NCBI GenBank assembly: GCA_002321305.1
Contig: DCMF01000013.1
Span: 1 to 60,092, forward strand
Direction: 5' to 3'
Source of the DNA: Verrucomicrobia bacterium UBA1629
GTDB taxonomy: Bacteria > Verrucomicrobiota > Kiritimatiellia > RFP12 > UBA1067
Length of the DNA stretch: 60,092 nt
This document shows positions 1 to 60,092 of the stretch, in pieces. Under the pieces are notes generated by a model. It worked only from the letters and a program-made list of their open reading frames with translations, was not told where the DNA came from and ran no database searches. Within the stretch, counting starts at the first letter, position 1. The number at the start of each line of letters is the position of its first letter. The translations under genes and the position numbers were made by a program.

Positions 1-30
1 TTCGCGTGGGTGCGGTTCGCCGTGCGCGCG
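1..30. repeat. 30-bp direct repeat, left copy (one mismatch to 776..805)
   Basis: ttcgcgtgggtgcggttcgccgtgcgcgcg at 1..30 versus ttctcgtgggtgcggttcgccgtgcgcgcg at 776..805. Positions 6..30 and 781..805 are identical. Confidence 0.9.
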
Positions 31-65
31 TGGGAACATGTCGCGTTCATAATTTTATGACAGAT

Positions 66-515
66 ATGCGCGTCTATCTGGACAACTGCTGTTATAATCG
101 TCCGTTTGATCCTCAAACGGATTTGCGCATCTGTCTGGAGACGATGGCGAAGATGCGTATACAGGCACTGATGAGATCTGGCGAGTGGGAGTATGTTTGG
201 TCTGATATTCTCGTTCACGAAGTTGCGCAGAATCCATTTTTAGATCGGCGTGAAATTATTTTGGAATGGATGGATCGTGCGTCGGAATACGTTGAAATGA
301 CGGAAGAAGTCGTTGCACGCGGCATCGAAATACAGAGATATGGCATCAAGCCAAAGGATGCGCTCCACCTTGCGTCAGCAGAAAAGGCTGAATGTGATTT
401 GTTTTTCACGACAGACAAGGGAATCCTGAAGAAGTTGACGAGCATAGGCGATGTTCAAATAGCTAATCCGGCGACCTTTATGATTCAAGGAGGGGAAGAT
501 GATGACAATGAGTAG
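66..515 (+). CDS. PIN-domain protein, candidate type II toxin
   Basis: ORF 6..515. The sequence MRVYLDNCCYNRPFDPQ places an acidic residue near the N-terminus, and later acidic and FFTTD-type motifs fit a PIN fold. ATG 66 is preferred because PIN domains start just before the first conserved Asp. ATG 57 is also possible. Confidence 0.7.
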   Translation: MRVYLDNCCYNRPFDPQTDLRICLETMAKMRIQALMRSGEWEYVWSDILVHEVAQNPFLDRREIILEWMDRASEYVEMTEEVVARGIEIQRYGIKPKDALHLASAEKAECDLFFTTDKGILKKLTSIGDVQIANPATFMIQGGEDDDNE

Positions 516-738
516 CAACACGCCTTGCGATGTTGAATTAGGGTCTCGCTGCTTCTGCATCTTGGCACGAGAGGTCGGGCCTGTTGATGCGGAGCGGTTC
601 ATCGCTTATGTCAATCGCGAGCGAATGGACTACACGAAATGGCAGCAAACGCTTTTTGAAGGCCAGACCATTGAAGAGATTGCCGCTGATGCAAGGGCGA
701 CGGCGATGCGTGTGCGTCGCCAGAGGATCATGTCTTGA
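499..738 (+). CDS. small protein overlapping the PIN gene, candidate antitoxin or partner
   Basis: 79-aa ORF. An SD-like aaggagggg (487..495) precedes ATG 499, and the ORF overlaps the PIN gene by 17 nt. No recognisable DNA-binding motif. Confidence 0.45.
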   Translation: MMTMSSNTPCDVELGSRCFCILAREVGPVDAERFIAYVNRERMDYTKWQQTLFEGQTIEEIAADARATAMRVRRQRIMS

Positions 739-775
739 GGAGTGGAAATCTTTTTCGTTTCGAGAGACTTGTACT

Positions 776-805
776 TTCTCGTGGGTGCGGTTCGCCGTGC
801 GCGCG
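776..805. repeat. 30-bp direct repeat, right copy
   Basis: See 1..30. Lies just downstream of the PIN/partner cassette and upstream of the lipoprotein gene. Confidence 0.9.
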
Positions 806-829
806 AGGGGCAGAATAGAGGTGGCCATC

Positions 830-1324
830 ATGGGCAGGCGAGAAGAACTTTCGACATCAGCGAACTCACCCGTGCGCAAAGGCGTACTGACGAAGACGTG
901 CGCGCTTGCTTTGGCGGCCGCCGTGTCGATGGCGTGTGGCGGATGCTCCTCGTCACGGGGGACGACGGCCGATGGTCGCCGAATTGAGAACGTTTCTTTG
1001 CGGGCGATGGCGCACAACACGCGTTCGCCGGAAATCGGTAAGGTCTATGTCCACAAAGGAGGTCGAACCATGAGAGTGGTTCAGTCTTTGGAAAATGGTG
1101 TATTGGTGTGCCCTGTTGTTGGAGTGATGGAGCTTGAATGGAGAGGCTTGGCTGCGGTCAATGAAAAGATGACGATCTACATTGAGACGTCCAAAGACTA
1201 TGTAGACGGTGAATTCTTGAAAGCGGGCTTTTACGAATATGTCGGCCGCTACACTTACACGGCTGTGCATGACGTCCGAACAACCGTTCGCAGATTCCGT
1301 GAAGTCAATGCGGCGGAGGACTGA
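830..1324 (+). CDS. putative lipoprotein
   Basis: Internal ATG 830 of ORF 584..1324. The signal peptide ends in a lipobox-like LAAAVSMAC-GGC. The region upstream of 830 overlaps the TA cassette. Confidence 0.6.
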   Translation: MGRREELSTSANSPVRKGVLTKTCALALAAAVSMACGGCSSSRGTTADGRRIENVSLRAMAHNTRSPEIGKVYVHKGGRTMRVVQSLENGVLVCPVVGVMELEWRGLAAVNEKMTIYIETSKDYVDGEFLKAGFYEYVGRYTYTAVHDVRTTVRRFREVNAAED

Positions 1325-1393
1325 TAGCTTACATTTGGTCTCATAGTTTAGCGGTATCAATGATTGTCAGCCTTTCATAGGCATATATTCCGT

Positions 1394-3430
1394 ATGGACA
1401 GCATCTTTAAGCTCAAGGCGAAGTTCAAGCCGACGGGCGACCAGCCGGAGGCGATTCAGGCCCTCCTGGACGGGCTGAAGCGCGGCGACGACCGGCTCGT
1501 CCTGCGGGGCGTGACCGGGTCGGGCAAGACGTTCACGATGGCGAACCTGATCCAGCGGTGGAACCGTCCGACCCTCATCCTCTCGCACAACAAGACGCTC
1601 GCCGCCCAGCTCTTCGCCGAGCTGAAGGAGTTCTTTCCCGAAAACGCCGTCGAGTACTTCATCAGCTACTATGACTACTACCAGCCGGAGGCGTACATCC
1701 CGCAGACGGACACCTACATCGAGAAGGACGCCGCGATCAACGAGGAGATCGAGCGCTACCGCCTCGCCGCGACGAACGCCCTCATCGCTCGCAAGGACGT
1801 GATCGTCGTCTCGTCCGTGAGCTGCATCTACGGCCTCGGCGAGTCCGACGAGTACCGCGACCTCGCCGTGAGGATCACGGTCGGCGACGAATTCGAAGGA
1901 AAAGGGAAGAAGGAAGAAGGAAGAAGTGAGGTGGGTAGAAGCGGGCTGATCGCCCGCCTCGTCGAGGCGCAGTACGTGCGCAACGACTACGACTTCGCGC
2001 CGGGCGTCTTCCGCGTGCGCGGCGATGTCGTCGACATTTTCCCCGCCTACGAGACGAAGGCGCTGCGCGTCGAGTTCTTCGGCGACGAGGTGGACTCGAT
2101 CCGCGCGCTCGATCCGCTCACGGGCAAGTGCGGCGTGTCGATGCCGGCGGCGGTCGTCACGCCCGCGAAGCAGTTCGTGATGGGCAAGGACCGCTTCGAG
2201 GCGGCGTTCGCGCGCATCGAGGCGGAGCTCGCCGACCGGCTGAAGTTCTTCGCCTCGAAGGGCAAGCTGTTGGAGGCGCAGCGCCTCAAGGAGCGCACCG
2301 AGTACGACATCGAGATGATGCGCGAACTCGGCTACTGCAACGGCATCGAGAACTATTCGCGTCCCCTCACGGGGCGCGCGCCGGGGACGGCGGGCGAGTG
2401 CCTCATCGACTATTTCCCGGACGACTTCCTGACCATCATCGACGAGAGCCACGTCTCGGTGCCGCAGATCCGCGCGATGTACAACGGCGACCAGGCGCGC
2501 AAGTCGAAGCTCGTCGATTACGGCTTCCGCCTGCCGAGCGCGAAGGACAACCGTCCGCTCACGTTCGACGAGTTCAACGCGAAGGTCAGGCAGGTCGTCT
2601 ACTGCTCGGCGACACCGGGCGACTACGAGTATGCCGAGGCGCAGACGGTGGCGGAGCAGGTGATCCGTCCGACGGGGCTGCTCGACCCGGTCATCGAGCT
2701 GCGTCCGCTCAAGAACCAGGTGGACGACCTCATCGCCGAGATCGACCGCGTCGTGAAGGACGGCGACCGCGTGTTCGTGACGACGCTCACGAAGCGCTCG
2801 TCCGAAGACCTCACGCACTACCTGCACGAGGCGGGCATCCGCGTCGAGTACCTGCATTCGGACATCGACGCGATCGAGCGCGTCGCGATCCTCCAGCGCC
2901 TGCGCAAGGGCGAGTTCGACGTCCTCGTGGGCATCAACCTCCTGCGCGAAGGTCTGGACCTGCCGGAAGTCGCGCTCGTCGCGATCCTCGACGCGGACAA
3001 GGAGGGCTTCCTTCGCTCGACGACTTCGCTCGTGCAGACGGCGGGCCGCACGGCGCGCCACGAGAAGGGGCGCGTCATCCTCTACTGCGACCACAAGACG
3101 GACGCGATCCGCGAGCTGCTGCGCATCACGAAGGCGCACCGCGAGAAGCAGATCGCCTACAACACGGCGCACCACATCACGCCGCATTCCGTCAAGCGCG
3201 CCATCAACGAGTCGGCGTATGTGTTCAAGAGCGGAAAGGTGGAAGGGTGGAAAGGTGGAAAGGTTGAGGGGCGGAAAGGTGAAAAGGTGGAAGGTGAGGA
3301 GGAGAACGAGGAACTCCTCGAAGAGCTGACCCGCGACATGCTGCAGGCGGCGGACAACCTCGAATTCGAGCGTGCGGCCTACCTGCGCGACCAAATTGCC
3401 GAACTGAAAAAAGGACGATCCCATGCGTGA
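1394..3430 (+). CDS. uvrB: excinuclease ABC subunit B
   Basis: Walker A GVTGSGKTFTMAN, YYDYYQPEAY, DESH, helicase C-terminal motifs, and a C-terminal UVR domain (LEFERAAYLRDQIAELKK). ATG 1394 (MDSIFKL) is preferred over the ORF-track start at 1364. Confidence 0.95.
   Translation: MDSIFKLKAKFKPTGDQPEAIQALLDGLKRGDDRLVLRGVTGSGKTFTMANLIQRWNRPTLILSHNKTLAAQLFAELKEFFPENAVEYFISYYDYYQPEAYIPQTDTYIEKDAAINEEIERYRLAATNALIARKDVIVVSSVSCIYGLGESDEYRDLAVRITVGDEFEGKGKKEEGRSEVGRSGLIARLVEAQYVRNDYDFAPGVFRVRGDVVDIFPAYETKALRVEFFGDEVDSIRALDPLTGKCGVSMPAAVVTPAKQFVMGKDRFEAAFARIEAELADRLKFFASKGKLLEAQRLKERTEYDIEMMRELGYCNGIENYSRPLTGRAPGTAGECLIDYFPDDFLTIIDESHVSVPQIRAMYNGDQARKSKLVDYGFRLPSAKDNRPLTFDEFNAKVRQVVYCSATPGDYEYAEAQTVAEQVIRPTGLLDPVIELRPLKNQVDDLIAEIDRVVKDGDRVFVTTLTKRSSEDLTHYLHEAGIRVEYLHSDIDAIERVAILQRLRKGEFDVLVGINLLREGLDLPEVALVAILDADKEGFLRSTTSLVQTAGRTARHEKGRVILYCDHKTDAIRELLRITKAHREKQIAYNTAHHITPHSVKRAINESAYVFKSGKVEGWKGGKVEGRKGEKVEGEEENEELLEELTRDMLQAADNLEFERAAYLRDQIAELKKGRSHA
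1889..1945 (+). repeat. purine-rich GAAGG word stretch, in frame in uvrB
   Basis: gaattcgaaggaaaagggaagaaggaagaaggaagaagtgaggtgggtagaagcggg encodes EFEGKGKKEEGRSEVGRSG. It sits where UvrB normally has a short conserved segment and is AT-richer than its surroundings. Confidence 0.7.
3231..3312 (+). repeat. GGAAAGGT octamer-periodic array, in frame in the uvrB linker
   Basis: ggaaaggt ggaagggt ggaaaggt ggaaaggt tgaggggc ggaaaggt gaaaaggt ggaaggtgaggagg encodes KVEGWKGGKVEGRKGEKVEGEEE. Located between the helicase core and the UVR domain. Confidence 0.8.
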
Positions 3431-4559
3431 CATTGCCTTTAGCTGTGATGACAACGGCGCGAAATTCCTGCGCGTCACCGTCTGGTCGCTCCTGAACAGC
3501 TATCGCGGCACGGAGTCGCTTCGCATCAACGTCTTCGAGGGCCTTGGCGGACATTCGCCGGAAAGCAAGGCGAAGCTGCAGGCCGTCATCGATTCGTTCA
3601 ACGCAAAGGCTGTCCTCGGATCATCACGAATGGGCACGGAGGAAATCCGTGAAAATCCGTGCCCATCCGTGGCCAAGTTCTCCGTCCGCTACCACAATGT
3701 CGAGCCGTTCCTCGAACCGTACAGGGACCTGATCCTCAACCGCGCCGGGTCGCGGTGGAACGTCTTCACGTGGACGCCGATTTTCGCGCCGCAGATCCTG
3801 TCCGACGCGACGGGCAACATCGTCCACCTCGACATCGACATGTTGGTCAACGCCGACATTTCACCTCTTTTTGAGCTCAATCTCGACGATGGCGGCCGCG
3901 CATCTTCACGACTCGACACGAATCCAATCCGTGAAAATCCGTGTCAATCCGTGGATAAGCCCGGACCCTACCTCATCGCGGCCGTGGCCGAATACGGCAA
4001 AGGCGATCCCGTCATCACCGAGGCCGTGTGGGGCACGGGCATCCTGCCGCCGACGGTCACGCGCTACTTCAACACGGGGACGATCGTCTTCAACGCGGCG
4101 GCGTGCCGGGCGGAGCGGGCGTGGGAGAGGATTCTCGCCTGGTATCGCGACCACTACGACATCGCCGACCGCATCGAGCAGGACGCCTGGAACGCGCTCT
4201 ACCACGACCGCACGCTTCTCCTGCCGCTGAAGTGGAACTTCCACGACCGCCTGATCAAGAGCTATCCGAAGCGCGATCCGCGTCTGCCGCTCTGGCAGGG
4301 GAATCCGCCGTCCGAATGTCTCGACGCGGCGCTCCATCCCGCGATTCTCCATTTCTGGGGGCCGAAGAAGCCGTGGAAGCCGTGCCACCGTCCGTACCGC
4401 AAGCTGTATCACGCGGCGATGCGCGCGGTTGGCCAGACGCCGCCGAAGGACGGCGGACTCGCGTGGCTGCACGACTGGAAGCACGCGCGTGACTTGCGCC
4501 AGATTGCCAATCTCCAACGCCAGCTGGCTGAGATTTCGCAAAAGCCGTTTCGCAAATGA
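3423..4559 (+). CDS. glycosyltransferase family 8-like (LPS or glycan glycosyltransferase)
   Basis: HLDIDMLV (DxD), YFNTGTIVFN and ILHFWGPKKPW motifs. Start overlaps the uvrB stop. Confidence 0.8.
   Translation: MRDIAFSCDDNGAKFLRVTVWSLLNSYRGTESLRINVFEGLGGHSPESKAKLQAVIDSFNAKAVLGSSRMGTEEIRENPCPSVAKFSVRYHNVEPFLEPYRDLILNRAGSRWNVFTWTPIFAPQILSDATGNIVHLDIDMLVNADISPLFELNLDDGGRASSRLDTNPIRENPCQSVDKPGPYLIAAVAEYGKGDPVITEAVWGTGILPPTVTRYFNTGTIVFNAAACRAERAWERILAWYRDHYDIADRIEQDAWNALYHDRTLLLPLKWNFHDRLIKSYPKRDPRLPLWQGNPPSECLDAALHPAILHFWGPKKPWKPCHRPYRKLYHAAMRAVGQTPPKDGGLAWLHDWKHARDLRQIANLQRQLAEISQKPFRK
3627..3675 (+). repeat. ATCCGTG word array (10-nt phasing), in frame in the GT8 gene
   Basis: atccgtgaaa atccgtgccc atccgtggcc, preceded by gggcacgga, which can pair with tccgtgccc. 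Encodes EEIRENPCPSVA. Confidence 0.8.
3915..3957 (+). repeat. ATCCGTG word array, second in-frame copy in the GT8 gene
   Basis: atccgtgaaa atccgtgtca atccgtggat encodes NPIRENPCQSVD. Same orientation and same reading frame as 3627..3675. Confidence 0.8.
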
Positions 4560-4591
4560 CGTTTCGCAGATTGCGAAATTACGCGAGGATA

Positions 4592-4600
4592 TGGTATACT
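4592..4600 (+). promoter_or_regulatory. extended -10 promoter (TGgTATACT), leaderless spacing
   Basis: tggtatact ends 7 nt before ATG 4608. No SD is present. Confidence 0.6.
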
Positions 4601-4607
4601 ACTGTCC

Positions 4608-5726
4608 ATGAGAACTCGGAATCCATTTGTCACGCAGGGCTATGTCGATCGCGCGCATTTCTGTGACCGCGAGGCCGAGACGCGAGCCTTGCTGGGCGAC
4701 ATTGAGAACGGTCGCAACGTCACGTTGCTGGCGCCGCGACGTTATGGGAAGTCGGGTTTGATTCAGCATACGCTGCGTCTGCACGCGCGCGACTACGCCA
4801 TTGTCTATGCCGACTTGCTGGCGACGACGTGTTTGGACGACTTTATCCGGGTCTTTGCGAATGCCGTCGTGGGCGCACTGGATTCGCGCCTTGAAAAGGC
4901 GGCTTCGACGTTTGCCACCTTCTTCAAGAGGGTCCGTCCGACGCTGAAGACGGATGCAGAGGGCGACGTCAGCTTCTCGTTCGAGATGTCCGAGCCGTCT
5001 TCGACAGCGACTCTGGAACAGGTCTTCGACTATCTGGCGAAGAAGCGGGATCGTGAGATTGTCGTTGCGTTGGACGAATTTCAGCAGGTTGCGAACTATC
5101 CGGAGAAGGGGACGGAGGCGCTTTTGCGCAGTCGGATTCAGTTCCTGCCGCCGAACGTCCATTTCATCTTTGCCGGATCGCAGATGCACCTCATGAGCGA
5201 GATTTTCGCCTCGCCCAAGAGGCCGTTCTATCAGAGCACGACGTTTCTGTCCCTTGACGTGATTCCCGAGGGGAAGTACCGAGACTTCGCGGCGCGGTTT
5301 TTCAGGAATGACGGGCGCACGTTCGAGGCCGCTGCCTTCGCCAGCCTCTATCGGCGGTTCGATGGCATCACGTGGTACGTCCAGGCTGTCCTGAACGAAA
5401 TCTGGGCGACGGATGAGGGGCTGTCGTCTGCAGAACAGGTCGGGCGCGCCGTGTCGAACCTGGTGGCGCGGCGGTCTCTGACGTTTCATGACCTGGATGC
5501 AAGCCAGAGCGATTCGGCACGTGCGCTCCTGCGCGCGGTGGCACAAACGGGGTGCGTGTCTGCTCCGATGGCTTCGGACTTCATTGCAAGATGCGGATTG
5601 CGCGCGCCGTCCACTGTTTCCGGCGCGCTGAAGCGGCTTCTTGCCAATGAGCTGCTGTACAAGACGAAGGACGGCTATGTCGTGTATGACCGGCTGTTTG
5701 GCGAATATCTGAGGAACTGTCCGTGA
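4608..5726 (+). CDS. archaeal-type AAA ATPase (Arch_ATPase/DUF234-like)
   Basis: FCDREAE..., P-loop-like LLAPRRYGKSGL and Walker B-like VVALDEFQ. Overall similarity to the 58058..59515 product (FIGRTEQ..., GRRRIGKSRL, LLDEISW). Confidence 0.7.
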   Translation: MRTRNPFVTQGYVDRAHFCDREAETRALLGDIENGRNVTLLAPRRYGKSGLIQHTLRLHARDYAIVYADLLATTCLDDFIRVFANAVVGALDSRLEKAASTFATFFKRVRPTLKTDAEGDVSFSFEMSEPSSTATLEQVFDYLAKKRDREIVVALDEFQQVANYPEKGTEALLRSRIQFLPPNVHFIFAGSQMHLMSEIFASPKRPFYQSTTFLSLDVIPEGKYRDFAARFFRNDGRTFEAAAFASLYRRFDGITWYVQAVLNEIWATDEGLSSAEQVGRAVSNLVARRSLTFHDLDASQSDSARALLRAVAQTGCVSAPMASDFIARCGLRAPSTVSGALKRLLANELLYKTKDGYVVYDRLFGEYLRNCP

Positions 5727-5739
5727 GGGAGCGCAACGG

Positions 5740-6744
5740 ATGACGAAGGCGGAGAGAATGTGGAAACGGCGCTGCCGCAGGAAAAGGCTCAAGCACGCGC
5801 TTCAGGCGCCGTTCGAGTGGGTCGGCGTCGGACTGGGGCTTCTTGTCCTGACGCCGTTGCCGCATCGTGCGCTGTTCGCGCTCTGCGACTTCGCGGCATG
5901 GGTCATGTACGCGTTTGACTATCACGGCAAGCGGCGTGCGCTGGAGACGCTGCACGTCGTCCTCGGCAGATGCCGGGGCGCGGAGGGAACGCCGGCCTTC
6001 AAGACGGAAAAGGCCCCCTACGATCCGACGGTGCGGGAGGCGAAGATCATTCGCGGCTCCTACCGCAACATGGCGCGGACGGTCGGGCATGCCTTCTGGA
6101 CGTGTCACGGGGCGCTGAAGAAGGTGAAGGCGGTCGGCGTCATGGACGAGGCGGGGCGGGCGTTCCTGCGGGCGCACCGTCCGGCCGTCACGGTGTCGGG
6201 CCACATGGGCTGCTGGGAGATCCTGTCGCAGCTCGCGCTTCTGGAGGGCCACCGGATGATGTCCGTGGCCAAGCGCATCGGCACGCCCGGCATGACGCGG
6301 CTTCTCATGCGGGCGCGCGAGTCGATCGGACAGGAGATCGTGCCGGCGGACGGCGCGTTCCGTCCGCTGATGGCGGGCATCAAGGCGGGCAAGTCGTTGG
6401 GGCTGCTGGTCGATCAGACGGTCGCGCCCAACGAGGGCGGCGTGTGGATCAAGTTCTTCGGCCGTCCCCTGCCGGTCTCGGCCGCGCCGGCGTTCTTCGC
6501 GGCGAAGGCAAAGGCGCCGATTGTCGTCGCGTGGTCGCGTCCGCTGAAGGACGGCCGCTACCGCTGCGAAGTCCTCGACACGATTCCGCCCGACGCGGCG
6601 CGGGACATCCGCGCGACGACCCAGCGGTGCGCGACCGATCTGGAGCGTGTCATCCGCCGCCACCCGTCGAAATGGGTGCTGAACTACAACTATTTCCGCG
6701 AACCCGTCCCGGCGGACGTCGCGCGCCAGTTGGAGGCGAAATGA
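5740..6744 (+). CDS. lipid A biosynthesis-type (LpxL/HtrB family) lysophospholipid acyltransferase
   Basis: N-terminal TM segment, an HX4E-type motif (SGHMGCWE), and LVDQ...FFGRP...APAFFA typical of the family. Confidence 0.7.
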   Translation: MTKAERMWKRRCRRKRLKHALQAPFEWVGVGLGLLVLTPLPHRALFALCDFAAWVMYAFDYHGKRRALETLHVVLGRCRGAEGTPAFKTEKAPYDPTVREAKIIRGSYRNMARTVGHAFWTCHGALKKVKAVGVMDEAGRAFLRAHRPAVTVSGHMGCWEILSQLALLEGHRMMSVAKRIGTPGMTRLLMRARESIGQEIVPADGAFRPLMAGIKAGKSLGLLVDQTVAPNEGGVWIKFFGRPLPVSAAPAFFAAKAKAPIVVAWSRPLKDGRYRCEVLDTIPPDAARDIRATTQRCATDLERVIRRHPSKWVLNYNYFREPVPADVARQLEAK

Positions 6745-6855
6745 AAAGGCGTGATGGTTTTTGCGGAGGGAAGGCCATTTGTGACGATTTTTGTCGGCAC
6801 GTAATGAATTTTGCAGCGCAGGACCGAAATCTGGCAAGTTTTGCTCCGTCAGATA

Positions 6856-6864
6856 TGCTATAAT
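6856..6864 (+). promoter_or_regulatory. extended -10 promoter (TGcTATAAT), leaderless spacing
   Basis: tgctataat ends 6 nt before ATG 6871. Confidence 0.6.
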
Positions 6865-6870
6865 TCCCAC

Positions 6871-7656
6871 ATGGAAACACAACCCGTAAACGTCCTGACC
6901 CTCAAGTGGGGCACGCGCTATCCGGCGGAGTACGTGAACCGCATCTATCGCGGCGTCAAGGCGCATCTCCACCGTCCCTTCCGCTTCGTCTGCGTGACGG
7001 ACGACCCGGCGGGGCTTGTCGAGGGCGTGGAGGCCGTGCCGTTTCCGCCGCGTCCCAAGGGCGTCCGCATGCCCGGCAAGTATGCGGGCTGGCCGAACAT
7101 CTACGTCAAGCTGCTCGTCTTCGAGAAGGGGTTTGCGGGGCTGGTCGGGCCGACGCTTTTCCTGGACATCGACCAGATCGTCATGGGCGACCTCGACCGC
7201 TTCTTCGACTACAGGCCGGGCAAGTTCTGCATCATCCACAACTGGGTCGAATGGCGCAAGCGGATTTTCCGCAAGGTCCCGTTCTGCGGCAATTCGTCCT
7301 GTTTCCGCTTTGATGCGGGCGATGCGAGCGACTACATCTACCGCACGTTCCTCCGGGAGGGCGACATCGCGCTTGACCAGTCCCGCTTCAGCACCGAGCA
7401 GCAGTACATGACGCACGCCGTCGGGTTCGGGAACGTGAACTTCTGGCCGGACAGCTTCGTGCGGTCGTTCAAGCGCAGCTGCACGTGGCCCTGGCCGCTG
7501 AACCACTTCCTGACGCCGCGCCTCAGGCCGGGCGCCAGCATCCTCTGCTTCCACGGGAAGCCCGATCCGGACCAGGCGATCGCCGGCTTTCGCGGCCGCC
7601 ATCTCAACACGTGGACGCGTCCCTGCCCTTGGGTAAAGAAGCTCTGGGAGGCGTAA
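6871..7656 (+). CDS. putative GT-A-like glycosyltransferase (uncharacterised family)
   Basis: Internal ATG 6871 of ORF 6811..7656. LKWGTRYPAEYVNRIY N-terminus and LFLDIDQIV (DxD-like). Lies inside the glycan gene cluster. Confidence 0.5.
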   Translation: METQPVNVLTLKWGTRYPAEYVNRIYRGVKAHLHRPFRFVCVTDDPAGLVEGVEAVPFPPRPKGVRMPGKYAGWPNIYVKLLVFEKGFAGLVGPTLFLDIDQIVMGDLDRFFDYRPGKFCIIHNWVEWRKRIFRKVPFCGNSSCFRFDAGDASDYIYRTFLREGDIALDQSRFSTEQQYMTHAVGFGNVNFWPDSFVRSFKRSCTWPWPLNHFLTPRLRPGASILCFHGKPDPDQAIAGFRGRHLNTWTRPCPWVKKLWEA

Positions 7657-7663
7657 GGACGGC

Positions 7664-8557
7664 ATGCTCTCGATCGGACTTCTCAGCTGGAAGGCGCGCC
7701 AGACGCTGCGCAAGACGCTCGATTCCTACCGCCGCGCGAATCTCTTCGCGTGCGCGGACGAGTTCAAGGTCTTTTTCAACGAGATCTCCGCAGACGACCG
7801 CGCGCTGGCGGCGGAATACGGGCTGGAGGCCGTCGGCAGCGAACGGAATCTCGGCATCTGGGGCGGCATGGACGCCTGCGCGAAAGCCCTGTCGGGCGAC
7901 GTCATCCTGCTGCTGCAGAACGACTGCCCGGCCGTGGCGACGCCGGAGGAGACGGCGGCGTACCTGGCGGAGGGCGTCGCGCTCATCCGTGCGGGACAGG
8001 CCGACCTGATCCGCCTGCGCCATCGGTTTCGGCAGGGGGACGGCATCTCGTTCCGCAAGTTCCACGGCTACTGGCCCGTTCACGCGCTGGATCCGCGCGC
8101 GGCGCAGGCCGCCGACTTCAGCCTGCCGGCAGACGCGATGCGGGACACGTTCGCGCGTCGGCTGCACCGGCTGTGCCGTCCGTGGGCCGCGCGCCGCCGC
8201 CTGATTGCCGCGATTCACCTGGAGGCGCATCCCGAGGCCGTCTGTCCGAAGTGGATTTCGCGTTGCGGGCGCTTCCTGCTGGCCGATTCGGAGATCGCCA
8301 ACTTCTCCGAGCAGCCGCTGCTCATCTCGCGGCGGCTCTATTTCGAGCTGTCCGACTGGTGCCGCGCGCATCCGCGTTCTCGCACGGTCAACGGCGCGCC
8401 GGTCATGGAGCACGCGCTGAACGGCCGCTGGTGGCGGCAGCGCCATTTCAAGGTCGGCTTCTGCGACACGGGCGTCTTCACGCACAACCGCTTCGACGAC
8501 AGCTGGCGGCCTGAGCATACGGCGTTCAACGCGGCGATCTCGAAGGAGCGGACGTGA
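7664..8557 (+). CDS. hypothetical protein, possible glycosyltransferase
   Basis: 297-aa ORF with coding-like composition, tightly packed between glycan genes. No decisive motif. Confidence 0.4.
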   Translation: MLSIGLLSWKARQTLRKTLDSYRRANLFACADEFKVFFNEISADDRALAAEYGLEAVGSERNLGIWGGMDACAKALSGDVILLLQNDCPAVATPEETAAYLAEGVALIRAGQADLIRLRHRFRQGDGISFRKFHGYWPVHALDPRAAQAADFSLPADAMRDTFARRLHRLCRPWAARRRLIAAIHLEAHPEAVCPKWISRCGRFLLADSEIANFSEQPLLISRRLYFELSDWCRAHPRSRTVNGAPVMEHALNGRWWRQRHFKVGFCDTGVFTHNRFDDSWRPEHTAFNAAISKERT

Positions 8558-9555
8558 TGAGGATCGGCGTGGTGATCCCGGCTTACAATGCCGAACGCTA
8601 TGTGGCGGACTGCCTGGACTCCCTGCTGGCGCAGACGCATGGGGACTTCGTCGCCTATGTCATGGACGACGGGTCGCGCGACGGCACGCGCGCGGCCATC
8701 CGGGCCTACTGCGACCGGGACTCGCGCATCCGGCTGTGGCATCAGGCGAACTGCGGGCTCGTGCGGACGATGAACGCGCTGCTCGACCGGCTGGACGACG
8801 ACATCGAGGCGGTGGCGTTCCTGGACATCGACGACTTCCTGCACCCTGATGCGTTTGCCGTCCTGGAGGACGCCCTGCTCCGGTCGGGGGCCGACGTGGC
8901 CGAATGTCGCCTGGCGCGTGTGCCGGAATCGGCGCATCCGCGCACCTGGTTTGCCGATCGGGTGCGACCGGGGGCGTATGAGACGGTCGACCTGTCGCGC
9001 TACTGGCTGAAGCGCACGGCCCCCGACGGCTGGATCAACAAGCAGAACAAGCTCTACCGCCGCGCGGCGATCGGCGGCCTGCGCTTCCGCACGACGCTTT
9101 CCTACGAGGATGACTACTTCTTCGCCTGCGAGCTCAACGCGAAGATCCGACGGAAAGTCCGGATCGCGGCGGCGCTCTACGCCTACCGGGACAATCCGCG
9201 TTCGGTCACGTCTCGCATCCCCTTCCGCAAGTATGTGGAGGCGACCCTTGAGCGTATCCGCCTGTCCTGCGAGGTCTTCCTGAAGCCCGGGCGGGTCCCG
9301 CCGGAATTGCGCACGGCGTACGTCGCTGACCTTGCGAAAGACGCCTACCGGATGTGCCTGCGAAAGAACCTCAAGAAGAACCCGGACGCGGCGGAGCGCC
9401 GCGCGCTCTTCCGCCAGGCCGGCGCGACGCTGGCGCGCCTGGAGCGCGAGGACGGCCTTGTCCCGAGGGGGCTCAACCCGGTTCAGGCCCTTGTCTGGGC
9501 GTCTGCGCGCCGGGGCTGGTATGCCATGGCGTGGACGCTTGCCCACCTGACCTGA
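8557..9555 (+). CDS. glycosyltransferase family 2
   Basis: VVIPAYNAERYVADCLDSLLAQTHGDF, MDDGSRDGT and LDIDDF. SD aaggag lies 8 nt upstream of ATG 8557. GTG 8554 is also possible. Confidence 0.85.
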   Translation: MRIGVVIPAYNAERYVADCLDSLLAQTHGDFVAYVMDDGSRDGTRAAIRAYCDRDSRIRLWHQANCGLVRTMNALLDRLDDDIEAVAFLDIDDFLHPDAFAVLEDALLRSGADVAECRLARVPESAHPRTWFADRVRPGAYETVDLSRYWLKRTAPDGWINKQNKLYRRAAIGGLRFRTTLSYEDDYFFACELNAKIRRKVRIAAALYAYRDNPRSVTSRIPFRKYVEATLERIRLSCEVFLKPGRVPPELRTAYVADLAKDAYRMCLRKNLKKNPDAAERRALFRQAGATLARLEREDGLVPRGLNPVQALVWASARRGWYAMAWTLAHLT

Positions 9556-9561
9556 CATTTT

Positions 9562-9570
9562 TGGTATAAT
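9562..9570 (+). promoter_or_regulatory. extended -10 promoter (TGgTATAAT), leaderless spacing
   Basis: tggtataat ends 8 nt before ATG 9579. Confidence 0.6.
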
Positions 9571-9578
9571 CCCCCGCA

Positions 9579-10526
9579 ATGAGTGTGCCGGACGTGCCAG
9601 ACAGAGTCCATTCCGAATTCCTGAACCTCGACATCGACGTGGGCGAGCTTTCGCGCCTTGTCGCGGGCGCGGCCGGGCATTCGTACCGCTTGGCGTCGCT
9701 GCACGTCCGCTGCACGTATCCCGTCTTCCGCGGCGAGGCGGGCGATGGCGCCGTGCCGGTCTTCGTCAAGGTCGGGCAGATGGACGAGTGGCTGCGGACG
9801 CGGCGTCTGCTCCGGGATGTCGATGGCTGCGACCTCTTCGCGCCGCTGCGCGTGACGGAGCCGCTCACCTATCGGGGCTTTGCGGTGTTTGTCTTCGACT
9901 GGCGCGCGTCGCGGGTCGTCTTCCCGGAAGACATGAACGGGGCGCAGGCCGAGAGCTTCGTCGCCGGGTGCGCGCGCCTGTCGGAGGCCCTGCAGCGGGC
10001 GACGGCGTTCACGCCGCTGGCCGCGTCGCCGGTCGCGCCCGAACGGCTGTACGGCGTACTCGCGAAGTATGCCGCCGACCATCCGCTTCCCGCCCGCGGA
10101 CTGTCGCGGCTCCTGTCGATTCCGCCCGAGGCGCGCACGTTCGCCGGCCGGCGGCTGTGCGTGATGCATGGCGATTTCCATGCGAAGAACTTCGCCTTCG
10201 ACGGCGACCGGTTTTCGAGCGTGTTCGACTTTGACCAGCTGACGGAGGGCCTCGCCGGCGGCGACCTCGCGAATGCGCTTGTGGAGCGCTTCTCCCTGCT
10301 GAGCCTCCCGTCGTCGTCGCGCGGCCGGCTTGAGCGGGTGACGCGCCGGATCGTGTCCCTGTGGCCCGGGCCGCGCGAAGAGCTGGCCATCATGGTCAAC
10401 GTGCTGCGGCTGCGGTACGCCGCACGCCGGATCGAGAAGCACCCGGACTCCCTCTGGGTGGCGTTTGACATCGTGCGCCGGGATCGGCGGATTGCAGACT
10501 TGCTGCGCATCCTGAAGGAGGTGTGA
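9579..10526 (+). CDS. phosphotransferase (APH/choline-kinase-like) family kinase
   Basis: VMHGDFHAKNFAF and VFDFD catalytic-loop motifs. Confidence 0.7.
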   Translation: MSVPDVPDRVHSEFLNLDIDVGELSRLVAGAAGHSYRLASLHVRCTYPVFRGEAGDGAVPVFVKVGQMDEWLRTRRLLRDVDGCDLFAPLRVTEPLTYRGFAVFVFDWRASRVVFPEDMNGAQAESFVAGCARLSEALQRATAFTPLAASPVAPERLYGVLAKYAADHPLPARGLSRLLSIPPEARTFAGRRLCVMHGDFHAKNFAFDGDRFSSVFDFDQLTEGLAGGDLANALVERFSLLSLPSSSRGRLERVTRRIVSLWPGPREELAIMVNVLRLRYAARRIEKHPDSLWVAFDIVRRDRRIADLLRILKEV

Positions 10527-10530
10527 GAGA

Positions 10531-11226
10531 ATGACGGAGGCTCGACGCGTTGGACTGACCGTGCTTGGCTATTGGCTCGTCTTCGGGCTGTTGTGCACGC
10601 TGCTGTACCCGGTGACGATGACGGACAGCATCACGCGCTATGCCCCGATGGCGGACTGCTTCGCGCACGAGGACTGGAAGCTCGTCTTCCATCCGCGATT
10701 CGGCGTCATCTTCGAGGTCCTGTGCGGCGGGCTGTCGTGGCTGACGGGGCTGGAGGGCGCCAAGTCCGTGCAGGTGGTCTCGGCGGGATTCCTCGCGCTG
10801 TCGGGCGTTCCGGTCTTTTACCTGACAAAACGCGTCTTCGGCGTCCGGGTCGCCTGGTGGAGCCTGGCGCTCCTGCTGGCCAGCGACGATTTCACGCGGT
10901 ATGCGATGGACGGCCTGCGCGACACCGGCAAGTGCCTGGCCTTCGCCCTGGTCGGCTATGGCGCGGTCGAGCGGAAGCCGGTGTGGATCGGGGCGGGGCT
11001 TTTCGTCCTCGTCTCGCTCGTGTCCTACGGCTTTGCGGTCGGCTGCGTCCTCGTCTTCGCGTGGTGCCTCTACGTCCTCTGTACGCGCCAGCCTCTCGCG
11101 GCCCTGCCGCTGCCCGTTCTCGGCTGGGCGCTGGGAACCGCCGCCGTCACGGCCGTGACCCACGCCTACACCGGGCATTGGCTTCCGTCGCCGCACTACA
11201 TCAAGTATCTGGGAGGTTGGCTATGA
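10531..11226 (+). CDS. polytopic membrane protein, GT-C (ArnT/PMT-like) N-terminal part
   Basis: About 7 hydrophobic segments. Location in the glycan cluster. Stop overlaps the next start (ATGA at 11223..11226). Confidence 0.45.
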   Translation: MTEARRVGLTVLGYWLVFGLLCTLLYPVTMTDSITRYAPMADCFAHEDWKLVFHPRFGVIFEVLCGGLSWLTGLEGAKSVQVVSAGFLALSGVPVFYLTKRVFGVRVAWWSLALLLASDDFTRYAMDGLRDTGKCLAFALVGYGAVERKPVWIGAGLFVLVSLVSYGFAVGCVLVFAWCLYVLCTRQPLAALPLPVLGWALGTAAVTAVTHAYTGHWLPSPHYIKYLGGWL

Positions 11227-11912
11227 TCGTCGTGTTCGCGCTTGCCGCCGTCGCCGTCGCCTGGCGTCTCGCCACGCGCCGCTTCACCCGCGCCGAGTGG
11301 CTCCTGCTCGGCATCGTGCTGCTGAACTACCTTGTCCTGGCGGGGCAGATGCTGGGGTGCTTCGGCTTCCGCTACTACCTGCCGCCGGAGACGCGCTACT
11401 GGTACCAGTCCGGCGTGCTGGCCCTGGGCTGGGCGGTCTGGGGGCTGTCCGAAGCGTCCCGGTGGGCGTCTCGGCGCTGTGCGGCGGCGCGTTTCCTGCT
11501 GCCGCTGGCGGTCGCCGTCTTCGCGGCGATTGACGTGGGCATGCTCGTGAAGCCGCACGTGCCCGGCTCGCGGCGAAACGCCTATCTCCGGGCCTGCGAC
11601 TGGGCGGAGGCGAGGATTCGCGCGGACTGGAAGGGGCCGGCCGCCGACGAGGGCTTTCTCTACGACGACGCCGAATACCATTCGCCCGGCCGTCCGGCGG
11701 TGCTGGCGCACACCGGGCTCGTGCCGTATCGGCTGGGCGGGCGTCAGGCGGACTACGGAAAGTTCGGGGCGGTTGACCTGCCGGACTACATCGTGGACGA
11801 GGAGCGCAAGGTCGAGTTCCCGCCGGAAGGGCGGTACGAGCTGATGGAGAAGATGCGTTTCGGTCGTCGGACCTTTGCGCTTTACAAGCGGGTTGACGGA
11901 GCGGTGAAATGA
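11223..11912 (+). CDS. membrane protein with soluble C-terminal domain, possible C-terminal part of a split GT-C enzyme
   Basis: Internal ATG 11223 of ORF 10572..11912. About 4 TM segments followed by a soluble domain. Confidence 0.4.
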   Translation: MIVVFALAAVAVAWRLATRRFTRAEWLLLGIVLLNYLVLAGQMLGCFGFRYYLPPETRYWYQSGVLALGWAVWGLSEASRWASRRCAAARFLLPLAVAVFAAIDVGMLVKPHVPGSRRNAYLRACDWAEARIRADWKGPAADEGFLYDDAEYHSPGRPAVLAHTGLVPYRLGGRQADYGKFGAVDLPDYIVDEERKVEFPPEGRYELMEKMRFGRRTFALYKRVDGAVK

Positions 11913-13276
11913 ACGCCGGGCGCTTTCGGGTCGCGTGCCTGGCACTGGCGGACGTCGCGTGCGTCGCGTGCGTCTGGGCGGTTGTCGTCAAGGTCTACCA
12001 CGCCTTGGCGCTCGATCAGGCCGACGTCTCCTATTACCTGACTTTCTGGCCGGTGCTCGTGGTCTTCGTGCTGATCAACCTGTTCGCGCGGCTCTACCAC
12101 GGCCGGGCATGGGCGCCGGGCATGCCGCTCCCGGAGGTCGAGGAGTTCCGGCGGCTTGTCCTCTCGGCCTTTGCGACGCATCTCCTCCTGATGGCGTTCC
12201 TCGGCTTCGCCCATGGGCAGGACCAGGTCTCGCGCGCCGTCGTGATCCTCTCGGGCCTCCTGTGCGCGTGCGCCGCCCAGCCGTTCCGCTACCTGATGCG
12301 CTATGCGCTGGCGCGCACGGGGCTGGGGCAGATTCCGGCCTTTCTCGTCGGCGAGGGCGCGGTCGCCGAGCAGGTGAAGGCGCGTCTTGCGCGCTCGAGC
12401 TACTGCGGCTTCCGCATCGTCCGCGCGTTCGGCAAGGACGACTTCCGCCGCGTCATCGCCGAAGGGCGCGCGCGCGGCGTCCGCCACCTGTTCGCCTGCT
12501 ATCCGGACGACCGCTATTTCAGGACCCGGTTCGCGGAGCTTTCGGACGCCTTCACGTTCGTCGAGTACCTTCCGACGTCCGACGCCTTCCCCGTCAGCGG
12601 CGCGCAGGTGATCCAGGTCGGCGGTCTGGGCGGGCTGGAGATGACGAACCAGCGCAAGTTCCACTCCCTCCTGCTGGAGAAGAGCCTGCTCGACCGTGCG
12701 CTCGCCGCCGTGATCTTCGTCTGCGCCCTGCCGTTCTTCGTCGTGATGCCGATCCTGATCAAGCTGACGAGTCCGGGGCCCGTCCTCTACAAGGCGAAAC
12801 GGCTCGGCAAGAAGGGGCGGACGATCTACGTCTGGAAGTTCCGCTCGATGTATGCGGACGCCGACCGCCGCCTCCAGTCGATGCTGGACGCCGATCCGGC
12901 GCTCCGGGCGGAGTTCGAGCGGGACTTCAAGCTCAAGAACGATCCGCGCGTGACGCCGCTCGGCCGGTTCATGCGCAAGACGTCCATCGATGAGCTGCCG
13001 CAGCTCTTCAACGTCTTCACGCACGACATGGCGCTCATCGGCCCGCGCCCGATCGTCGAGAAGGAAGTGCCGCGCTACGGACGGGCCTACGAGATCTTCT
13101 CGTCGGTCAAGCCCGGCATCACGGGCCTGTGGCAGGCGTCCGGCCGCAGCGACACCGACTACGCCGAGCGCGTCGCGCTGGATGTCCACTACATCCTGAA
13201 CTGGTCTCCGTGGATGGATCTCTGGATCGTCTTCCGCACGGCGGCCGCCGTCCTGAAGATGAAGGGGAGCTACTGA
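11909..13276 (+). CDS. polyprenyl-phosphate sugar phosphotransferase (WbaP/bacterial sugar transferase family)
   Basis: PGPVLYKAKRLGKKGRTIYVWKFRSM, DELPQLFNV and LIGPRP, with N-terminal TM segments. Confidence 0.9.
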   Translation: MNAGRFRVACLALADVACVACVWAVVVKVYHALALDQADVSYYLTFWPVLVVFVLINLFARLYHGRAWAPGMPLPEVEEFRRLVLSAFATHLLLMAFLGFAHGQDQVSRAVVILSGLLCACAAQPFRYLMRYALARTGLGQIPAFLVGEGAVAEQVKARLARSSYCGFRIVRAFGKDDFRRVIAEGRARGVRHLFACYPDDRYFRTRFAELSDAFTFVEYLPTSDAFPVSGAQVIQVGGLGGLEMTNQRKFHSLLLEKSLLDRALAAVIFVCALPFFVVMPILIKLTSPGPVLYKAKRLGKKGRTIYVWKFRSMYADADRRLQSMLDADPALRAEFERDFKLKNDPRVTPLGRFMRKTSIDELPQLFNVFTHDMALIGPRPIVEKEVPRYGRAYEIFSSVKPGITGLWQASGRSDTDYAERVALDVHYILNWSPWMDLWIVFRTAAAVLKMKGSY

Positions 13277-13277
13277 A

Positions 13278-14495
13278 ATGAGGTGGGCCGGGATCGTCGG
13301 GCTGGCTTTCTGCGCGCTGTGCGCGTCGGCGGAGATTCAGGTCATCAACGGCGTCCGCTACGAGTGTTCGGACGGCCTCTGCCGCCGAATTGACGAGCCG
13401 GCGGGCGCACCCGTTTCCGGTGGCGCGCCCACGTCCGCTTCTGCCGGGGCGTCCGACACGACCTTGCCGAGGCCCGTGCGCCTGGGCGAGGGCTACATGG
13501 ATGCCGAGGCGTTCCTGGCTTTCCTGCGCGGCGACGAGCCGGCGGCGCTGCCGACGTCCGTCGCGCTCCTGCTGCTGTCGCTTCTGCTGGCCGGTGCGGC
13601 GCTGAACCTGACGCCCTGCGTCCTGCCGATGATTCCCGTGAACCTGGTCGTGATCGGCCAGTCGCCGCGCCGCGGCCTTCTGTACGGTCTCGGCATCGCG
13701 CTCGCCTACGGGACGCTGGGCGTGCTGGCCGCAGTCGGCGGACTGGCGTTCGGGACGATTCAGGCGCATCCGCTCTTCAATGCCCTTGTCGCGCTTGTCT
13801 TCGCGGCGCTCGGACTCTCCCTTTGCGGCGCCTTCACGCTCGATTTCGCGCGGTTCCGGCGGTTCGTGGGGCGATCGGCGTCGGAGGGTGCGCTGTTCCC
13901 GCTCTTCATGGGTGCGCTTTCGGCCGTTCTCGCGGGCGCGTGCGTCGCGCCGGTCCTGGTTTCGGCGCTTGTGCTGACGGCGCGCCTGTATGCCGAAGGC
14001 AAGCCGCTGGCGCTGGGGCTTCCGTTCGCGCTGGGGCTGGGCATGGGCCTGCCGTGGCCCTTCCTCGGCGCGGGCCTGAAGGTCCTGCCGAGGCCCGGCG
14101 CGTGGATGCGGTGGATGAACCGCGCTTTTGCGCTCCTGGTCTTCGCCTTTGCCTTCTGGTATGGCCGGCTGGCGATACGGGGCTTTTGCGGACTGTCCGA
14201 AGCGGCGGATGCGCCCTCGGCGGATGTCGCGTGGCTGGATGCCACGCCGGCGACGTTCGGGCGGACGCTGGCGGCGTGCGGCAAGTCCGGGAAGCCCGTG
14301 CTGGTCGACTGCTGGGCGACGTGGTGCAAGAGCTGCACGGCGATGGCGCGCGGCACCCTGCGAGACCCCCAGGTCGTCGCGGCGCTGAAGGGCTGCACGG
14401 TCGTTCGCCTGCAGACCGAGGACCTGGCGGAGCTGCGGCGCCTGCCGGGCTTCGAGCGTGTGCGGGGCCTCCCGGCCTTCGCCCTCTTTGAATGA
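13278..14495 (+). CDS. DsbD/CcdA-like thiol:disulfide interchange membrane protein with C-terminal thioredoxin domain
   Basis: LTPCVLPMIP membrane cysteine motif, multiple TM segments, and a C-terminal WATWCKSC. Confidence 0.8.
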   Translation: MRWAGIVGLAFCALCASAEIQVINGVRYECSDGLCRRIDEPAGAPVSGGAPTSASAGASDTTLPRPVRLGEGYMDAEAFLAFLRGDEPAALPTSVALLLLSLLLAGAALNLTPCVLPMIPVNLVVIGQSPRRGLLYGLGIALAYGTLGVLAAVGGLAFGTIQAHPLFNALVALVFAALGLSLCGAFTLDFARFRRFVGRSASEGALFPLFMGALSAVLAGACVAPVLVSALVLTARLYAEGKPLALGLPFALGLGMGLPWPFLGAGLKVLPRPGAWMRWMNRAFALLVFAFAFWYGRLAIRGFCGLSEAADAPSADVAWLDATPATFGRTLAACGKSGKPVLVDCWATWCKSCTAMARGTLRDPQVVAALKGCTVVRLQTEDLAELRRLPGFERVRGLPAFALFE

Positions 14496-14508
14496 AAGGA
14501 ACGTGATC

Positions 14509-15357
14509 ATGTCTGAGGAATGTGCACACGACTGTTCGGCCTGCGACAGGGGCTGCGCGGAACGCAAGGTCAGGGCCGGCTTCGCCGTGCCGCTCAATGC
14601 GGCCTCGAAGGTCGGCAAGGTGATTGCCGTCGCGAGCGGGAAGGGCGGCGTCGGCAAGAGCTTCGTGACGACGATGCTCGCCGTCGCGGCGATGCGGCGC
14701 GGCCTCCGCGTCGGCGTCCTCGACGCGGACATCACGGGGCCGTCGATTCCGAAGGGCTTCGGGCTTGCGGGCGCGAGCTACAAGACGGACGCCGGCATCG
14801 AGCCGGCGGTGACGACCGGCGGCATCCGCGTCATCTCCCTCAATATGCTCGTGGAGGATCCGTCCGACCCCGTGATCTGGCGCGGGCCGGTCATCGCCGG
14901 GTGCGTGAAGCAGTTCTGGACGGACGTCCACTGGGGCGAGCTGGACGTGCTGTTCGTCGATATGCCGCCGGGGACGGGCGACGTGCCGCTGACGGTTTTC
15001 CAGTCCTTGCCGGTCGCGGGCGTGGTCGTCGTGACCTCGCCGCAGGATCTCGTCGAGATGATCGTCGCGAAGTCCGTCAAGATGGCGCAGCTGATGGGCA
15101 AGCCCGTCCTCGGCCTCGTGGAGAACATGAGCTATCTGAAGTGCCCGGACTGCGGCAAGGTCATCGACGTCTTCGGCGAGTCGAAGGCGGCGGCGCTTGC
15201 GCAGCGGTTCGCGATTCCCGAGACGGTGCGCCTGCCGATCGACCCGGCGTTCGCGTCCGCCATCGACGGCGGCGCGGCGGAGACGATCGAGATTCCCGCC
15301 TTCGAGGCGTTCGCCGCGCGGATTCTCGGCGAAACATTACGTGTCGCGGAACAATGA
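14509..15357 (+). CDS. apbC: Mrp/ApbC/NBP35 family Fe-S cluster carrier ATPase
   Basis: VASGKGGVGKS deviant P-loop, YLKCPDCG motif, and a Cys-rich N-terminal extension. Internal ATG 14509. Confidence 0.85.
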   Translation: MSEECAHDCSACDRGCAERKVRAGFAVPLNAASKVGKVIAVASGKGGVGKSFVTTMLAVAAMRRGLRVGVLDADITGPSIPKGFGLAGASYKTDAGIEPAVTTGGIRVISLNMLVEDPSDPVIWRGPVIAGCVKQFWTDVHWGELDVLFVDMPPGTGDVPLTVFQSLPVAGVVVVTSPQDLVEMIVAKSVKMAQLMGKPVLGLVENMSYLKCPDCGKVIDVFGESKAAALAQRFAIPETVRLPIDPAFASAIDGGAAETIEIPAFEAFAARILGETLRVAEQ

Positions 15358-15376
15358 AAGAGAAAGGTCAGAAGAG

Positions 15377-15847
15377 ATGCAAGAGCAGAAATACGTCTAT
15401 GTGATCGACAATCTGGCGAACATCGGAAAGTACGCAAGCCTCAGCGCGAACTTCGCGACGGCGGCGGCCTTTCTCGCGAAGGGCGATTTCGCGTCGCTCA
15501 AGCCGGGGCGAAACGAGATCGACGGAGAGAACGTCTTCGCCAATCTCGACACGCCGACCTACGTGCTGCCGGCGGATCGCACGCCGGAGGTCCACCACCG
15601 CTACTTCGACATCCACGTGCCGCTCACGTCAGACGAGCAGATCGGGCTTTCGGCGTTCGACGCGCGCGCGAAAGGCGCGTTCGACGCGGCAAGGGACGTC
15701 GGGTTCTATGCGCAGGACGTCGATTGGCACGTCATCCGCAAGGGCGCGTTCTGCATCACGTGGCCGATCACGTGCGCGCACGCGCCGGCGGTAACGACGG
15801 ATGTCGTGAAGTCCGCGCGCAAGCTGATCGTCAAGGTGAGGGCGTAA
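15377..15847 (+). CDS. YhcH/YjgK/YiaL (DUF386) family protein
   Basis: Internal ATG 15377 of ORF 15197..15847. Family assignment rests on a recalled sequence pattern (GRNEIDGENVFANL..., HHRYFDIH). Confidence 0.55.
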   Translation: MQEQKYVYVIDNLANIGKYASLSANFATAAAFLAKGDFASLKPGRNEIDGENVFANLDTPTYVLPADRTPEVHHRYFDIHVPLTSDEQIGLSAFDARAKGAFDAARDVGFYAQDVDWHVIRKGAFCITWPITCAHAPAVTTDVVKSARKLIVKVRA

Positions 15848-15848
15848 G

Positions 15849-16517
15849 ATGAAGATTCAGGTTCTCCCGTCGTTTCTCGCGGCCGACTTGGGCCACCTCG
15901 CGGACGAGCTGCGGCGCGCCGAGGCGTCCGGGGCGGACGCGATTCACCTCGACATCATGGATCCGACGTTTGTGCCGAACATGAGCTTCGGGCCGTCCAT
16001 CGTCGACTTCTGCCGCAGGACGTGTCCGGACTTCTACCGCAACGTCCACCTGATGATGAGCCGCCCTGACCTCTACATCGAGGCGTTCGCGAAAGCGGGC
16101 GCGCAGACGATCCAGGTGCATGTCGAGGCGGACTGCGATCTGCACGCGGAGCTGCGGCGCATCCGCGCGCGCGGCCTCAAGAACGCGATCGTCCTCAATC
16201 CCGAGACGCCTGTCGAACGGCTGGAGCCGTATCTCGGCGAGGTGGACGAGATCCTTGTCATGACGGTGCATCCCGGCTTTGGCGGACAGACGTTCATCGC
16301 GGACTGCCTGCCCAAGCTGACGTATCTGCGGGAACGGCTGCCGACAATCGACCTGATGGTGGACGGCGGCGTGGACGCCGAGACGGCCGTTCTCGCCGCG
16401 CGCGCCGGCGCCAACCAGTTCGTCGCCGGCTCCTATCTTTTCAGACAACCCAGCATGAGGGCTGCGGTTGAAGAACTTCGAAAACGGATTTCCTATCCAC
16501 GGATTAGCACAGATTGA
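15849..16517 (+). CDS. rpe: ribulose-phosphate 3-epimerase
   Basis: LPSFLAADLG, HLDIMD and MTVHPGFGGQ. The last ~10 codons run into the ATCCGTG-family repeat. Confidence 0.92.
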   Translation: MKIQVLPSFLAADLGHLADELRRAEASGADAIHLDIMDPTFVPNMSFGPSIVDFCRRTCPDFYRNVHLMMSRPDLYIEAFAKAGAQTIQVHVEADCDLHAELRRIRARGLKNAIVLNPETPVERLEPYLGEVDEILVMTVHPGFGGQTFIADCLPKLTYLRERLPTIDLMVDGGVDAETAVLAARAGANQFVAGSYLFRQPSMRAAVEELRKRISYPRISTD

Positions 16518-16598
16518 CACGGATTTGAATCTGGGCGAATCCGTGAGATCCGTGGATAGAGAAATGCCTGAATCCGTGTAAATCCGTGAAATCCGTGG
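16484..16598. repeat. inverted arrays of the ATCCGTG word between rpe and coaC
   Basis: cacggat-type words at 16484..16528, then atccgtg words at 16541..16598. The 12-bp pair ctatccacggat (16493) and atccgtggatag (16545) is part of the array. Confidence 0.8.
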
Positions 16599-16621
16599 TT
16601 AAAGTCAAAACAAAAACTAAC

Positions 16622-17149
16622 ATGAACAGGAATATCCTTCTTGGCGTCACGGGGTCGATCGCCGCGTACAAGGCCGTCGAGCTCGTGCGGCTGTTCGTCA
16701 GGAACGGCGACCAGGTTCAGGTCGTGATGACGGAGGCCGCGACGAAGTTCGTGACGCCGCTCACGTTCCAGACGCTGTCGCGCAATCCCGTCTTCGTCGA
16801 TGCGTTCGCGCCCGTCGCCGCGTGGAAGCCGGAGCACGTCTCGCTCGCGGAGGCGGCGGACGTCGCGCTCGTCGCGCCGGCGACGGCGAATACGCTCGCG
16901 AAGATGCGGTGGGGGCTGGCGGACAACCTGCTGACGGAGACGCTGCTCGCGACGCGCGCGCCGGTCTTCGTCGCGCCGGCGATGAACACGGGCATGTGGG
17001 AGGCGCCCGCCACGCAGGAGAACCTCGCCGTCCTGAAGGCGCGCGGCGTCACGGTCATCACGCCGGGCGCCGGCGAGCTCGCCTGCGGCGTGACGGGCAT
17101 GGGCCGCATGGCCGAGCCGAAGCAGATCTTCACGCGCGTCCAGCCGTGA
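16622..17149 (+). CDS. coaC: phosphopantothenoylcysteine decarboxylase flavoprotein (CoaC domain only)
   Basis: GVTGSIAAYK, PAMN and CGVTGMGRMAEP. The ORF stops where bifunctional CoaBC would continue into CoaB. Confidence 0.85.
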   Translation: MNRNILLGVTGSIAAYKAVELVRLFVRNGDQVQVVMTEAATKFVTPLTFQTLSRNPVFVDAFAPVAAWKPEHVSLAEAADVALVAPATANTLAKMRWGLADNLLTETLLATRAPVFVAPAMNTGMWEAPATQENLAVLKARGVTVITPGAGELACGVTGMGRMAEPKQIFTRVQP

Positions 17150-17194
17150 TGCGAGTCCTGGCGCGGAGCGGCGTTTGCGGGCCTGTGGCGCGTA

Positions 17195-17203
17195 TGGTAT
17201 AAT
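17195..17203 (+). promoter_or_regulatory. extended -10 promoter (TGgTATAAT)
   Basis: tggtataat lies 21 nt before ATG 17225, with SD gggagg in between. Confidence 0.55.
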
Positions 17204-17224
17204 GCGGATTCGGGAGGTGCGAAG

Positions 17225-17962
17225 ATGATCTTGTTTGGCTTTCGGAACAGGGCACAGGCGGAGGCGTCCGCGCCGCCGCAGAACGGGTGCGCGGCTCATT
17301 CCGTCTCGAAAAGCGAGACGGGGCTGGTGCGCACCGACAACCAGGATCACCTCTTCGTCGATGACGAACGTCTCGTCTACTGCGTGGCGGACGGCGTGGG
17401 CGGCGGCGCGGAAGGCGCGCGGGCGAGCGAGATCGTCTGCGCGAACCTGAAGATGGTCACGTATGCGGCGGCGGACACGTTCAAGGCCCGCACGTCGGCG
17501 GTTCAGAAGGCCATCGAGGACGCGAATGCGGCCTTGTTCGCCTATGCCCGCGAGAAGGGCGTGCCGCTCGTGGCCTCGACGGTCGCGGCGCTCGTGCTCG
17601 ATCCGGCGAACCCGCGCCATGCGGCGATCTGCAACGTCGGCGACAGCCGCATCTACCGCTTCCGGCGCGGCATGCCAGAACTGCTGACGCATGACCACCG
17701 CCTCGGCGGCGGCAGCCATGCGCTCACGCGCACGATCGGCGCGGCGGAGACGGTGCGCGTCGAATGGACGGAACTCGAATCGACGGACGCCTCGCGCTTC
17801 CTTCTCTGCACGGACGGCGTGCACGACGTCGTCTCGGCCGGGCGTCTCGCCGTTTTCGTGTCCGCCGCGCCGACGCTGGACGCGGCGGCGGAGCGCATTG
17901 CGGCGGATGTCGTCCGCCACGGCGCGCCCGACAACTATTCCTTTGTCCTGCTGGGCGTCTGA
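17225..17962 (+). CDS. PP2C-family Ser/Thr protein phosphatase
   Basis: VADGVGGG, NVGDSRIY and CTDGVHD motifs. Confidence 0.85.
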   Translation: MILFGFRNRAQAEASAPPQNGCAAHSVSKSETGLVRTDNQDHLFVDDERLVYCVADGVGGGAEGARASEIVCANLKMVTYAAADTFKARTSAVQKAIEDANAALFAYAREKGVPLVASTVAALVLDPANPRHAAICNVGDSRIYRFRRGMPELLTHDHRLGGGSHALTRTIGAAETVRVEWTELESTDASRFLLCTDGVHDVVSAGRLAVFVSAAPTLDAAAERIAADVVRHGAPDNYSFVLLGV

Positions 17963-18007
17963 CAGCTGTCCTTGGCAAGGCCCGAATCGGATTCATCGCG
18001 CCCTTTT

Positions 18008-18016
18008 TGGTATACT
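18008..18016 (+). promoter_or_regulatory. extended -10 promoter (TGgTATACT) upstream of nadB
   Basis: tggtatact, followed by an ~80-nt leader containing short uORFs. Confidence 0.5.
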
Positions 18017-18100
18017 ATGCGGAGTGCAAGATGAAGGACTGATGATGAACAGACACCAGAATTCGCGACTGGCCGCGTGGCCGGACAGAAGGAGCATGGC

Positions 18101-19738
18101 GTGAGGACCGTCGACTGCGACTATCTCGTCGTCGGGTCCGGCATGGCGGGCCTCATGAGCGCGCTTCACCTCGCCGCGTACGGCAAGGTCGCCGTCGTGA
18201 CGAAGGCGCGGCTTCAGGACTGCAACTCGAACTTCGCGCAGGGCGGCATCTGCTGCGTGGCGGATCCGGCGGACACCTTCGACAGGCACGCGCGCGACAC
18301 GATGATCGCCGGCGCGTGGCTCGGCAAGACCGAGGTCGTCCACGAGATCTGCGAGAACGCGCCCGCCGGCATCCAGGACCTCATCGACTGCGGCGTGCGC
18401 TTCGCGAAGAAGGAGGACGGCGCGTGGGACCTGACGCGCGAGGGCGGCCACAGCGCGCGGCGCATCTTCCACGCCGGCGACATCACGGGCGAGAAGTGCG
18501 AGGCGGCGATGATCCGCCGCGTGAAGCGCGAGAAGGCGATCGAGGTGCGCGAGCAGACGATCGTCATCGACCTCGTCATGTCCAACCGCATCGGCCTCAG
18601 GGGCGAGAAGCGCTGCGTGGGCGCGTACGTCATGGACAAGCCGACGGGCGAGATCTACGCGATCCGTTCGCCGAACACGATCCTCGCGACGGGCGGCTGC
18701 GGCAAGGTCTACCTCTACACGTGCAACCCCGACACGGCGACGGGCGACGGCATCGCGCTCGCGTGGCGCGCGGGGGCGAAGATCGAGAACATGGAGTTCA
18801 TCCAGTTCCACCCGACCTGCCTCTACCATCCGCAGGCGAAGCGCTTCCTCATCTCCGAGGCGGTGCGCGGCGAGGGGGCCGTCCTCGTCAACAAGCACGG
18901 CAAGGAATTCATGCGGAAGTACGATCCGCGCGGCTCGCTCGCGCCGCGCGACATCGTGGCGCGCTCGATCGACTCGGAGATGAAGCGCACGGGCGACGAC
19001 TGCATGTTCCTCGACATCCGCAAGAAGGGGGCGGACTACCTGAAGGCGCGCTTCCCGAACATCTACGCGAAGTGCCTCTCCTTCGGCATCGACATGGCGA
19101 AAGACCTCATCCCCGTCGTCCCCGCCGCGCACTACACCTGCGGCGGCATCCAGGCGACGACGGACGGGCGCACGTCGATTCGCGGGCTCTCTGCCGTCGG
19201 CGAGTGCGCCTGCACGGGGCTGCACGGCGCGAACCGCCTCGCGTCCAACTCGCTCATGGAGGCCCTCGTCTGCGCGCGCCTCACCGCCGCCCGCCTCGGC
19301 CCGCATCCGGAAACCTTCCAACCTCCTAAACCTTCCAAACCTTCCGAACCTTCCGAACCTTCCGAACTCGCCGCACCTGCGATTCCCGACTGGAAGATCG
19401 GGAGCGCCGTGCCGCCGGACGAGGCGGTCCTGGTCTCGCACATGTGGGACGAGATCCGCCGCCTGATGTGGGACTACGTGGGCATCGTCCGCACGAACAA
19501 GCGGCTCGCGCGGGCGGCGCACCGGCTGCGGACGCTCCGCCGCGAGATCCACGACTACTACTTCCGCTATCTCGTCACGCCGGACACGCTGGAGCTGCGC
19601 AACCTCGCGGTCTGCGCGGAGCTGATCGTGAAGAGCGCGCAGAAGCGCCACGAGTCGCGCGGCCTCCACTACACCCTCGACTACCCCCGCCAGTCCAGGC
19701 GTCCGAAGCAGACGGTGCTCGATGGCTACCGGGGATGA
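18101..19738 (+). CDS. nadB: L-aspartate oxidase
   Basis: DYLVVGSGMAGL FAD motif, HYTCGG, and GANRLASNSL. GTG 18101 is preferred (SD aaggag 6 nt upstream). GTG 18077 is the ORF-track start. Confidence 0.92.
   Translation: MRTVDCDYLVVGSGMAGLMSALHLAAYGKVAVVTKARLQDCNSNFAQGGICCVADPADTFDRHARDTMIAGAWLGKTEVVHEICENAPAGIQDLIDCGVRFAKKEDGAWDLTREGGHSARRIFHAGDITGEKCEAAMIRRVKREKAIEVREQTIVIDLVMSNRIGLRGEKRCVGAYVMDKPTGEIYAIRSPNTILATGGCGKVYLYTCNPDTATGDGIALAWRAGAKIENMEFIQFHPTCLYHPQAKRFLISEAVRGEGAVLVNKHGKEFMRKYDPRGSLAPRDIVARSIDSEMKRTGDDCMFLDIRKKGADYLKARFPNIYAKCLSFGIDMAKDLIPVVPAAHYTCGGIQATTDGRTSIRGLSAVGECACTGLHGANRLASNSLMEALVCARLTAARLGPHPETFQPPKPSKPSEPSEPSELAAPAIPDWKIGSAVPPDEAVLVSHMWDEIRRLMWDYVGIVRTNKRLARAAHRLRTLRREIHDYYFRYLVTPDTLELRNLAVCAELIVKSAQKRHESRGLHYTLDYPRQSRRPKQTVLDGYRG
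19309..19368 (-). repeat. AACCTTCC (reverse of GGAAGGTT) 9-nt tandem array, in frame in nadB
   Basis: aaaccttcc aaaccttcc gaaccttcc gaaccttcc gaac encodes PKPSKPSEPSEPSE. Confidence 0.85.
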
Positions 19739-19793
19739 GGCGGCGCCGCGTCCGCCGACCGCAGGCCGGCAGACGGCGCACGACGCGAAGCTT

Positions 19794-19802
19794 TGATATA
19801 AT
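19794..19802 (+). promoter_or_regulatory. extended -10 promoter (TGaTATAAT)
   Basis: tgatataat lies 36 nt before ATG 19839, with SD ggag in between. Confidence 0.55.
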
Positions 19803-19838
19803 ACGGAAAACCAGAATCCCGTCAACGGAGAAAACACC

Positions 19839-21992
19839 ATGTCGCTGAACATCGTCACCCGCATCGACAACCGCGTCCCTGTGCGCAACGTCCTCATGTC
19901 CGTCTCGGACAAGACGGGGCTCGAAGCCTTCGTCCCCGCGCTCGTGAAGGCGTGCCCCGGCGTGAAGATCTACTCGACGGGCGGGACCTACGTGAAGGTG
20001 AAGGAGATTCTCGGCGACGCGGCGAAGGACACGCTCGTCGCCGTCTCCGACTACACGGGCCAGCCGGAAATGCAGGGCGGCCTCGTGAAGACGCTCGACT
20101 TCAAGATCTACCTCGGCCTCCTCTCCGAGACGTACAACGACGCGCACCAGGCCGACCTGCGCCGCCTCGCGGCGCATCCGTTCGACATGGTCGTCGTGAA
20201 CCTCTACCCGTTCCGCGAGACGGTCGCGAAGCCGGGCGTGACGCCGGAGATGGCGCGCACGAACATCGACATCGGCGGCCCCTGCATGGTGCGCGCGTCG
20301 GCGAAGAACTACCTGCGCGTCGCGTCCGTGACCGATCCGCTCGACTACCCGAACCTCGTCAACGAGCTGGCGGCGCACGACGGCACGCTCGGTCTCGACA
20401 CACGCTTCCGGCTCATGAAGAAGGCGTTCGCCCACACGGCGGAATACGACACGGCGATCGCGCGCTTCTTCACGACGCGCACGTGGGAGGAGGTCGAGAA
20501 GACCTACGAGACCGAACGTCGCTTCTCGCTCTTCGAGTCGTTCAAGCGCCTGCGCAAGGAGCAGGCTGGCGCGCCGGCGTTTCTCGTCACGTCGGGCGAC
20601 CGCTCGCTGCCGATCAACTGGCGGCAGTTCACGGATGACGTCGACCTCGTCGTGCGGCTCGTGCGGAAGTACGCGTCGGGCGAAAAGGTCGCGCTCCTGG
20701 GCGAGAACTCCTACGAGTGGTTCGTCGCGCACGTGGCGATCATGTTCGCGGGCGCGACGGTCATTCCGATGGACGTGAACCTGACGCCGGCGGAAATCGC
20801 CGCGCGCATCCAGTTCACGGGGGCAAGCGTGCTCGTCTACTCGGCCCTCTACTGCGAGAAGGCGCACGCCGTGCGCGACCTCTGCCCCGGCCTCAAGACG
20901 GGCGGCTTCGGCTCCATCAAGACGGAGCGCTTCCTCGACAAGGTGCGCGGGCTCGTGCAGCCGCAGGAGAGCATCTGGGACGCGGACCGGATCGACACGT
21001 CGCGCACGTCGATGATCATGTTCACGAGCGGCACGACGAGCGAGCCGCGCGGCGCGGAGCTGACGATCGCCGGCATCGAGGCGTTCGTCGCGTCCTACGC
21101 CGCCGCGCTGGAGACGAAGCCGGGCGACCGCTCGCTCATGCTGCTGCCGCTTCACCACATCTACGGCTGTTGCGCGTCGTACTTCTTTCTGTCGCAGGGC
21201 GTCGCGCTCGGCGTCTGCCCCGACTTCCGCCGCGTCTACGATGCCGTGGAGCGCTTCCGCGTCAACGTTCTCGCGCTCGTGCCGGCGCTCGCCGATTTGC
21301 TCTCGAAGAAGATCGCCCAACGCGGCGCGACGGCCGAGGCCGCGCTCGGCCAGCCGATCGACTGGATTCTCGTCGGCGGCGCGCCGATGTCGCCGTGCGC
21401 CTACGATCGCCTGACGGCGCAGGGCGTGAAGGTGCTGGGCGCCTACGGACTCACCGAGACGTCGGCGATCTATTCGGTCGGCCCGGCGGCGGGCGACCTG
21501 CGCGCCGGATGCGCCGGACACGTCACGCAGTGCCCGTCCCTCGAGACGAAGGTGTCCGAGACGGGCGAGCTGCTGATTCGCGGCCCGGCGGTGATGAAGG
21601 GCTACTACAAGATGCCGGAGCGCACGGCGCAGGTGATTGACGCGGACGGCTGGTTCCACACGGGCGACCTGGGGCGCATCGACGCGGACGGCTCCGTCTG
21701 GATCACGGGGCGCCGCTCGCGCACGATTGTCCTGTCGAGCGGCAAGAAGGTCGCGCCGGAGGAGCTGGAGGCGCAGATTCTCGCGCTCCCCGGCATCTGC
21801 GAAGTTGTCGTGTCTGGCGAAGGCGAATCGCGCGAGATCAAGGCCGAGGTGTACGGCGAGGCGTCCGAGGAGGCGATCCGCCGCGCGATCGGCGAGCTGA
21901 ACCTGACGCTGCCCGTCTACAAGCGCGTGAAGACGGTTGTCGTGCGCACCGAGCCGTTCCCGCGCACGTCGTCCGGCAAGATCAAGGTCTGA
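19839..21992 (+). CDS. fusion protein: PurH-type IMP cyclohydrolase (MGS-like) domain plus AMP-forming acyl-CoA synthetase
   Basis: Residues ~15-215: VLMSVSDKTGL, STGGT, DYTGQPEMQGGLVKTL, VVVNLYPF, NIDIGGPCMVRASAKN and AFAHTAEYD, as in the PurH N-terminus. Residues ~230-717: FTSGTTSEPRG, YGLTETS, WFHTGDLG and SSGKIK, the adenylate-forming signatures. Single uninterrupted ORF. Confidence 0.8.
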   Translation: MSLNIVTRIDNRVPVRNVLMSVSDKTGLEAFVPALVKACPGVKIYSTGGTYVKVKEILGDAAKDTLVAVSDYTGQPEMQGGLVKTLDFKIYLGLLSETYNDAHQADLRRLAAHPFDMVVVNLYPFRETVAKPGVTPEMARTNIDIGGPCMVRASAKNYLRVASVTDPLDYPNLVNELAAHDGTLGLDTRFRLMKKAFAHTAEYDTAIARFFTTRTWEEVEKTYETERRFSLFESFKRLRKEQAGAPAFLVTSGDRSLPINWRQFTDDVDLVVRLVRKYASGEKVALLGENSYEWFVAHVAIMFAGATVIPMDVNLTPAEIAARIQFTGASVLVYSALYCEKAHAVRDLCPGLKTGGFGSIKTERFLDKVRGLVQPQESIWDADRIDTSRTSMIMFTSGTTSEPRGAELTIAGIEAFVASYAAALETKPGDRSLMLLPLHHIYGCCASYFFLSQGVALGVCPDFRRVYDAVERFRVNVLALVPALADLLSKKIAQRGATAEAALGQPIDWILVGGAPMSPCAYDRLTAQGVKVLGAYGLTETSAIYSVGPAAGDLRAGCAGHVTQCPSLETKVSETGELLIRGPAVMKGYYKMPERTAQVIDADGWFHTGDLGRIDADGSVWITGRRSRTIVLSSGKKVAPEELEAQILALPGICEVVVSGEGESREIKAEVYGEASEEAIRRAIGELNLTLPVYKRVKTVVVRTEPFPRTSSGKIKV

Positions 21993-22001
21993 CGGCGAAC
22001 C

Positions 22002-22991
22002 ATGCGTTTCGTCAACCCATTCTTCCTCGTTCTCGTCGCCCTCGTTCCGTTCGTGGGGCTGTGGTGGGCGTTCCTGCGCGCGCGGCGCGAGAAGGCCCTG
22101 ACGAAGATTACGCTGTCCGTGCCGAAGTCGGCGTCCGCCGGGCTTCAGATGACGCTCGTTCTCGCGGGCCTCGCGCTCGTGCTGTTCGCCGCGTCGCGTC
22201 CCCAGTGGGGCAAGGTGACGGAGAAGGTCGTCGAGCGTTCGCGCAATGTCGTCGTCGCGATTGACGTCTCGCGCTCGATGCTCGCGGCGGACGTGCGGCC
22301 GAACCGCCTGGAGCGCGCGAAGGCCGACGTTGCCGACCTCATTGATTCGCTGAAGGGTGATCGGTGTGCGCTCGTCGCGTTCCGTCGGACGGGCGTGCAG
22401 ATCTGTCCGCTCACGACCGACCGCGCGTTTCTGCGGAGCGCGCTGGAGCAGATGACGGTCGAGTCCGCCCCGCGTGGCGAGACGGATCTCGGCAGCGCGA
22501 TTCGTGCGTCGCTCGACGCGCTCGATCCGGCGGCGGACGACCATAACGCGATCATCATGATTTCCGACGGCGGCGACCTGCGCGGCGAGGCGCTGTCGAA
22601 CGCGGAACTGGCGAAGAAGCGCGGCATCCCGATCTTCACCGTCGGCATCGGCGACCCGCGCGTCGGTGCGCCGATGCCGTCCGAGGACGGACGCGGCTAT
22701 CTGAAATACAAGGGCGAGGTCGTGAAGGTGAAGCTGGAGGAGTCGGCGCTCAAGGCGATTGCCGAAGCCTCGAAGGGGCGCTACGTGCCACTTGCGACGG
22801 CGGGCACGACCGAGACGACGTTGGGGTCGATCTACAGGAAGTTCCTGCGGCAGGTCGCCGCGAAGGAGCAGAACGAGGAGGCGGAGCGCGCCGCCGAACG
22901 CTATCAGGTCTTTCTCGTGCCGGGGCTCGCGCTGCTCCTGGCGGGCGCCGCGTTGTCCAAGGGCCGTTTCGGCGGAGGAAAGACGAAATGA
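22002..22991 (+). CDS. VWA domain protein (BatA-like)
   Basis: N-terminal TM segment and a MIDAS motif VVAIDVSRSM. Matches the BatA/BatB pattern. Confidence 0.8.
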   Translation: MRFVNPFFLVLVALVPFVGLWWAFLRARREKALTKITLSVPKSASAGLQMTLVLAGLALVLFAASRPQWGKVTEKVVERSRNVVVAIDVSRSMLAADVRPNRLERAKADVADLIDSLKGDRCALVAFRRTGVQICPLTTDRAFLRSALEQMTVESAPRGETDLGSAIRASLDALDPAADDHNAIIMISDGGDLRGEALSNAELAKKRGIPIFTVGIGDPRVGAPMPSEDGRGYLKYKGEVVKVKLEESALKAIAEASKGRYVPLATAGTTETTLGSIYRKFLRQVAAKEQNEEAERAAERYQVFLVPGLALLLAGAALSKGRFGGGKTK

Positions 22992-23992
22992 CAAAAGACA
23001 CCTCTCGTTTCAAGGCCGTCATCCTCGCGGGCGGGTCGGGCGAGCGGTTCTGGCCGCTCTCGACGCCGGAGAAGCCCAAGCAGTTCCTGCGCGTGTTCGG
23101 AGGTGAGAGCCTGATTCGCCAGAGTGTCTTGCGCCTCGGAGGCCTCGTGCGTCCCGAAGACGTCTTCGTCATCACGTCCAAGGCGCTCGTCGCGGCGACG
23201 CGGCGCGAACTGCCGGAGATTCCGAAGGGGAACATTCTCGGCGAGCCGATGCGCCGCGACACGGGCGCGGCGGTGGCGCTGGGCGTCGGCGTCGCGGGAC
23301 GCGGCGCGAATCCCGTGATCGGCTTCTTCCCGGCCGACCAGATGGTGACGAAGCCCAAGGCGTTCGCGCGGGCCGTCAGGACGGCGGTGGCGCGGGCGAA
23401 GAGGCGCGCGGCGATCGTCACGCTCGGCATCCGCCCCGAATATCCGGCGACGGGCTTCGGCTACGTCGATCCGGCGTCCGGACGGTTCGTCGAGAAGCCG
23501 GACGAGAAGCGGGCGCGCGCTTATCTCAAGAGGGGCTACCTCTGGAACGCGGGCATGTTCATCGCCCGCGCGGAGGCGTTTCGCGCGGCGTTCGCGTCTT
23601 ACGCGCCCGCGCTCGCGCCGCTCGCGTCTTCGTCCGGTGCGTCCCTCGCGAAGCTTTACGCGGCCCTGCCGCGCATTTCCTTCGACTTCGCCGTCATGGA
23701 GAAGCTGTCGCGCGTCGAGGTCGTCGCGGCGGACTGCGGCTGGGACGACGTCGGCAGCTACGGCGCGTTCGACCGCTACTTCCCGCACGACACGCGCGGC
23801 AACGTGCGCGAAGGCCCCTGCACGGTCGTCGAGGCGGACGGCAACATCTGCATCGCGCGCGCGGCGCGCATTTCGCTGCTCGGCGTGAAGAACCTCGTCG
23901 TCGTCACGACGCCTGACGCCGTCCTCGTCGCGGACAAGTTGCGCCTCGCCGAGATGAAGCGGCTGTTCGGTACGCCGTGCGTTCGCTCATGA
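22988..23992 (+). CDS. mannose-1-phosphate guanylyltransferase (nucleotidyltransferase domain)
   Basis: AVILAGGSGERFWPLS, EKPKQF, GFGYV and WNAGMF. Confidence 0.85.
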   Translation: MTKDTSRFKAVILAGGSGERFWPLSTPEKPKQFLRVFGGESLIRQSVLRLGGLVRPEDVFVITSKALVAATRRELPEIPKGNILGEPMRRDTGAAVALGVGVAGRGANPVIGFFPADQMVTKPKAFARAVRTAVARAKRRAAIVTLGIRPEYPATGFGYVDPASGRFVEKPDEKRARAYLKRGYLWNAGMFIARAEAFRAAFASYAPALAPLASSSGASLAKLYAALPRISFDFAVMEKLSRVEVVAADCGWDDVGSYGAFDRYFPHDTRGNVREGPCTVVEADGNICIARAARISLLGVKNLVVVTTPDAVLVADKLRLAEMKRLFGTPCVRS

Positions 23993-24732
23993 AACGCAAG
24001 TACAAAGTCGTTCTGGCCTACGATGGCACAGGCTACTCCGGCTGGCAGTACCAGGAGAACGCCGTCGGCATCCAGCAGGTCGTCGAGGAGGCCCTCGCCT
24101 ATCTGGAGGGCGCGCCCGTGCGCATCTTCGGCTCGTCGCGGACGGACGCGGGCGTGCATGCCGTCGGGTTCGTCGGGCACTTCCACCTGACGAAGCCGAT
24201 CCCTCCGAAGAACCTCGTGCGCGCGATGAATTCGCAGCTGCCGGAGGCGGTGCGCGTGCTGAAGGCGGCGTATGCGGCGGAGGACTTCGACGCGCGGCTT
24301 TCGGCGAAGGGGAAGGAGTACCGCTACCAGCTCTACCAGGCGGACATCCTGCCGCCGCACCTTGCGCCCTACTGGACGTTCTGCCACCGTCCGCTCGACC
24401 TCGCGGCCATGCAGGCGGCGGCGCGCCACTTCGTCGGCGAGCACGACTTCCTCTCGTTCGCCGCGAACCCGAACCGCGAGCTGGAGACGACGGTGCGGCG
24501 CATCTTCTCCTTCGACGTGAAGCGGGTCGGGCACCGCTACACGTTCGTCGTGCGCGGCGACGGCTTCCTCTACAAGCAGGTGCGCTCGATGGTCGGCTTC
24601 CTCATCTCCGTCGGCAAGGGGAACGAGCGACCGGAGGCCGTGCGCGAGCTGCTGGCGACGCATCCGCCGCGCACGGCCCGCGTCGAGACGGCCCCCGCGC
24701 GCGGTCTCTTCCTCTGGAAGGTTTTCTATTGA
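23989..24732 (+). CDS. truA: tRNA pseudouridine(38-40) synthase
   Basis: LAYDGTGYSGWQYQ and SSRTDAGVHA. ATG 23989 gives an ATGA overlap with the upstream stop. Confidence 0.9.
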   Translation: MKRKYKVVLAYDGTGYSGWQYQENAVGIQQVVEEALAYLEGAPVRIFGSSRTDAGVHAVGFVGHFHLTKPIPPKNLVRAMNSQLPEAVRVLKAAYAAEDFDARLSAKGKEYRYQLYQADILPPHLAPYWTFCHRPLDLAAMQAAARHFVGEHDFLSFAANPNRELETTVRRIFSFDVKRVGHRYTFVVRGDGFLYKQVRSMVGFLISVGKGNERPEAVRELLATHPPRTARVETAPARGLFLWKVFY

Positions 24733-24744
24733 GGGGGCGCATAC

Positions 24745-25266
24745 GTGGAGAGCAGGCTCACCAAAGCCTTTACCTGTACCGGGCCGTATGCGATTCTGAT
24801 CATGCTTGGCATCAAGCGTGTGGAGAACCGCAGCGCGCTGCCGGATCCGCAGCGGGGGCGTTGCGCCGTCAGCTGCTCGAAGTCCTTCTGCAGGGAGGAG
24901 TACGGCGCGTTTGTCCACTGGGCGTCACGGGCGCTTTCCGAAAGGGCCTTTGAGTTGATCCCGCCGTGGGCGAACGTGAAGGACTGGCCGGGCAAGATCG
25001 TCGGCGCGTGCGACTATGCGGTGCGCGGACGGCACGACCTGGTCCTGGAGTCGGAAGCGGCGCGTTCGGCGGACGTGTCCAGTCGTCGTCCGCAACGGAG
25101 CGCGTCCCTCCCGTGGGACGAGGGGTATCCGTACTGGTGGGACCTGTCCGAAATCGTCTGCTTTGACCGTCCGATCCCCTGTCGCGGCAACGTCGGGATG
25201 TGGCAATTGCCGCCCGCGCTCGTCGCCGAGGTCGCGCGGACGGACGCCCGTCTTCGCGCGCGTTGA
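24745..25266 (+). CDS. ASCH/PUA-like domain protein
   Basis: GTG start. AILIMLGIKRVENRS resembles the ASCH signature. Weak assignment. Confidence 0.45.
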   Translation: MESRLTKAFTCTGPYAILIMLGIKRVENRSALPDPQRGRCAVSCSKSFCREEYGAFVHWASRALSERAFELIPPWANVKDWPGKIVGACDYAVRGRHDLVLESEAARSADVSSRRPQRSASLPWDEGYPYWWDLSEIVCFDRPIPCRGNVGMWQLPPALVAEVARTDARLRAR

Positions 25267-25324
25267 ACCTTGCCTCGCGAGCCGCCGTGTGCGGGTCCTT
25301 GGCATGAAAGGGACGATGCGTTCG

Positions 25325-26095
25325 CTACGCGGTCGCCGGCCTGTCTGCACCGCGTTCAGCCAAGGGCATCAGCTGAGCCAGCAAGGCGATGGTGGCCGTG
25401 TCGGTACGCAGGATGCGAGACCCCAGCGAATAGTGGACAAAGCCTCGTGTTGCCAGAAGCGCCACCTCGTCATCCGTCCAGCCTCCCTCCGGCCCGATGG
25501 CCAACAGCAACCGGCCGCCCTTGGGGGAGGAAACGGGCTTGCCGCATCCGCAATCAGACGGCATTGCCGCAGCCTCATACGGATGCGCGACGAGGCGGCG
25601 TGTCGTCGGGAACGCCGCGTCCAGCTCATCCGCGACAAAGCGCCGGAAACCGCGCCGCGTCTCGAGCGTCGGCAAAAGCGACGAGACGCAGCCCTGCATC
25701 AGTCCATCGACGAGCAGCGGACGGTAGATTTCCTCCTTCAGCAGCGTCGCGCCCCAGAAGTCCTTCTCCACCTTCTGCGCGCCAACGAGGACGATCCGTC
25801 CGACGCCCAGCGTCGCGAGCTGCGGCAGCAGGCGTTTCAGGACGCGCGGACGCGGCGGCGCGAGGATGAGATCGACCCAGGGGGGCAGCGGCTCGTCGCC
25901 ATGGCGGACGCGCACCTTGACCGTCTCGCCCATCTCCAGGATCTCGGACGTGCCGAGCTTCCCGTTCAGTTCGCCCGTCTTCAGGACCTGGCCGACCTCG
26001 CCATGCAGGACCGTGCGGACGTGCTCCGCGCGCGCACCGCCAAAGACGGCCACGCCGTCCCGGATTTCGTCTGGCTCAAGGAGAATCCGGTTCAT
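25325..26095 (-). CDS. rsmE: 16S rRNA (uracil1498-N3)-methyltransferase
   Basis: Internal ATG (cat at 26093..26095) of ORF 25325..26740. MNRILLEP... and AIGPEGGW motifs. Confidence 0.85.
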   Translation of the reverse strand: MNRILLEPDEIRDGVAVFGGARAEHVRTVLHGEVGQVLKTGELNGKLGTSEILEMGETVKVRVRHGDEPLPPWVDLILAPPRPRVLKRLLPQLATLGVGRIVLVGAQKVEKDFWGATLLKEEIYRPLLVDGLMQGCVSSLLPTLETRRGFRRFVADELDAAFPTTRRLVAHPYEAAAMPSDCGCGKPVSSPKGGRLLLAIGPEGGWTDDEVALLATRGFVHYSLGSRILRTDTATIALLAQLMPLAERGADRPATA

Positions 26096-26868
26096 GCGCA
26101 AACGAACGCGCCCGTGAAGACCGTCTTCACCGGGCCGGTGAGCGTGACGTCCGCGAAGCCGCCGTCCGCCGTGCGCGTGCCGTCGACGGCGAGCGCGTAC
26201 CCCTCGGTCGTGCGGACGCGGACGGGGAACGACATCCCGTGCTGCGCGACGCCGACGACCGCCGCCGCGACCGCGCCCGTGCCGCACGCGCCGGACTCCG
26301 CCTCGACGCCGCGCTCGTAGGTGCGCATCGCCGCTTCGTGCGGCGGCGCGTAGGCGACGAAGTCGACGTTCGTCCCCGCCGGCGCGAAGGCGGACGAATA
26401 GCGGATTCGCCGGCCCTCGCCCGCGACGTCCGCCGCCGCGAGATCCGCGACCGGCACGACCTTGTGCGGCACGCCGCTGTTGACGAAACCGTCGCGCAAG
26501 TCCCTCGGCGTCGGCATCCAGACCTTCACGGTCGCTTCGTCCACGACTTCCGCCCGCACCTCTCCCGCGAGCGTCTCGAAGCGCATCTGCGGCCCCGCCA
26601 CGGCGCCGATCGCACACGCGAACGCCGCGACGCACCGCGCACCGTTGCCGCACAGCTCGGCCTCGCCGCCGTCCGGGTTGAAGAACCGCATCTTGAAGTC
26701 GGCGACCGCCGACGGCTGCACGAGGATGACGCCCTCGCACCCGATGCCCGTCCGCCGCGCCGCGAGCGCCGCGAGCGTCGCCCGGTCCGTCGGCATCGTC
26801 TCCGCGCGGTCGTCGATCAGGATGAAGTCGTTGCCCGCGCCGTGCATCTTCGTGAAGCGCACCGTCAT
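26092..26868 (-). CDS. dapF: diaminopimelate epimerase
   Basis: Internal ATG (cat at 26866..26868). HGAGNDFILID, CGNGARC and SGACGTGA catalytic Cys motifs. Confidence 0.92.
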   Translation of the reverse strand: MTVRFTKMHGAGNDFILIDDRAETMPTDRATLAALAARRTGIGCEGVILVQPSAVADFKMRFFNPDGGEAELCGNGARCVAAFACAIGAVAGPQMRFETLAGEVRAEVVDEATVKVWMPTPRDLRDGFVNSGVPHKVVPVADLAAADVAGEGRRIRYSSAFAPAGTNVDFVAYAPPHEAAMRTYERGVEAESGACGTGAVAAAVVGVAQHGMSFPVRVRTTEGYALAVDGTRTADGGFADVTLTGPVKTVFTGAFVCA

Positions 26869-26870
26869 CG

Positions 26871-29078
26871 TCACCACCAGCCCTTCGGTTCGGGGACTTC
26901 GGCGCTGCCGTTGAGGCGGATGAGATCCATCAGCACGCGGAACGACTCGTCCAGCACGACGTCGTTCTTCGCCCGCTCGTTGCGGCGGCGACGGCGCTTC
27001 TTCGCCGCCGTCTCGTCGTCGTCGTTCTCGTCCTCCTCGTCGTCCAGCTCGCGCAGTTCGCGGTCGGCCGCCATCTGGGCCTTGCGCGCGGCGTATTCGA
27101 GCGAGACGGTCTCGCGCTCGGAGATCTCCTTCATGCCCGTCACGTTCGCGATGTGCTTCGCGAACTTCTCGTCCTTCGCCGTCCGCTCGCGCGAGAGCTC
27201 GGCGAGCGCGGCGACGTAGCGGTGCTGGTCCCACGCGAGCGCGTAGTCCGCCGGACGGATCCGGCTGAACGGCAGGGCGTACGTCAGCTTGTCCTCGCCG
27301 ATGTCGAGCGAGTCGAGAAGCGAGGGCAGGTGGACGTCCGCCGCGACGCCCTCGACCTGCGTGGAGCGCCCGTCGATGCGGTAGAAGCGCGCCGTCGTGA
27401 TCTTGCACGAGCCGTACTTCTCCGGGCCGAGGCCCAGCACCGTCTGCACCGTGCCCTTGCCGTGCGTGCGGACGTCGCCGAGGACGACCGCGCGCCCCGT
27501 GTCCTGCAGGTGGCCCGCGACGATCTCCGAGGCGGACGCGCTCGCGCGGTCGGTCAGGACGACCATCGGCCGCTTGAAGGCGATCGGATTCCCCGGCGGA
27601 ATCGGCAGGCAGCCGACGGAGCGGACGTCGCGGATCTGGACGACCGGGCCGGACGGCACGAACAGCGCCGAGAGCATCACGGCCTCGCGCAGGGAGCCGC
27701 CGCCGTTGCCGCGCAGGTCGAGGACGAGCCCCTCGACGCCGAGCGCGTTGAAGTCGCAGAGGTAGCGCGCGATGTCCATCGCGCAGCTGCGGAAGCCGTC
27801 GTCGTTCGGACGCTTGTCCATCGTGCCGTAGAAGCCCGGCAGGTAGACGTAGCCGAGCTTGCGCTCGACGCCGTCCAGGGTGACGCGCTCGACGCGGCCC
27901 GTCGCCGCCTGGTCCTCCAGCTTGATCTCGTCGCGCACGAGCTCGATGAGCTTCTTCGTCGCGCCGGACGTGTCGGAGCGCGGCACGATCTGCAGCGTCA
28001 CGCGCGTGCCCTTCTTGCCGCGGATCTTCTTGATGGACTTCTTCATCGGCTGCCACATGACGTCTTCCATCTCGCCCTTGTCCTGCTGGACGCCGACGAT
28101 CCGGTCGCCTTCCTTGATGCGGCCGTCGACGTCGATCGGGCCGCCCGGCATGACCTCGACGATCTTGAGCGCGCCCTCGTCCATCGACAGCACCGCGCCG
28201 ACGCCGCAGAGCGTGAGGTTCATCTCCATGTCGAAGTCCTCCTTCGACGCGGGCGACATGTAGTCGGTGTGCGGATCGTACGCGCGGCCGAGCGCGCTCA
28301 GGTAGCTCTGGAGGACCGTCTCCTCGTCCGGCTCCGTCAGCACCGTCACGTACTGGCGGTACTTCTTGATCAGATCCGACGCCGCGTCGAGCCTGTTCGT
28401 GGACTTATCGAGGTCGTGGCTGACCTGCGCAACCAGCAGCTCGTTCTTCATCCGCTTGCGCCAGTGCTCCTCGGCCTCCTCGCGCGTCTCCGGCCACGGC
28501 GCGTCCTTGCGCCTGATGCGGTACGTCTCGTTCGTCGAGAAGTCCCACGTGCCGTGCGCGAGGAGGTTCGTCGCGAAATCGACGCGCTCGCGCAGACGCG
28601 CGACGTAGAGGTTGTAGAGGTCGTAGCCGAACGAGACGTCGCCGCGCCCGATCTCGTCGTCCAGCGTCGTCTCGTGCGCGGCGAGGCGGTCGAGGTCGGA
28701 CTTCAGGAAAACGGAATGGTCGAAGTCGTAGAACGTGACGAGGTTCGTCCAGGCGCGGCGCGAGATCTCGTCGTTCAGCGGCTGCTGCAGGACATGGTAC
28801 TTCGGCAGCATGCTCCCGAACCGCTGGGCGATGCGCCCGTAGTAGTTGCGCGGCTCGACGGCCTTCGCGGCCCCGCTGCCGAAAGCCCCAGCCGCGCCCC
28901 CGTTATCGAAAGCCCCCACCGCGCCCCCGTTATCGAAAGCCCCAGCCGCGCCCCCGTTACCGAAAGCCCCCACCGCGCCCCCGTTATCGAAAGCCCCAGC
29001 CGAATTCTCTTTATCGAAGGGGGCGGCTTCAGCCGCCCCAACGGCCAGGGCCAACCCCAGCCACAAGACGCTCTTCAT
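26871..29078 (-). CDS. prc: tail-specific (C-terminal processing, S41) protease
   Basis: Internal ATG (cat at 29076..29078). Signal peptide MKSVLWLGLALAVGAAEA, PDZ-like region, LDLRGNGGGSL, and [11 protein letters not shown]. 735 aa. Confidence 0.85.
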   Translation of the reverse strand: MKSVLWLGLALAVGAAEAAPFDKENSAGAFDNGGAVGAFGNGGAAGAFDNGGAVGAFDNGGAAGAFGSGAAKAVEPRNYYGRIAQRFGSMLPKYHVLQQPLNDEISRRAWTNLVTFYDFDHSVFLKSDLDRLAAHETTLDDEIGRGDVSFGYDLYNLYVARLRERVDFATNLLAHGTWDFSTNETYRIRRKDAPWPETREEAEEHWRKRMKNELLVAQVSHDLDKSTNRLDAASDLIKKYRQYVTVLTEPDEETVLQSYLSALGRAYDPHTDYMSPASKEDFDMEMNLTLCGVGAVLSMDEGALKIVEVMPGGPIDVDGRIKEGDRIVGVQQDKGEMEDVMWQPMKKSIKKIRGKKGTRVTLQIVPRSDTSGATKKLIELVRDEIKLEDQAATGRVERVTLDGVERKLGYVYLPGFYGTMDKRPNDDGFRSCAMDIARYLCDFNALGVEGLVLDLRGNGGGSLREAVMLSALFVPSGPVVQIRDVRSVGCLPIPPGNPIAFKRPMVVLTDRASASASEIVAGHLQDTGRAVVLGDVRTHGKGTVQTVLGLGPEKYGSCKITTARFYRIDGRSTQVEGVAADVHLPSLLDSLDIGEDKLTYALPFSRIRPADYALAWDQHRYVAALAELSRERTAKDEKFAKHIANVTGMKEISERETVSLEYAARKAQMAADRELRELDDEEDENDDDETAAKKRRRRRNERAKNDVVLDESFRVLMDLIRLNGSAEVPEPKGWW
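28880..29003 (-). repeat. 27-bp tandem repeat (~4.5 copies) coding a Gly/Ala-rich linker in prc
   Basis: cgaaagcccc(a/c)(g/a)ccgcgcccccgtta(t/c) units encode GAFDNGGAV/GAFGNGGAA repeats immediately after the signal peptide. Confidence 0.9.
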
Positions 29079-29749
29079 GCGTGAATCTCCATGAGACCGA
29101 CGAGCCGGTCCAGTTCCGTCTGCGGAATGACGACGCGATCCGACGCGAAGCCGGCCTTGAGCTCGTTCGAGTTGATGACAATGACGCCGCGCACGTCCGC
29201 GCGATGCGCCGCAAACGAATCCGACGCGAAGACGAGCACGGGCGTGACGACGCCCTCCCAGCCCTTCGCCGCGAGCGTGCCGCGCACGAGCGTCGCCTCC
29301 TTGGCCGTCTGCGCGAGCGGGTCGCGGTCCGGCAGCTGGCCGTTCAGGAGAATGCGCCCGTCCTCGACCGTGACGGTGCCACGCCACATCTTCGTCTCGA
29401 TCGAGAAGACGCCGCCCGGCCCGACGACGACATGGTCGACGTGGGCGCGCCCGGCCGCGAAATCGTTGAAGACGTGGTAGGCGTCCGGCAGGCTCGCGAG
29501 GATGCCCGCGACCTTCTCCTCGCCGCGCGCGCCCTTGAAGAACCGCTCGACGTGGCGCAGCCCGCGCACGAGGCTGTAGATCACCCAGACGAGCGCGGCG
29601 ACCAGCACCGTCGCCGCGACGAGCGGCGAGACGAGAAAGAGAGCGAGCGCGAATCCCGACGCGAAAACGCCGAGAAACAGCGGCCAGAGCCCCGCGACCA
29701 TGCCCTTGACGCGCGCCCATTCGCCTGCGATGCCATGAATCTTCGCCAT
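29075..29749 (-). CDS. NERD domain membrane protein
   Basis: Internal ATG (cat at 29747..29749). Two N-terminal TM segments, then GEEKVAGIL..., HVFND, VDHVVVGPGGVFSIETK, typical of NERD. Confidence 0.7.
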   Translation of the reverse strand: MAKIHGIAGEWARVKGMVAGLWPLFLGVFASGFALALFLVSPLVAATVLVAALVWVIYSLVRGLRHVERFFKGARGEEKVAGILASLPDAYHVFNDFAAGRAHVDHVVVGPGGVFSIETKMWRGTVTVEDGRILLNGQLPDRDPLAQTAKEATLVRGTLAAKGWEGVVTPVLVFASDSFAAHRADVRGVIVINSNELKAGFASDRVVIPQTELDRLVGLMEIHA

Positions 29750-30825
29750 CAGTAGCCGCAGTCCATGATCGTCCGCTCGAAGCCGAACGTCGCGGCGATG
29801 AGCGCCGCGCGGATCCACATGCCGTTGCGCATCTGCCGCCAGTACATCGCGCGCGGGTCGCGGTCGCAGCACGTCGCGATCTCGTCGCGGCGCGGCAGGG
29901 GATGGAGGATCGCGCCCGTCGGCTTCAGCAGCTTCAGCGCCTCCGCGCCGAACTTGAAGCGCGAGGTGTCGATGCGCGCGGACGCGCCCTTCGACGAGTC
30001 CCACTCGTCCTGGATGCGCGTCATGTAGACCGCGTCGGAGATCTTCACCGCGTCGCGCAGGCTGTCGCAGACCTCGAAGGAGATGCCCTTCTTCGCGAGG
30101 ATCATCACGACGTCCGCCGGCACCTGAAGCTCCTGCGGCGCGACGAAGACCTGCCTCACGTCCCGGAAGTTCGTGAGGAGATAGGAGAGCGAGCGCACCG
30201 TGCGCCCGCGCATGAGGTCGCCGCAGAACGTCACGGTCTTGCCGTCGATGCCGCCCGACTTCTCGAACGAGCGCATCAGCGTGTAGATGTCGAGGAGCGC
30301 CTGCGTCGGGTGCTGATCCTTGCCCGAGCCGGCGTTCAGGATCGGGATCGGACGATCCGAGTTCGAGAGCTCCCACGCCATCTTCTCCGCAAGGCCCTGT
30401 TCGGGGCTGCGCATGATGATCATGTCGAAGTACGACGAGAAGGTGCGGATCGAGTCCTCCTTCGACTCGCCCTTGAACTCGGACGACGTCGCCGCGTCGC
30501 GCACGCTGCCCGTCGTGATGCCGAGCAGCTGGCAGGCGGCGAGGTGCGAGAGGAACGTGCGCGAGCTCGGCTGCGAGAAGTAGAGCATCGCGCGCTTGTG
30601 CGCGAGGACGTTCTTCAGGTAGAGCGCGCCCTCCTTCGACTTGTTGATGAAGCGGATGCGGTTCGCGAGCGCGCAGAGCCGTTCGAGGAGCGCGCGGTCG
30701 AACTGCTGCGCGAAGAGCGTGTGATACGGCAGACCGTCGCCCTCCTCGCGCGCGAGGTACGGGCGCTTGGCGTCCAGCGAAAGGTTCGCGTAGTCTTCCC
30801 AGCTGATGTCCGTAAGCTTGTTCAT
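29749..30825 (-). CDS. pyrB: aspartate carbamoyltransferase catalytic subunit
   Basis: Internal ATG (cat at 30823..30825). SSRT(F), HPTQALLD and HPLPR motifs. Confidence 0.85.
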   Translation of the reverse strand: MNKLTDISWEDYANLSLDAKRPYLAREEGDGLPYHTLFAQQFDRALLERLCALANRIRFINKSKEGALYLKNVLAHKRAMLYFSQPSSRTFLSHLAACQLLGITTGSVRDAATSSEFKGESKEDSIRTFSSYFDMIIMRSPEQGLAEKMAWELSNSDRPIPILNAGSGKDQHPTQALLDIYTLMRSFEKSGGIDGKTVTFCGDLMRGRTVRSLSYLLTNFRDVRQVFVAPQELQVPADVVMILAKKGISFEVCDSLRDAVKISDAVYMTRIQDEWDSSKGASARIDTSRFKFGAEALKLLKPTGAILHPLPRRDEIATCCDRDPRAMYWRQMRNGMWIRAALIAATFGFERTIMDCGY

Positions 30826-30835
30826 AAGTCCGTCT

Positions 30836-30844
30836 ATTATAGCA
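30836..30844 (-). promoter_or_regulatory. extended -10 promoter (TGcTATAAT on minus strand), leaderless spacing
   Basis: The reverse complement of attatagca is tgctataat. It lies 10 nt from the pyrB ATG. Confidence 0.6.
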
Positions 30845-30866
30845 TATCTCGCCGCCGCCGCGCCGA

Positions 30867-32630
30867 TCACTCGACGTAGGAAAGTTTCGTGCCGCCGGTC
30901 TCGGCCCGCCTGTAGGACTTCGTGCGGGGGTCGTAGTAGGGCACGGACACCTTCGGCGTCGCCGCCGCGCCGTCCGCCACGAAGAACCGCCGGTACTCGA
31001 TCTCCGTCACGCGCCCCTCGCGGTCCGTCTGGCGCGTCCACTCGAACGCGGCGTCCGGCAGCAGGAAGTCGTCCGGCACGTAGCCCTTCGGGTAGAGGCG
31101 GTAGGAAATCGTCACGACGTCGTTCGTCTCGACCTTCAGGATGTCGCACGTCTCGTGCAGGCGCAGCCCTTCCGAGACGATGCCCGCGAAGTCGGTCGGC
31201 TGGCCGGCTGCCGCGAGCGGCTTCACGTCCAGCGCGAGCGGCGGCGTCTCGCAGTCGAACGAGTTGGAGAAGGTGAGGCTGAAGGCGCCGCCGCGCCGCG
31301 TCTCGCGCCCCGAGACCATGCCCTGGATCGTGAACGCGAGCGTCCCCCGGAACGGCACGTCGTAGCGGACGGGCACGGAGAGTCGCTTGATCACGTTCGT
31401 CGGGTTCTTCGCCGGAAGATCCGTCAGGTTCTCGGCGCGGCCCGTGACCGTGAGGCCGAACCGCTCCGAGGGCGTCATCGAGACCTGTCCGATGGAGACG
31501 TTCTTCGGCGCCTCCAGCGAGACGATGAAGGCGAACGGCTCGCCGACACGCAGTTCCGGCTTGTCCGTCGCGAGCGTCGCGGCGATCTTCACCGGCTCGC
31601 GTTCCTCGGCCCCGCCGAAGCCGCTGCCGAAGGAGAGGCTCATCGACTGGCGCATCGACTGCTGCATGCGGCGCACCTGCTCCTCCATCTGCTGGAAGAT
31701 GTCCGCCCGCGCGGGGCGCGCGCCGAACAGGACGGCGGCGACCGCGAGGCAGGCGAGCGCGCGGATGCCGCGGCCGAGCGCCCAGAAGAGGGCGACGAGC
31801 GCGAGCAGCCCGCCGAGGACGATCCCGACGCGGCCGCGCCAGTCGTGGCGCAGCAGCGGACGCAGCACCTGCCGCGCCACCGGCAGTTCGGCGGACGGGC
31901 TGTCGAAGCGCAGGGCGCGCGCGGCGACAAGGCCCTGCTCGATCGCGGGGGTCTGGCCCGTCAGCCACTCGAGCCGCGCGTAGATCTTCTGCGCGCGCGC
32001 CCAGTTGCCTTCGCGGATCGCGCACGTCGCCTCGTTCAGCCGCGCCGCCGGGAAGCCGAACGCCGCAAAGGCGTCCGCCGTCGGGTGCGCGCACGCCTTC
32101 TTCCACGCGAAGCGCGCGTCGTCCGAAAGCGGCACGCCCGGCTCCGTCACGAGTGCGGGCGGCGCGGGCAGCCTGTCCGCATCCTCGCCCATTTCCGCGA
32201 CGACGATATCCGCCCCCGGTTTCGCGTGGACGGGAATCGCGTTCGCCCGCACGGTGCGCGGCGCGCCGTCCGCCGACCGGTAGGCGAAGGCGAGCGCAGG
32301 GAACCAGAGCAGCCCCGCACGGCGCGGGCGGACGCGGTACGTGAGCCGCCGCGCGTCAGAGAACGTGTCCGTCTTCGCCGAGGCGTCGTCCACCTTCCAG
32401 TCCGCGCGGTCCACGGCCTTCGCGAGCGCGGGCGGATGCAGCGCATGGAAGTCGGCGTCGCCGATGAAGTCGATCGTGAGGATCAGCGGATCGCCGACCT
32501 TCACGTTGTTCGCGTCGAAGAACGCCCGCGCCCGCAGGGCGCTGCCCTGCACGCCGAGAAGCTCGAGGACGCCCAGAAGAAGAATGCCACAAGTCATCGT
32601 CATGTCTCCGCAGTCCGCGCCGGACTGCAT
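30867..32630 (-). CDS. BatD-like (oxygen-tolerance family) secreted/membrane protein
   Basis: Signal-like ILLLGVLELLG, a BatD-like N-terminal domain (KVGDPLILTIDFIG), a central TM segment and a C-terminal beta-rich domain. The start is either 32630 (8 nt from the promoter) or 32603. Confidence 0.55.
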   Translation of the reverse strand: MQSGADCGDMTMTCGILLLGVLELLGVQGSALRARAFFDANNVKVGDPLILTIDFIGDADFHALHPPALAKAVDRADWKVDDASAKTDTFSDARRLTYRVRPRRAGLLWFPALAFAYRSADGAPRTVRANAIPVHAKPGADIVVAEMGEDADRLPAPPALVTEPGVPLSDDARFAWKKACAHPTADAFAAFGFPAARLNEATCAIREGNWARAQKIYARLEWLTGQTPAIEQGLVAARALRFDSPSAELPVARQVLRPLLRHDWRGRVGIVLGGLLALVALFWALGRGIRALACLAVAAVLFGARPARADIFQQMEEQVRRMQQSMRQSMSLSFGSGFGGAEEREPVKIAATLATDKPELRVGEPFAFIVSLEAPKNVSIGQVSMTPSERFGLTVTGRAENLTDLPAKNPTNVIKRLSVPVRYDVPFRGTLAFTIQGMVSGRETRRGGAFSLTFSNSFDCETPPLALDVKPLAAAGQPTDFAGIVSEGLRLHETCDILKVETNDVVTISYRLYPKGYVPDDFLLPDAAFEWTRQTDREGRVTEIEYRRFFVADGAAATPKVSVPYYDPRTKSYRRAETGGTKLSYVE

Positions 32631-32638
32631 AGGCGGTT

Positions 32639-32647
32639 ATTATAGCA
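32639..32647 (-). promoter_or_regulatory. extended -10 promoter (TGcTATAAT on minus strand), leaderless spacing
   Basis: The reverse complement of attatagca is tgctataat. It lies 8 nt from ATG 32630 and overlaps the last hipA codons. Confidence 0.55.
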
Positions 32648-33788
32648 AATTGCGCATGTCGGCGACGGCCGACGCGACTTGATCGACGAGCGCATGCGCA
32701 GATGCCCTGTCCAGTGCGACCTGATCTGCCAGCCGCAGCAAATCCGCCCGCACCGGATTGGCCCCTTCGCCGGCGACCGAGAGCGTCTGCCAGCCATTGG
32801 GCCCTTCCGAACGGGTGAAGTCGTAGAACGGCGCCAACGTCCAGCGGCCTGACGCATCCATCAGGTAAGCGAAGTTCTTGAGATGGTCGTCGCGGTTGTG
32901 CGCCAAGACGTTCAGGGCCGCGCGCCTGAACAGTTCCTTCTTGGCCGCATCGTCGCGCGTCAAGGCGTCCGTCAGCCGAAAGAGGATCCGGTACTCGTCG
33001 CCCGGAATGCGGAAGTCGGCGTGGAGGAGGCCGGCTGCGGACGCCATGTGAAGCCGCCGATTGCCGAGGCGGTCAAAGCGACGTGTCGCGAAGAAACGAC
33101 CGGCGGGCGTCTCGATCAGACGCGACGGGGCCATGTCCGCCCCCGCGCGCCGCGCCAGCTCGTAGTAGCGAAACTCGTTCAGCCCCGCCCTGTCGCCTTC
33201 GGCGCGCGTATTGAACTTCACCATCCAATGCTCGAAGCCGTCCGGCAGCTGTTCGCGTTCCGCGCAGACCTCCCCCGTCGTCGGATTGAAGCCGACGAAC
33301 GCCTTGGGGCGCGCACCACCCGAACTGCCGCCCAGGCGGCGCAACGCCGGCAGCACGTCCTCCGCACGTCCGGCGTCAAAATCCATCGCCGCGTTTGCGA
33401 GGGCTGCCAGATCGAAAGGATGCTCGGCGATCGGCTCCTCGTCCTCCGGCTCATAGACAAGCGCGCCACGCCCACCCGAACCGACGCAGGCCAGACGTTC
33501 AAGCGCCGTCGGAAGGCGCCCAACCCGCTTCCGAAACCGTGCGTCAACAAGCCGCCGGCCCCAACCGTCCGGCAGGGAGTCCTCGAACAGGCCGAACGTC
33601 TCCATCCCGCCCTGACGGTCATAGGCGGACACACCGGCCCTGACCGGCAGACGAAACGGCGCAGGGGACAGGCCCCTGCCGATGAACGTGGTCGCATACT
33701 CAAAAGCCGTGTCTCGCCCCCAGTCGGACAACGTACCGACGCGCACCACCGTTTCAGACGAGAACCGCAGACTGACGTTCAGGCGCAC
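32640..33788 (-). CDS. hipA: HipA-family Ser/Thr kinase toxin
   Basis: N-terminal coupling domain (VGTLS...), GGARPKA, and HLKNFAYL...LAPFYDF catalytic region. Confidence 0.85.
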   Translation of the reverse strand: MRLNVSLRFSSETVVRVGTLSDWGRDTAFEYATTFIGRGLSPAPFRLPVRAGVSAYDRQGGMETFGLFEDSLPDGWGRRLVDARFRKRVGRLPTALERLACVGSGGRGALVYEPEDEEPIAEHPFDLAALANAAMDFDAGRAEDVLPALRRLGGSSGGARPKAFVGFNPTTGEVCAEREQLPDGFEHWMVKFNTRAEGDRAGLNEFRYYELARRAGADMAPSRLIETPAGRFFATRRFDRLGNRRLHMASAAGLLHADFRIPGDEYRILFRLTDALTRDDAAKKELFRRAALNVLAHNRDDHLKNFAYLMDASGRWTLAPFYDFTRSEGPNGWQTLSVAGEGANPVRADLLRLADQVALDRASAHALVDQVASAVADMRNLL

Positions 33789-34120
33789 GTCGCCTCCTTT
33801 CGGTGACGGACGCGAAGGACTTTTCGCGGTCGTTCGTCCGCCGCCGACAACGACTTCGGAAATGCCGCCAACCGCAACCGATCCTTCACATAGGCCTCCC
33901 AGACATCAATCTGGTCCAGCGCAAACAGAATCTTGAACAGGACCAGCGTCGAGGCGAGTCCCGTGCGCTCCAAGCGGGAGATGGTCGTGGCCGGGACACC
34001 GGCCTTGCGCGCCAACTCACCCTGCGTCAGCCCATCGCGCTGCCGTAGCCGCCGCACATAGTCGGCCACTTCAGCCAAGACAGTTCGCGGCTCAATCAAT
34101 CTCAATTCGTAGCCATCCAT
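33779..34120 (-). CDS. hipB: XRE-family HTH antitoxin (HipB-like)
   Basis: LTQGELARKAGVPATTISRLE helix-turn-helix. Overlaps the hipA start by 10 nt. Confidence 0.8.
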   Translation of the reverse strand: MDGYELRLIEPRTVLAEVADYVRRLRQRDGLTQGELARKAGVPATTISRLERTGLASTLVLFKILFALDQIDVWEAYVKDRLRLAAFPKSLSAADERPRKVLRVRHRKEATCA

Positions 34121-34129
34121 CAGGCGGGT

Positions 34130-34138
34130 AGTTTACCA
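34130..34138 (-). promoter_or_regulatory. extended -10-like promoter (TGgTAAACT on minus strand), leaderless spacing
   Basis: The reverse complement of agtttacca is tggtaaact. It lies 9 nt from the hipB ATG. Confidence 0.45.
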
Positions 34139-34145
34139 CATTATT

Positions 34146-34194
34146 TTGCCGTTAGCAACCATCAAGCCCATTAACGGCAACCAAGTGCCGCTAA
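34146..34194. promoter_or_regulatory. three copies of a TTGCCGTTA half-site forming palindromes, candidate HipB operator
   Basis: ttgccgtta (34146..34154), ttaacggcaa (34171..34180) and tgccgctaa (34186..34194). The last two form ttaacggcaa-N5-tgccgctaa. Confidence 0.5.
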
Positions 34195-34205
34195 TGGGCT
34201 TTGAA

Positions 34206-35126
34206 TTACCGTCCCTTCACGTTGTAGCGGATTGTCAGCGGCTCCTTGCGGAACTCGGCGATGAACTCGGCGCTCAGGCCGGAGATGCTCGTCACGGCCC
34301 GCGCGACCGAGAGCGCCGCCTGGTCGGAGAGCGCGTCGCCGCACCCCTGCGCGAGCCGCACGTTGACGAGCCCGCCCGCCGAGCTGAGCTGGACGGACAG
34401 CAGCACCGTGCCGTTGTTTCCGACCTTCGGCGAAAGCGCGTCCCACTTGTCCTCGATCGCCATCTGGATGAGCGAGACGCATCGCTGCTTCTCGTTCGCC
34501 GCCAGCCGGGTCTCCGTGCCGGGACGGTACCCCTGCCGCAGAAGCTTCTCGATCTCCGCACGGGACAGCGTCTGCCGCGCCGTCCGCCCGTTGCCGCTCG
34601 CCTTCGCGTTCTTCACCTCGATCGTGACCGGCTTGTTGACGGCCTTCATGCGGTCGCGGATGCGCTTCATCCGCTCCTCGCGCAGCTCCTTCGCCGTCTT
34701 CTTCGGCGGCTCCGGTTTCTTGGGCTTCTTGGGCTCCGGCTTCTTCTTTTCGGGATCCTTCTTCGGCTCGTCCTTTTTCCTCTCGACGCGCTTCACGACG
34801 TTCGTGACGATCTGCTCCAGCGGCTTCGGCGGCTCCGGCTTCTTGTCCGCCGGCTTCGGACGCGGCTGGGGCTTCGGCTTCGGGGGTTCCGGCGGCGGCG
34901 GATTCACGAGGGGCGGCGGCTCGTTCTCCACGCCGTCGAGGTTCTCGTTGACGACGACCGTGAGGTCGATCGGGATGATCGTCTCCTTCTTCTCGTCGCT
35001 GACGAGAGCGAAGAGGCCGAAGACGAGGAACACGGCGAGGTGCAGGGCGAGCGCGAAGACGACCGTGCCGACCGACAGGACGCCCGGTCGCTTGCCCTCG
35101 ATCACCTCTGTCCGCCAAAGCTCCAC
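34206..35126 (-). CDS. tonB: TonB-family energy transducer
   Basis: N-terminal TM anchor, a Pro/Lys/Glu-rich spacer (PPPPEPPKPKPQPRPKP), and a TonB-C-like end (GTVLLSVQLSSAGGLVNVRL...LSDQAALSVARAV). Confidence 0.75.
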   Translation of the reverse strand: MELWRTEVIEGKRPGVLSVGTVVFALALHLAVFLVFGLFALVSDEKKETIIPIDLTVVVNENLDGVENEPPPLVNPPPPEPPKPKPQPRPKPADKKPEPPKPLEQIVTNVVKRVERKKDEPKKDPEKKKPEPKKPKKPEPPKKTAKELREERMKRIRDRMKAVNKPVTIEVKNAKASGNGRTARQTLSRAEIEKLLRQGYRPGTETRLAANEKQRCVSLIQMAIEDKWDALSPKVGNNGTVLLSVQLSSAGGLVNVRLAQGCGDALSDQAALSVARAVTSISGLSAEFIAEFRKEPLTIRYNVKGR

Positions 35127-35129
35127 GCT

Positions 35130-35546
35130 TCAGTTCTCCTTCGAGACGAGCCCGAGATGCTTCACGTTGCAGTTCTTGGCGATGCGGACGATCTCGTAGA
35201 TCTGCCCGTATTCCGCGCCGACGTCGCCGCGGATGAGGACGTTCACGTCCGGGTCCTCGGCGACCGCCTGGCCGAGCGCCGCCTTCAGCGCGTCGTGCGT
35301 CGTCGGCGCCTCGCCGAGGAAGAGCTTGCCGTCCCTGTCGATCGAGACCGAGCAGATCTTCTTCTTGTCCTCCTTCTGCGACTCGGTCTTGCCGACCGGC
35401 AGGACGATGTGAACCGTCTGCTCCAGCGTCGGCAGCGTCACGATGAAGACGACGAGCAGGAGGAAGGTGAGGTCGATGAGCGAATTCATGTCGATGTTCG
35501 CCTTCGCCCCCTCGCGCCGCGCGCGGGCTCGCCTGCGCATCGACAT
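35130..35546 (-). CDS. exbD: ExbD/TolR biopolymer transport protein
   Basis: NSLIDLTFLLLVVFIV TM segment plus a periplasmic domain. Position is between the exbB-like and tonB-like genes. Confidence 0.85.
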   Translation of the reverse strand: MSMRRRARARREGAKANIDMNSLIDLTFLLLVVFIVTLPTLEQTVHIVLPVGKTESQKEDKKKICSVSIDRDGKLFLGEAPTTHDALKAALGQAVAEDPDVNVLIRGDVGAEYGQIYEIVRIAKNCNVKHLGLVSKEN

Positions 35547-35547
35547 C

Positions 35548-36261
35548 TTACGCGCCCCTTCCCTGGAACTCGCACGCGATGCGGCCCATGAGCTCGTCCG
35601 CGAAGCCCTCCATGTCGGACGTGATGTTGCGCACCGAGGCGTTGAGGCGCGTGTGCGCGATGACGCCCGGAATCGCGATGAGGAGGCCGACGACGGTCGT
35701 CACGAGCGCGGCGGAGATGGACGGCGCGATGGTCGCGAGGTTCGCGCTGCCGGCCGTGCCCATCTCGGCGAAGGCGTCGAGAACGCCCCACACCGTGCCG
35801 AGGAGGCCGAGCATCGGCTCCAGCGCGACGATCGTCGAGATGACGCCCATGCCGTGCTCGACGCGCAGCTCCTCCTCGTCAAGGACGTGCTCGCACGTGC
35901 CGCGCACCAGCTCGATCTCGCGCGCCGTCAGCGCCGCGTCGCCGCCCTGCCGCCCGACGAGCAGCGACCGCACGTCCGGCGAGAGCAGCTTCAGCAGGCG
36001 CTCGCACGTCTCCTTGTAGATGCCCTCGATGCCGGTCGAGGCGGAGGGGCGCCTCTGCAGGTAGTATTCGAGGACGTCGCGCCCCGCCGAGAAGTCGCGC
36101 AGGAACCGCCGCGTCGCCATGCCGACGAAGCCGAGCTCCTTCCATTTGCCGAGGACCGTCGCCACCATGACGACGGAGCCGAGAAGCTGGACGACGACGA
36201 GCGCCTGGCCCATGAAGTTCGAGCCGAGGAAGCCCTGGACGAGTGAATCTGCGAGAAGCAT
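35548..36261 (-). CDS. exbB: MotA/TolQ/ExbB proton channel protein
   Basis: Internal ATG (cat at 36259..36261). Three TM segments and PMLGLLGTVWGV...AFA...ALVTTVVGL motifs. Confidence 0.85.
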   Translation of the reverse strand: MLLADSLVQGFLGSNFMGQALVVVQLLGSVVMVATVLGKWKELGFVGMATRRFLRDFSAGRDVLEYYLQRRPSASTGIEGIYKETCERLLKLLSPDVRSLLVGRQGGDAALTAREIELVRGTCEHVLDEEELRVEHGMGVISTIVALEPMLGLLGTVWGVLDAFAEMGTAGSANLATIAPSISAALVTTVVGLLIAIPGVIAHTRLNASVRNITSDMEGFADELMGRIACEFQGRGA

Positions 36262-36298
36262 AGTTTCTGATAAGCCCTTGTTCGTTTGAAGGGTGCAT

Positions 36299-36307
36299 AT
36301 TATACCA
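36299..36307 (-). promoter_or_regulatory. extended -10 promoter (TGgTATAAT on minus strand) for exbB-exbD-tonB
   Basis: The reverse complement of attatacca is tggtataat. It lies 37 nt upstream of the exbB ATG. Confidence 0.55.
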
Positions 36308-36391
36308 TGTTTCCGTCGCCGCGCGGGCTGACGGCGGGCCTTTCGCGCTGAATCCCTGGCGCAGGCCGTGCTGAACGGCAACGTCCTTTTT

Positions 36392-36400
36392 TGCTATAAT
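36392..36400 (+). promoter_or_regulatory. extended -10 promoter (TGcTATAAT), divergent from the exbB promoter
   Basis: tgctataat lies 30 nt upstream of ATG 36431, with an SD-like gaaagga in between. Confidence 0.55.
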
Positions 36401-36430
36401 AGCCGAAACCCTGAAAGGACACACAACCCA

Positions 36431-37660
36431 ATGAACATGAAGAAACTCCTCCTTCCGATGCTGGCGGCGGTCGTCGCCGGCTGCTGCACGGCCAACGGCC
36501 CGAAAGATTCGGGCACGACGTTTGCGCGCGATGCGCTTCAGCCTCATGTCGAGTCCGGCGAACTGCCGGGCGCGATCAGCGTCTTCTACAAGGATGGCGT
36601 GCAGGAGACGTGCGCGATCGGCTATGCGGACGTCGCGGCGAAGCGCAAGATCAAGCTCGATGACGTCTATATGCAGTGTTCGCAGACGAAGGGCTTCTGC
36701 GGCGTGACGATCGCAAAGCTCGTGGAGGAGGGAAAGATCACGCTTGACGATCCCGTCTCGAAGTACCTGCCGGAGTTCAAGACGCTCTGGGTGAAGGGCA
36801 CGGAGACGAACGGCGTACGGACGCTCGTGAAGGCGAAGAACGTCCTCACGGTCCGCATGGTGCTGAACCACACGGGCGGCTTCCCGTTCGAGATCTGCGC
36901 GAAGCAGGGCAACCTCAAGGGCGGCGGCTGGTCGGGCGGCGCGCCGCTCCGCCAGACGGCGGCGATCGCGGCGGCCTGTCCGCTCCTGTTCGAGCCGGGC
37001 ACGAAGGTGCAGTACTCGAACACGGGCATCGACATCGGCGCGGCGGTCGTCGAGGTCGTGACGGGGATGCACTGGGAGGACTACCTCCAGCAGACCGTCC
37101 TCGATCCGCTCGGCATGAAGGACACGACGTTCTGGCCGACGGACGCGCAGCTCGCGCACCTTGTCGAAAGCTACACCTGCCAGAAGGACAAGCCGGCGAC
37201 GTATCTCTACGAGCACAAGATGGAGCAGCGTCCCTACAACGATCGCGGGCGCATCTTCGCCTCGGCGGGCGCGGGCCTCTGGACGACGGCGAACGACCAG
37301 CTCAAGTTCTACAAGATGCTCATGAACCTCGGCGTCGGCGACAACGGCGCGCGGATCCTCAAGGAGGAGACGGTGAAGTCGATTCTCGCGGTCTCGACGC
37401 GTCCGGCGGGCCTCGGCGGCTACTCGCTTGGCCTCGCCGCGCCGGTGAAGGACGGCGACGACCAGTGGTTCGGCCACGGCGGCGCGTGGGGCACGAGCTG
37501 CATGGTCAACTGGCACCGCAAGGAGCTGAAGCTCTGGGCCGTTCAGCTCGAGGGCGGGCCGCGTCCGTGGGACAGGGCGCGCGGCGAGGCGGAGAAGAGG
37601 TTCTTCCAGTACGTGATCGACAACTCCGGCGCGAACGCCTACACGGGCCGCGTGAAGTAA
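36431..37660 (+). CDS. serine hydrolase (beta-lactamase/PBP4-like family), probable lipoprotein
   Basis: Signal plus lipobox (LAAVVAGC), SxxK motif SQTK, and YSNTG. Confidence 0.8.
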   Translation: MNMKKLLLPMLAAVVAGCCTANGPKDSGTTFARDALQPHVESGELPGAISVFYKDGVQETCAIGYADVAAKRKIKLDDVYMQCSQTKGFCGVTIAKLVEEGKITLDDPVSKYLPEFKTLWVKGTETNGVRTLVKAKNVLTVRMVLNHTGGFPFEICAKQGNLKGGGWSGGAPLRQTAAIAAACPLLFEPGTKVQYSNTGIDIGAAVVEVVTGMHWEDYLQQTVLDPLGMKDTTFWPTDAQLAHLVESYTCQKDKPATYLYEHKMEQRPYNDRGRIFASAGAGLWTTANDQLKFYKMLMNLGVGDNGARILKEETVKSILAVSTRPAGLGGYSLGLAAPVKDGDDQWFGHGGAWGTSCMVNWHRKELKLWAVQLEGGPRPWDRARGEAEKRFFQYVIDNSGANAYTGRVK

Positions 37661-37686
37661 GGCGAAGCGGACGCGGGCGGGGCGAC

Positions 37687-38178
37687 ATGATCGTCTTGGG
37701 CATCGACACGTCGCTCCGCTCGACGGGCTACGGCGTCCTGGAGGTCCAGGGCTCGCGGCTCGTGATGCGGGACTGCGGCAACATCCGAAACGCGCCGAAG
37801 CTGCCGCTCACGGGGTGTCTTCGGGCGATCCATGCGAAGGTGTCCGCGCTGATCGCGACGTTCCGGCCGGATGTGATGGCGATCGAATCCGTCATCTACG
37901 GCAAGAACGCCGGCACGATGCTCGTCCTCGGCGAGGCGCGCGGCGCGGTGCTGACGGCGGCGGCGGACGCGGAGCTGCCGGTCTACGAATACGAGCCACG
38001 CCGGATGAAGAAGGCGATCTGCGGCAATGGGCTGGCGGAAAAGGAGCAGATCCAGCGGATGATCAGGACGCTTCTCGCGCTGTCCGACCTGCCGCAGAAC
38101 GACGCGGCGGACGCGCTGGGCCTCGCCATCTGCCATGCCCATTCCCATTCGCGCCTGTCAATGGAGAAACCGATATGA
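37687..38178 (+). CDS. ruvC: crossover junction endodeoxyribonuclease
   Basis: Internal ATG 37687. VLGIDTSLRSTGYGV, AIESVIYG, EYEPRRMKKA and DAADALGLAICHA. Confidence 0.92.
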   Translation: MIVLGIDTSLRSTGYGVLEVQGSRLVMRDCGNIRNAPKLPLTGCLRAIHAKVSALIATFRPDVMAIESVIYGKNAGTMLVLGEARGAVLTAAADAELPVYEYEPRRMKKAICGNGLAEKEQIQRMIRTLLALSDLPQNDAADALGLAICHAHSHSRLSMEKPI

Positions 38179-38660
38179 ACGAAACTGAGGCAAAACGAGT
38201 AGATTTGCCCGAATACGAGCTTTCCGGCATTGAGAACATCGTGCGCGGCGTCTGTGTCGTGGACGGACACGTCCTCCTGTGCCGTCCGAAGAAGGGCGGC
38301 TACACGTATCTGCCGGGCGGGCACATCGAATTCGGCGAGACGTCGCGCGCGGCCCTCGTCCGCGAAATGAAGGAGGAGACGGGGCAGGACGCAACCGTTG
38401 GCGGCTTCCTCGGCGTTGTCGAAAGCCAGTTTGAGCAGCACGGCAAGCCGCACTGCGAAATCTCGCTTGTCTATCGACTCGCACTGGGGGCCTGTCCCCA
38501 AGATTCGGGGGTCTGTCCCCACGTCGATGGCCGGGGGCTGTCCCCACGGTTGCCCGCTGTGGTGGCGCAGGAGGGCTGGATCGAATTTGTCTGGTGGCCG
38601 CTCGCGAAACTGAACGAAGCGAATCTTTTGCCGCCGGAAATGGCAAGATATGTTGAATAG
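38175..38660 (+). CDS. NUDIX hydrolase
   Basis: Internal ATG 38175 (ATGA overlap with the ruvC stop). Nudix box GGHIEFGETSRAALVREMKEETG. Confidence 0.85.
   Translation: MNETEAKRVDLPEYELSGIENIVRGVCVVDGHVLLCRPKKGGYTYLPGGHIEFGETSRAALVREMKEETGQDATVGGFLGVVESQFEQHGKPHCEISLVYRLALGACPQDSGVCPHVDGRGLSPRLPAVVAQEGWIEFVWWPLAKLNEANLLPPEMARYVE
38486..38546 (+). repeat. three CTGTCCCC words, in frame in the NUDIX gene
   Basis: gggggcctgtcccca (38486..38500), gggggtctgtcccca (38507..38521) and gggggctgtcccca (38533..38546). They encode GACPQDSGVCPHVDGRGLSP. Confidence 0.85.
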
Positions 38661-39564
38661 TCTTCGGTCGTGTGTCCTCTGTCCGCATCGGTGCGGGGTT
38701 GACCGCACAGGGCTTGGGGACAGACCCCATGGGTTTTGCGGGGCTGGGGACAGGCCCCGCGTCTTTCGGTGGGGGCCGCACTTCGGCGAGGAGCCGCCGA
38801 TCACGGGCGAACGCGGTTCGGGCTGCGTCTTCTTCTCGCGCTGCACGATGAAGTGCCTCTACTGCCAGAATTCGCCGTGGAGCTGGAAGGGCGCGGGGAC
38901 AGACCTCACGGTGGCGGGGCTGGCGGACATCCTCCGCGACCTGGCCGTGAAGGATCGGGTCGAGAACTGGAACCTCGTCTCGCCGACGCCCTATCTGCCA
39001 TTTATCCGCGAGGCGGCTGAAATCTTAAAGAAAGAGGGCGTTTCGCTTCCGTTTGTGTGGAATTCGTCTGGCTATGAGCGCGTCGAGACCCTCGAAACCT
39101 ATACGGAACTGTGCGATTGCGCGCTTTTCGACTTGCGGTATGCGCAGAACGCGACAGCGATTCGGTATTCGTCCGCGCCCGGCTATGTCGAAGCCGCGCG
39201 AGACGCCGTGCGCTGGGCCTGGATGAGAACGCCGTGCGGAAAATCTTCCCTGCCGCGCCTCATCGTGCGCATCCTCGTCCTGCCGGGGCTGGCGGACGAG
39301 GCGATTGAGAGCCTGGCGTGGCTGGCGACGGAACTCTCGAACGAAGTTCCCGTCTCGATTATGGCGCAGTACACGCCCGCCTACCGGGCGCTGGAGACGC
39401 CGCCGCTCGACCGCGCGGTGATGCGCGACGAATACGAGTCGGTGACGGAGGCTGCGGCGGACTTCGGCTTCGAGAACGGCTGGATTCAGGGCTATGAGGC
39501 GTCCGACCCGAAATTGGCTCTCCTCGGCGAGAACATGACCGCCGACCACGGCACGGTGCGCTGA
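38650..39564 (+). CDS. radical SAM protein (PflA-like activase family)
   Basis: CxxxCxxC cluster motif CTMKCLYC. The N-terminal CPHRCGVDR... pattern is typical of this subgroup. Confidence 0.8.
   Translation: MLNSLRSCVLCPHRCGVDRTGLGDRPHGFCGAGDRPRVFRWGPHFGEEPPITGERGSGCVFFSRCTMKCLYCQNSPWSWKGAGTDLTVAGLADILRDLAVKDRVENWNLVSPTPYLPFIREAAEILKKEGVSLPFVWNSSGYERVETLETYTELCDCALFDLRYAQNATAIRYSSAPGYVEAARDAVRWAWMRTPCGKSSLPRLIVRILVLPGLADEAIESLAWLATELSNEVPVSIMAQYTPAYRALETPPLDRAVMRDEYESVTEAAADFGFENGWIQGYEASDPKLALLGENMTADHGTVR
38715..38758 (+). repeat. two GGGGACAG words (reverse orientation of 38486..38546), in frame in the radical SAM gene
   Basis: tggggacagacccc (38715..38728) and tggggacaggcccc (38745..38758) are exact reverse complements of 38508..38521 and 38487..38500. 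A third, looser copy lies at 38893..38907. Confidence 0.85.
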
Positions 39565-39568
39565 TTTG

Positions 39569-39577
39569 TGATATACT
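39569..39577 (+). promoter_or_regulatory. extended -10 promoter (TGaTATACT), near-leaderless spacing
   Basis: tgatatact ends 10 nt before ATG 39588. Confidence 0.55.
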
Positions 39578-39587
39578 ACGCGGCCAT

Positions 39588-41891
39588 ATGAAAAACAAGA
39601 AGATGTTTTTGGTGGCCGCCACAGTGATGTGCGCGGCGGGTGTTTTTGCGGCGCATGAGGGCGGTCCCCCGCCCTATCCGAACTTCGGCCTGCCCCGTGT
39701 GGAAGAGATGATGTTCCTCGTCCTGCAGATCGGCCTCATCATCTTTGCGGCCCGCGTGGGCGGCGCACTGGCCTCCTGCCTGAAGCTGCCGTCCATTCTC
39801 GGCGAACTCGCGGCCGGCATCGTGATCGGCCCGTGGGCGCTCGGCGGCATCGGCTTCGGCGACGGGCTGTTCGCGTCCGGCCTCTTCCACGGCGCGGAAC
39901 TGCGCGCGATCGCGAAGGAGACGGGCCACATGTTCGACGCGACGTCGCCCGCGCTCTACGGCATCGCGACGCTCGCGTCGGTGATCCTCCTGTTCCTGTC
40001 CGGCCTCGAGACGAACCTGAAGCTCTTCCTGCGCTACTCGTTCGTCGGCCTCATGGTCGGCCTCGGCGGCGTGATCGTCTCGTTCCTGTTCGGCGACCTC
40101 TGCGCGGTCTACCTGCTGCCGGAGTTTTTCGAGCACTTCGCCTACCTGAAGGGTCTGCCGCTTGCGGAGGCGATGACGAAGGAGGCGCCGCTCTACATGG
40201 GCATCATGTCCACGGCGACGTCGGTCGGCATCACGGCGCGCATCCTCTCCGAGAAGAAGCAGATGGACTCCGAGGAGGGCGTGACGATCATGGCGGGCGC
40301 CGTGATCGACGACGTCCTCGGCCTCATCGTGCTGGCGATCGGCAACGGCATCATCGTCGCGAACCACGCGGCGGCGAAGGCCGGCGGCGCGGCGGGCGCG
40401 ATGGACTGGGGCGCGATCGGCCTCGTCGCCCTGAAGGCGTTCGGCGTCTGGCTCGGCGCGACGGCGATCGGGCTTCTCGCGGCGCGCTACATCGCGAAGT
40501 TCCTGAAGGCGGCGTTCAAGAGTCCCGTCGTCATCGCGACGATGGCCTTCGGCCTCGCGCTCGTCCTCGCGGGCTTCTTCGAGTTCATGGGGCTGGCGAT
40601 GATCATCGGCGCCTACGTGATGGGCCTCGCGCTCTCGCGCACCGACCTGAAGCACCCGATCCAGGAGATGCTGACGCCCGTCTACACGTTCCTCGTGCCC
40701 GTCTTCTTCTGCTCGATGGGCATGATGGTCGACGTCTCGGCGCTCTGCTCGAAGCCGGTCCTGATCTTCGGCGGCATCTACACGGCGCTCGCCGTCGCGG
40801 CGAAGGTGGTCGGCTGCATGATCCCCTCGATGTGCTGCGGCTTCAACCTGCTGGGCGGCCTCCGCATCGGCGCGGGCATGGTGCCGCGCGGCGAAGTCGC
40901 GCTCATCATCGCGGGCCTCGGCCTGTCGAGCGGCTTCCTCACGCAGGAGATCTTCGGCATCGGCATCCTGATGACGCTCGTCACGACGGTCGTCGCGCCG
41001 CCCGCGCTCGTCGGACTGTTCGCGCCGAAGCGCCGGGGCGTGCGGCATCCGAAGCAGAGCCACGACAACTCGCGTCCCGTCGTCTTCGAGCTCTCGTCGC
41101 CCGAAGTCGCGCAGCTCGTCCTGGAGAAGCTGGTCGCGGAGTTCCGCGAGGAGGGCTTCTTCACGTCGCTCCTGTCGAAGGAGGACAGCATCTGGGAGAT
41201 CGCGATGGACAACATGGAGCTTTCGGTCGAGCGTTCGGGGAACGTGATCAAGGTCTCCTGCACGCCGGCGGAGGAGGCGATCGTCATGACGGCGTGGATG
41301 GAGGTCGCGTCCGAGATGAACGACCTCGCGCGCCAGATCGCGAAGCCCATCCGCCGCGAGGAGGTCGACCGGATGCTGGCGGACGGGCCGTCCGCCGCGA
41401 AGCCGCGCCACACGAACGTCGGCCGCCATCTCCAGCACTTCGTGATGCTGCCGAAGTTCAAGGCGGCGTCGAAGAAGGAGGCAATCGAGAAGATGGTCGC
41501 CGAGATCGCGGCGGCGTGTCCGTCGCACGTGAAGGACGTCAAGGAGGCGACGGCGGCGGTTCTCCGGCGCGAGGCGTCGATGCCGACCGGCCTCGACCAC
41601 GGCATCGCCGTGCCGCATGGCCGGTGCGCCGAGGTGGAGGGCATCGTCGGCGCGGTCGCGATCCTCGACAACGCGGGCACGGCGAACGGCTGCATCCCGG
41701 ACTACGAGACGATCGACAACTCGCCGCTGTCGATCATCGTCCTCACGATCGCGAACGACGCGACGCAGACGCCGTACCTGCAGCTGATGAGCTTCATCTC
41801 GAAGGCCCTGCGCGGCGACAACGGCTATCAGAAGCTCGCGCAGTGCACGACGGCGGAGGAGATGCGCAAGTTCTTCAAGAGCGTCAAGTGA
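39588..41891 (+). CDS. cation:proton antiporter (CPA2/Kef-type) fused to a C-terminal PTS EIIA(Ntr/Fru)-type domain
   Basis: About 12 TM segments with [11 protein letters not shown] and GLE motifs. The C-terminal ~150 aa (…KKEAIEKMV…, [22 protein letters not shown]) match the EIIA type 2 pattern, including the phosphorylatable His. Confidence 0.75.
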
Positions 41892-43288
41892 GTCAAGAGA
41901 CCATTGCCGCGATTGCGACCGCGCCCGGCCCTGCCGGGGTCGCGGTCGTGCGCGTTTCGGGGCCGGAGGCGTTCGCCGTCGCCGCGCGCCTGACGCGCGA
42001 TCGCTTCGCGCCCCCGTCTGGGGCTTTGCCGCAGGCGCGCGTCTGCGCCCTGTTCCCAACCTCCCCAACCTCCCACCCCCCCCAACCTCCCAAACCCCCA
42101 AACCTCCCAAACCTTCCAAACCTCGACACCGCCGTCGTTCTCGCCTTTCGCGCGCCCCATTCCTACACGGGCGAAGACGTCGTCGAGTTCCAGTGCCACG
42201 GCGGGGCGGTCACGCCGCGCCGCGTGCTGGAGGCCTGCTTCGCCGCCGGGGCGCGGCTCGCGCGGCGCGGCGAGTTCACCGAGCGCGCGTTCCTGAACGG
42301 CAAGCTCGACTACGACCAGGCGGAAAGCGTCCTCGACCTCATCCAGGCGAAGACCGCGCGCGCGGCGGACGCCGCGCTGGACGGACTCGCCGGACGCCGC
42401 GCGCGCACCAACCGAGACCTTTACGACCGTGCGCTCGCCCTGTCGTCCGAACTGGAGCATGCGCTCGACATCGACGAGGGCGAGTTGCCCGACAGCTTCT
42501 TCGCGTCGCTCCGCACGTCGCTCGCCTCGCTCGACGCGGCGCTTGGCGCGGCGGCGGCGCGCATCCGTGCGGGACGCATCCTGCGCGACGGTGCGCGGGT
42601 CGTCCTTGCGGGGCCGCCGAACGCCGGCAAGAGTTCGCTCTTGAACGCGCTGCTGGAGGAGAGCCGCGCGCTCGTGAGCGACGTGCCCGGCACGACGCGC
42701 GATTCGGTCGAGGCGTGGCTGGACTTGGACGGCTGGCCGATCCGGCTCATCGACACGGCGGGTCTGCGCGAGACGGACGACGCGCTCGAGGCCGCCGGCG
42801 TGAAGCGCGCCGAGAATCTGATCGCCGAAGCCGACGTGATAATCGCTCTGGGCGTTCGGCCTTTGTCCGCTGTCGGCTGTCCTTCGTCCCCCTCACCCCT
42901 CACCTCTCACCCCTCACCTCTCAACTCGCCCTCCCTCCTCCCCATCCACGCCAAGTGCGACCTGGGGCGCGGCGAAGGGCTGAACGTCTCGGCGAAGACG
43001 GGCGAGGGGCTGGGCGAACTCAGGCGGGCGATCGTGGACGCGCTCGAACGGCGGGCGGCGTCCGCCGTGCCGGAAGGGGCGTCCGACGCGCCTGACGACC
43101 GGGCGCTGTCGGCCCTGTGCGCGGCGCGCGCGCACCTCGCGCCCCTCGTGTCCGACGCGCCGCTCGACCTTGTTTTGGCGGGGAACGCGGTGCGGACGGT
43201 CGCCGAATCGCTCGGCGCGCTCGTCGGCGCGACCTACTCGTCCGACCTGCTGGACAGCCTCTTCTCGCGCTTCTGCGTCGGCAAGTGA
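41888..43288 (+). CDS. mnmE: tRNA modification GTPase
   Basis: GTG 41888 (GTGA overlap with the upstream stop). [45 protein letters not shown] and the C-terminal FCVGK. Confidence 0.9.
42051..42124 (-). repeat. AACCTCCC/AACCTTCC word array (reverse of the GGAAGG family), in frame in the mnmE N-terminal domain
   Basis: ttcccaacctccccaacctcccaccccccccaacctcccaaacccccaaacctcccaaaccttccaaacctc encodes [24 protein letters not shown]. Confidence 0.85.
42859..42943 (+). repeat. composite insertion (TGTCC words followed by CCTCACC words), in frame in the mnmE G domain
   Basis: cctttgtccgctgtcggctgtccttcgtcc followed by ccctcacccctcacctctcacccctcacctctcaac encodes [28 protein letters not shown]. Confidence 0.8.
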
Positions 43289-43324
43289 ATTTCACGTGAC
43301 CGCTTGCGGGAATCCATGGGGATG

Positions 43325-43333
43325 TGGTATAAT
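43325..43333 (+). promoter_or_regulatory. extended -10 promoter (TGgTATAAT), leaderless spacing, head of the pseudopilin operon
   Basis: tggtataat ends 9 nt before ATG 43343. Confidence 0.6.
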
Positions 43334-43342
43334 GCCCCAAGA

Positions 43343-44536
43343 ATGAAAAAAGGATTTACACTCGTCGAGCTGCTCATCGTCGTCGTCGTGATCGTCACGC
43401 TGATGACGATTTCATTTCGCATTACGGGAGCGGGGGGCGATGCCGGGGCGCGCAACGCGACTGTCAACCGCATGCAGCGCCTTGAAAACTGCCTCTCCGG
43501 CTACTATGCGGCCTACGGGTGCTACCCGCCCGTCCGCCTGCACGGCAGCCGCGACTACATGATCGACGTCGATGGGCACGGCATCCAGCAGGTCGGCACG
43601 AGGAGCCTGTCGGGGCTGAAGGGCCAAGGCTCGTCTGCGGGCAGCGTGTCGCGGGCGACGGAAATCAGCTGGGAGCGCGTGGAGGCGGCCTGCAAGTCCC
43701 AGCCCATCGGCATGGCCTATCCGTTTACGAAGTCGGGCATTGCGGACTACATCAAGAAGGTTTCGGACATGCTGATCAAGCGGTCGCAGTCAGACGATCC
43801 GAAAGACAAGGAGTTCAAGGAGAACCCGGCGCTGGCCAAGGGCTTCCGCGCGATCACGGACGAAGGCATGCTGTCGTCGAAGCGCGACGACGAGGATTGG
43901 ACGGATGTGCAGATCTTCAAGTTCGGCGTCCTCAGCTATCTGCTGCCGCGTTATCTCATCATGCTCGGCGGCGAGTCGAACATGGATTCGCTCTACGAGA
44001 ACCAGAAGTCGTGGAAGGCCAACAACCGGTATCCCTGCCGCTTCGAGGACGGCGTGGCGTATTCGGATTGGGGTTCCGTAAACGACGACGTGCGGCGCTA
44101 TCGGTGGAAGATCGCCGCCCTGTCGTCGCAGGCCGTCTGCGCGCGCTGGCTGCCGAATCTCGAAAGGTCGCTTCGCATGCAGTATCCGTTCGAGGTCTAC
44201 GGCGTCCAGTTGCAGGACCCTGACAACTCGTTTTCGAACATCTCGGCCAACAATCCGCATCCGGTGCTGTATTCGACCGAGTCGCAGGGCGGCAAGGGCA
44301 GCAACAGCGGCGACCAGTATGTCCTGGACGAGATGACGGTCGTGGACGGCTGGAAGAACGAGTTCTACTACTATTCGCCGCCGCCGCACCAGAGCTACAT
44401 CCTCTGGAGCGCGGGCAAGAACGGAAAGACCTTCCCCCAGTGGGTGTCGGACGAGGAGATCCGCAAGCTCACGACCGCCGACCAGGCGACGGTGATGGAA
44501 TGGAAAGGCGACGATATCGTCAAGATGAGCCATTGA
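43343..44536 (+). CDS. prepilin-type N-terminal cleavage/methylation domain protein (large GspG-like pseudopilin)
   Basis: MKKG-FTLVELLIVVVVI class III signal. GspG-like C-terminal pattern DGWKNEFYYY...ILWSAGKNGK. Confidence 0.8.
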   Translation: MKKGFTLVELLIVVVVIVTLMTISFRITGAGGDAGARNATVNRMQRLENCLSGYYAAYGCYPPVRLHGSRDYMIDVDGHGIQQVGTRSLSGLKGQGSSAGSVSRATEISWERVEAACKSQPIGMAYPFTKSGIADYIKKVSDMLIKRSQSDDPKDKEFKENPALAKGFRAITDEGMLSSKRDDEDWTDVQIFKFGVLSYLLPRYLIMLGGESNMDSLYENQKSWKANNRYPCRFEDGVAYSDWGSVNDDVRRYRWKIAALSSQAVCARWLPNLERSLRMQYPFEVYGVQLQDPDNSFSNISANNPHPVLYSTESQGGKGSNSGDQYVLDEMTVVDGWKNEFYYYSPPPHQSYILWSAGKNGKTFPQWVSDEEIRKLTTADQATVMEWKGDDIVKMSH

Positions 44537-44622
44537 GAAATAATCGAATGAACGAATAATCGAATGAACGAATGAACGAATAATCGAATGGTCGAATGGC
44601 CGAATGAACGAATGATCGAATT
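44536..44622 (+). repeat. CGAATG octamer array (left arm)
   Basis: gagaaataatcgaatg aacgaata atcgaatg aacgaatg aacgaata atcgaatg gtcgaatg gccgaatg aacgaatg atcgaat, with ~8-nt period. Confidence 0.9.
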
Positions 44623-44640
44623 TTGAAGGAGGTTTAGAAT

Positions 44641-45345
44641 ATGAATGATTGCAAGAGACAGGGAAACGAGAGAATGTGTGCGGAAAACCATGATTCGCCG
44701 ATTCGATCATTCGACAACTCGATTATTTCCCGCATTTCCCGACCTGGCTTTACCCTCATCGAGATGCTGGTGGTTCTCGGCATCCTCGCGGTGCTGATCG
44801 GCGCCAGCCTGGCGGCGTTCACGTCATCGACGAAAAAGGCCCAGAAGGCGAAGGGCCAGGAGCTCGTGCACAACGTGGCCACCGCCCTTGAGAAGATCTA
44901 TCAGGAGGAAGGGTCGTGGCCTCGCCGGATTCTCACCGGCAGCAACAACGAAAACGGCATTGACGAGAAGATCGCCTATACGATTGCCAAGCACAACGGC
45001 CTCTCGCTTTCGTATGACGATACCAAGAAGGAGACGACGGCCCTCGACCAGTGCGGCGTCGTCTCGCCCTGGGCGCAGGACGTGATTCGCCGCAAGAAGG
45101 GACAGGGCGTGAGCGAGGGAACGAAGGTCCCGTCCGGCGGCACGATCAAGACGCATCGCTTGCGCTACGCCGTCGATACGGACGGGCGCGGCTTCGTGAC
45201 GGCGAACGTCGAGGGCGAGTCCGTCACGATTCGCGGGTCGGTCGCGGTCTGGTGCGCCGGCTACGACGGCAAGTTCGAGAAGTACAAGGACGGCCTCCGC
45301 AAGGACGACATCTACAGCTGGGGCCGGGAACAGGTCAAGGAATAG
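44641..45345 (+). CDS. prepilin-type N-terminal cleavage/methylation domain protein with a long leader
   Basis: SD gaaggagg upstream of ATG 44641. The RPG-FTLIEMLVVLGILAVLIG motif starts only at residue 36. The leader contains a repeat-encoded SPIRSFDNSIIS. C-terminal WCAGYDGKF. Confidence 0.75.
   Translation: MNDCKRQGNERMCAENHDSPIRSFDNSIISRISRPGFTLIEMLVVLGILAVLIGASLAAFTSSTKKAQKAKGQELVHNVATALEKIYQEEGSWPRRILTGSNNENGIDEKIAYTIAKHNGLSLSYDDTKKETTALDQCGVVSPWAQDVIRRKKGQGVSEGTKVPSGGTIKTHRLRYAVDTDGRGFVTANVEGESVTIRGSVAVWCAGYDGKFEKYKDGLRKDDIYSWGREQVKE
44691..44733 (-). repeat. CATTCG array (right arm, inverse of 44536..44622) inside the pseudopilin leader codons
   Basis: tgattcgccgattcgatcattcgacaactcgattatttcccgc. 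Pairs 44700..44713 with 44607..44620 and 44719..44732 with 44537..44550 (imperfect). Confidence 0.85.
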
Positions 45346-45358
45346 TCAAGGAGACGAA

Positions 45359-45991
45359 ATGATGAAGAAGGGTTTTACGATTGTCGAGCTTCTGGTCGTC
45401 GTGGCCATCATCGGCATCCTGCTGGGCATCGTCTCGACGGCGACGGTCGGCTCCATCCGCAACGGCCGCGCCAAGCGCGCGTCCGCAATGGCCAGCGTTC
45501 TCAGCCAGGCGATCTCGTCCTACTATGCGCAGAAGGGCGAATGGCCGTCGGCGATCGAGGCCCATGCGCAGAACATGGGCGAGAAGGAGACGGTCACGCT
45601 GACGGCCAGCGAAGCCGACAGCGTGTTCCGCGAGATCGTCAAGAAGTCGGTCGGCTCCGGCGCGACGATGCAGCTCGTGGACGCGCAGGCGCTGTTCGTC
45701 GCGGAGGCGAGCAAGGTGAAGAACAACAACGAGGGCTGCTACGACAACCACGACGACAAGACGTATGACTCCTACTGCGGCGACAAGCACTGCATCAACG
45801 GGCAGGACTTCGCGTCGGCGACGCGGGCGGGGGCGAAGAACCGCCTCTCGGTCAACGACATGGCGTTCGGCTATCAGGGCACGCGGGCCGGCAAGTTCTG
45901 CCGGTTCTGGATCACCTACAACGGACGCACCGATTCCGTGAGCGTGTCGCGGCAGAATCCGGGCAAGCAGTATCCCGAAGACTGGGAATGA
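45359..45991 (+). CDS. prepilin-type N-terminal cleavage/methylation domain protein
   Basis: MMKKG-FTIVELLVVVAIIGILLG, with SD aaggag upstream. Confidence 0.8.
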   Translation: MMKKGFTIVELLVVVAIIGILLGIVSTATVGSIRNGRAKRASAMASVLSQAISSYYAQKGEWPSAIEAHAQNMGEKETVTLTASEADSVFREIVKKSVGSGATMQLVDAQALFVAEASKVKNNNEGCYDNHDDKTYDSYCGDKHCINGQDFASATRAGAKNRLSVNDMAFGYQGTRAGKFCRFWITYNGRTDSVSVSRQNPGKQYPEDWE

Positions 45992-45994
45992 GCG

Positions 45995-46906
45995 ATGAGA
46001 AAAGCCTTCACACTGATGGAGCTGATGGTCGTCGTGGGGATCATGTCGTTCCTCGGCGTCGCGGCGGTCGGCGGCTATAACGCGCTGCAGCGCGGCATGT
46101 CGGAGCGCGGCGCGACGGCGGTCGTGACGTCCCTTCTCCAGGCGGCAAAGGAACGGGCGATGATCGACCGCTCGCCGACCGTGGTCTATTGCTACAACCG
46201 GCTCGTGCGCGCGGCGACGGACGACGAGAACGCCATCGTCGTCGGCGAGGCGGTCGCGGTGCGCCGCGCGGGGCGCGTGACGTGGGCGCAGGGCGACCTC
46301 ATCGCCGACGAGTTCGCCGACCTCGCCAACAGCTACGACGTGGTGACGGACGAGAACGAGGCCAAGGAGGGCAAGGGCATGAAGCTCTGGCGCTTTGACG
46401 ACAACCAGATCAGCGACATGCGGTATTCGGTCGTCGCCGATGCAGTCATGATGCTTGACGTCAACGGCACGACGTATCGCGGGTGGGCCAACAATGCGGA
46501 CGAGTCGAGCCAGACGGCTTCCGGCCAGACCATCTCAGGCCCGGAGGATATGCAGGACTTCAAGTTCGCGCGATCCGCGTCCGGGGAGGGCGAGCTGAAC
46601 ATTCGGGCCTATGCGTTCGTCAACAAGGGCACGAGCGCGCATGAACCGTCTTCGTGGACGGTCGGCGACGGCTACGGCTTCGAGTTCGCGAACGTCTCGC
46701 TGCCGAACGACTTCACGTTCGGCGGCGGGAACGTGCCGAGCCAAGTCGGCGACGTCAGCTTCGTCAAGGCGCTTTATTTCGATCCGGATTCGCCGAACAG
46801 CGACGAAGCGATCGACGTGTATTTCTGCCGCCCGGATTCCGGTGGCAACCCCAAGCCTGACCACAAGGCCGGCACGGCGACGAGCAAGGAGGATGCGACG
46901 ATATGA
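45995..46906 (+). CDS. prepilin-type N-terminal cleavage/methylation domain protein
   Basis: MRKA-FTLMELMVVVGIMSFLG. Confidence 0.75.
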   Translation: MRKAFTLMELMVVVGIMSFLGVAAVGGYNALQRGMSERGATAVVTSLLQAAKERAMIDRSPTVVYCYNRLVRAATDDENAIVVGEAVAVRRAGRVTWAQGDLIADEFADLANSYDVVTDENEAKEGKGMKLWRFDDNQISDMRYSVVADAVMMLDVNGTTYRGWANNADESSQTASGQTISGPEDMQDFKFARSASGEGELNIRAYAFVNKGTSAHEPSSWTVGDGYGFEFANVSLPNDFTFGGGNVPSQVGDVSFVKALYFDPDSPNSDEAIDVYFCRPDSGGNPKPDHKAGTATSKEDATI

Positions 46907-47493
46907 CGGCTGTGAGAAAGGGCTTTACGCTCATCGAGGTCAACCTCGCCATCTTCATCATGGCGACGGGTGTCCTCGCGATGGTGTCCCTCTATTCGCT
47001 TGGCATGCGCGAAAGCCGCCAGTCGACGGAGGACGTGGCCGTCGCCGGCTATGCGGATGCGGTCTTCGCGCCGCTTGTCGCGAAGCTGTCGGCGACCAAC
47101 CTGACGTGGCAGGGCTGGACGTCGATCGGCAGCGAACCGCAGGGCGAAGGTTCCAAGGTCTGCGACGGCATCACGCAAAGCGGCAAGGGCTGGGCGGATT
47201 ACGTCCAGAAGGTCGGTTCCGACGCCTCCGGGCTTTACCGTGTCGATTCCGGCTGCACGGCGAAGGCCAAGCAGGCGTTTCAGGAAATTGCCGGGGCCCA
47301 GATGGACGGCAGCCCGAGCCTGTCGATCACGTGGCCGTCGGCCTTGCCGAGCGAGTATTTCTACGGACTGGTGGCGACGCGCAAGGGGGCGACCATTTCG
47401 CTCGCGTTCCGGGCTTCGCGTCGGCGGGACGCCCTGATGAGCCAGCCCGTCTACTACACGGAGGTCCGCTATCAGGGGAGGGATGACAAGTGA
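46903..47493 (+). CDS. pseudopilin-like protein (GspI/J-like N-terminus)
   Basis: MTAVRKG-FTLIEVNLAIFIMATGVLAMV. ATGA overlap with the upstream stop. Confidence 0.7.
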   Translation: MTAVRKGFTLIEVNLAIFIMATGVLAMVSLYSLGMRESRQSTEDVAVAGYADAVFAPLVAKLSATNLTWQGWTSIGSEPQGEGSKVCDGITQSGKGWADYVQKVGSDASGLYRVDSGCTAKAKQAFQEIAGAQMDGSPSLSITWPSALPSEYFYGLVATRKGATISLAFRASRRRDALMSQPVYYTEVRYQGRDDK

Positions 47494-48002
47494 AACGCGG
47501 CTTTACCATACTTGAGCTTCTCGTGGCGTCGCTGCTCCTGTCAATGCTCGTGACGATCCTGACGATGCTCTTCAACCAGTCGTCCGTCGCCTGGACGTCG
47601 GGGCTGGCGAGCGTCTCGGACCTGAGCGAGGAGCGGATGTCGCTCGGCACCTACCATGACGTGGAGGACGACCTTCTGCCCGGCATCACCCAGAAGAACG
47701 CGCACGGCGGCAGTTCGGACAACCGCGATCTTCAGTACCGCACGGTCTCGATCTGGCAGAAAGGCTCGGTCAACACGCTGCGCCAGAACAAGCGCGCGTT
47801 CGACACCGTGAACTGGGGTCAGGCGTCCACGAAGGTGACGGACATCAAGAGCGCGATGAACGGCACGGCGCAGACATCGGGGGCGAGCGCGCGCCATCCG
47901 AACCGCGAAGGCGGGGTCGTGGTCGGCGTGTGGAGCGCCGGCCCGGACCGGAAGTGGGGCACGTCGGATGACGTCAACACGTTCCCGGAGGAGGTGAACT
48001 GA
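47490..48002 (+). CDS. pseudopilin-like protein
   Basis: GTG start (GTGA overlap). KRG-FTILELLVASLLLSML. C-terminal VWSAGPDRKWGTSDD. Confidence 0.7.
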   Translation: MKRGFTILELLVASLLLSMLVTILTMLFNQSSVAWTSGLASVSDLSEERMSLGTYHDVEDDLLPGITQKNAHGGSSDNRDLQYRTVSIWQKGSVNTLRQNKRAFDTVNWGQASTKVTDIKSAMNGTAQTSGASARHPNREGGVVVGVWSAGPDRKWGTSDDVNTFPEEVN

Positions 48003-48460
48003 TGAGGCGGGCGTTTACCCTGTTGGAGCTTCTTGTCGTGATCGCGATGATCGCGGTTCTCGTCGGTGCGGTTGGGTCGAGCATGGGCCAGGCGCGGCGG
48101 CGCGCGAAGATCGCCAAGGCGACGCAGGACGCGAAGGAGATCACGAACGCGATTCTCGGCTTCCGCAACTATGCCAAGAACCGTTCGCTGGTGGACTATG
48201 ACACCGGCGGCTGGAAAGACGCGACCGAGGGCAACCTCGGCCTGATTCTCGGCAACGAGAAGTCCGAAAGCGGCGATGACGTGCCAGTCCTCTACAATGC
48301 CCAGCTGCGCGGCGGAAAGGTCGTCGATCCGTGGGGACAGACGTACAGGTTTTGCATCCGCAAGTTGAATGGCGAGAGCGAGACGTCGGGATCGACCACG
48401 TTCACGCGCGCCCCCAACCTGCCCAACTTCTACCGGCTGACGGACGAGGAGCGTCAATGA
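48002..48460 (+). CDS. GspG-like major pseudopilin
   Basis: MRRA-FTLLELLVVIAMIAVLVG, AKATQDAKEI, and VVDPWGQTYRF. Confidence 0.8.
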   Translation: MRRAFTLLELLVVIAMIAVLVGAVGSSMGQARRRAKIAKATQDAKEITNAILGFRNYAKNRSLVDYDTGGWKDATEGNLGLILGNEKSESGDDVPVLYNAQLRGGKVVDPWGQTYRFCIRKLNGESETSGSTTFTRAPNLPNFYRLTDEERQ

Positions 48461-51400
48461 GAAAAGGTTCTGCACTGCTGATCGTGCTTGGTCTTCTGTC
48501 GTTCATGGTGGTTTCCGCCGTGAGTTTCTCGATTTACATGCGCCAGAGCCGACTGCCGTCGAGCTACCTTCGGCGCAACATCGCGGCGCGCTATCTCGTG
48601 CGCGCCGCGCTCGCGCGGGCGATCGACGAGCTGGACGGGGCCTACAACGACGACGAGAACTGGGGCAAGTACGAGATGTCCGAGACGGATGTCCGCAAGG
48701 GCTTCTACGGCATCTACGACGATCCGTATCCGGGCTGTGGCTACAAGCGCGACCCCCAAGCCAACACGGACGGCGACTTCTGGTTCCGCCGCGTGTTCAT
48801 GCCGTTCGGCCCGACGAAGTATGCCGAGGCGACGGTGCCGACGCTGACGCTGGAGGCGCTCGCCTACCTGCCGCCCGCGCTCATCGACGACGTCCGCAAG
48901 TTCTCCCGCTACACGCGCACGGCGGCCTGGCGTTCGCTGCCCTACGAGGCGGGGCGCTATGCCTACACGGCGGTCAACGTCTCCGACCTCTTCGACGTGA
49001 ACCGCCTGCGCGCGGACGCTCCGCGCGACTCCGGCCCAAACCGCATCACGCTTGCGCCGCTCTGTTCGCAGACGGCGGGCGACCCGTTCGACATCAACAC
49101 GGACATGGCGACGACGCTCGACACGCTTCAGCAGAAGTGGTCGTCAAGCGGCTACGACACGCCGTTCGTGTCGCTGGCCGACTTCAACCTGCTCGCGGGA
49201 ACGTCGGGCTTCACGCCGTTCATGAACTACATCGGCAAGACCTCGACGAAGCTGCTGAAGAACGGCGATGCCAACGCCGCGAACGCGCTGTTCATCACGG
49301 ACACGTGGTTTCCGGCCGCGACGTCTGTCGCATCCACGTCAGGCTCGTCAGGTTCGTCCGGCTCGTCGTCGGCGTCCGTCACCTACGACCTCGCCGGCGC
49401 GCACCAGCCGTTCATGAACTTCGACGCGAAGGATTGGCCGTCGGTTCTGGCGAGCCGCAATTCGCAGGATAGCGTCAGCGACATCTTCGAGAAGAACCTG
49501 GGCCTGGGTCAGGTCGCGCTTTACGACTACCTTGACAGCGACCAGCAGCCGACCTCGCTCGCCCTGCCGACGGTGGAGGCCGTGCCGATGGTCACGGGCG
49601 TCAGCTGTCCGGCCATGCTCCAACCCGAAATCGAATCGCGCCCAGAGGGCGAGGTCGTGTTTGAGGTGGAGAAGAAACCGTCCGAAATCGATCCGAGCAA
49701 CCCGGAGGACAAGACGTGGAAGATCAAGCGCTCCTGGTCGAAGCTGACGTTTACGGGCTTTGGCAACCGTGTGCTGACGCAGGTGCTGATGACGTATCCC
49801 TTCAAGCGCATGGAGACGACGGGCCGCATCGGCTCGAATTTCAAGTTGCGCGGTGTCTTGCGCGTCTTCGCCGCGCCGGCGAACATGGGCTGCCGTCCGC
49901 TTGACAGCAACGGCAACCTCTACCCGTCCCAGCAGGCTCCGAACGCCTGGCAGGGCAAGAGCGCCCGGAATGGCGTGGCCTCGTTCTTCAGCGAAGAGGC
50001 GTCATTGGACGCCCTCAACAAGGATGTCACGAAGACGGACGACGCAATTGACGATTCCGTCAGCCTGAAGTTCAACTGCAGGGACATTGACATGCCGATC
50101 ATGTATGTCGTGACGGAGACTTGTGAGAACGGCAGCGGGCCGACGGCGGACGGTTTCGTGAACAACAAGAAGTTTCTTTCTCTCGATGGTCTAGGTTTGA
50201 GCGATTCGACGTTCCGTCCGCTGACGGCCGACGGCGAGGTTGATGCCTCCTGGGAGAACTTGAGAAAAGCCGCCCAGGCCGCCCACAAGTTCGAGGAGAA
50301 ACAGCTGAACGTCGTCACGGATTCATTTGCAGGTTTCACGGGCACGTATAAGCTCTATGCGGCTGTTTGGCTGCAGGTCATGGATGGAAATGGGAACGTC
50401 GTGGACATGGCGCCGGCTTCGTACAAGGACGACATGGAGTTTCTGAATGCAAGCGGATCGGTGCCGCAGGGCGTCATGGCGCGCAAGTGCGGCGACGGGA
50501 CGCCGCTGCTCAGCTTCTGCGCCGACTACGCCGTCACTTTCACGGAGAAGATTGCCGACGACTTGAAGGACTCGGCGTCTTACGGCCAGTGGAAGACGCT
50601 GTACGCAGTCGATCCTCGCTACAACTTCGCGCCGGAGGACTGGTTCGCGAAGAACGGCAATACGGCGGTGTCGAAGAGCGAATGGACGGGGGAGATTCTC
50701 CCGCTGCTCGGGCAGGACGGGCGTGACCGCGACATCTTCATGTTCGTCTCCGACCAGGAGTATCTGCAGTCGATCGGCGAGCTCCAGTTCCTGCCGGTCA
50801 TGGGCCTGATGAACGGGAACGAAAACTTTTTGAGCGGCGACTATTCGCCGGATTTCAACGGAAGCAGCTTTGCGAGCAGGACGAGCGCGAGCGGCGGCAG
50901 CTTTGCCAACGGTGGCCGCTTCTGGCGCACGTACACGGCCTATGACAACGGGGACGGCACGGATCCGATCTACGCCCTGCCATATGGCGGGAATGAGATT
51001 CGCTTCCAGGCGGGCGTCGGCGACTTCAAGGTGAACCCGTATTCGGATGACGATCGCGTCCTTTCCGCCGCGCTTGTGGGAACGCCGTTCGACTACTACG
51101 TGGCCTCGACGAACAACAACCAGCGGCAGGTCGGCGGAAAGAAAAACACGTTCATCGACACCTTGGACTTGGACAAGAGCCTCAGCCAGTGCTCGTTCGG
51201 CGAGGCGCCGCTCGCGAAAATGTCGGCGGACGACCTCCTGTCGATCATGGACAATTTCCGATCCGTCTTTGGCGAGCGGGCGAAGAGTTCGGACGCCGCC
51301 GTCGTCGCCGACTGGATGGGCGGCTTCGACAAGATGGAATGGCAGCGGCTGGAAACGACCCAGAGGAACGATGACAACAAGGCGTTCATGGGCATCGATA

Positions 51401-51759
51401 AACTTGCGGAGGCGGATTCGAGTCCGCTCCATCAGGTTGACCGCAAGTTCCTCTACTCGTTCTGGCGCGAATGCTTCGAGAACCGCCAGCAGCTTTTCCT
51501 CGTGTTCGTGCGCGCCGAGCCGATGTCGACGTCGGGCGGCAGCGTCGGCAAGGCCATGCCGTCCTCGCAGCTGGGCGGGCGGGCCGTGGCGCTGGTCTGG
51601 CGCGATCCTGCGGTGCCGAGCTATCAGTCGGGTGAGCGCAAGACGCGGCAGGCTCTCGCGGACAGTACGGGCGACTCGGTTCGCTCGGACATCAAGGACG
51701 TCAGGGAAGACTGCCCGCCCCATTGTACGCGTGTGCTGTTCTATCATCAGTTTGAGTGA
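48457..51759 (+). CDS. giant GspK-like minor pseudopilin/tip protein (1100 aa)
   Basis: Internal ATG 48457 (ATGA overlap). N-terminus MRKGSALLIVLGLLSFMVVSAVSF resembles GspK (GSALL.VL). The rest has no recognisable motif. Confidence 0.55.
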   Translation: MRKGSALLIVLGLLSFMVVSAVSFSIYMRQSRLPSSYLRRNIAARYLVRAALARAIDELDGAYNDDENWGKYEMSETDVRKGFYGIYDDPYPGCGYKRDPQANTDGDFWFRRVFMPFGPTKYAEATVPTLTLEALAYLPPALIDDVRKFSRYTRTAAWRSLPYEAGRYAYTAVNVSDLFDVNRLRADAPRDSGPNRITLAPLCSQTAGDPFDINTDMATTLDTLQQKWSSSGYDTPFVSLADFNLLAGTSGFTPFMNYIGKTSTKLLKNGDANAANALFITDTWFPAATSVASTSGSSGSSGSSSASVTYDLAGAHQPFMNFDAKDWPSVLASRNSQDSVSDIFEKNLGLGQVALYDYLDSDQQPTSLALPTVEAVPMVTGVSCPAMLQPEIESRPEGEVVFEVEKKPSEIDPSNPEDKTWKIKRSWSKLTFTGFGNRVLTQVLMTYPFKRMETTGRIGSNFKLRGVLRVFAAPANMGCRPLDSNGNLYPSQQAPNAWQGKSARNGVASFFSEEASLDALNKDVTKTDDAIDDSVSLKFNCRDIDMPIMYVVTETCENGSGPTADGFVNNKKFLSLDGLGLSDSTFRPLTADGEVDASWENLRKAAQAAHKFEEKQLNVVTDSFAGFTGTYKLYAAVWLQVMDGNGNVVDMAPASYKDDMEFLNASGSVPQGVMARKCGDGTPLLSFCADYAVTFTEKIADDLKDSASYGQWKTLYAVDPRYNFAPEDWFAKNGNTAVSKSEWTGEILPLLGQDGRDRDIFMFVSDQEYLQSIGELQFLPVMGLMNGNENFLSGDYSPDFNGSSFASRTSASGGSFANGGRFWRTYTAYDNGDGTDPIYALPYGGNEIRFQAGVGDFKVNPYSDDDRVLSAALVGTPFDYYVASTNNNQRQVGGKKNTFIDTLDLDKSLSQCSFGEAPLAKMSADDLLSIMDNFRSVFGERAKSSDAAVVADWMGGFDKMEWQRLETTQRNDDNKAFMGIDKLAEADSSPLHQVDRKFLYSFWRECFENRQQLFLVFVRAEPMSTSGGSVGKAMPSSQLGGRAVALVWRDPAVPSYQSGERKTRQALADSTGDSVRSDIKDVREDCPPHCTRVLFYHQFE

Positions 51760-51764
51760 AGAGT

Positions 51765-51899
51765 GGGAAATAATCGAATGATCGAATGAATGAATAATCG
51801 AATTGTCGAATGATCGAATGGGCGAATGGGAAATAATCGAATGGTCGAATGATCGAATGGTCGAATAATCGTTGAATGGGCGAATTGTGGAAGGATTGA
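51765..51899 (+). repeat. CGAATG octamer array (left arm of the cassette around the 4HB gene)
   Basis: gggaaataatcgaatgatcgaatgaatgaataatcgaattgtcgaatgatcgaatgggcgaatgggaaataatcgaatggtcgaatgatcgaatggtcgaataatcgttgaatgggcgaat... Confidence 0.9.
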
Positions 51900-52307
51900 A
51901 TGGGCGAGTTGAAGATGCGGAGTGTTGAGGATAAATTGGCGTTCAAAAGGAGGCTGGAGAATCGGACTTCTGATTTTGCCGTTGCCGTCTTTCGGATGTT
52001 GGACGCATTGCCGCTTGCCGTTTCATCAAAGGTTATCGCGTTTCGGCTTGGGAAGTCCGCGTCTTCTGTCGGCGCCAATTACCGTGAAGCCAATCGGGCG
52101 GAGTCACCTGACGATTTTAATCACAAAATCGGCATTGTTCTCAAGGAATGCGCCGAATCGCTGTATTGGCTTGAAATGCTCCATCGGTTGTACGCGGAAG
52201 ATTGCGTCTCGCAAGATCTCCTAAAGGAATGTGACGAACTTGTTCGAATTTTTCAAACCATCAGGCGACGTATTCATGACAAACGAAAGGCGAGTAATGA
52301 ACTCTAA
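51900..52307 (+). CDS. four-helix-bundle protein (23S rRNA intervening-sequence protein/S23p family, Avd-like)
   Basis: 135 aa. Family signature ...RLGKSASSVGANYREANRAES..F.HKIGIVLKECAESLYWLEML. Confidence 0.85.
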   Translation: MGELKMRSVEDKLAFKRRLENRTSDFAVAVFRMLDALPLAVSSKVIAFRLGKSASSVGANYREANRAESPDDFNHKIGIVLKECAESLYWLEMLHRLYAEDCVSQDLLKECDELVRIFQTIRRRIHDKRKASNEL

Positions 52308-53379
52308 TTCCATCCCCAATTCAACGATTCGATCATTCGACGACCCGATTATTTCCCCTTCGACGATTCGATCATTCGATCATTCGATTATTTCTCCCGG
52401 CTTCACCCTCATCGAGCTTCTCATCGTCATCGCCATCATCGGCGTCCTGTCCGGCGTTCTGCTCACGAGCTTCTCCGGCGGGACCGAATCGGCGCGCGCG
52501 GCGAAATGCCTCTCGAACATGCGCAACCTTGCGCAGGGCGCAATCAGCGTCGCGTCGAAGAAAGCCTGGTTCCCGTATGCCGGCAGCTACGCCGTCGTCG
52601 GCGCCAACAGCGAGGGGAAGACCGTCTATTCCGAACGTGTCGGCTGGATCAGCTGGCTGTCGAAGAACGACGAGTACGGGACGCGGACGCGCGGACGCTC
52701 GAAGCCGACGAGCTTTGTCAACTGCGACAATCCCGGCGCCTATTGCAGCCCGAGCGGACAGGACGAGGACGGCGATTTCGCGCTCTCCAACGGCGAGCTG
52801 TGGACGGCTGTCGGGCGCGAGCGCGCGGTCTACACGTGCCCGGAGCACGTCCTGCGCGCCGGCAAGAAGAACGTGCGCGTCCGGTGGAGCTACGTGATGA
52901 ACGCCGCCTTTGGCTATGACTTCACGAAGGGAAGCGATGCCGTGGGCACGAGCGACGGCAGCGAAGGCATCCACTTCAGCAGCTCGCGCCTTGACCGCCG
53001 CCTCCTGTTCGCCGAGCTGCCGATCAGCGGTGAGCCTGTGCCTTCGACCGAGATGAGCGCCAAGCAGCAGGATTCCTATTCGGTTGGCGACGGGAATCCG
53101 CTGACGGACTGCGTGCTGCAGTACAAGGCGAACGTCAACGGCAAGGGCTACAATTCCGATTGGAGCGGCGAGGCGGAATCGATCGCCTTCAACCACAAGA
53201 GCGGCAAGCGCTGGTGTGCGCACGTCGTCTTTGCCGACGGGCACACGGAGAAGCTGCTGGCGCCGCGCACGTCCGGCGGGCTTTCGGACGAGCAGCTGAC
53301 GGCTCTGCTCTGCGCGGGCGTGGACGTCGGCTTCGACGGCTCGACCTATTCGCTCATCGACAAGGGCGATGAGAATTGA
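52297..53379 (+). CDS. DUF1559-type prepilin-like protein (H-X9-DG family) with a long leader
   Basis: SPG-FTLIELLIVIAIIGVLSG, AKCLSNMRNLAQ, and C-terminal HVVFADGHTEKL. ATG 52297 gives a 35-aa leader that is encoded largely by the repeat (TIRSFDDPIIS, TIRSFDHSIIS). ATG 52231 or 52276 are also possible. Confidence 0.8.
   Translation: MNSNSIPNSTIRSFDDPIISPSTIRSFDHSIISPGFTLIELLIVIAIIGVLSGVLLTSFSGGTESARAAKCLSNMRNLAQGAISVASKKAWFPYAGSYAVVGANSEGKTVYSERVGWISWLSKNDEYGTRTRGRSKPTSFVNCDNPGAYCSPSGQDEDGDFALSNGELWTAVGRERAVYTCPEHVLRAGKKNVRVRWSYVMNAAFGYDFTKGSDAVGTSDGSEGIHFSSSRLDRRLLFAELPISGEPVPSTEMSAKQQDSYSVGDGNPLTDCVLQYKANVNGKGYNSDWSGEAESIAFNHKSGKRWCAHVVFADGHTEKLLAPRTSGGLSDEQLTALLCAGVDVGFDGSTYSLIDKGDEN
52318..52397 (-). 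repeat. CATTCG array (right arm, inverse of 51765..51899)
   Basis: 52372..52393 (tcattcgatcattcgattattt) is the exact reverse complement of 51768..51789. 52325..52358 pairs imperfectly with 51828..51860. Confidence 0.9.
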
Positions 53380-53404
53380 GGTGCGGGCGGCCTCGTTCTT
53401 TTTC

Positions 53405-54065
53405 GGGGCTTCAGCATGAGAGACGATCCCCGCGCTGGGCGACAGTCGGCTCACCGGACGACAGGCGGCGAAGACGAACGCCTCGCTGCGGGCAGCAGTC
53501 CGCTCCGAGGTTTTTCGCGGGCGCCCGCTGACAGGCCATCACCGAGGTGAATCGCGTACGCATCTTTCGCTTCCGCCCGCAATCACCGAGGCGAACCGGC
53601 GCGTCGCCAGTCCTGTCGGCCCGCGAAAAACTCTTCGCGGCTCTGCCCTCCGCTCGCCGCGCTCGCCTTGCTCGCGGCTTCGCACGTGCGTTCCCTTTGA
53701 AGCCGCCTCATTCAGGGGACGCAGGGAATCGCGAAGCGGCGGCGCAAGCCGCCCGTGGCCCGGAGGAGCCGACAGTCGCGCGAGAGGAGCGCAGGGATCG
53801 CCTGTCGCCTCGGCGGTCTCGCTTGATGAAACGCATTCTGCCGAGGGGAATGTCTTGTCACGTTCAATTGGCTGACGTGTGGCGACAGGTGCGACTCCCG
53901 GAGCGACCCGGATCGAGGCCGCAGGCCGACATAGACGGAGCGCAGCGAAGTCCGTTCGCGCGAGCTGTCGGGCCGACGGGCCAAGACGCGATCTGCCCGC
54001 AGCGAGGCGTTCGTCTTCGCCGACTGTCGCCCGGTGAGAGGATTCGTTTTTCATGCTGAAGCCCC
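53405..54065. mobile_element. ORF-less ~660-bp element with 73-91 nt imperfect terminal inverted repeats (MITE-like or large structured RNA)
   Basis: The left arm 53405..53495 and the reverse complement of the right arm 53993..54065 share identical blocks ggggcttcagcatga, gggcgacagtcgg and cgaagacgaacgcctcgctgcgggcag. Internal hairpins include 53511..53522 with 53618..53629. T-runs flank both ends. Confidence 0.55.
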
Positions 54066-54085
54066 CAGTTTTTTTCAAAGCCCCC

Positions 54086-54115
54086 TTGACACCCAAATGG
54101 GTAATATGGTATAGT
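54086..54115 (+). promoter_or_regulatory. sigma70-type promoter (TTGACA-18-TGgTATAGT)
   Basis: ttgaca at 54086..54091 and tggtatagt at 54107..54115. A ~70-nt leader with SD aagga precedes ATG 54185. Confidence 0.65.
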
Positions 54116-54184
54116 TCGCATTGTGAGGCGGAAAAGACACCCGAACGGGTGACAATTTGCCAACAACCAAAAAGGAAAACACAC

Positions 54185-56590
54185 ATGAAAAAACTACTGA
54201 CAATGCTTTCCGCGGCTGCGACGGCCATTGGCCTTCAGGCGGGGGCTCCGTATCCGAGCGGCACGTCGTTCAACGACGAGAATTGGCCGAGCGACACCGA
54301 AAAGGCGCTGTGGACATCGACGGAGGGTCTCAGCATTTCGCAGGAGAGCCTCTCGTATACCGGTGATCGCCCGGAACAGTTTAAGGAAACGGAGGACAAG
54401 GCTAACCTCAAGATCGAGAGAAAGCTGGATGATCCGACTTTCCGTGCCATTGCCGTGGGGGCTGACGGCAACGCCGTGAAGCAGACCATCGGGGAAGGCG
54501 GCCTCTTGGTCGATACGATGATCAAGTTCACGGCGTTCGACCAGGAGGACACGGCGAGCATTGACGGTACTGACGCCAAGGTCGCGGTCTGGGTCAAGGA
54601 GATCGAGGGCGAAGAAGGCGAAGCCTCGACCTATCAGCTGATGGTGACGGCTGGTTGTTGGGACAAGGGCAAGGAAGAGCTTGTTCGCAAGGACTATGCC
54701 TGCGTGAGCAGGATCACGGACATGGATGCGTGGTATTGCCTGACGGTCAAGACCTTTTCTGACGTGTCGACTGGCCTTCAGATTCCGGGCTTTGTCGTGT
54801 GCGTCAATGGAGAGGTTGTGACATCGGGTGATGCGAAGGCGGATATTGACGCTTCGGGCCTGACGCTTTCGACCGAGGGGGCGCAGTGGAATGCGATGGC
54901 GGCGGTTTTCCCGGCGATTGTCAGACAAGACATGACAATCAAGCAGGTTGGCTTTGCGGGCACGGGGTTCGTTGACGACCTGTCCATCACCGATAAGATT
55001 CCTGGTTTTGTGGCGACGAAAGACTCGTTCTCGGTCATCGGCGGCGAGCACGTCGTGAGCTTCAAGTATGGCGATCTAGTGTGGAAAGACGGTCAGGGCG
55101 CCCTTGTGATCACGGATCCGTCGTCTCCCGACACGGTGACGGATATCGTGTATGAAGACGGCTTCTTTGGCGATGTCACGTGGAAGGTGTCGAAGGAGAA
55201 GGATGTTGTGACCACGGTTGGCAACGCGAAGGCTGAAGCGGCGTCTGTTACGATTGGTGACACGAAGACCCCGTATGCGACGATGACTGAAGCACTTACG
55301 GCTGTCAACACGGCGACCTCTGCTGTGACCCTGAAACTTGGCGCGGATACGACGCCGGGGCTGACGATTAAGAACGTCAACGAAGGTGTTTCCATCATCA
55401 TTGACCTCGCAGGCAAGAAGGTCACGCAGGGTGCGGATGACACGGCTGCCATTTATGTCGAAGCCGGGACGGTTGTCATTGACGACACGATTGGCGGCGG
55501 CATTGTTCAGGGCTTTGAAGATGACGGGGTTGCGCTTGTTGCCCCCGAGGGCGAAGCGACCCTTAAGAAAGGCATCTACAATGGTCTGGTTGGCGGCACT
55601 CTCACCATCACCTCTGCGGATGTCAAGATTCTTGCTTCGGCGAATTTGGATGGCATCGCGGCCACCCTGCCGGAAGGCATGAAGTGGGGTAAGGATGAAA
55701 CGAGCGAGTATTGGATGCTCGTCGAAAAGGGTGAGGGCGTGACCTTTGCGGTGACGGCTGCGGCTCATACGACCGCGACGGTTGAGATCGATGGCGAAGT
55801 CGTCGAGTCGATTCCCGAATCGCTGACGGTCGGTCAGACGTACAAGGTGACGTTTACTGCGGCTGATGGCTATGCGTTCGCCGAGGATGCTCGGACGGTC
55901 TTTGACGGCACGGTGGCTGATGCTGACGTGAGCATTGAAGGTCCGGCTGTCACGGCAGTCACGTATTCGATTACGTATGCGTGGACGGGCCTTGACAAGG
56001 CGGATGTCGCGAAGGTTCAGAACTCCAATCCGTTGATCTACACGATTGAGTCCGCGACGATCACGTTTGTCGCTCCGACCTGCGAAGGTTACACCTTCAA
56101 GGGATTTGACCCGACCGAGATTGCGGCGGGTTCCATGGGCAATGTGACGGTCACAGGCTCGTTTGAAAAGGGCGGTTCGACCAAGCCCACGACGTGGGAT
56201 GAGGTGACGGACGATACGCCGGTGGCCGACCTTCCGGGCGTGACGGCCGAGCAGGCGACGGCGCTTGACGCGGCGGGCGTGACGGCTTCGGCGGTCGCGA
56301 CTTGGGCGAAAGGTTCTGGCGCAGTGACGGCTGGCGAAGCGATCAACCTCGATGCGTTCGTCATGGAGGCCGCGAATACGGCGAACACGGCGGACCTCGA
56401 AGCGAAGGCGGCGAAAGAATTCACGCAGGAGATTCTCGATGCCATCGTGAAGGATGGTCTTGAGGCTGACCTCTCCAAGATTGCGGATAAGTATCCGAAC
56501 GCGAAGGTCGAGTTGATTCCGGCGACGGAGATCGACTCGACGGACACGGCGAAGTTCTTCAAGCTGAAGTTCACGCTGAAGACGAAGTAA
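54185..56590 (+). CDS. large secreted repeat protein with a Listeria-Bacteroides-type (Flg_new-like) repeat
   Basis: Internal ATG 54185. Signal peptide MKKLLTMLSAAATAIGLQA, then beta-rich Thr/Val/Gly composition. YSITYAWTGL...NPLIYTIESATITFVAPTCEGYTFKGF...GNVTVTGSF matches the repeat pattern. Visibly less GC-rich than its neighbours. Confidence 0.7.
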   Translation: MKKLLTMLSAAATAIGLQAGAPYPSGTSFNDENWPSDTEKALWTSTEGLSISQESLSYTGDRPEQFKETEDKANLKIERKLDDPTFRAIAVGADGNAVKQTIGEGGLLVDTMIKFTAFDQEDTASIDGTDAKVAVWVKEIEGEEGEASTYQLMVTAGCWDKGKEELVRKDYACVSRITDMDAWYCLTVKTFSDVSTGLQIPGFVVCVNGEVVTSGDAKADIDASGLTLSTEGAQWNAMAAVFPAIVRQDMTIKQVGFAGTGFVDDLSITDKIPGFVATKDSFSVIGGEHVVSFKYGDLVWKDGQGALVITDPSSPDTVTDIVYEDGFFGDVTWKVSKEKDVVTTVGNAKAEAASVTIGDTKTPYATMTEALTAVNTATSAVTLKLGADTTPGLTIKNVNEGVSIIIDLAGKKVTQGADDTAAIYVEAGTVVIDDTIGGGIVQGFEDDGVALVAPEGEATLKKGIYNGLVGGTLTITSADVKILASANLDGIAATLPEGMKWGKDETSEYWMLVEKGEGVTFAVTAAAHTTATVEIDGEVVESIPESLTVGQTYKVTFTAADGYAFAEDARTVFDGTVADADVSIEGPAVTAVTYSITYAWTGLDKADVAKVQNSNPLIYTIESATITFVAPTCEGYTFKGFDPTEIAAGSMGNVTVTGSFEKGGSTKPTTWDEVTDDTPVADLPGVTAEQATALDAAGVTASAVATWAKGSGAVTAGEAINLDAFVMEAANTANTADLEAKAAKEFTQEILDAIVKDGLEADLSKIADKYPNAKVELIPATEIDSTDTAKFFKLKFTLKTK

Positions 56591-56624
56591 GCCCACGCGG
56601 CTGAAGCGGCTGAAAAGGCCAACA

Positions 56625-56663
56625 CGAGGGCTGGGGCGTTCGCTCCAGCCCTCGGTGTCTTTG
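56625..56663 (+). terminator. putative intrinsic terminator
   Basis: A 10-bp stem cgagggctgg/ccagccctcg with a 10-nt loop, followed by gtgtctttgg. Starts 35 nt after the stop codon. Confidence 0.55.
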
Positions 56664-56671
56664 GCGGGCGG

Positions 56672-56880
56672 CCGTTGTCCGCTGTCCTTTGTCCAACGTC
56701 CCCTGTTTGTCCGCTGTCCTTTGTCCAACGTCCCCTGTTTGTCCGTTGTCTTTTGTCCTTTGTCAGAAAGACCAGAGAGGACAAAGGACGAAGGACAGAG
56801 GACAAAGGCATCAGGGCGGACAGCGGACTGCCGGAACGAAGGACAGCGGACGACGGACAAAGGCATCAGGGCGGACAAGC
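56672..56880. repeat. TGTCC word arrays: 32-bp tandem units followed by the inverse GGACA array (long imperfect hairpin)
   Basis: The unit ttgtccgctgtcctttgtccaacgtcccctgt occurs at 56675..56706 and 56707..56738, with a partial third copy. ggacaaagg/ggacagcgg words then run from 56779 to 56880 in the opposite orientation. Confidence 0.9.
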
Positions 56881-56911
56881 GGCGCTGTCGCTTGTCTTCT
56901 GTCGTCAAATT

Positions 56912-56920
56912 TGGTACACT
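56912..56920 (+). promoter_or_regulatory. extended -10-like promoter (TGgTACACT), leaderless spacing
   Basis: tggtacact ends 9 nt before ATG 56930. Confidence 0.45.
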
Positions 56921-56929
56921 TTCTTTGTC

Positions 56930-57688
56930 ATGAACCCTTCGATTCCTTCAATCATCGGGCATTTTGGCGGCTATCGCAAGATGTTCTCCTTCGGGTGGAC
57001 GTGTCTCGTCTATCATGCGACGACGCTTTTCTGCCGACGCAACTACAATTACAAGAACGACGCCCTCGGCAAGACCGTTGGCCAGATGGTCGGTGCGGCG
57101 CGTTCGGCGCGGCAGAACATTGTCGAGGCCTCGTCGCGCGCGGCGACCTCGAAGGAGCAGGAACTGAGGCAGCTCGATGTCGCCAAGGGGTCGCTGGACG
57201 AATTGGCGGGCGATTTCGAGGCGTTTCTCGTCGATTGCGGCGAAGTGCCGTGGTCGCGGCGTGATCCGCGTTACGCGGCCGTCCGTGCGCTGGAACTTGA
57301 TCCTTTTGAGAAGTCCGATGACCTTGATCACGAATATGGCGCCTATACGCTGCGCATGCGCGCCCGCTGTGCGGCCTGGCTTGAGAGCGAAGACCCGATT
57401 GTGGCCGCGAACGCGATCCTGATCGTGATTCGCCGCGCTTGCGCGCTGCTGATGGGCCAGATGCAGCGCACGGCGGCGGACTTCACGGCCGAAGGGGGCT
57501 TTACCGAACGCTTGAGCGCGGCGCGGCTCGCGGCGCGAGACGCGGCGGTACAGGCGGCGGGTGCGCCGACGTGTCCGAAGTGCGGCAAGCCGATGCGCAA
57601 GATGGTCGCGCGCAAGGGGCGCAATGCCGGCAATGCCTTTTGGAGCTGCACGGGTTATCCTGACTGCAACGGGACGCGCGAGTATTGA
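56930..57688 (+). CDS. four-helix-bundle protein with suffix domain, fused to a topoisomerase-type C4 zinc finger
   Basis: Internal ATG 56930. GGYRKMFSF..., QMVGAARSARQNIVEASSRAATSKEQELRQLDVAKGSLDELAGDFEAFL, and EGGFTERL fit the 4HB plus suffix pattern. The C-terminal CPKCGKPMRKMVARKGRNAGNAFWSCTGYPDCNGT is zf-C4_Topoisom-like. Confidence 0.75.
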   Translation: MNPSIPSIIGHFGGYRKMFSFGWTCLVYHATTLFCRRNYNYKNDALGKTVGQMVGAARSARQNIVEASSRAATSKEQELRQLDVAKGSLDELAGDFEAFLVDCGEVPWSRRDPRYAAVRALELDPFEKSDDLDHEYGAYTLRMRARCAAWLESEDPIVAANAILIVIRRACALLMGQMQRTAADFTAEGGFTERLSAARLAARDAAVQAAGAPTCPKCGKPMRKMVARKGRNAGNAFWSCTGYPDCNGTREY

Positions 57689-57691
57689 TTC

Positions 57692-57768
57692 GTGTCCGTC
57701 TCGTTTGTCCCGCCCCGTCCGTCCTTTGTCCAGTCCCCGTTTGTCCGCTGTCCGCCGTCGGTTGTCCT
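57692..57768 (+). repeat. TGTCC word array downstream of the 4HB-zf gene
   Basis: gtgtccgtctcgtttgtcccgccccgtccgtcctttgtccagtccccgtttgtccgctgtccgccgtcggttgtcc. 57743..57756 is the exact reverse complement of 56815..56828. Confidence 0.9.
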
Positions 57769-57941
57769 TGAAAAGGTCTTCGCGTGTCTTTGCGCCTCGT
57801 CCCTTTGCATTCTTCGCGTCAAACCCAAAACACCCTGAAGGTGCGACGAAGCCGACAGGGATGCGCGAAGCGCAACTCTCTGTCTTCTCCTGTCGCCCAG
57901 CCGTAGGCCGCTCTGTGGCGTTCGCGACCGTACCCACGCCG

Positions 57942-57984
57942 GTTTGGGCACGAAATATCAGAAATCAGAATTTCGTGCCCAAAC
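57942..57984. promoter_or_regulatory. perfect 15-bp inverted repeat abutting the -35 box of the ATPase promoter
   Basis: gtttgggcacgaaat (57942..57956), a 13-nt loop, then atttcgtgcccaaac (57970..57984). No T-run follows. The -35 box starts at 57989. Confidence 0.6.
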
Positions 57985-57988
57985 GGCA

Positions 57989-58018
57989 TTGACTTGTCCA
58001 TCTGAACTGTGATATAAT
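57989..58018 (+). promoter_or_regulatory. sigma70-type promoter (TTGACT-18-TGaTATAAT)
   Basis: ttgact at 57989..57994 and tgatataat at 58010..58018. ATG 58058 lies 39 nt downstream. Confidence 0.65.
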
Positions 58019-58057
58019 GCTTGCAAATCTACGAATAGACTGTTCATTTGCTGACTT

Positions 58058-59515
58058 ATGAAGTTTATCGGCCGAACCGAGCAAATCAATCAGCTTTCTG
58101 CGCTTTGGCGCAAAGGCTCCTCCTCGTTGGTGACCTGTCAGGGCCGTCGACGCATCGGGAAGAGCCGGCTGATGGATGAATTCGCGGCGCGAAGCGGCTG
58201 CCGTTATCTGAAGCTTTCCGGGCTTGCTCCGCGAAAGGGGATGACGAATGACGACCAGCTTCGGTATTTCTGCCAGCGGCTTGGCGAGAAGACGGGCGCA
58301 GACGGCCTCGTGGCCCGCAACTGGCCTGAGGCGTTTGCCTTGCTGAATGCGGAAGTCGCTCGGCACGCATCAGAACGAATGGTTGTCCTTCTGGACGAGA
58401 TCTCGTGGATGGGCAAGTATGATTCGGATTTTCCGGGGTATCTCAAGGACGCATGGGATGACGGCCTCAAGCAGCACGAGAGGCTGATACTGGTCCTGTG
58501 CGGCTCGGTCTCCTCCTGGATTCAGCGGAACATCCTTGACAGCACGGGCTTTGTCGGGCGCATTTCGCTCGAACTGGTCTTGGGGGAACTGCCCGTGCGG
58601 GACTGCCTGCAGTTCTGGCGGCAGTCGGCAGACGGCGTCTCGTCCCGCGAGGTGTTCGACCTCCTGTCCGTCACGGGAGGCGTGCCGATGTATCTTGAGG
58701 AGATCGACCCGACGCTGACGACCAACGAGAACCTGCGGCGCATGGCCTTTACGAAGGGCGGCACTCTGTTCAATGACTTCACGCGCATCTTCAATGACGT
58801 CTTCGGGGCGAAGGCGAAGGACAAGCGGCAGATCCTCTCGGCGCTGGCGTTTGAGTCGAAGACCCTTTCGGAGATTTCGGAGAGCCTTGGGAAGGTTCGT
58901 GGCGGACACGTCTCGGAGGCCCTGGAAGAGCTTGAGCTGGCCGGCTTCCTTGAACGGGACGGCGGCATCAATCCGGCCACGGGCAAGGAGGCGAAGATCG
59001 CCCGCTATCGCATACGGGACAACTATACGCGCTTTTACCTGCGCTTCATCGAGCCTTATTCGGCGATGATCCGTCGCGGTGCGTTCAACTTCGTTTCGCT
59101 TGAGACGTTGCCGGGCTGGGATTCGATTCTCGGCCTCCAGTTCGAGAACCTGGTGCTGAACAACGCCTCGGAGCTGATTTCCCGTCTTGGGCTTGATCGC
59201 TCGCTGGTTCTCTCCGTCGCGCCCTATCGGAAGCGGGCGTCGCGTGAGAGGCGAAAGGCGGAATCGGATTCGGGATGCCAGATCGACATCCTCATCCAGC
59301 TGCGGCAGGCGATGTATCCCGTCGAGGTGAAACGGCGGAATGCGATTGGCGTGGAGGTGGTCGAGCAGATGAAGGAGAAGGTTGCGCGGCTGCCGAATCC
59401 CAACGCGGTCTCCATTCGCCCCGTCTTGGTCTATGACGGCAGCCTGTCGCCTGCCATTGTCGAGAATGCCTACTTTGCCGACGTGGTGTCGGCGGCTGAC
59501 TTGCTGCTTCGGTGA
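58058..59515 (+). CDS. archaeal-type AAA ATPase (Arch_ATPase plus DUF234-like C-terminus)
   Basis: FIGRTEQINQL, P-loop-like GRRRIGKSRL, Walker B-like VVLLDEISW. The C-terminal region has a winged-helix-like segment and a possible nuclease-like end (QIDILI...EVKRR). Confidence 0.7.
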   Translation: MKFIGRTEQINQLSALWRKGSSSLVTCQGRRRIGKSRLMDEFAARSGCRYLKLSGLAPRKGMTNDDQLRYFCQRLGEKTGADGLVARNWPEAFALLNAEVARHASERMVVLLDEISWMGKYDSDFPGYLKDAWDDGLKQHERLILVLCGSVSSWIQRNILDSTGFVGRISLELVLGELPVRDCLQFWRQSADGVSSREVFDLLSVTGGVPMYLEEIDPTLTTNENLRRMAFTKGGTLFNDFTRIFNDVFGAKAKDKRQILSALAFESKTLSEISESLGKVRGGHVSEALEELELAGFLERDGGINPATGKEAKIARYRIRDNYTRFYLRFIEPYSAMIRRGAFNFVSLETLPGWDSILGLQFENLVLNNASELISRLGLDRSLVLSVAPYRKRASRERRKAESDSGCQIDILIQLRQAMYPVEVKRRNAIGVEVVEQMKEKVARLPNPNAVSIRPVLVYDGSLSPAIVENAYFADVVSAADLLLR

Positions 59516-59550
59516 GAGCGGATCTTCCCTTGTTCTTCGGCCGTTTCCCC

Positions 59551-59582
59551 CGTTTGTCCGCTGTCGTTTGTCCTTTGTCCGC
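59551..59582 (+). repeat. TGTCC word copy downstream of the ATPase gene
   Basis: cgtttgtccgctgtcgtttgtcctttgtccgc. Confidence 0.85.
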
Positions 59583-59602
59583 AGAGTCCGCCGGCCGCAG
59601 TC

Positions 59603-59811
59603 GGGCGCTACGCGCGAACACGCAACGCCCCGGGCGTCGGGGCTGCCTACATATCCCCCTGCGAAGCAGCCCGAAGGGGCCACTAGGCGGGGTGCTTTTA
59701 ACGCGGAGGCTGCGGAGTTCAGGAGACACGGAGATGGGAGAGACATGGCTACGCTGGTTCCCTCCCTGATCGCAGACGGGCGCTTCGCGCGAACACGAAA
59801 CGCCCCGGCCG
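59603..59811. repeat. ~32-nt direct repeat pair in non-coding DNA
   Basis: gggcgctacgcgcgaacacgcaacgccccgg (59603..) and gggcgcttcgcgcgaacacgaaacgccccgg (59778..). A partial third copy, gcgcgaacacgaaagcg, lies at 59945. Confidence 0.7.
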
Positions 59812-60092
59812 CGAAATCGCGCGTCGCGCGATTGAGGGCGCGCAGGCGCCGCCGGGGGCGATGCCTGCGGCATCGTCCGCCGCCGCCCGCGCGACCTCCC
59901 CCTTCGGGTTCTCGCGGCCGCGTCGGCACGAACGCGCGCCTGCGGCGCGAACACGAAAGCGTGCAGGCCTCTCGTCGATTCACGAAAAGGCTTCGCCCCC
60001 GCCTCGACGCTTCGTGGGCAGGCTCATCTCACGCGAATGAGACAGGCTTGCCCTTTGAACGTTTTTAGATAAACGCAGAGCCGCTTGCGCGG

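Follow-up and report, generated by a model that had tools for sequence, protein, structure and literature searches.

A four-helix-bundle gene between inverted arrays of short words in a pseudopilin operon, a candidate intervening-sequence-type cassette outside rRNA

Background

Intervening sequences (IVSs) that carry an open reading frame, the 'S23p' ORF, occur in the 23S rRNA genes of Leptospira, Coxiella, Xanthomonas and Brucella. To our knowledge, no function has been established for the proteins encoded by rRNA IVSs in the roughly 30 years since the early 1990s, and we know of no explanation for the origin and spread of these inserts. Two ring-forming proteins offer points of comparison: TRAP, whose ring binds an array of (G/U)AG repeats, and Avd, the accessory protein of diversity-generating retroelements (DGRs), a pentamer that binds nucleic acid within the reverse-transcriptase ribonucleoprotein (8UB7). 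In the 23S rRNA IVS of Coxiella, 2-4 tandem GACAGAT heptamers, varying in number among strains, lie just 5' of the S23p ORF; the IVS is excised by RNase III and its ORF is decaying (PMC4990558). The family to which such ORFs belong, PF05635, is the Pfam family most commonly linked to DGRs (PMC10053308). Our search of the literature found no paper describing flanks of inverted word arrays for four-helix-bundle (4HB) genes outside rRNA. In a CRISPR-association study the names '23S rRNA IVP' and 'GspH' appear in a figure legend only, and their bearing is tangential (PMC10910872).

Results

Architecture of the cassette

The window analysed is a stretch of 60,092 nucleotides from Verrucomicrobia bacterium UBA1629 (contig DCMF01000013.1); the parts of the cassettes and of their operon described below lie on its + strand. 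A 4HB gene (51900..52307) is enclosed by a left arm (51765..51899) and a right arm (52313..52397), and this cassette stands between a gspK-like giant minor pseudopilin gene (48457..51759) and an H-X9-DG-type pseudopilin gene (52297..53379). The left arm consists of two modules (51765-51827 and 51828-51899), each beginning with GGGAAATAATCGAAT and continuing in CGAATGxx octamers; about 13 octamers form a period-8 array at 51769-51871, which makes part of a purine-rich arm with many stop codons. The right arm also has two modules, ending in CGATTATTTCCCC at 52358 and CGATTATTTCTCC at 52397, with an array of period 8/39 at 52319-52394, and all three of its sense frames are open.

A sequence-only reading of this DNA had described arms of roughly 8-nt CGAATG words bounded by a perfect 22-bp inverted repeat, with a second, imperfect pair nested inside. 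The period-8 arrays of both arms agree with this description; 51768-51789 pairs perfectly with 52372-52393, and the nested pair 51828-51860/52325-52358 matches at 29 of 33 positions. The longest ungapped arms, 51793-51866 and 52319-52392, are 74 nt long and 86% complementary. With at most two mismatches allowed, the window contains 14 matches to the 16-mer AATCGAATGATCGAAT (0.07 expected). Every one of them falls at 44.5 kb or 51.8/52.3 kb; those in left arms are on the + strand and those in right arms on the - strand. The cassette termini carry GAAATAATCGAAT and ATTCGATTATTTC repeats. No target-site duplication was noticed at the cassette boundaries, for which there is no true empty site to compare, and no transposase, as an autonomous IS would carry, was found at the cassette; a MITE would be marked by a target-site duplication around its terminal inverted repeats. 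A CRISPR array was ruled out, as the 8-nt units run head to tail without spacers, in contrast to CRISPR repeats of 23-50 nt with unique spacers.

The 4HB gene and its product

The ORF in the loop encodes 135 amino acids and had been assigned to the 4HB/S23p family by its signature, an assignment sustained by matches to PF05635 (E 1.4e-12, 48.2 bits, cut-off 33.8) and TIGR02436 (E 2e-19, 69.7 bits, cut-off 24). In relatives the start corresponds to the second ATG (51915), which by homology is the likelier one. The AF2 model (pLDDT 92) has four helices arranged in an up-down bundle like those of 2RLD and 2GSC; its top Foldseek matches are 2RLD (TMt 0.86), 2GSC (0.81) and Avd 4DWL, and its TM score against the Avd structures 4DWL and 8UB7 is about 0.75. 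The crystal entries 2RLD, 2GSC and 4DWL contain five chains each, which suggests that the 4HB protein may form a homopentameric ring.

The gene is under purifying selection, with dN/dS of 0.07-0.18 (about 0.1) and saturated dS. A search with its exact sequence retrieved contigs of 0.8-1.4 kb only. Domain searches revealed no nuclease, transposase or recombinase domains in the 4HB proteins, and PADLOC and relaxed Pfam scans of this protein and of a second 4HB protein in the window gave no defence-system, nuclease or HEPN-type match. PF05635 and HEPN-like domains may belong to one Pfam clan, a point on which no conclusion here depends.

Operon context and translation of the right arm

The gspK-like gene, with N-terminus MRKGSALLIVLGLL and a weak match to NF037980 (T2SS_GspK), ends in a stop codon (51757-51759) 5 nt ahead of the left arm, and a gspK-like gene likewise precedes the cassette in relatives. 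The downstream pseudopilin matches TIGR02532 and N_methyl, and its prepilin cleavage motif, GFTLIE, starts at 52399. This gene can start only at the ATG codons 52297 or 52276, both of which fall within the final part of the 4HB coding sequence. The right arm has no start codon and is read in frame from the ATG that overlaps the 4HB stop, giving ..STIRSFDDPIISPSTIRSFDHSIISP and then GFTLIELL; because of this overlap, translation must start within the cassette and traverse the right arm. The frame is maintained in 22 of 23 related contigs and, despite a repeat unit of 8 nt, in eight of nine distinct right-arm alleles. Once translated, the right arm makes up a disposable leader peptide for the downstream pseudopilin; the sequence-only reading had likewise taken this arm to be co-opted as a leader. 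A scan from the gspK-like gene through the 4HB gene to the pseudopilin found neither a promoter-like site nor an intergenic terminator-like site, with one weak terminator-like match (52094-52111) within the 4HB ORF. A terminator-like hairpin with a T-run (53377..53396) directly follows the pseudopilin stop.

Empty hairpin and second 4HB cassette

The matching empty hairpin pointed out in the sequence-only reading is present at 44537-44731 and is built from the CGAATG word family. Its left arm (44537..44621) directly follows the TGA of a gspG-like gene (43304..44536), its loop (44622..44692) contains a GGAGG Shine-Dalgarno sequence and an ATG at 44641, and its right arm (44693..44731), read in frame (..PIRSFDNSIISRISRP GFTLIEM), forms the leader of a pseudopilin (44641..45345). 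This right arm is 90% identical to 52319-52357, and the loop opens with a sequence similar to that found upstream of the 4HB gene (GAATT-TTGAAGGA versus GAATTGTGGAAGGA). Folded alone, the empty hairpin is no better than shuffled sequence (z = +0.4). Empty hairpins are conserved in relatives, where they share each genome's word variants with the 4HB cassette, and two of them in locus L125, 92% identical, adjoin unrelated gene bodies. Such gene-less hairpins supply Shine-Dalgarno sequence, ATG and leader to other genes of the operon.

A second cargo-bearing cassette had also been placed at 56.7-57.8 kb; it exists, and its cargo is again a 4HB protein. The gene (56930..57688) encodes a TIGR02436 domain followed by a TIGR04258 suffix domain and a Top1-type C4 zinc ribbon, the last of which may be counted in favour of nucleic-acid binding. 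Upstream lies a local hairpin (56675..56877) of a TTGTCC-word array (56675-56764) and a GGACAA-word array (56778-56877), and downstream a further TTGTCC-word array (57694..57768) complementary to 56778-56877. Additional copies of the TTGTCC family are found at 59546-59582 and inside mnmE at 42851-42891. The identical second 4HB protein was found elsewhere with differing upstream neighbours.

Conservation and co-variation in relatives

Gut and rumen relatives keep the order of gspK-like gene, left array, 4HB gene, right array and pseudopilin, with synonymous sites saturated; position, arms and in-frame right arm are conserved at 63-73% amino-acid identity. The word AATAATCGAAT is unchanged in the window (WIN) and in loci L003, L013 and L025 despite saturated dS; conservation of the words extends beyond neutral saturation. 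In L105 the left arm reads AACCGAAT and the right arm ATTCGGTT, a concerted compensatory change, and lineage-specific modules are mirrored across both arms; the complementarity of the arms, on which the sequence-only reading had staked its case, is thus both kept and co-varying. Words of other lineages are AATCGAAT, AACCGAAT and TTGTCC. Array copy number varies among strains with an identical 4HB protein.

Cassettes with the same words also occupy other sites: the grpE-dnaJ interval in L025 and, in L105, a position ahead of the gspK-like gene instead of behind it. The suggestion that the element is mobile survives for movement over long time scales only. It fails for a recent or freely moving insert, since lineages with saturated synonymous divergence carry both cassette and empty hairpin at unchanged places in the operon. 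By these comparisons the cassette has long been fixed in a type II secretion-like pseudopilin operon.

4HB loci in other genomes and dispersed arrays

Eighty loci of one PF05635 subfamily, picked by two peptide patterns, were sampled. Flanking inverted word arrays, defined by an inverted-complementarity score of at least 30, were found for 60 of 73 related 4HB genes, which come from more than 10 phyla and none of which is in rRNA; this threshold was reached by 42 of 2520 pseudo-gene positions and by 12 of 315 other ORFs (about 2% of control positions). Together with the second 4HB gene in the window, this answers the expectation that other 4HB genes should be array-flanked. Repeat periods of 7 and 8 dominate among the arms. 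The proportion of shared arm 7-mers climbs from 0.7% to 37% with protein identity, cross-phylum pairs included, a correlation that could equally arise if gene and words are transferred and inherited as one unit, without any specificity of binding. In 37 loci against 9 it is the left arm that is rich in purines, and the asymmetry of stop codons between arms is not significant (23 versus 17 loci). Motifs of 23S rRNA are absent from all 80 loci.

The CGAATG word family is also dispersed. In metagenomes, 13 of 18 GC-rich contigs hold solo arrays without an inverted partner, and only 3 of 120 dispersed arrays adjoin a 4HB gene of the sampled subfamily; dispersed arrays being mostly solo, the hairpin is not obligatory for the words. 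Four genes of this window, namely uvrB, mnmE, a GT8 gene and a flavoprotein gene, also contain in-frame arrays. A count of dispersed arrays that start just after a long same-strand ORF was dropped as uninformative, because a stop-rich array closes any open frame in GC-rich DNA.

RNA folding and arm mismatches

In the minimum-free-energy fold of a 651-nt RNA spanning the cassette the arms are paired (-241 kcal/mol, z = -6), and the opposite strand of this segment folds equally well (z = -6.9). Mismatches between arms in 61 loci show no excess of G:U pairs, no strand bias and no transition excess (85 sense-compatible, 95 antisense-compatible, 361 transversions). Without a G:U excess, the complementarity of the arms could be due to copying at the DNA level, or to the arms being double-stranded DNA sites placed in both orientations, and need not stem from selection on paired RNA; with no strand bias, selection at the RNA level could not be demonstrated. 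An RNase III cut in the stem would part the pseudopilin start codon from its ORF, so the stem looks repressive, not neutral.

Discussion

Comparison with described systems

The cassette shares with ORF-bearing rRNA IVSs a PF05635 4HB ORF in the loop of a long inverted-repeat stem, inside a transcription unit, and with the Coxiella IVS in particular short tandem repeats of strain-variable copy number 5' of the ORF (PMC4990558). The claim that an IVS-type architecture resides here in a protein-coding operon is supported by these features. The differences are also clear: IVSs are inserted in helix 25 or 45 of 23S rRNA, whereas the cassette lies between gspK-like and pseudopilin genes, and Rfam at gathering thresholds gave no match in the whole window. 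One arm of the cassette is a translated leader peptide without its own start codon, the cassette ORF is under strong purifying selection while that of Coxiella decays, and excision by RNase III would decapitate the cassette's downstream ORF. The classical 23S rRNA IVS with an ORF appears to be a cassette of this kind that is housed in rRNA.

RAYT/REP elements (REPINs) resemble the cassette in having a single gene between inverted short repeats and more repeat copies elsewhere in the genome, here at 44.5 kb, at 42.85, 56.7, 57.7 and 59.55 kb for the TTGTCC family, and on metagenome contigs. They differ in that the cassette protein is a 4HB protein, with PF05635 as the only family found and no HUH/Y1 transposase motifs, and in that its repeats are tandem arrays of 7-8-nt words, also in frame inside genes, rather than palindromes of 20-40 nt. 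Avd has the same fold, and crystals of related families contain five chains, but sequence identity is only 12-14%, and neither a reverse transcriptase nor template/variable repeats are present here. The parallel with TRAP is a functional analogy only: a ring-shaped homo-oligomer, evenly spaced short repeats in a leader RNA, and alternative stems. There is no homology between TRAP and the 4HB protein, whose binding is putative.

Proposed function and alternative explanations

We regard the locus as one resident example of a widespread cassette class, a PF05635 4HB gene between inverted arrays of 7-8-nt words, and as an IVS-type cassette that resides in mRNA; we place the probability of this reading at about 0.5, and we could not find the class described in the literature. 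It is supported by the fold and family of the protein, the conserved position, the selection on the gene, the co-variation of the arms, the sharing of words in trans, the generality among 4HB loci, the single transcription unit, the predicted folding, the zinc ribbon of the second 4HB protein and the Coxiella precedent. Weighing against it are the arm mismatches with no G:U excess, the equally stable antisense fold, the empty hairpin that by itself folds no better than shuffled sequence, the prevalence of solo arrays, the co-inheritance alternative for the correlation of words with protein, and the restriction of the sample to one PF05635 subfamily. In the operon transcript, the two arms would form an almost perfect duplex about 100 bp long. 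Like the stems of rRNA IVSs, this duplex may be, with roughly even odds, an RNase III substrate and a ribosome barrier that limits or gates the downstream pseudopilin. Somewhat less assured is the further step, in which the 4HB ring would bind tandem words, one per subunit, in the manner of TRAP, and would control its own cassette as well as the empty hairpins in trans; the form bound may be RNA or DNA.

The same facts could be read, though we find it unlikely, as those of a selfish DNA element of the RAYT/REP kind, with arrays as its ends and dispersed non-autonomous copies, a 4HB protein aiding spread or maintenance as DNA, and the operon as a tolerated parking site without regulatory role. 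Gene and words are common to several phyla, same-word cassettes occur in different operons (grpE-dnaJ in L025, before the gspK-like gene in L105), the identical second 4HB protein has different upstream neighbours, L125 has near-identical empty hairpins at two separate sites, words of the family are scattered over many contigs, mostly as solo arrays and in part in frame in the uvrB, mnmE, GT8 and flavoprotein genes, and the mismatches carry no wobble signature, all of which speaks for this reading; many homologues, moreover, come from contigs about 1 kb long, a length to be expected if repeats break assemblies. Against it are the want of nuclease, transposase and recombinase domains in the 4HB proteins and of noticed target-site duplications, and the constant positions of cassette and empty hairpins, with frame kept and the protein under strong purifying selection while dS is saturated; the observed bias of orientation relative to transcription is also unexpected for an element acting purely at the DNA level. 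It is improbable that the stem is simply a structural RNA insulator or processing site, with the 4HB gene as unrelated cargo and the words kept by gene conversion between arms. The long stem is indeed the predicted minimum-free-energy fold, and RNase III cuts rRNA IVS stems whatever the state of their ORF, which decays in Coxiella, but identical words in lineages with saturated dS, tandem 7-8-nt periodicity across many phyla, strong purifying selection on the 4HB gene and partnerless solo arrays would all be left unexplained.

The variation of copy number among strains with an identical 4HB protein also brings to mind phase-variation tracts, in which gain or loss of one 8-nt word would shift the pseudopilin out of frame and off, and L014 lacks one word and has lost the in-frame ATG. 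Since eight of nine alleles are in frame, this reading was downgraded and is very improbable: length differences are multiples of 3, the same arrays go untranslated where they form left arms or lie in the grpE-dnaJ spacer, and the lone out-of-frame case could be an assembly error. That the 4HB gene is an Avd, as remnant or accessory of a DGR, is suggested by its fold and by the prevalence of PF05635 among DGR-linked families, yet is scarcely credible and was rejected: none of the genes called within about 5 kb on either side matches a reverse transcriptase, no template/variable pair is present, every long repeat belonging to the word arrays, and syntenic loci in relatives also have no reverse transcriptase.

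Implications

The cassette reading can be taken further, to a generalisation that we regard as doubtful. PF05635 4HB proteins would be sequence-specific ring binders of 7-8-nt words in a two-part system, a master cassette with many gene-less arrays and hairpins that act as portable start-of-gene or processing modules and spread even into housekeeping proteins; the 23S rRNA IVS and Avd would be specialised offshoots. The gene-plus-inverted-repeat unit occurs mostly outside rRNA and its word co-varies with its protein, so that the function of IVS proteins becomes testable with a pair of protein and recognition word. The proposed mechanism may connect IVS proteins with the Avd of DGRs, and the cassettes may be an unrecognised source of scattered short-repeat arrays in gut bacteria of the PVC group, some of these arrays being inserted in frame in essential genes.

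Structure and setting of the cassette

The cassette comprises a left arm (51765..51899), a gene of the four-helix-bundle (4HB) family PF05635/TIGR02436 (51900..52307) and a right arm (52313..52397), and its sequence features are all as the sequence-only reading described them. A perfect 22-bp inverted repeat joins 51768-51789 to 52372-52393, 29 of 33 positions match in the nested inverted pair, and the longest ungapped arms are 74 nt in length and 86% complementary. Both arrays have a period of 8, the left one containing about 13 CGAATGxx units. A two-word probe with at most 2 mismatches matched 14 times in the window (0.07 expected); all 14 matches are located at 44.5 kb and 51.8/52.3 kb, on the plus strand in left arms and on the minus strand in right arms.

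The gene in the loop is matched by PF05635/TIGR02436; in its homologues the start codon corresponds to the second ATG, at 51915. The predicted structure is confident (pLDDT 92), and the model most closely resembles 2RLD and 2GSC, followed by Avd, the accessory protein of diversity-generating retroelements. The dN/dS of 0.07-0.18, together with synonymous sites saturated between lineages, indicates that the protein is functional and that the cassette is long-standing at the pseudopilin-operon site.

The type II secretion-like pseudopilin operon spans 43.3-53.4 kb and contains a gspG-like gene, six pseudopilins, a gspK-like gene of 1100 amino acids, the 4HB gene and an H-X9-DG-type pseudopilin. 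The left arm starts 5 nt after the gspK-like stop codon. From the gspK-like gene to the last pseudopilin, a promoter/terminator scan identified no promoter-like and no intergenic terminator-like sites; one weak terminator-like match lies within the 4HB ORF, and a terminator-like hairpin is found 3' of the last pseudopilin. No start codon is present between the right arm and the GFTLIE cleavage motif of the pseudopilin. Its only ATGs, at 52297 and 52276, lie within the 3' end of the 4HB gene, and translation therefore runs in frame through the right arm, giving a leader of about 33 amino acids. The proposal that this arm has been co-opted as the leader of the next gene is thus borne out, and the leader is a disposable one. 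Leaders of five other pseudopilins of the operon have only 4-7 amino acids, and the only further long leader is that of the gene following the gene-less (empty) hairpin at 44.5 kb.

Conservation and positions in related genomes

MAGs from the rumen and gut, bearing the labels Lentisphaerae, Kiritimatiellae or Verrucomicrobia, provide the closest genomes. In three lineages, whose 4HB proteins are 65-73% identical to that of the window, the order gspK-like gene, left array, 4HB gene, right array and pseudopilin is kept. In 22 of 23 contigs the reading frame of the pseudopilin is maintained across the right arm, and eight of the nine distinct right-arm alleles keep it; with a unit of 8 nt, chance alone would give one in three. 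Word copy number varies among strains sharing an identical 4HB protein. Between lineages, neither the word AATAATCGAAT nor the terminal GAAATAATCGAAT / ATTCGATTATTTC has changed, despite the saturation of synonymous sites. Changes in the arms are paired, so that where one arm differs the other does also, as in the related loci L105 (left AACCGAAT, right ATTCGGTT) and L013 (left CGAAACGGGGGAAGTG, right CACTCCCCCGTTTCG). Compared with L013, the right arm of another related locus, L014 (3384-3460), is one 8-nt word shorter and the in-frame ATG of the pseudopilin is lost; either a naturally occurring 'off' allele or a misassembly of the repeat would account for this.

Movement of the cassette is seen only over long evolutionary times. 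In L105 and the related contig L125 it precedes the gspK-like gene, of which the right arm forms an in-frame N-terminal extension. Between grpE and dnaJ, L025 carries a cassette with the same words; the stop codon of grpE falls within the terminal AAATAA, and dnaJ has its own ATG. In L107 (4663-4986 and 6269-6420) the cassette has unrelated surroundings, crowded with word arrays, with another PF05635 gene and a transposase gene of the Y1 (IS200-like) type at most 3 kb away.

Empty hairpins

Gene-less copies of the hairpin are 5' modules of neighbouring genes. In that of the window (44537-44731), a left array is followed by a loop containing GGAGG and an ATG, and then by a right array that is translated as leader; the hairpin's position is conserved in the three lineages examined. 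Empty hairpin and 4HB cassette of the same genome are more like each other than like their orthologues, and share word variants absent from the other genomes, for example ATCGAAAC in the related locus L121. In L125 an empty hairpin occupies the position of the window's 4HB cassette. That hairpin and a second gene-less one 8.8 kb away (4874-5040 and 13674-13840) occupy the 5' ends of two different pseudopilin genes of one operon. The two hairpins are 92% identical (146/158), although the DNA of the gene bodies beside them is unrelated, which marks the hairpin as a discrete unit, about 135 nt long and providing a Shine-Dalgarno sequence, start codon and leader.

Inverted arrays across the 4HB family

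Species-representative genomes scanned with a 4HB alignment yielded 80 loci from more than 10 phyla, a sample that represents one PF05635 subfamily and in which MAG taxonomic labels may be wrong. None of the 80 loci contains 23S rRNA motifs. The 350 nt 5' of each 4HB gene were aligned to the reverse complement of the 350 nt 3', with a cut-off score of at least 30. This score was reached at 60 of 73 loci, against 42 of 2520 pseudo-gene positions and 12 of 315 other ORFs of the same loci, in agreement with the sequence-only expectation of flanking inverted arrays at other 4HB genes. In the 27 high-scoring loci examined, most arms are built as arrays of short words (such as CAATGGT, ATTGCAA, CATTTGT, GGAATATGG and AGTGAAG) and in most cases start 0-60 nt from the start and stop codons; the dominant word periods are 7 and 8. 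Sharing of arm 7-mers scales with 4HB protein identity, from 37% at 70% identity or more to 0.7% below 35%, pairs assigned to different phyla included. The purine-rich arm is the left one in 37 loci versus 9. The inverted-array layout is the usual one in the part of the family that was sampled. The 23S intervening sequence (IVS) of Coxiella, which is excised by RNase III, carries strain-variable tandem heptamers 5' of an S23p ORF (PMC4990558), and resembles the cassette in having tandem short words of variable copy number before a 4HB-family ORF.

Other word families and hairpins in the window

The suggested second cargo-bearing cassette of a different word family is also present: a 4HB gene (56930..57688) with a suffix domain and a Top1-type zinc ribbon is flanked, as are its relatives, by hairpin units of GGACA/TGTCC words. 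About 200 nt 5' of the 4HB2-type gene in the related loci L113-L119, GGTTTCGA/GGTTTCTA arrays upstream and CGTGTATTT repeats downstream accompany GGACA/TGTCC hairpins, so that several families can stack at one site. Just 3' of the second cassette, an ATPase_2-family gene (58058-59515) has PDC-S27, a candidate defence family of PADLOC, as a match (E 1.6e-72); similar ATPase or PDDEXK genes lie downstream of 4HB2-type genes in L103, L104 and L113-L115.

The window's genome appears to be seeded with word arrays. In-frame arrays of 7-10-nt words are located at linkers or between Pfam domains of housekeeping genes: uvrB (3233-3296), a GT8 glycosyltransferase gene (3423..4559; arrays 3643-3675 and 3926-3953), a flavoprotein gene (18077..19738; 19311-19378) and mnmE (41891..43288; 42054-42124 and 42851-42923). 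Words of the TTGTCC family, found on either side of the second 4HB gene, recur at 59.55 kb and in frame within mnmE (42851-42891); the arrays of uvrB, the GT8 gene and the flavoprotein gene are of other word families. Words of the CACGGATT / AATCCGTG type form a local hairpin (16494-16597) in the spacer that separates the ribulose-phosphate 3-epimerase gene from the next one; they recur inside the GT8 gene 12.5 kb away, the two sites forming an inverted repeat, and the window has no 4HB gene for this family. A 19-nt two-word probe retrieved at least 120 metagenome contigs, 25 of them GC-rich like the window and eight from one assembly. Most carry solo arrays, and only 3 arrays adjoin a 4HB gene of the window's subfamily.

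A third hairpin-bounded segment (53413-54065) has 46-nt arms (53450-53495 / 53993-54038) that are 96% complementary and not word-built, with complementarity continuing outward (GCTTCAGCATGA / TCATGCTGAAGC). No ORF is supported in the loop, which is GC-rich and about 500 nt long, and the right arm overlaps the ATG (54053) of an 845-aa gene. At 28866-29018, a 27-nt tandem repeat (5 copies, 87% identity, CGCGCCCCCGTTATCGAAAGCCCCAGC), unrelated to the word arrays, lies within a long ORF region.

Proposed mode of action

In the predicted fold of the 651-nt sense RNA the arms pair (-241 kcal/mol, z = -6), and the antisense strand behaves likewise. Arm mismatches at 61 loci comprise 85 compatible with G:U pairs in the sense strand, 95 in the antisense strand and 361 transversions. 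As these loci bear no G:U wobble signature, the complementarity behaves like one word written in both orientations. The main rival explanation is a selfish DNA element of the REP/RAYT type; it is compatible with the reading preferred here, in which the paired arms would gate the pseudopilin under control of the 4HB protein. The orientation bias relative to the gene and the in-frame right arm argue that transcription and translation matter for the cassette. The literature searched, whose coverage is incomplete, contained no account of inverted word arrays bracketing 4HB genes that lie outside rRNA, and this is no proof of novelty.

The cassette is a conserved, selected IVS-type unit residing in mRNA. 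Its co-transcribed arms would form a duplex of about 100 bp that attracts RNase III and impedes ribosomes. Since the start codon of the pseudopilin is inside the loop, the duplex would not be neutral for pseudopilin expression but would gate it. The 4HB protein, as a putative oligomer, may recognise the tandem words and thereby control this effect at its own cassette as well as at the empty hairpins.

Follow-up and report, generated by a model that had tools for sequence, protein, structure and literature searches.

The gene at 56930..57688 of the analysed stretch of DNA (60,092 nt in total, hereafter the window) lies between arrays of tandem 7-nt words, and its relatives in other genomes are flanked by arrays whose words follow the protein tree. 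From these sequence comparisons we think it rather probable, if well short of certain, that gene and repeats form one module whose protein would recognise its own heptad arrays, in a RAYT/REPIN-like or omega/iteron-like partnership.

The gene (56930..57688; all features listed here with coordinates are on the + strand) encodes a 252-aa protein with a four-helix bundle (4HB) core, a suffix domain and a C-terminal topoisomerase-type C4 zinc ribbon. TIGR04258 (four helix bundle suffix domain) matched residues 158-203 with 55.7 bits (NCBIfam cut-off 40; 3.5e-15), and the zinc ribbon PF01396 matched with 32.5 bits (cut-off 32; 7e-8). C215, C218, C240 and C246 were invariant in 24 homologues. The match to TIGR02436 was marginal, just above the cut-off (24.7 vs 24), and that to PF05635 was below it (24.5 vs 33.8). 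The assignment as a suffix/zinc-finger gene, first made from the sequence alone, was thus confirmed. For this protein, Pfam and NCBIfam returned only 4HB, suffix and zinc-ribbon models and no HUH/Y1 (IS200/IS605-like) transposase; PADLOC gave no match, PHROGs gave only a weak zinc-ribbon match, and a PDB sequence search found similarity at the zinc-ribbon level only. No catalytic domain was recognised in it, nor any classical DNA-binding domain besides the zinc ribbon. Its AlphaFold model is all-helical (pLDDT 86), and the best Foldseek matches of the model, 2gsc and 2rld from the S23/4HB family, were weak (E about 0.1-1). No relatives were found in phage records and viral contigs, and plasmids yielded only one distant Prevotella homologue, which has neither arrays nor a zinc ribbon.

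A palindromic element precedes the gene. Its left arm (56672..56765) consists of ~13 TTTGTCC/GCTGTCC heptads organised in a 32-nt higher-order unit repeated 2.6 times (TRF: 56675-56758, 96% matches, 7-nt sub-periods). A short loop (AGAAAGACCAGAG, 56766..56778) leads into the right arm (56779..56880), which carries GGACA(A/G)A heptads in two 42-nt higher-order units (56781-56822 and 56836-56877). The right arm pairs with the left arm and partly also with the TGTCC array downstream of the gene. Complementarity of the two upstream arms was 79-90% in several alternative registers, and the single-stranded DNA fold of 56660-56890 reached -68.2 kcal/mol versus -38.8 ± 3.9 for shuffled sequences (z = -7.6). 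The word arrays of the cassette are far above chance expectation. GTCC-N3-GTCC-N3-GTCC occurred 7 times (expected 0.02), always inside 56677-56858, and at least three TGTCC/GGACA words per 60 nt were found only at 56.6-56.9, 57.7-57.8, 59.5 (after an ATPase gene) and 38.5 kb. A terminator-like GC hairpin (56625..56654; 13-pair stem, then a T-rich tail) ends the upstream 845-aa gene. From 56586, the end of that gene, onwards, the sequence is similar at nucleotide level to the nearest relative, locus L011; L011 has another upstream gene, yet the same sequence from the stop codon of that gene on. Both elements of L011 have a loop nearly identical to that of the window.

Downstream of the gene we found a half-element made of TGTCC/GTCC heptads only (57692..57768); the GGACA arm seen at the downstream element of L011 is absent from this copy. 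There is a perfect 14-nt inverted repeat (56815-56828/57743-57756), because both sites belong to one word family. Two remote TGTCC copies, at 42859 and 59551, were detected in the window. The one at 59551..59582 is a third array of 4 heptads, located 36 nt past the stop codon of the ATPase gene (58058..59515), which itself lies between TGTCC arrays. The ATPase belongs to PF01637 and to the PADLOC candidate defence family PDC-S27, and has a PD-(D/E)XK-like C-terminus. As a conserved partner of the gene family it was ruled out: only one weak relative was present in 84 loci, and the neighbours vary. The other copy (42859..42885) puts 3-4 TGTCC-type heptads in frame into mnmE, followed by CCCCTCA heptads (42889-42923). 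Orthologues of mnmE are hypervariable at the loop where these heptads lie. The arrays, the inverted repeat and the further copies after the ATPase gene and in mnmE were all found where the sequence-only reading had placed them.

The same reading had proposed a leaderless promoter, which could not be confirmed. A promoter-like TTGTCT-17 nt-TACACT with a TG in front (56892..56920) ends 9 nt before the ATG and may represent a candidate leaderless start, and the arrangement is kept in L011. A consensus promoter scan gave no site upstream of the gene, and most relatives have a GAAAGG ribosome-binding-like motif with too little space for a promoter. The candidate leaderless promoter is peculiar to the lineage of the window.

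To survey the family, we used 83 loci from about 80 other genomes, mostly metagenome-assembled and mostly from Kiritimatiellae, Lentisphaerae and Verrucomicrobia. A 7-mer repeated at least 5 times was present in the flanks of 66 of the 83 genes, and 59 of these 66 array words contained a GAC/GTC core (chance 0.15, p = 2e-41). Among control genes of the same loci, 48 of 243 (20%) had such a 7-mer, and only 12 of the 48 contained GAC/GTC. The distance from one GAC to the next was 7 nt in 45% of cases versus 6.7% in the background. Short-period arrays were detected in 111 of 155 target flanks versus 67 of 600 control flanks. The same palindromic element stands on either side of the gene across the family: the resemblance between upstream and downstream flanks had a median score of 84 versus 18 in control genes, and 75% of the target genes exceeded the control 95th percentile. 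The hairpin ends ~40 nt before the ATG, and the next begins ~24 nt after the stop codon. Distant relatives of quite different base composition are also flanked by arrays, with unrelated loops and remaining spacer. Extra copies of the element were found in intergenic gaps nearby and, in occasional cases, within genes. Arrays were absent at L012 and L017-L019 (four loci in low-GC genomes outside Planctomycetes-Verrucomicrobia-Chlamydiae, PVC) and at the Prevotella relative without zinc ribbon, and therefore the protein can exist without arrays.

These numbers bear on whether the association is a coincidence, with intergenic regions of Kiritimatiellae being generally rich in short-word arrays and the 4HB genes merely located there. 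The 20% of control genes with arrays fit such a view, as do at least 6 further word families in the window, several of them distant from any 4HB gene. Further plain 4HB genes were sought in the window and 90 loci with a purpose-built HMM and only the known one was found, therefore the other word families of the window have no local partner. Against coincidence, GAC words, and these specifically, are strongly enriched at the gene, one word is common to both sides of the gene, paralogues inside one genome have their own words, and the word is retained between species whose loops differ. We regard coincidence as very improbable, and the arrays at 4HB suffix/zinc-ribbon genes are not random filler. 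The comparison of 4HB genes with word families had been named beforehand as the decisive check: the association holds, and control arrays are rarer and mostly lack GAC.

The heptads also changed together with the protein. Down to 47% protein identity, and from one phylum to another, relatives keep the GAC core and the 7-nt period, and the neighbouring positions change. These non-core bases follow the protein tree (Mantel r = 0.58; none of 2000 permutations reached this r). The words of the upstream and downstream arrays had a distance of 0.38 when taken from the same locus and of 1.46 when taken from different loci. The window has AGGACA[AG]/TTTGTCC, and paralogues of one genome bin carry different heptads. 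On the protein side, clade-specific residues lie on one face of a single helix (168, 171, 172, 175, 179 and 182). The proposal that every 4HB paralogue has a repeat family of its own was borne out by the GAC heptads that follow the protein tree, by the differing paralogues of one bin and by the CG[AG]AT words of the plain 4HB genes. Co-diversification of this kind is also expected if the arrays are simply inherited together with the gene and made uniform by slippage and gene conversion.

A rival explanation, which we judge rather unlikely, is that the arrays are co-inherited structural hairpins without protein recognition, for example bidirectional terminators, RNase III sites or mRNA-stabilising stems, whose word drifts per lineage through slippage and gene conversion. 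The inverted arrays around the ORF in plain 4HB relatives match the layout of intervening sequences exactly, and the stem of the Coxiella intervening sequence is cut by RNase III (PMC4990558). At most loci the ribosome-binding-like motif follows the hairpin too closely for a promoter to fit in between, which makes transcription of the hairpin probable, and array copy number differs between close strains, whose mnmE arrays differ by 21 nt, i.e. 3 heptads. However, drift leaves the persistence of the GAC core and the 7-nt period unexplained, as well as the other words near other genes of the same genomes, and neither RNase III nor terminators require a specific word. The bias of stem mismatches (G.T vs A.C), examined to tell an RNA function from a DNA function, was inconsistent between clades and uninformative on this point. 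It gave no strand or RNA signal, which counts against recognition by the protein as well, and no consistent sense-strand G.U bias, which counts against structural hairpins.

The plain 4HB gene of the window lies in a sister cassette (51769..52394). It consists of a CGAATG octad array (51769-51892), the gene (51900-52307) and an inverse array (52319-52394) that doubles as coding sequence for the leader of a prepilin-like gene (52298-53379). Metagenome relatives of this gene have their own word family, with a CG[AG]AT core in inverted arrays that enclose the gene. The TGTCC cassette had been thought to share this design, which our comparison did not support. The plain 4HB gene sits inside the loop of one large stem, with the array upstream and the inverse array downstream, whereas the suffix/zinc-ribbon gene sits between two copies of a complete palindrome, the downstream copy of the window being a half. 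For the TGTCC cassette an enclosing stem is only one predicted pairing alongside the local hairpins. No 23S rRNA motifs were found in the plain 4HB loci, which are therefore not rRNA intervening sequences.

The genomic context of the suffix/zinc-ribbon gene varies in all but one clade. In this monophyletic group of ~13 loci the gene is fixed between cas7 and cas4 of type I-C systems, and the heptads differ among these loci despite the fixed context. Therefore, the word tracks the protein, not the insertion site. A CRISPR array (25-40 nt repeats, unique spacers) was ruled out for the cassette, the units of which are contiguous 7-nt words without spacers. Genuine type I-C CRISPR arrays were unlike the cassette arrays, and the resemblance of the start of the type I-C repeat (GTCGCG...) to GCGAC heptads is probably a coincidence. 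L001 and L003 have an identical hairpin-gene-hairpin-ATPase order in different surroundings, and a Tle1-like gene together with one hairpin is an indel between them. The 4HB gene, which had been described as cargo of the cassette, is instead the constant core of the unit, and the neighbouring genes are variable.

Such contexts raise the question of a foldback or MITE-like transposable element, in which the arrays would be terminal inverted repeats for a transposase encoded elsewhere and the 4HB gene a frequent passenger. In favour of this, inverted arrays are present, the gene occurs in many unrelated contexts, extra hairpins bracket diverse neighbouring genes, many assemblies break at the gene flanks into ~1-kb contigs, and the hairpin-plus-gene indel separates L001 from L003. 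Palindromic word-array elements also occur in frame inside mnmE orthologues, such as GGAAAAG/CTTTTCC in that of L172. However, no transposase is linked, and the strong conservation of the protein (68-98% identity among the best 120 database matches) is untypical of a passive passenger. The word core is specific to the 4HB suffix/zinc-ribbon gene family, and the gene is retained stably and vertically in the type I-C cas operons. We consider this explanation improbable.

If the module recognises its own arrays as we propose, the protein, probably oligomeric like other 4HB/Avd proteins, would bind them sequence-specifically. The nearly invariant zinc ribbon and the N-terminal helices may read the constant GAC, and the suffix-domain helix, with its clade-specific face (residues 168-182), may read the variable bases. 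Duplex DNA, extruded hairpin DNA and RNA are candidate targets; since hairpin polarity is not conserved, a symmetric double-stranded form is favoured. Arrays bound in cis could act as boundary, processing or regulatory elements and let the gene sit in foreign operons. Copies elsewhere could be dispersed repeats that belong to the gene in the way that REPINs belong to RAYT genes.

Several known systems resemble the cassette in part. Like a RAYT gene, the gene is single-copy and lies between copies of its own palindromic repeat family; different gene subfamilies have different repeat families, and further copies occur elsewhere in the genome. However, RAYTs (TnpA-REP) are HUH/Y1 transposase homologues, whereas the protein described here combines a four-helix bundle with a zinc ribbon and has no known catalytic motif. 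Hairpins of the REP type have a unique sequence (~20-35 nt) and tens to hundreds of dispersed copies per genome, whereas the arms here are tandem heptads and two remote copies were seen in 60 kb of the genome. The omega repressor of pSM19035 and ParR/parC use contiguous 7-bp sites, direct and inverted, beside promoters, and omega and ParR are small oligomerising proteins encoded nearby that bind the array cooperatively. Both are plasmid-borne ribbon-helix-helix proteins of partition and copy control. Unlike these, the cassette has no ParA-like partner, and its arrays are on both sides of the gene. Cyanobacterial STRR sequences are dispersed intergenic heptamer repeats comparable to the cassette words. 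The TAACTGA heptamer repeats of Beggiatoaceae, Cyanobacteria and Bacteroidetes are likewise tandem 7-nt words with several families per genome, mostly intergenic, sometimes translated, patchy in phylogenetic distribution and of no known origin (PMC4679880). As in the STRR and TAACTGA-type repeats, the 7-nt period is dominant here and the window has several word families. The cassette differs in taxon and in being tied to a gene. No partner gene is mentioned for the TAACTGA-type repeats (PMC4679880), and most of the described heptamer repeats are direct repeats without an inverse arm.

The 23S rRNA intervening sequences of Leptospira and Coxiella carry a 4HB 'S23p' ORF of the same superfamily (PF05635/TIGR02436) and have been described, with this ORF, as selfish and horizontally acquired (PMC4990558). 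Their ORF lies between complementary termini that form a long stem, which is clear for the 51.8-52.4 kb cassette and its relatives. In contrast, they are inserted in helix 25 or 45 of 23S rRNA; the TGTCC cassette is located between protein-coding genes, and Rfam and tRNA scans of the window were negative, with no Rfam family at gathering score. Tandem word-array arms and, for the suffix/zinc-ribbon subfamily, two complete palindromes in place of one enclosing stem are further differences. The palindromes at permissive loops of conserved genes, in frame in the mnmE of L172 and as TGTCC words in that of the window, resemble Rickettsia palindromic elements, which unlike the word arrays are unique-sequence elements of 100-150 nt without an associated gene. 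Avd of diversity-generating retroelements has a homologous four-helix-bundle fold (PMC10053308) and is a nucleic-acid-binding cofactor encoded beside its target sequence. It lacks the suffix domain and the zinc ribbon, and the cassette lacks a reverse transcriptase and a template/variable repeat pair.

Proteins of the PF05635/TIGR02436 type are very common: our metagenome scan matched at least 600 stretches, 568 of which were confirmed as relatives. To our knowledge they have no known function outside diversity-generating retroelements, and our literature searches found no described link between 4HB/IVS proteins and repeats. The clade-matched pairing with heptads gives these proteins a testable putative activity, array binding, and a candidate specificity helix. 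It also connects rRNA intervening sequences with dispersed heptamer repeats and with the palindromes inserted in genes, and it touches CRISPR biology, where one clade lies between the genes for interference and those for adaptation in type I-C systems. A small protein that reads 7-nt words in a programmable way would, if true, be of interest for engineering. A broader claim, possible in our opinion and still doubtful, is that 4HB proteins of the Avd/23S-IVS-protein superfamily are in general sequence-specific binders of short tandem words, and that each subfamily maintains, and perhaps generates and spreads, its own heptad arrays (GAC core for suffix/zinc-ribbon genes, CG[AG]AT for plain 4HB genes). 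If true, genes and repeats would form a new class of symbiosis, one without a transposase, and this would explain dispersed bacterial heptamer repeats, the arms of the hairpins in rRNA intervening sequences and the low-complexity stretches inserted in frame into housekeeping genes of Kiritimatiellae.

The window belongs to a Kiritimatiellae genome from the gut, and its nearest locus is on CAKUGW010000040.1 ('uncultured Kiritimatiellaeota'). The TGTCC/GGACA arrays that the sequence-only reading had placed around the 4HB-suffix/Zn gene were borne out. Upstream of the ORF (56930-57688), a left arm of about 13 TTTGTCC/GCTGTCC heptads (56672-56765; a 32-nt unit repeated 2.6 times) is separated by a 13-nt loop from a right arm of inverse GGACA(A/G)A words in two 42-nt units (56779-56880). 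The arms showed 79-90% complementarity in several pairing registers, and the element folded as single-stranded DNA reached -68 kcal/mol (z = -7.6 versus shuffles). Three heptad-spaced GTCC words occurred 7 times versus 0.02 expected, all within this upstream element. The downstream array (57692-57768) contains TGTCC words only. In L011, the nearest relative, a complete palindrome with the same loop as in the window lies on each side of the gene; therefore the downstream element of the window is a half-element. The 14-nt perfect inverted repeat was also present, as were the extra TGTCC words at 59551-59582 and, in frame in mnmE, at 42859-42885.

Across genomes, the 4HB gene is associated with heptad palindromes, and this association is conserved and subfamily-specific. 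Two homologous loci, L001 (70% protein identity) and L010 (85%), differ considerably in base composition and have unrelated loops, and both carry GGACAAA/TTTGTCC hairpins on either side of the gene. A scan with one genome per species gave 80 loci, mostly from Kiritimatiellae, Lentisphaerae/Victivallales and Verrucomicrobia. Among the scanned loci the TGTCC word was limited to the closest clade. Unbiased k-mer counts showed that the remaining clades use different words, each the same up- and downstream, such as GGACTTC, GGACTTG, GCGACTT, CGACAT, GAGACGC and GAGAGAC. The flanks of 66 of 83 loci held a 7-mer repeated at least five times, which contained GAC/GTC at 59 of the 66 (chance rate 0.15, p = 2e-41); for control genes of the same loci the numbers were 48 of 243, with GAC/GTC in only 12 of the 48. 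The next GAC followed at a spacing of 7 nt in 45% of cases versus 6.7% in the background. The median flank-to-flank similarity score was 84 for target genes versus 18 for control genes, and short-period arrays were found in 72% versus 11% of flanks. Arrays were absent from loci of low-GC non-PVC genomes and from around a Prevotella homologue.

The non-core heptad positions vary with protein distance (Mantel r = 0.58, reached by 0 of 2000 permutations). Heptad profiles up- and downstream within a locus were near-identical (distance 0.38, versus 1.46 between loci), and paralogues of one genome bin differ in heptad (AGGACAa versus GAGACcT; GAGACG versus cgGACTT). Some 13 loci that form one monophyletic group (L051, L059, L061, L065, L066, L070, L072-L074, L076, L077, L079 and L085) have the gene and its hairpins between cas7 and cas4-cas1 of type I-C systems; the CRISPR arrays there are long, with at least 39 repeats in L065 and L066. 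Heptads differ among these loci despite the fixed context, and therefore the word follows the protein, not the site. The main rival explanation is co-inheritance with concerted evolution, without recognition by the protein, but it leaves the conserved heptad core and period unexplained. The type I-C placement agrees with the associations of '23S rRNA IVP' with adaptation modules in a published list (PMC10910872). The start of the I-C repeat, GTCGCG, loosely resembles the GCGAC heptads of L066.

Neighbouring genes were not conserved among loci. L001 and L003 code for the same protein; their surroundings differ, and what they have in common is exactly hairpin-gene-hairpin-ATPase. L001 additionally has, as an indel, a Tle1-like gene and a third hairpin. 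Extra copies of the own element in neighbouring gaps were found at about 20 loci, and the genes bracketed by them are diverse (e.g. HsdM, Fic, RhuM, RluA, prepilins). The ATPase gene of the window is a PADLOC candidate defence gene (PDC-S27-like); it has a near-consensus promoter (TTGACT-18-TATAAT with TG), directly upstream of which lies a 20-bp hairpin (ccggtttgggcacgaaat...atttcgtgcccaaacgg, 57940-58018). G+C was 0.63-0.72 in most of 2-43 kb and fell to 0.56-0.59 in 1-kb blocks at 44-45 kb and most of 50-59 kb (exceptions, 0.66 at 53-54 kb and 0.63 at 57-58 kb). In this low-G+C stretch, which has the look of an acquired island, lie the pilin-like genes, the two 4HB cassettes and the defence-like ATPase.

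The hairpins (median 34 paired positions) adjoin the ORF, ending about 40 nt 5' of the ATG and starting about 24 nt 3' of the stop. In most relatives a GAAAGG motif lies 8-12 nt 5' of the ATG, which leaves little space for a promoter, so that their upstream hairpin probably belongs to the transcript. In the window and in L011, by contrast, TTGTCT-17-TACACT lies directly 5' of the ATG. Hairpin polarity (GAC or GTC arm first) varies even inside one clade, and stem mismatch types show no consistent strand bias. Together these favour a symmetric double-stranded form, or both strands, as what would be recognised, be it DNA or RNA.

The 252-aa product matched the four helix bundle suffix domain TIGR04258 (3.5e-15) and the topoisomerase-type zinc ribbon PF01396, and marginally passed the TIGR02436 cut-off. 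AlphaFold modelling (pLDDT 86) gave a helical bundle with a small C-terminal ribbon, for which the closest PDB structures, with weak E-values, were 2gsc and 2rld of the S23/4HB family. Conservation of the protein is strong: the best 120 of 835 database matches are 65-98% identical to it. Many of these are on ~1-kb contigs, a pattern to be expected if flanking repeats break assemblies. Clustered at 50%, the family comprises 140 members (E<=1e-30), and none was found in the phage and viral collections searched.

The window's second 4HB gene (51900-52307, plain 4HB; metagenome relatives at most 52% identical) had been read as a cassette of the same design. The two cassettes are related, but their layout differs, as plain 4HB loci have an upstream array that recurs inverted downstream of the gene. 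In 43% of these loci the inverted flank similarity lay above the 95th percentile of controls, with no direct similarity. Arrays with period 7-10 were present at 66 of 81 loci, an identical unit was inverted between the two sides at 20, and a CG[AG]AT/AAT[CT]CG core is common to the words. The layout is that of 23S rRNA intervening sequences, whose 4HB ORF occupies the loop of an RNase III-cut stem (PMC4990558); none of the plain 4HB loci examined was within rRNA. An intergenic hairpin of CACGGATT and AATCCGTG words (16498-16597) has no 4HB gene nearby, and its AATCCG core is identical to the word found most often beside plain 4HB genes of unrelated metagenomes. CGAATGA is a further word family of the window. 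The ribosome-binding site and start codon of a second prepilin-like gene (44641-45345) lie between one CGAATGA array (44539-44621) and its inverse (~44690-44715), and the loop contains no 4HB gene; the inverse array encodes an 'IRSFD..SIIS' leader peptide shared with the pilin 52298-53379.

Several conserved genes also contain in-frame tandem arrays of 7-9-nt words: GGAAAGGT in uvrB (3233-3296), AATCCGTG twice in a GT8 glycosyltransferase gene (3643-3675, 3926-3953), AACCTTCC in an FAD flavoprotein gene (19311-19378), and CCCAAACC (42054-42124) and CCCCTCA (42889-42923) in mnmE. The same three loops of MnmE hold other low-complexity inserts in orthologues from related genomes, and a 95%-identical mnmE orthologue differs by exactly three heptads; thus the arrays are dynamic and able to enter coding sequence, as are Rickettsia palindromic elements. 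In L172, a relative's locus, a complete palindrome (GGAAAAG words, loop, CTTTTCC words; 1925-1990) lies in frame in the G domain of the mnmE orthologue. L171, from a 95-99% identical relative, has a 185-nt long-stem palindromic element, not word-based, between the Na+/H+ exchanger gene and mnmE (9822-10006), which is absent from the window (junction 41896/41897). Outside 39556-43288 no nucleotide similarity to L171 was found, so that the synteny is mosaic. Two other repeats were a 27-nt tandem repeat in five copies (28866-29018; TRF also gave 54- and 81-nt periods) inside a 1018-codon minus-strand ORF, and GGGG(N)CTGTCCCCA in three copies spaced ~24-30 nt apart (38480-38552), distinct from the heptad arrays.

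Our literature searches found no description tying 4HB/IVS proteins to tandem-word arrays. RAYT/REPIN and omega/iteron systems are alike in logic, and intervening sequences in layout; the present system is distinct in its protein class and its array-built arms. Clade-specific residues are concentrated in the stretch 111-135 and along one face of the suffix-domain helix (168, 171, 172, 175, 179, 182), whereas the zinc ribbon and helices 48-100 hardly vary. The pattern fits a division in which the former read the variable bases and the latter the constant GAC, but it is only suggestive, because the clade definitions came from the same tree. We infer that the 252-aa protein would bind its own heptad palindromes.
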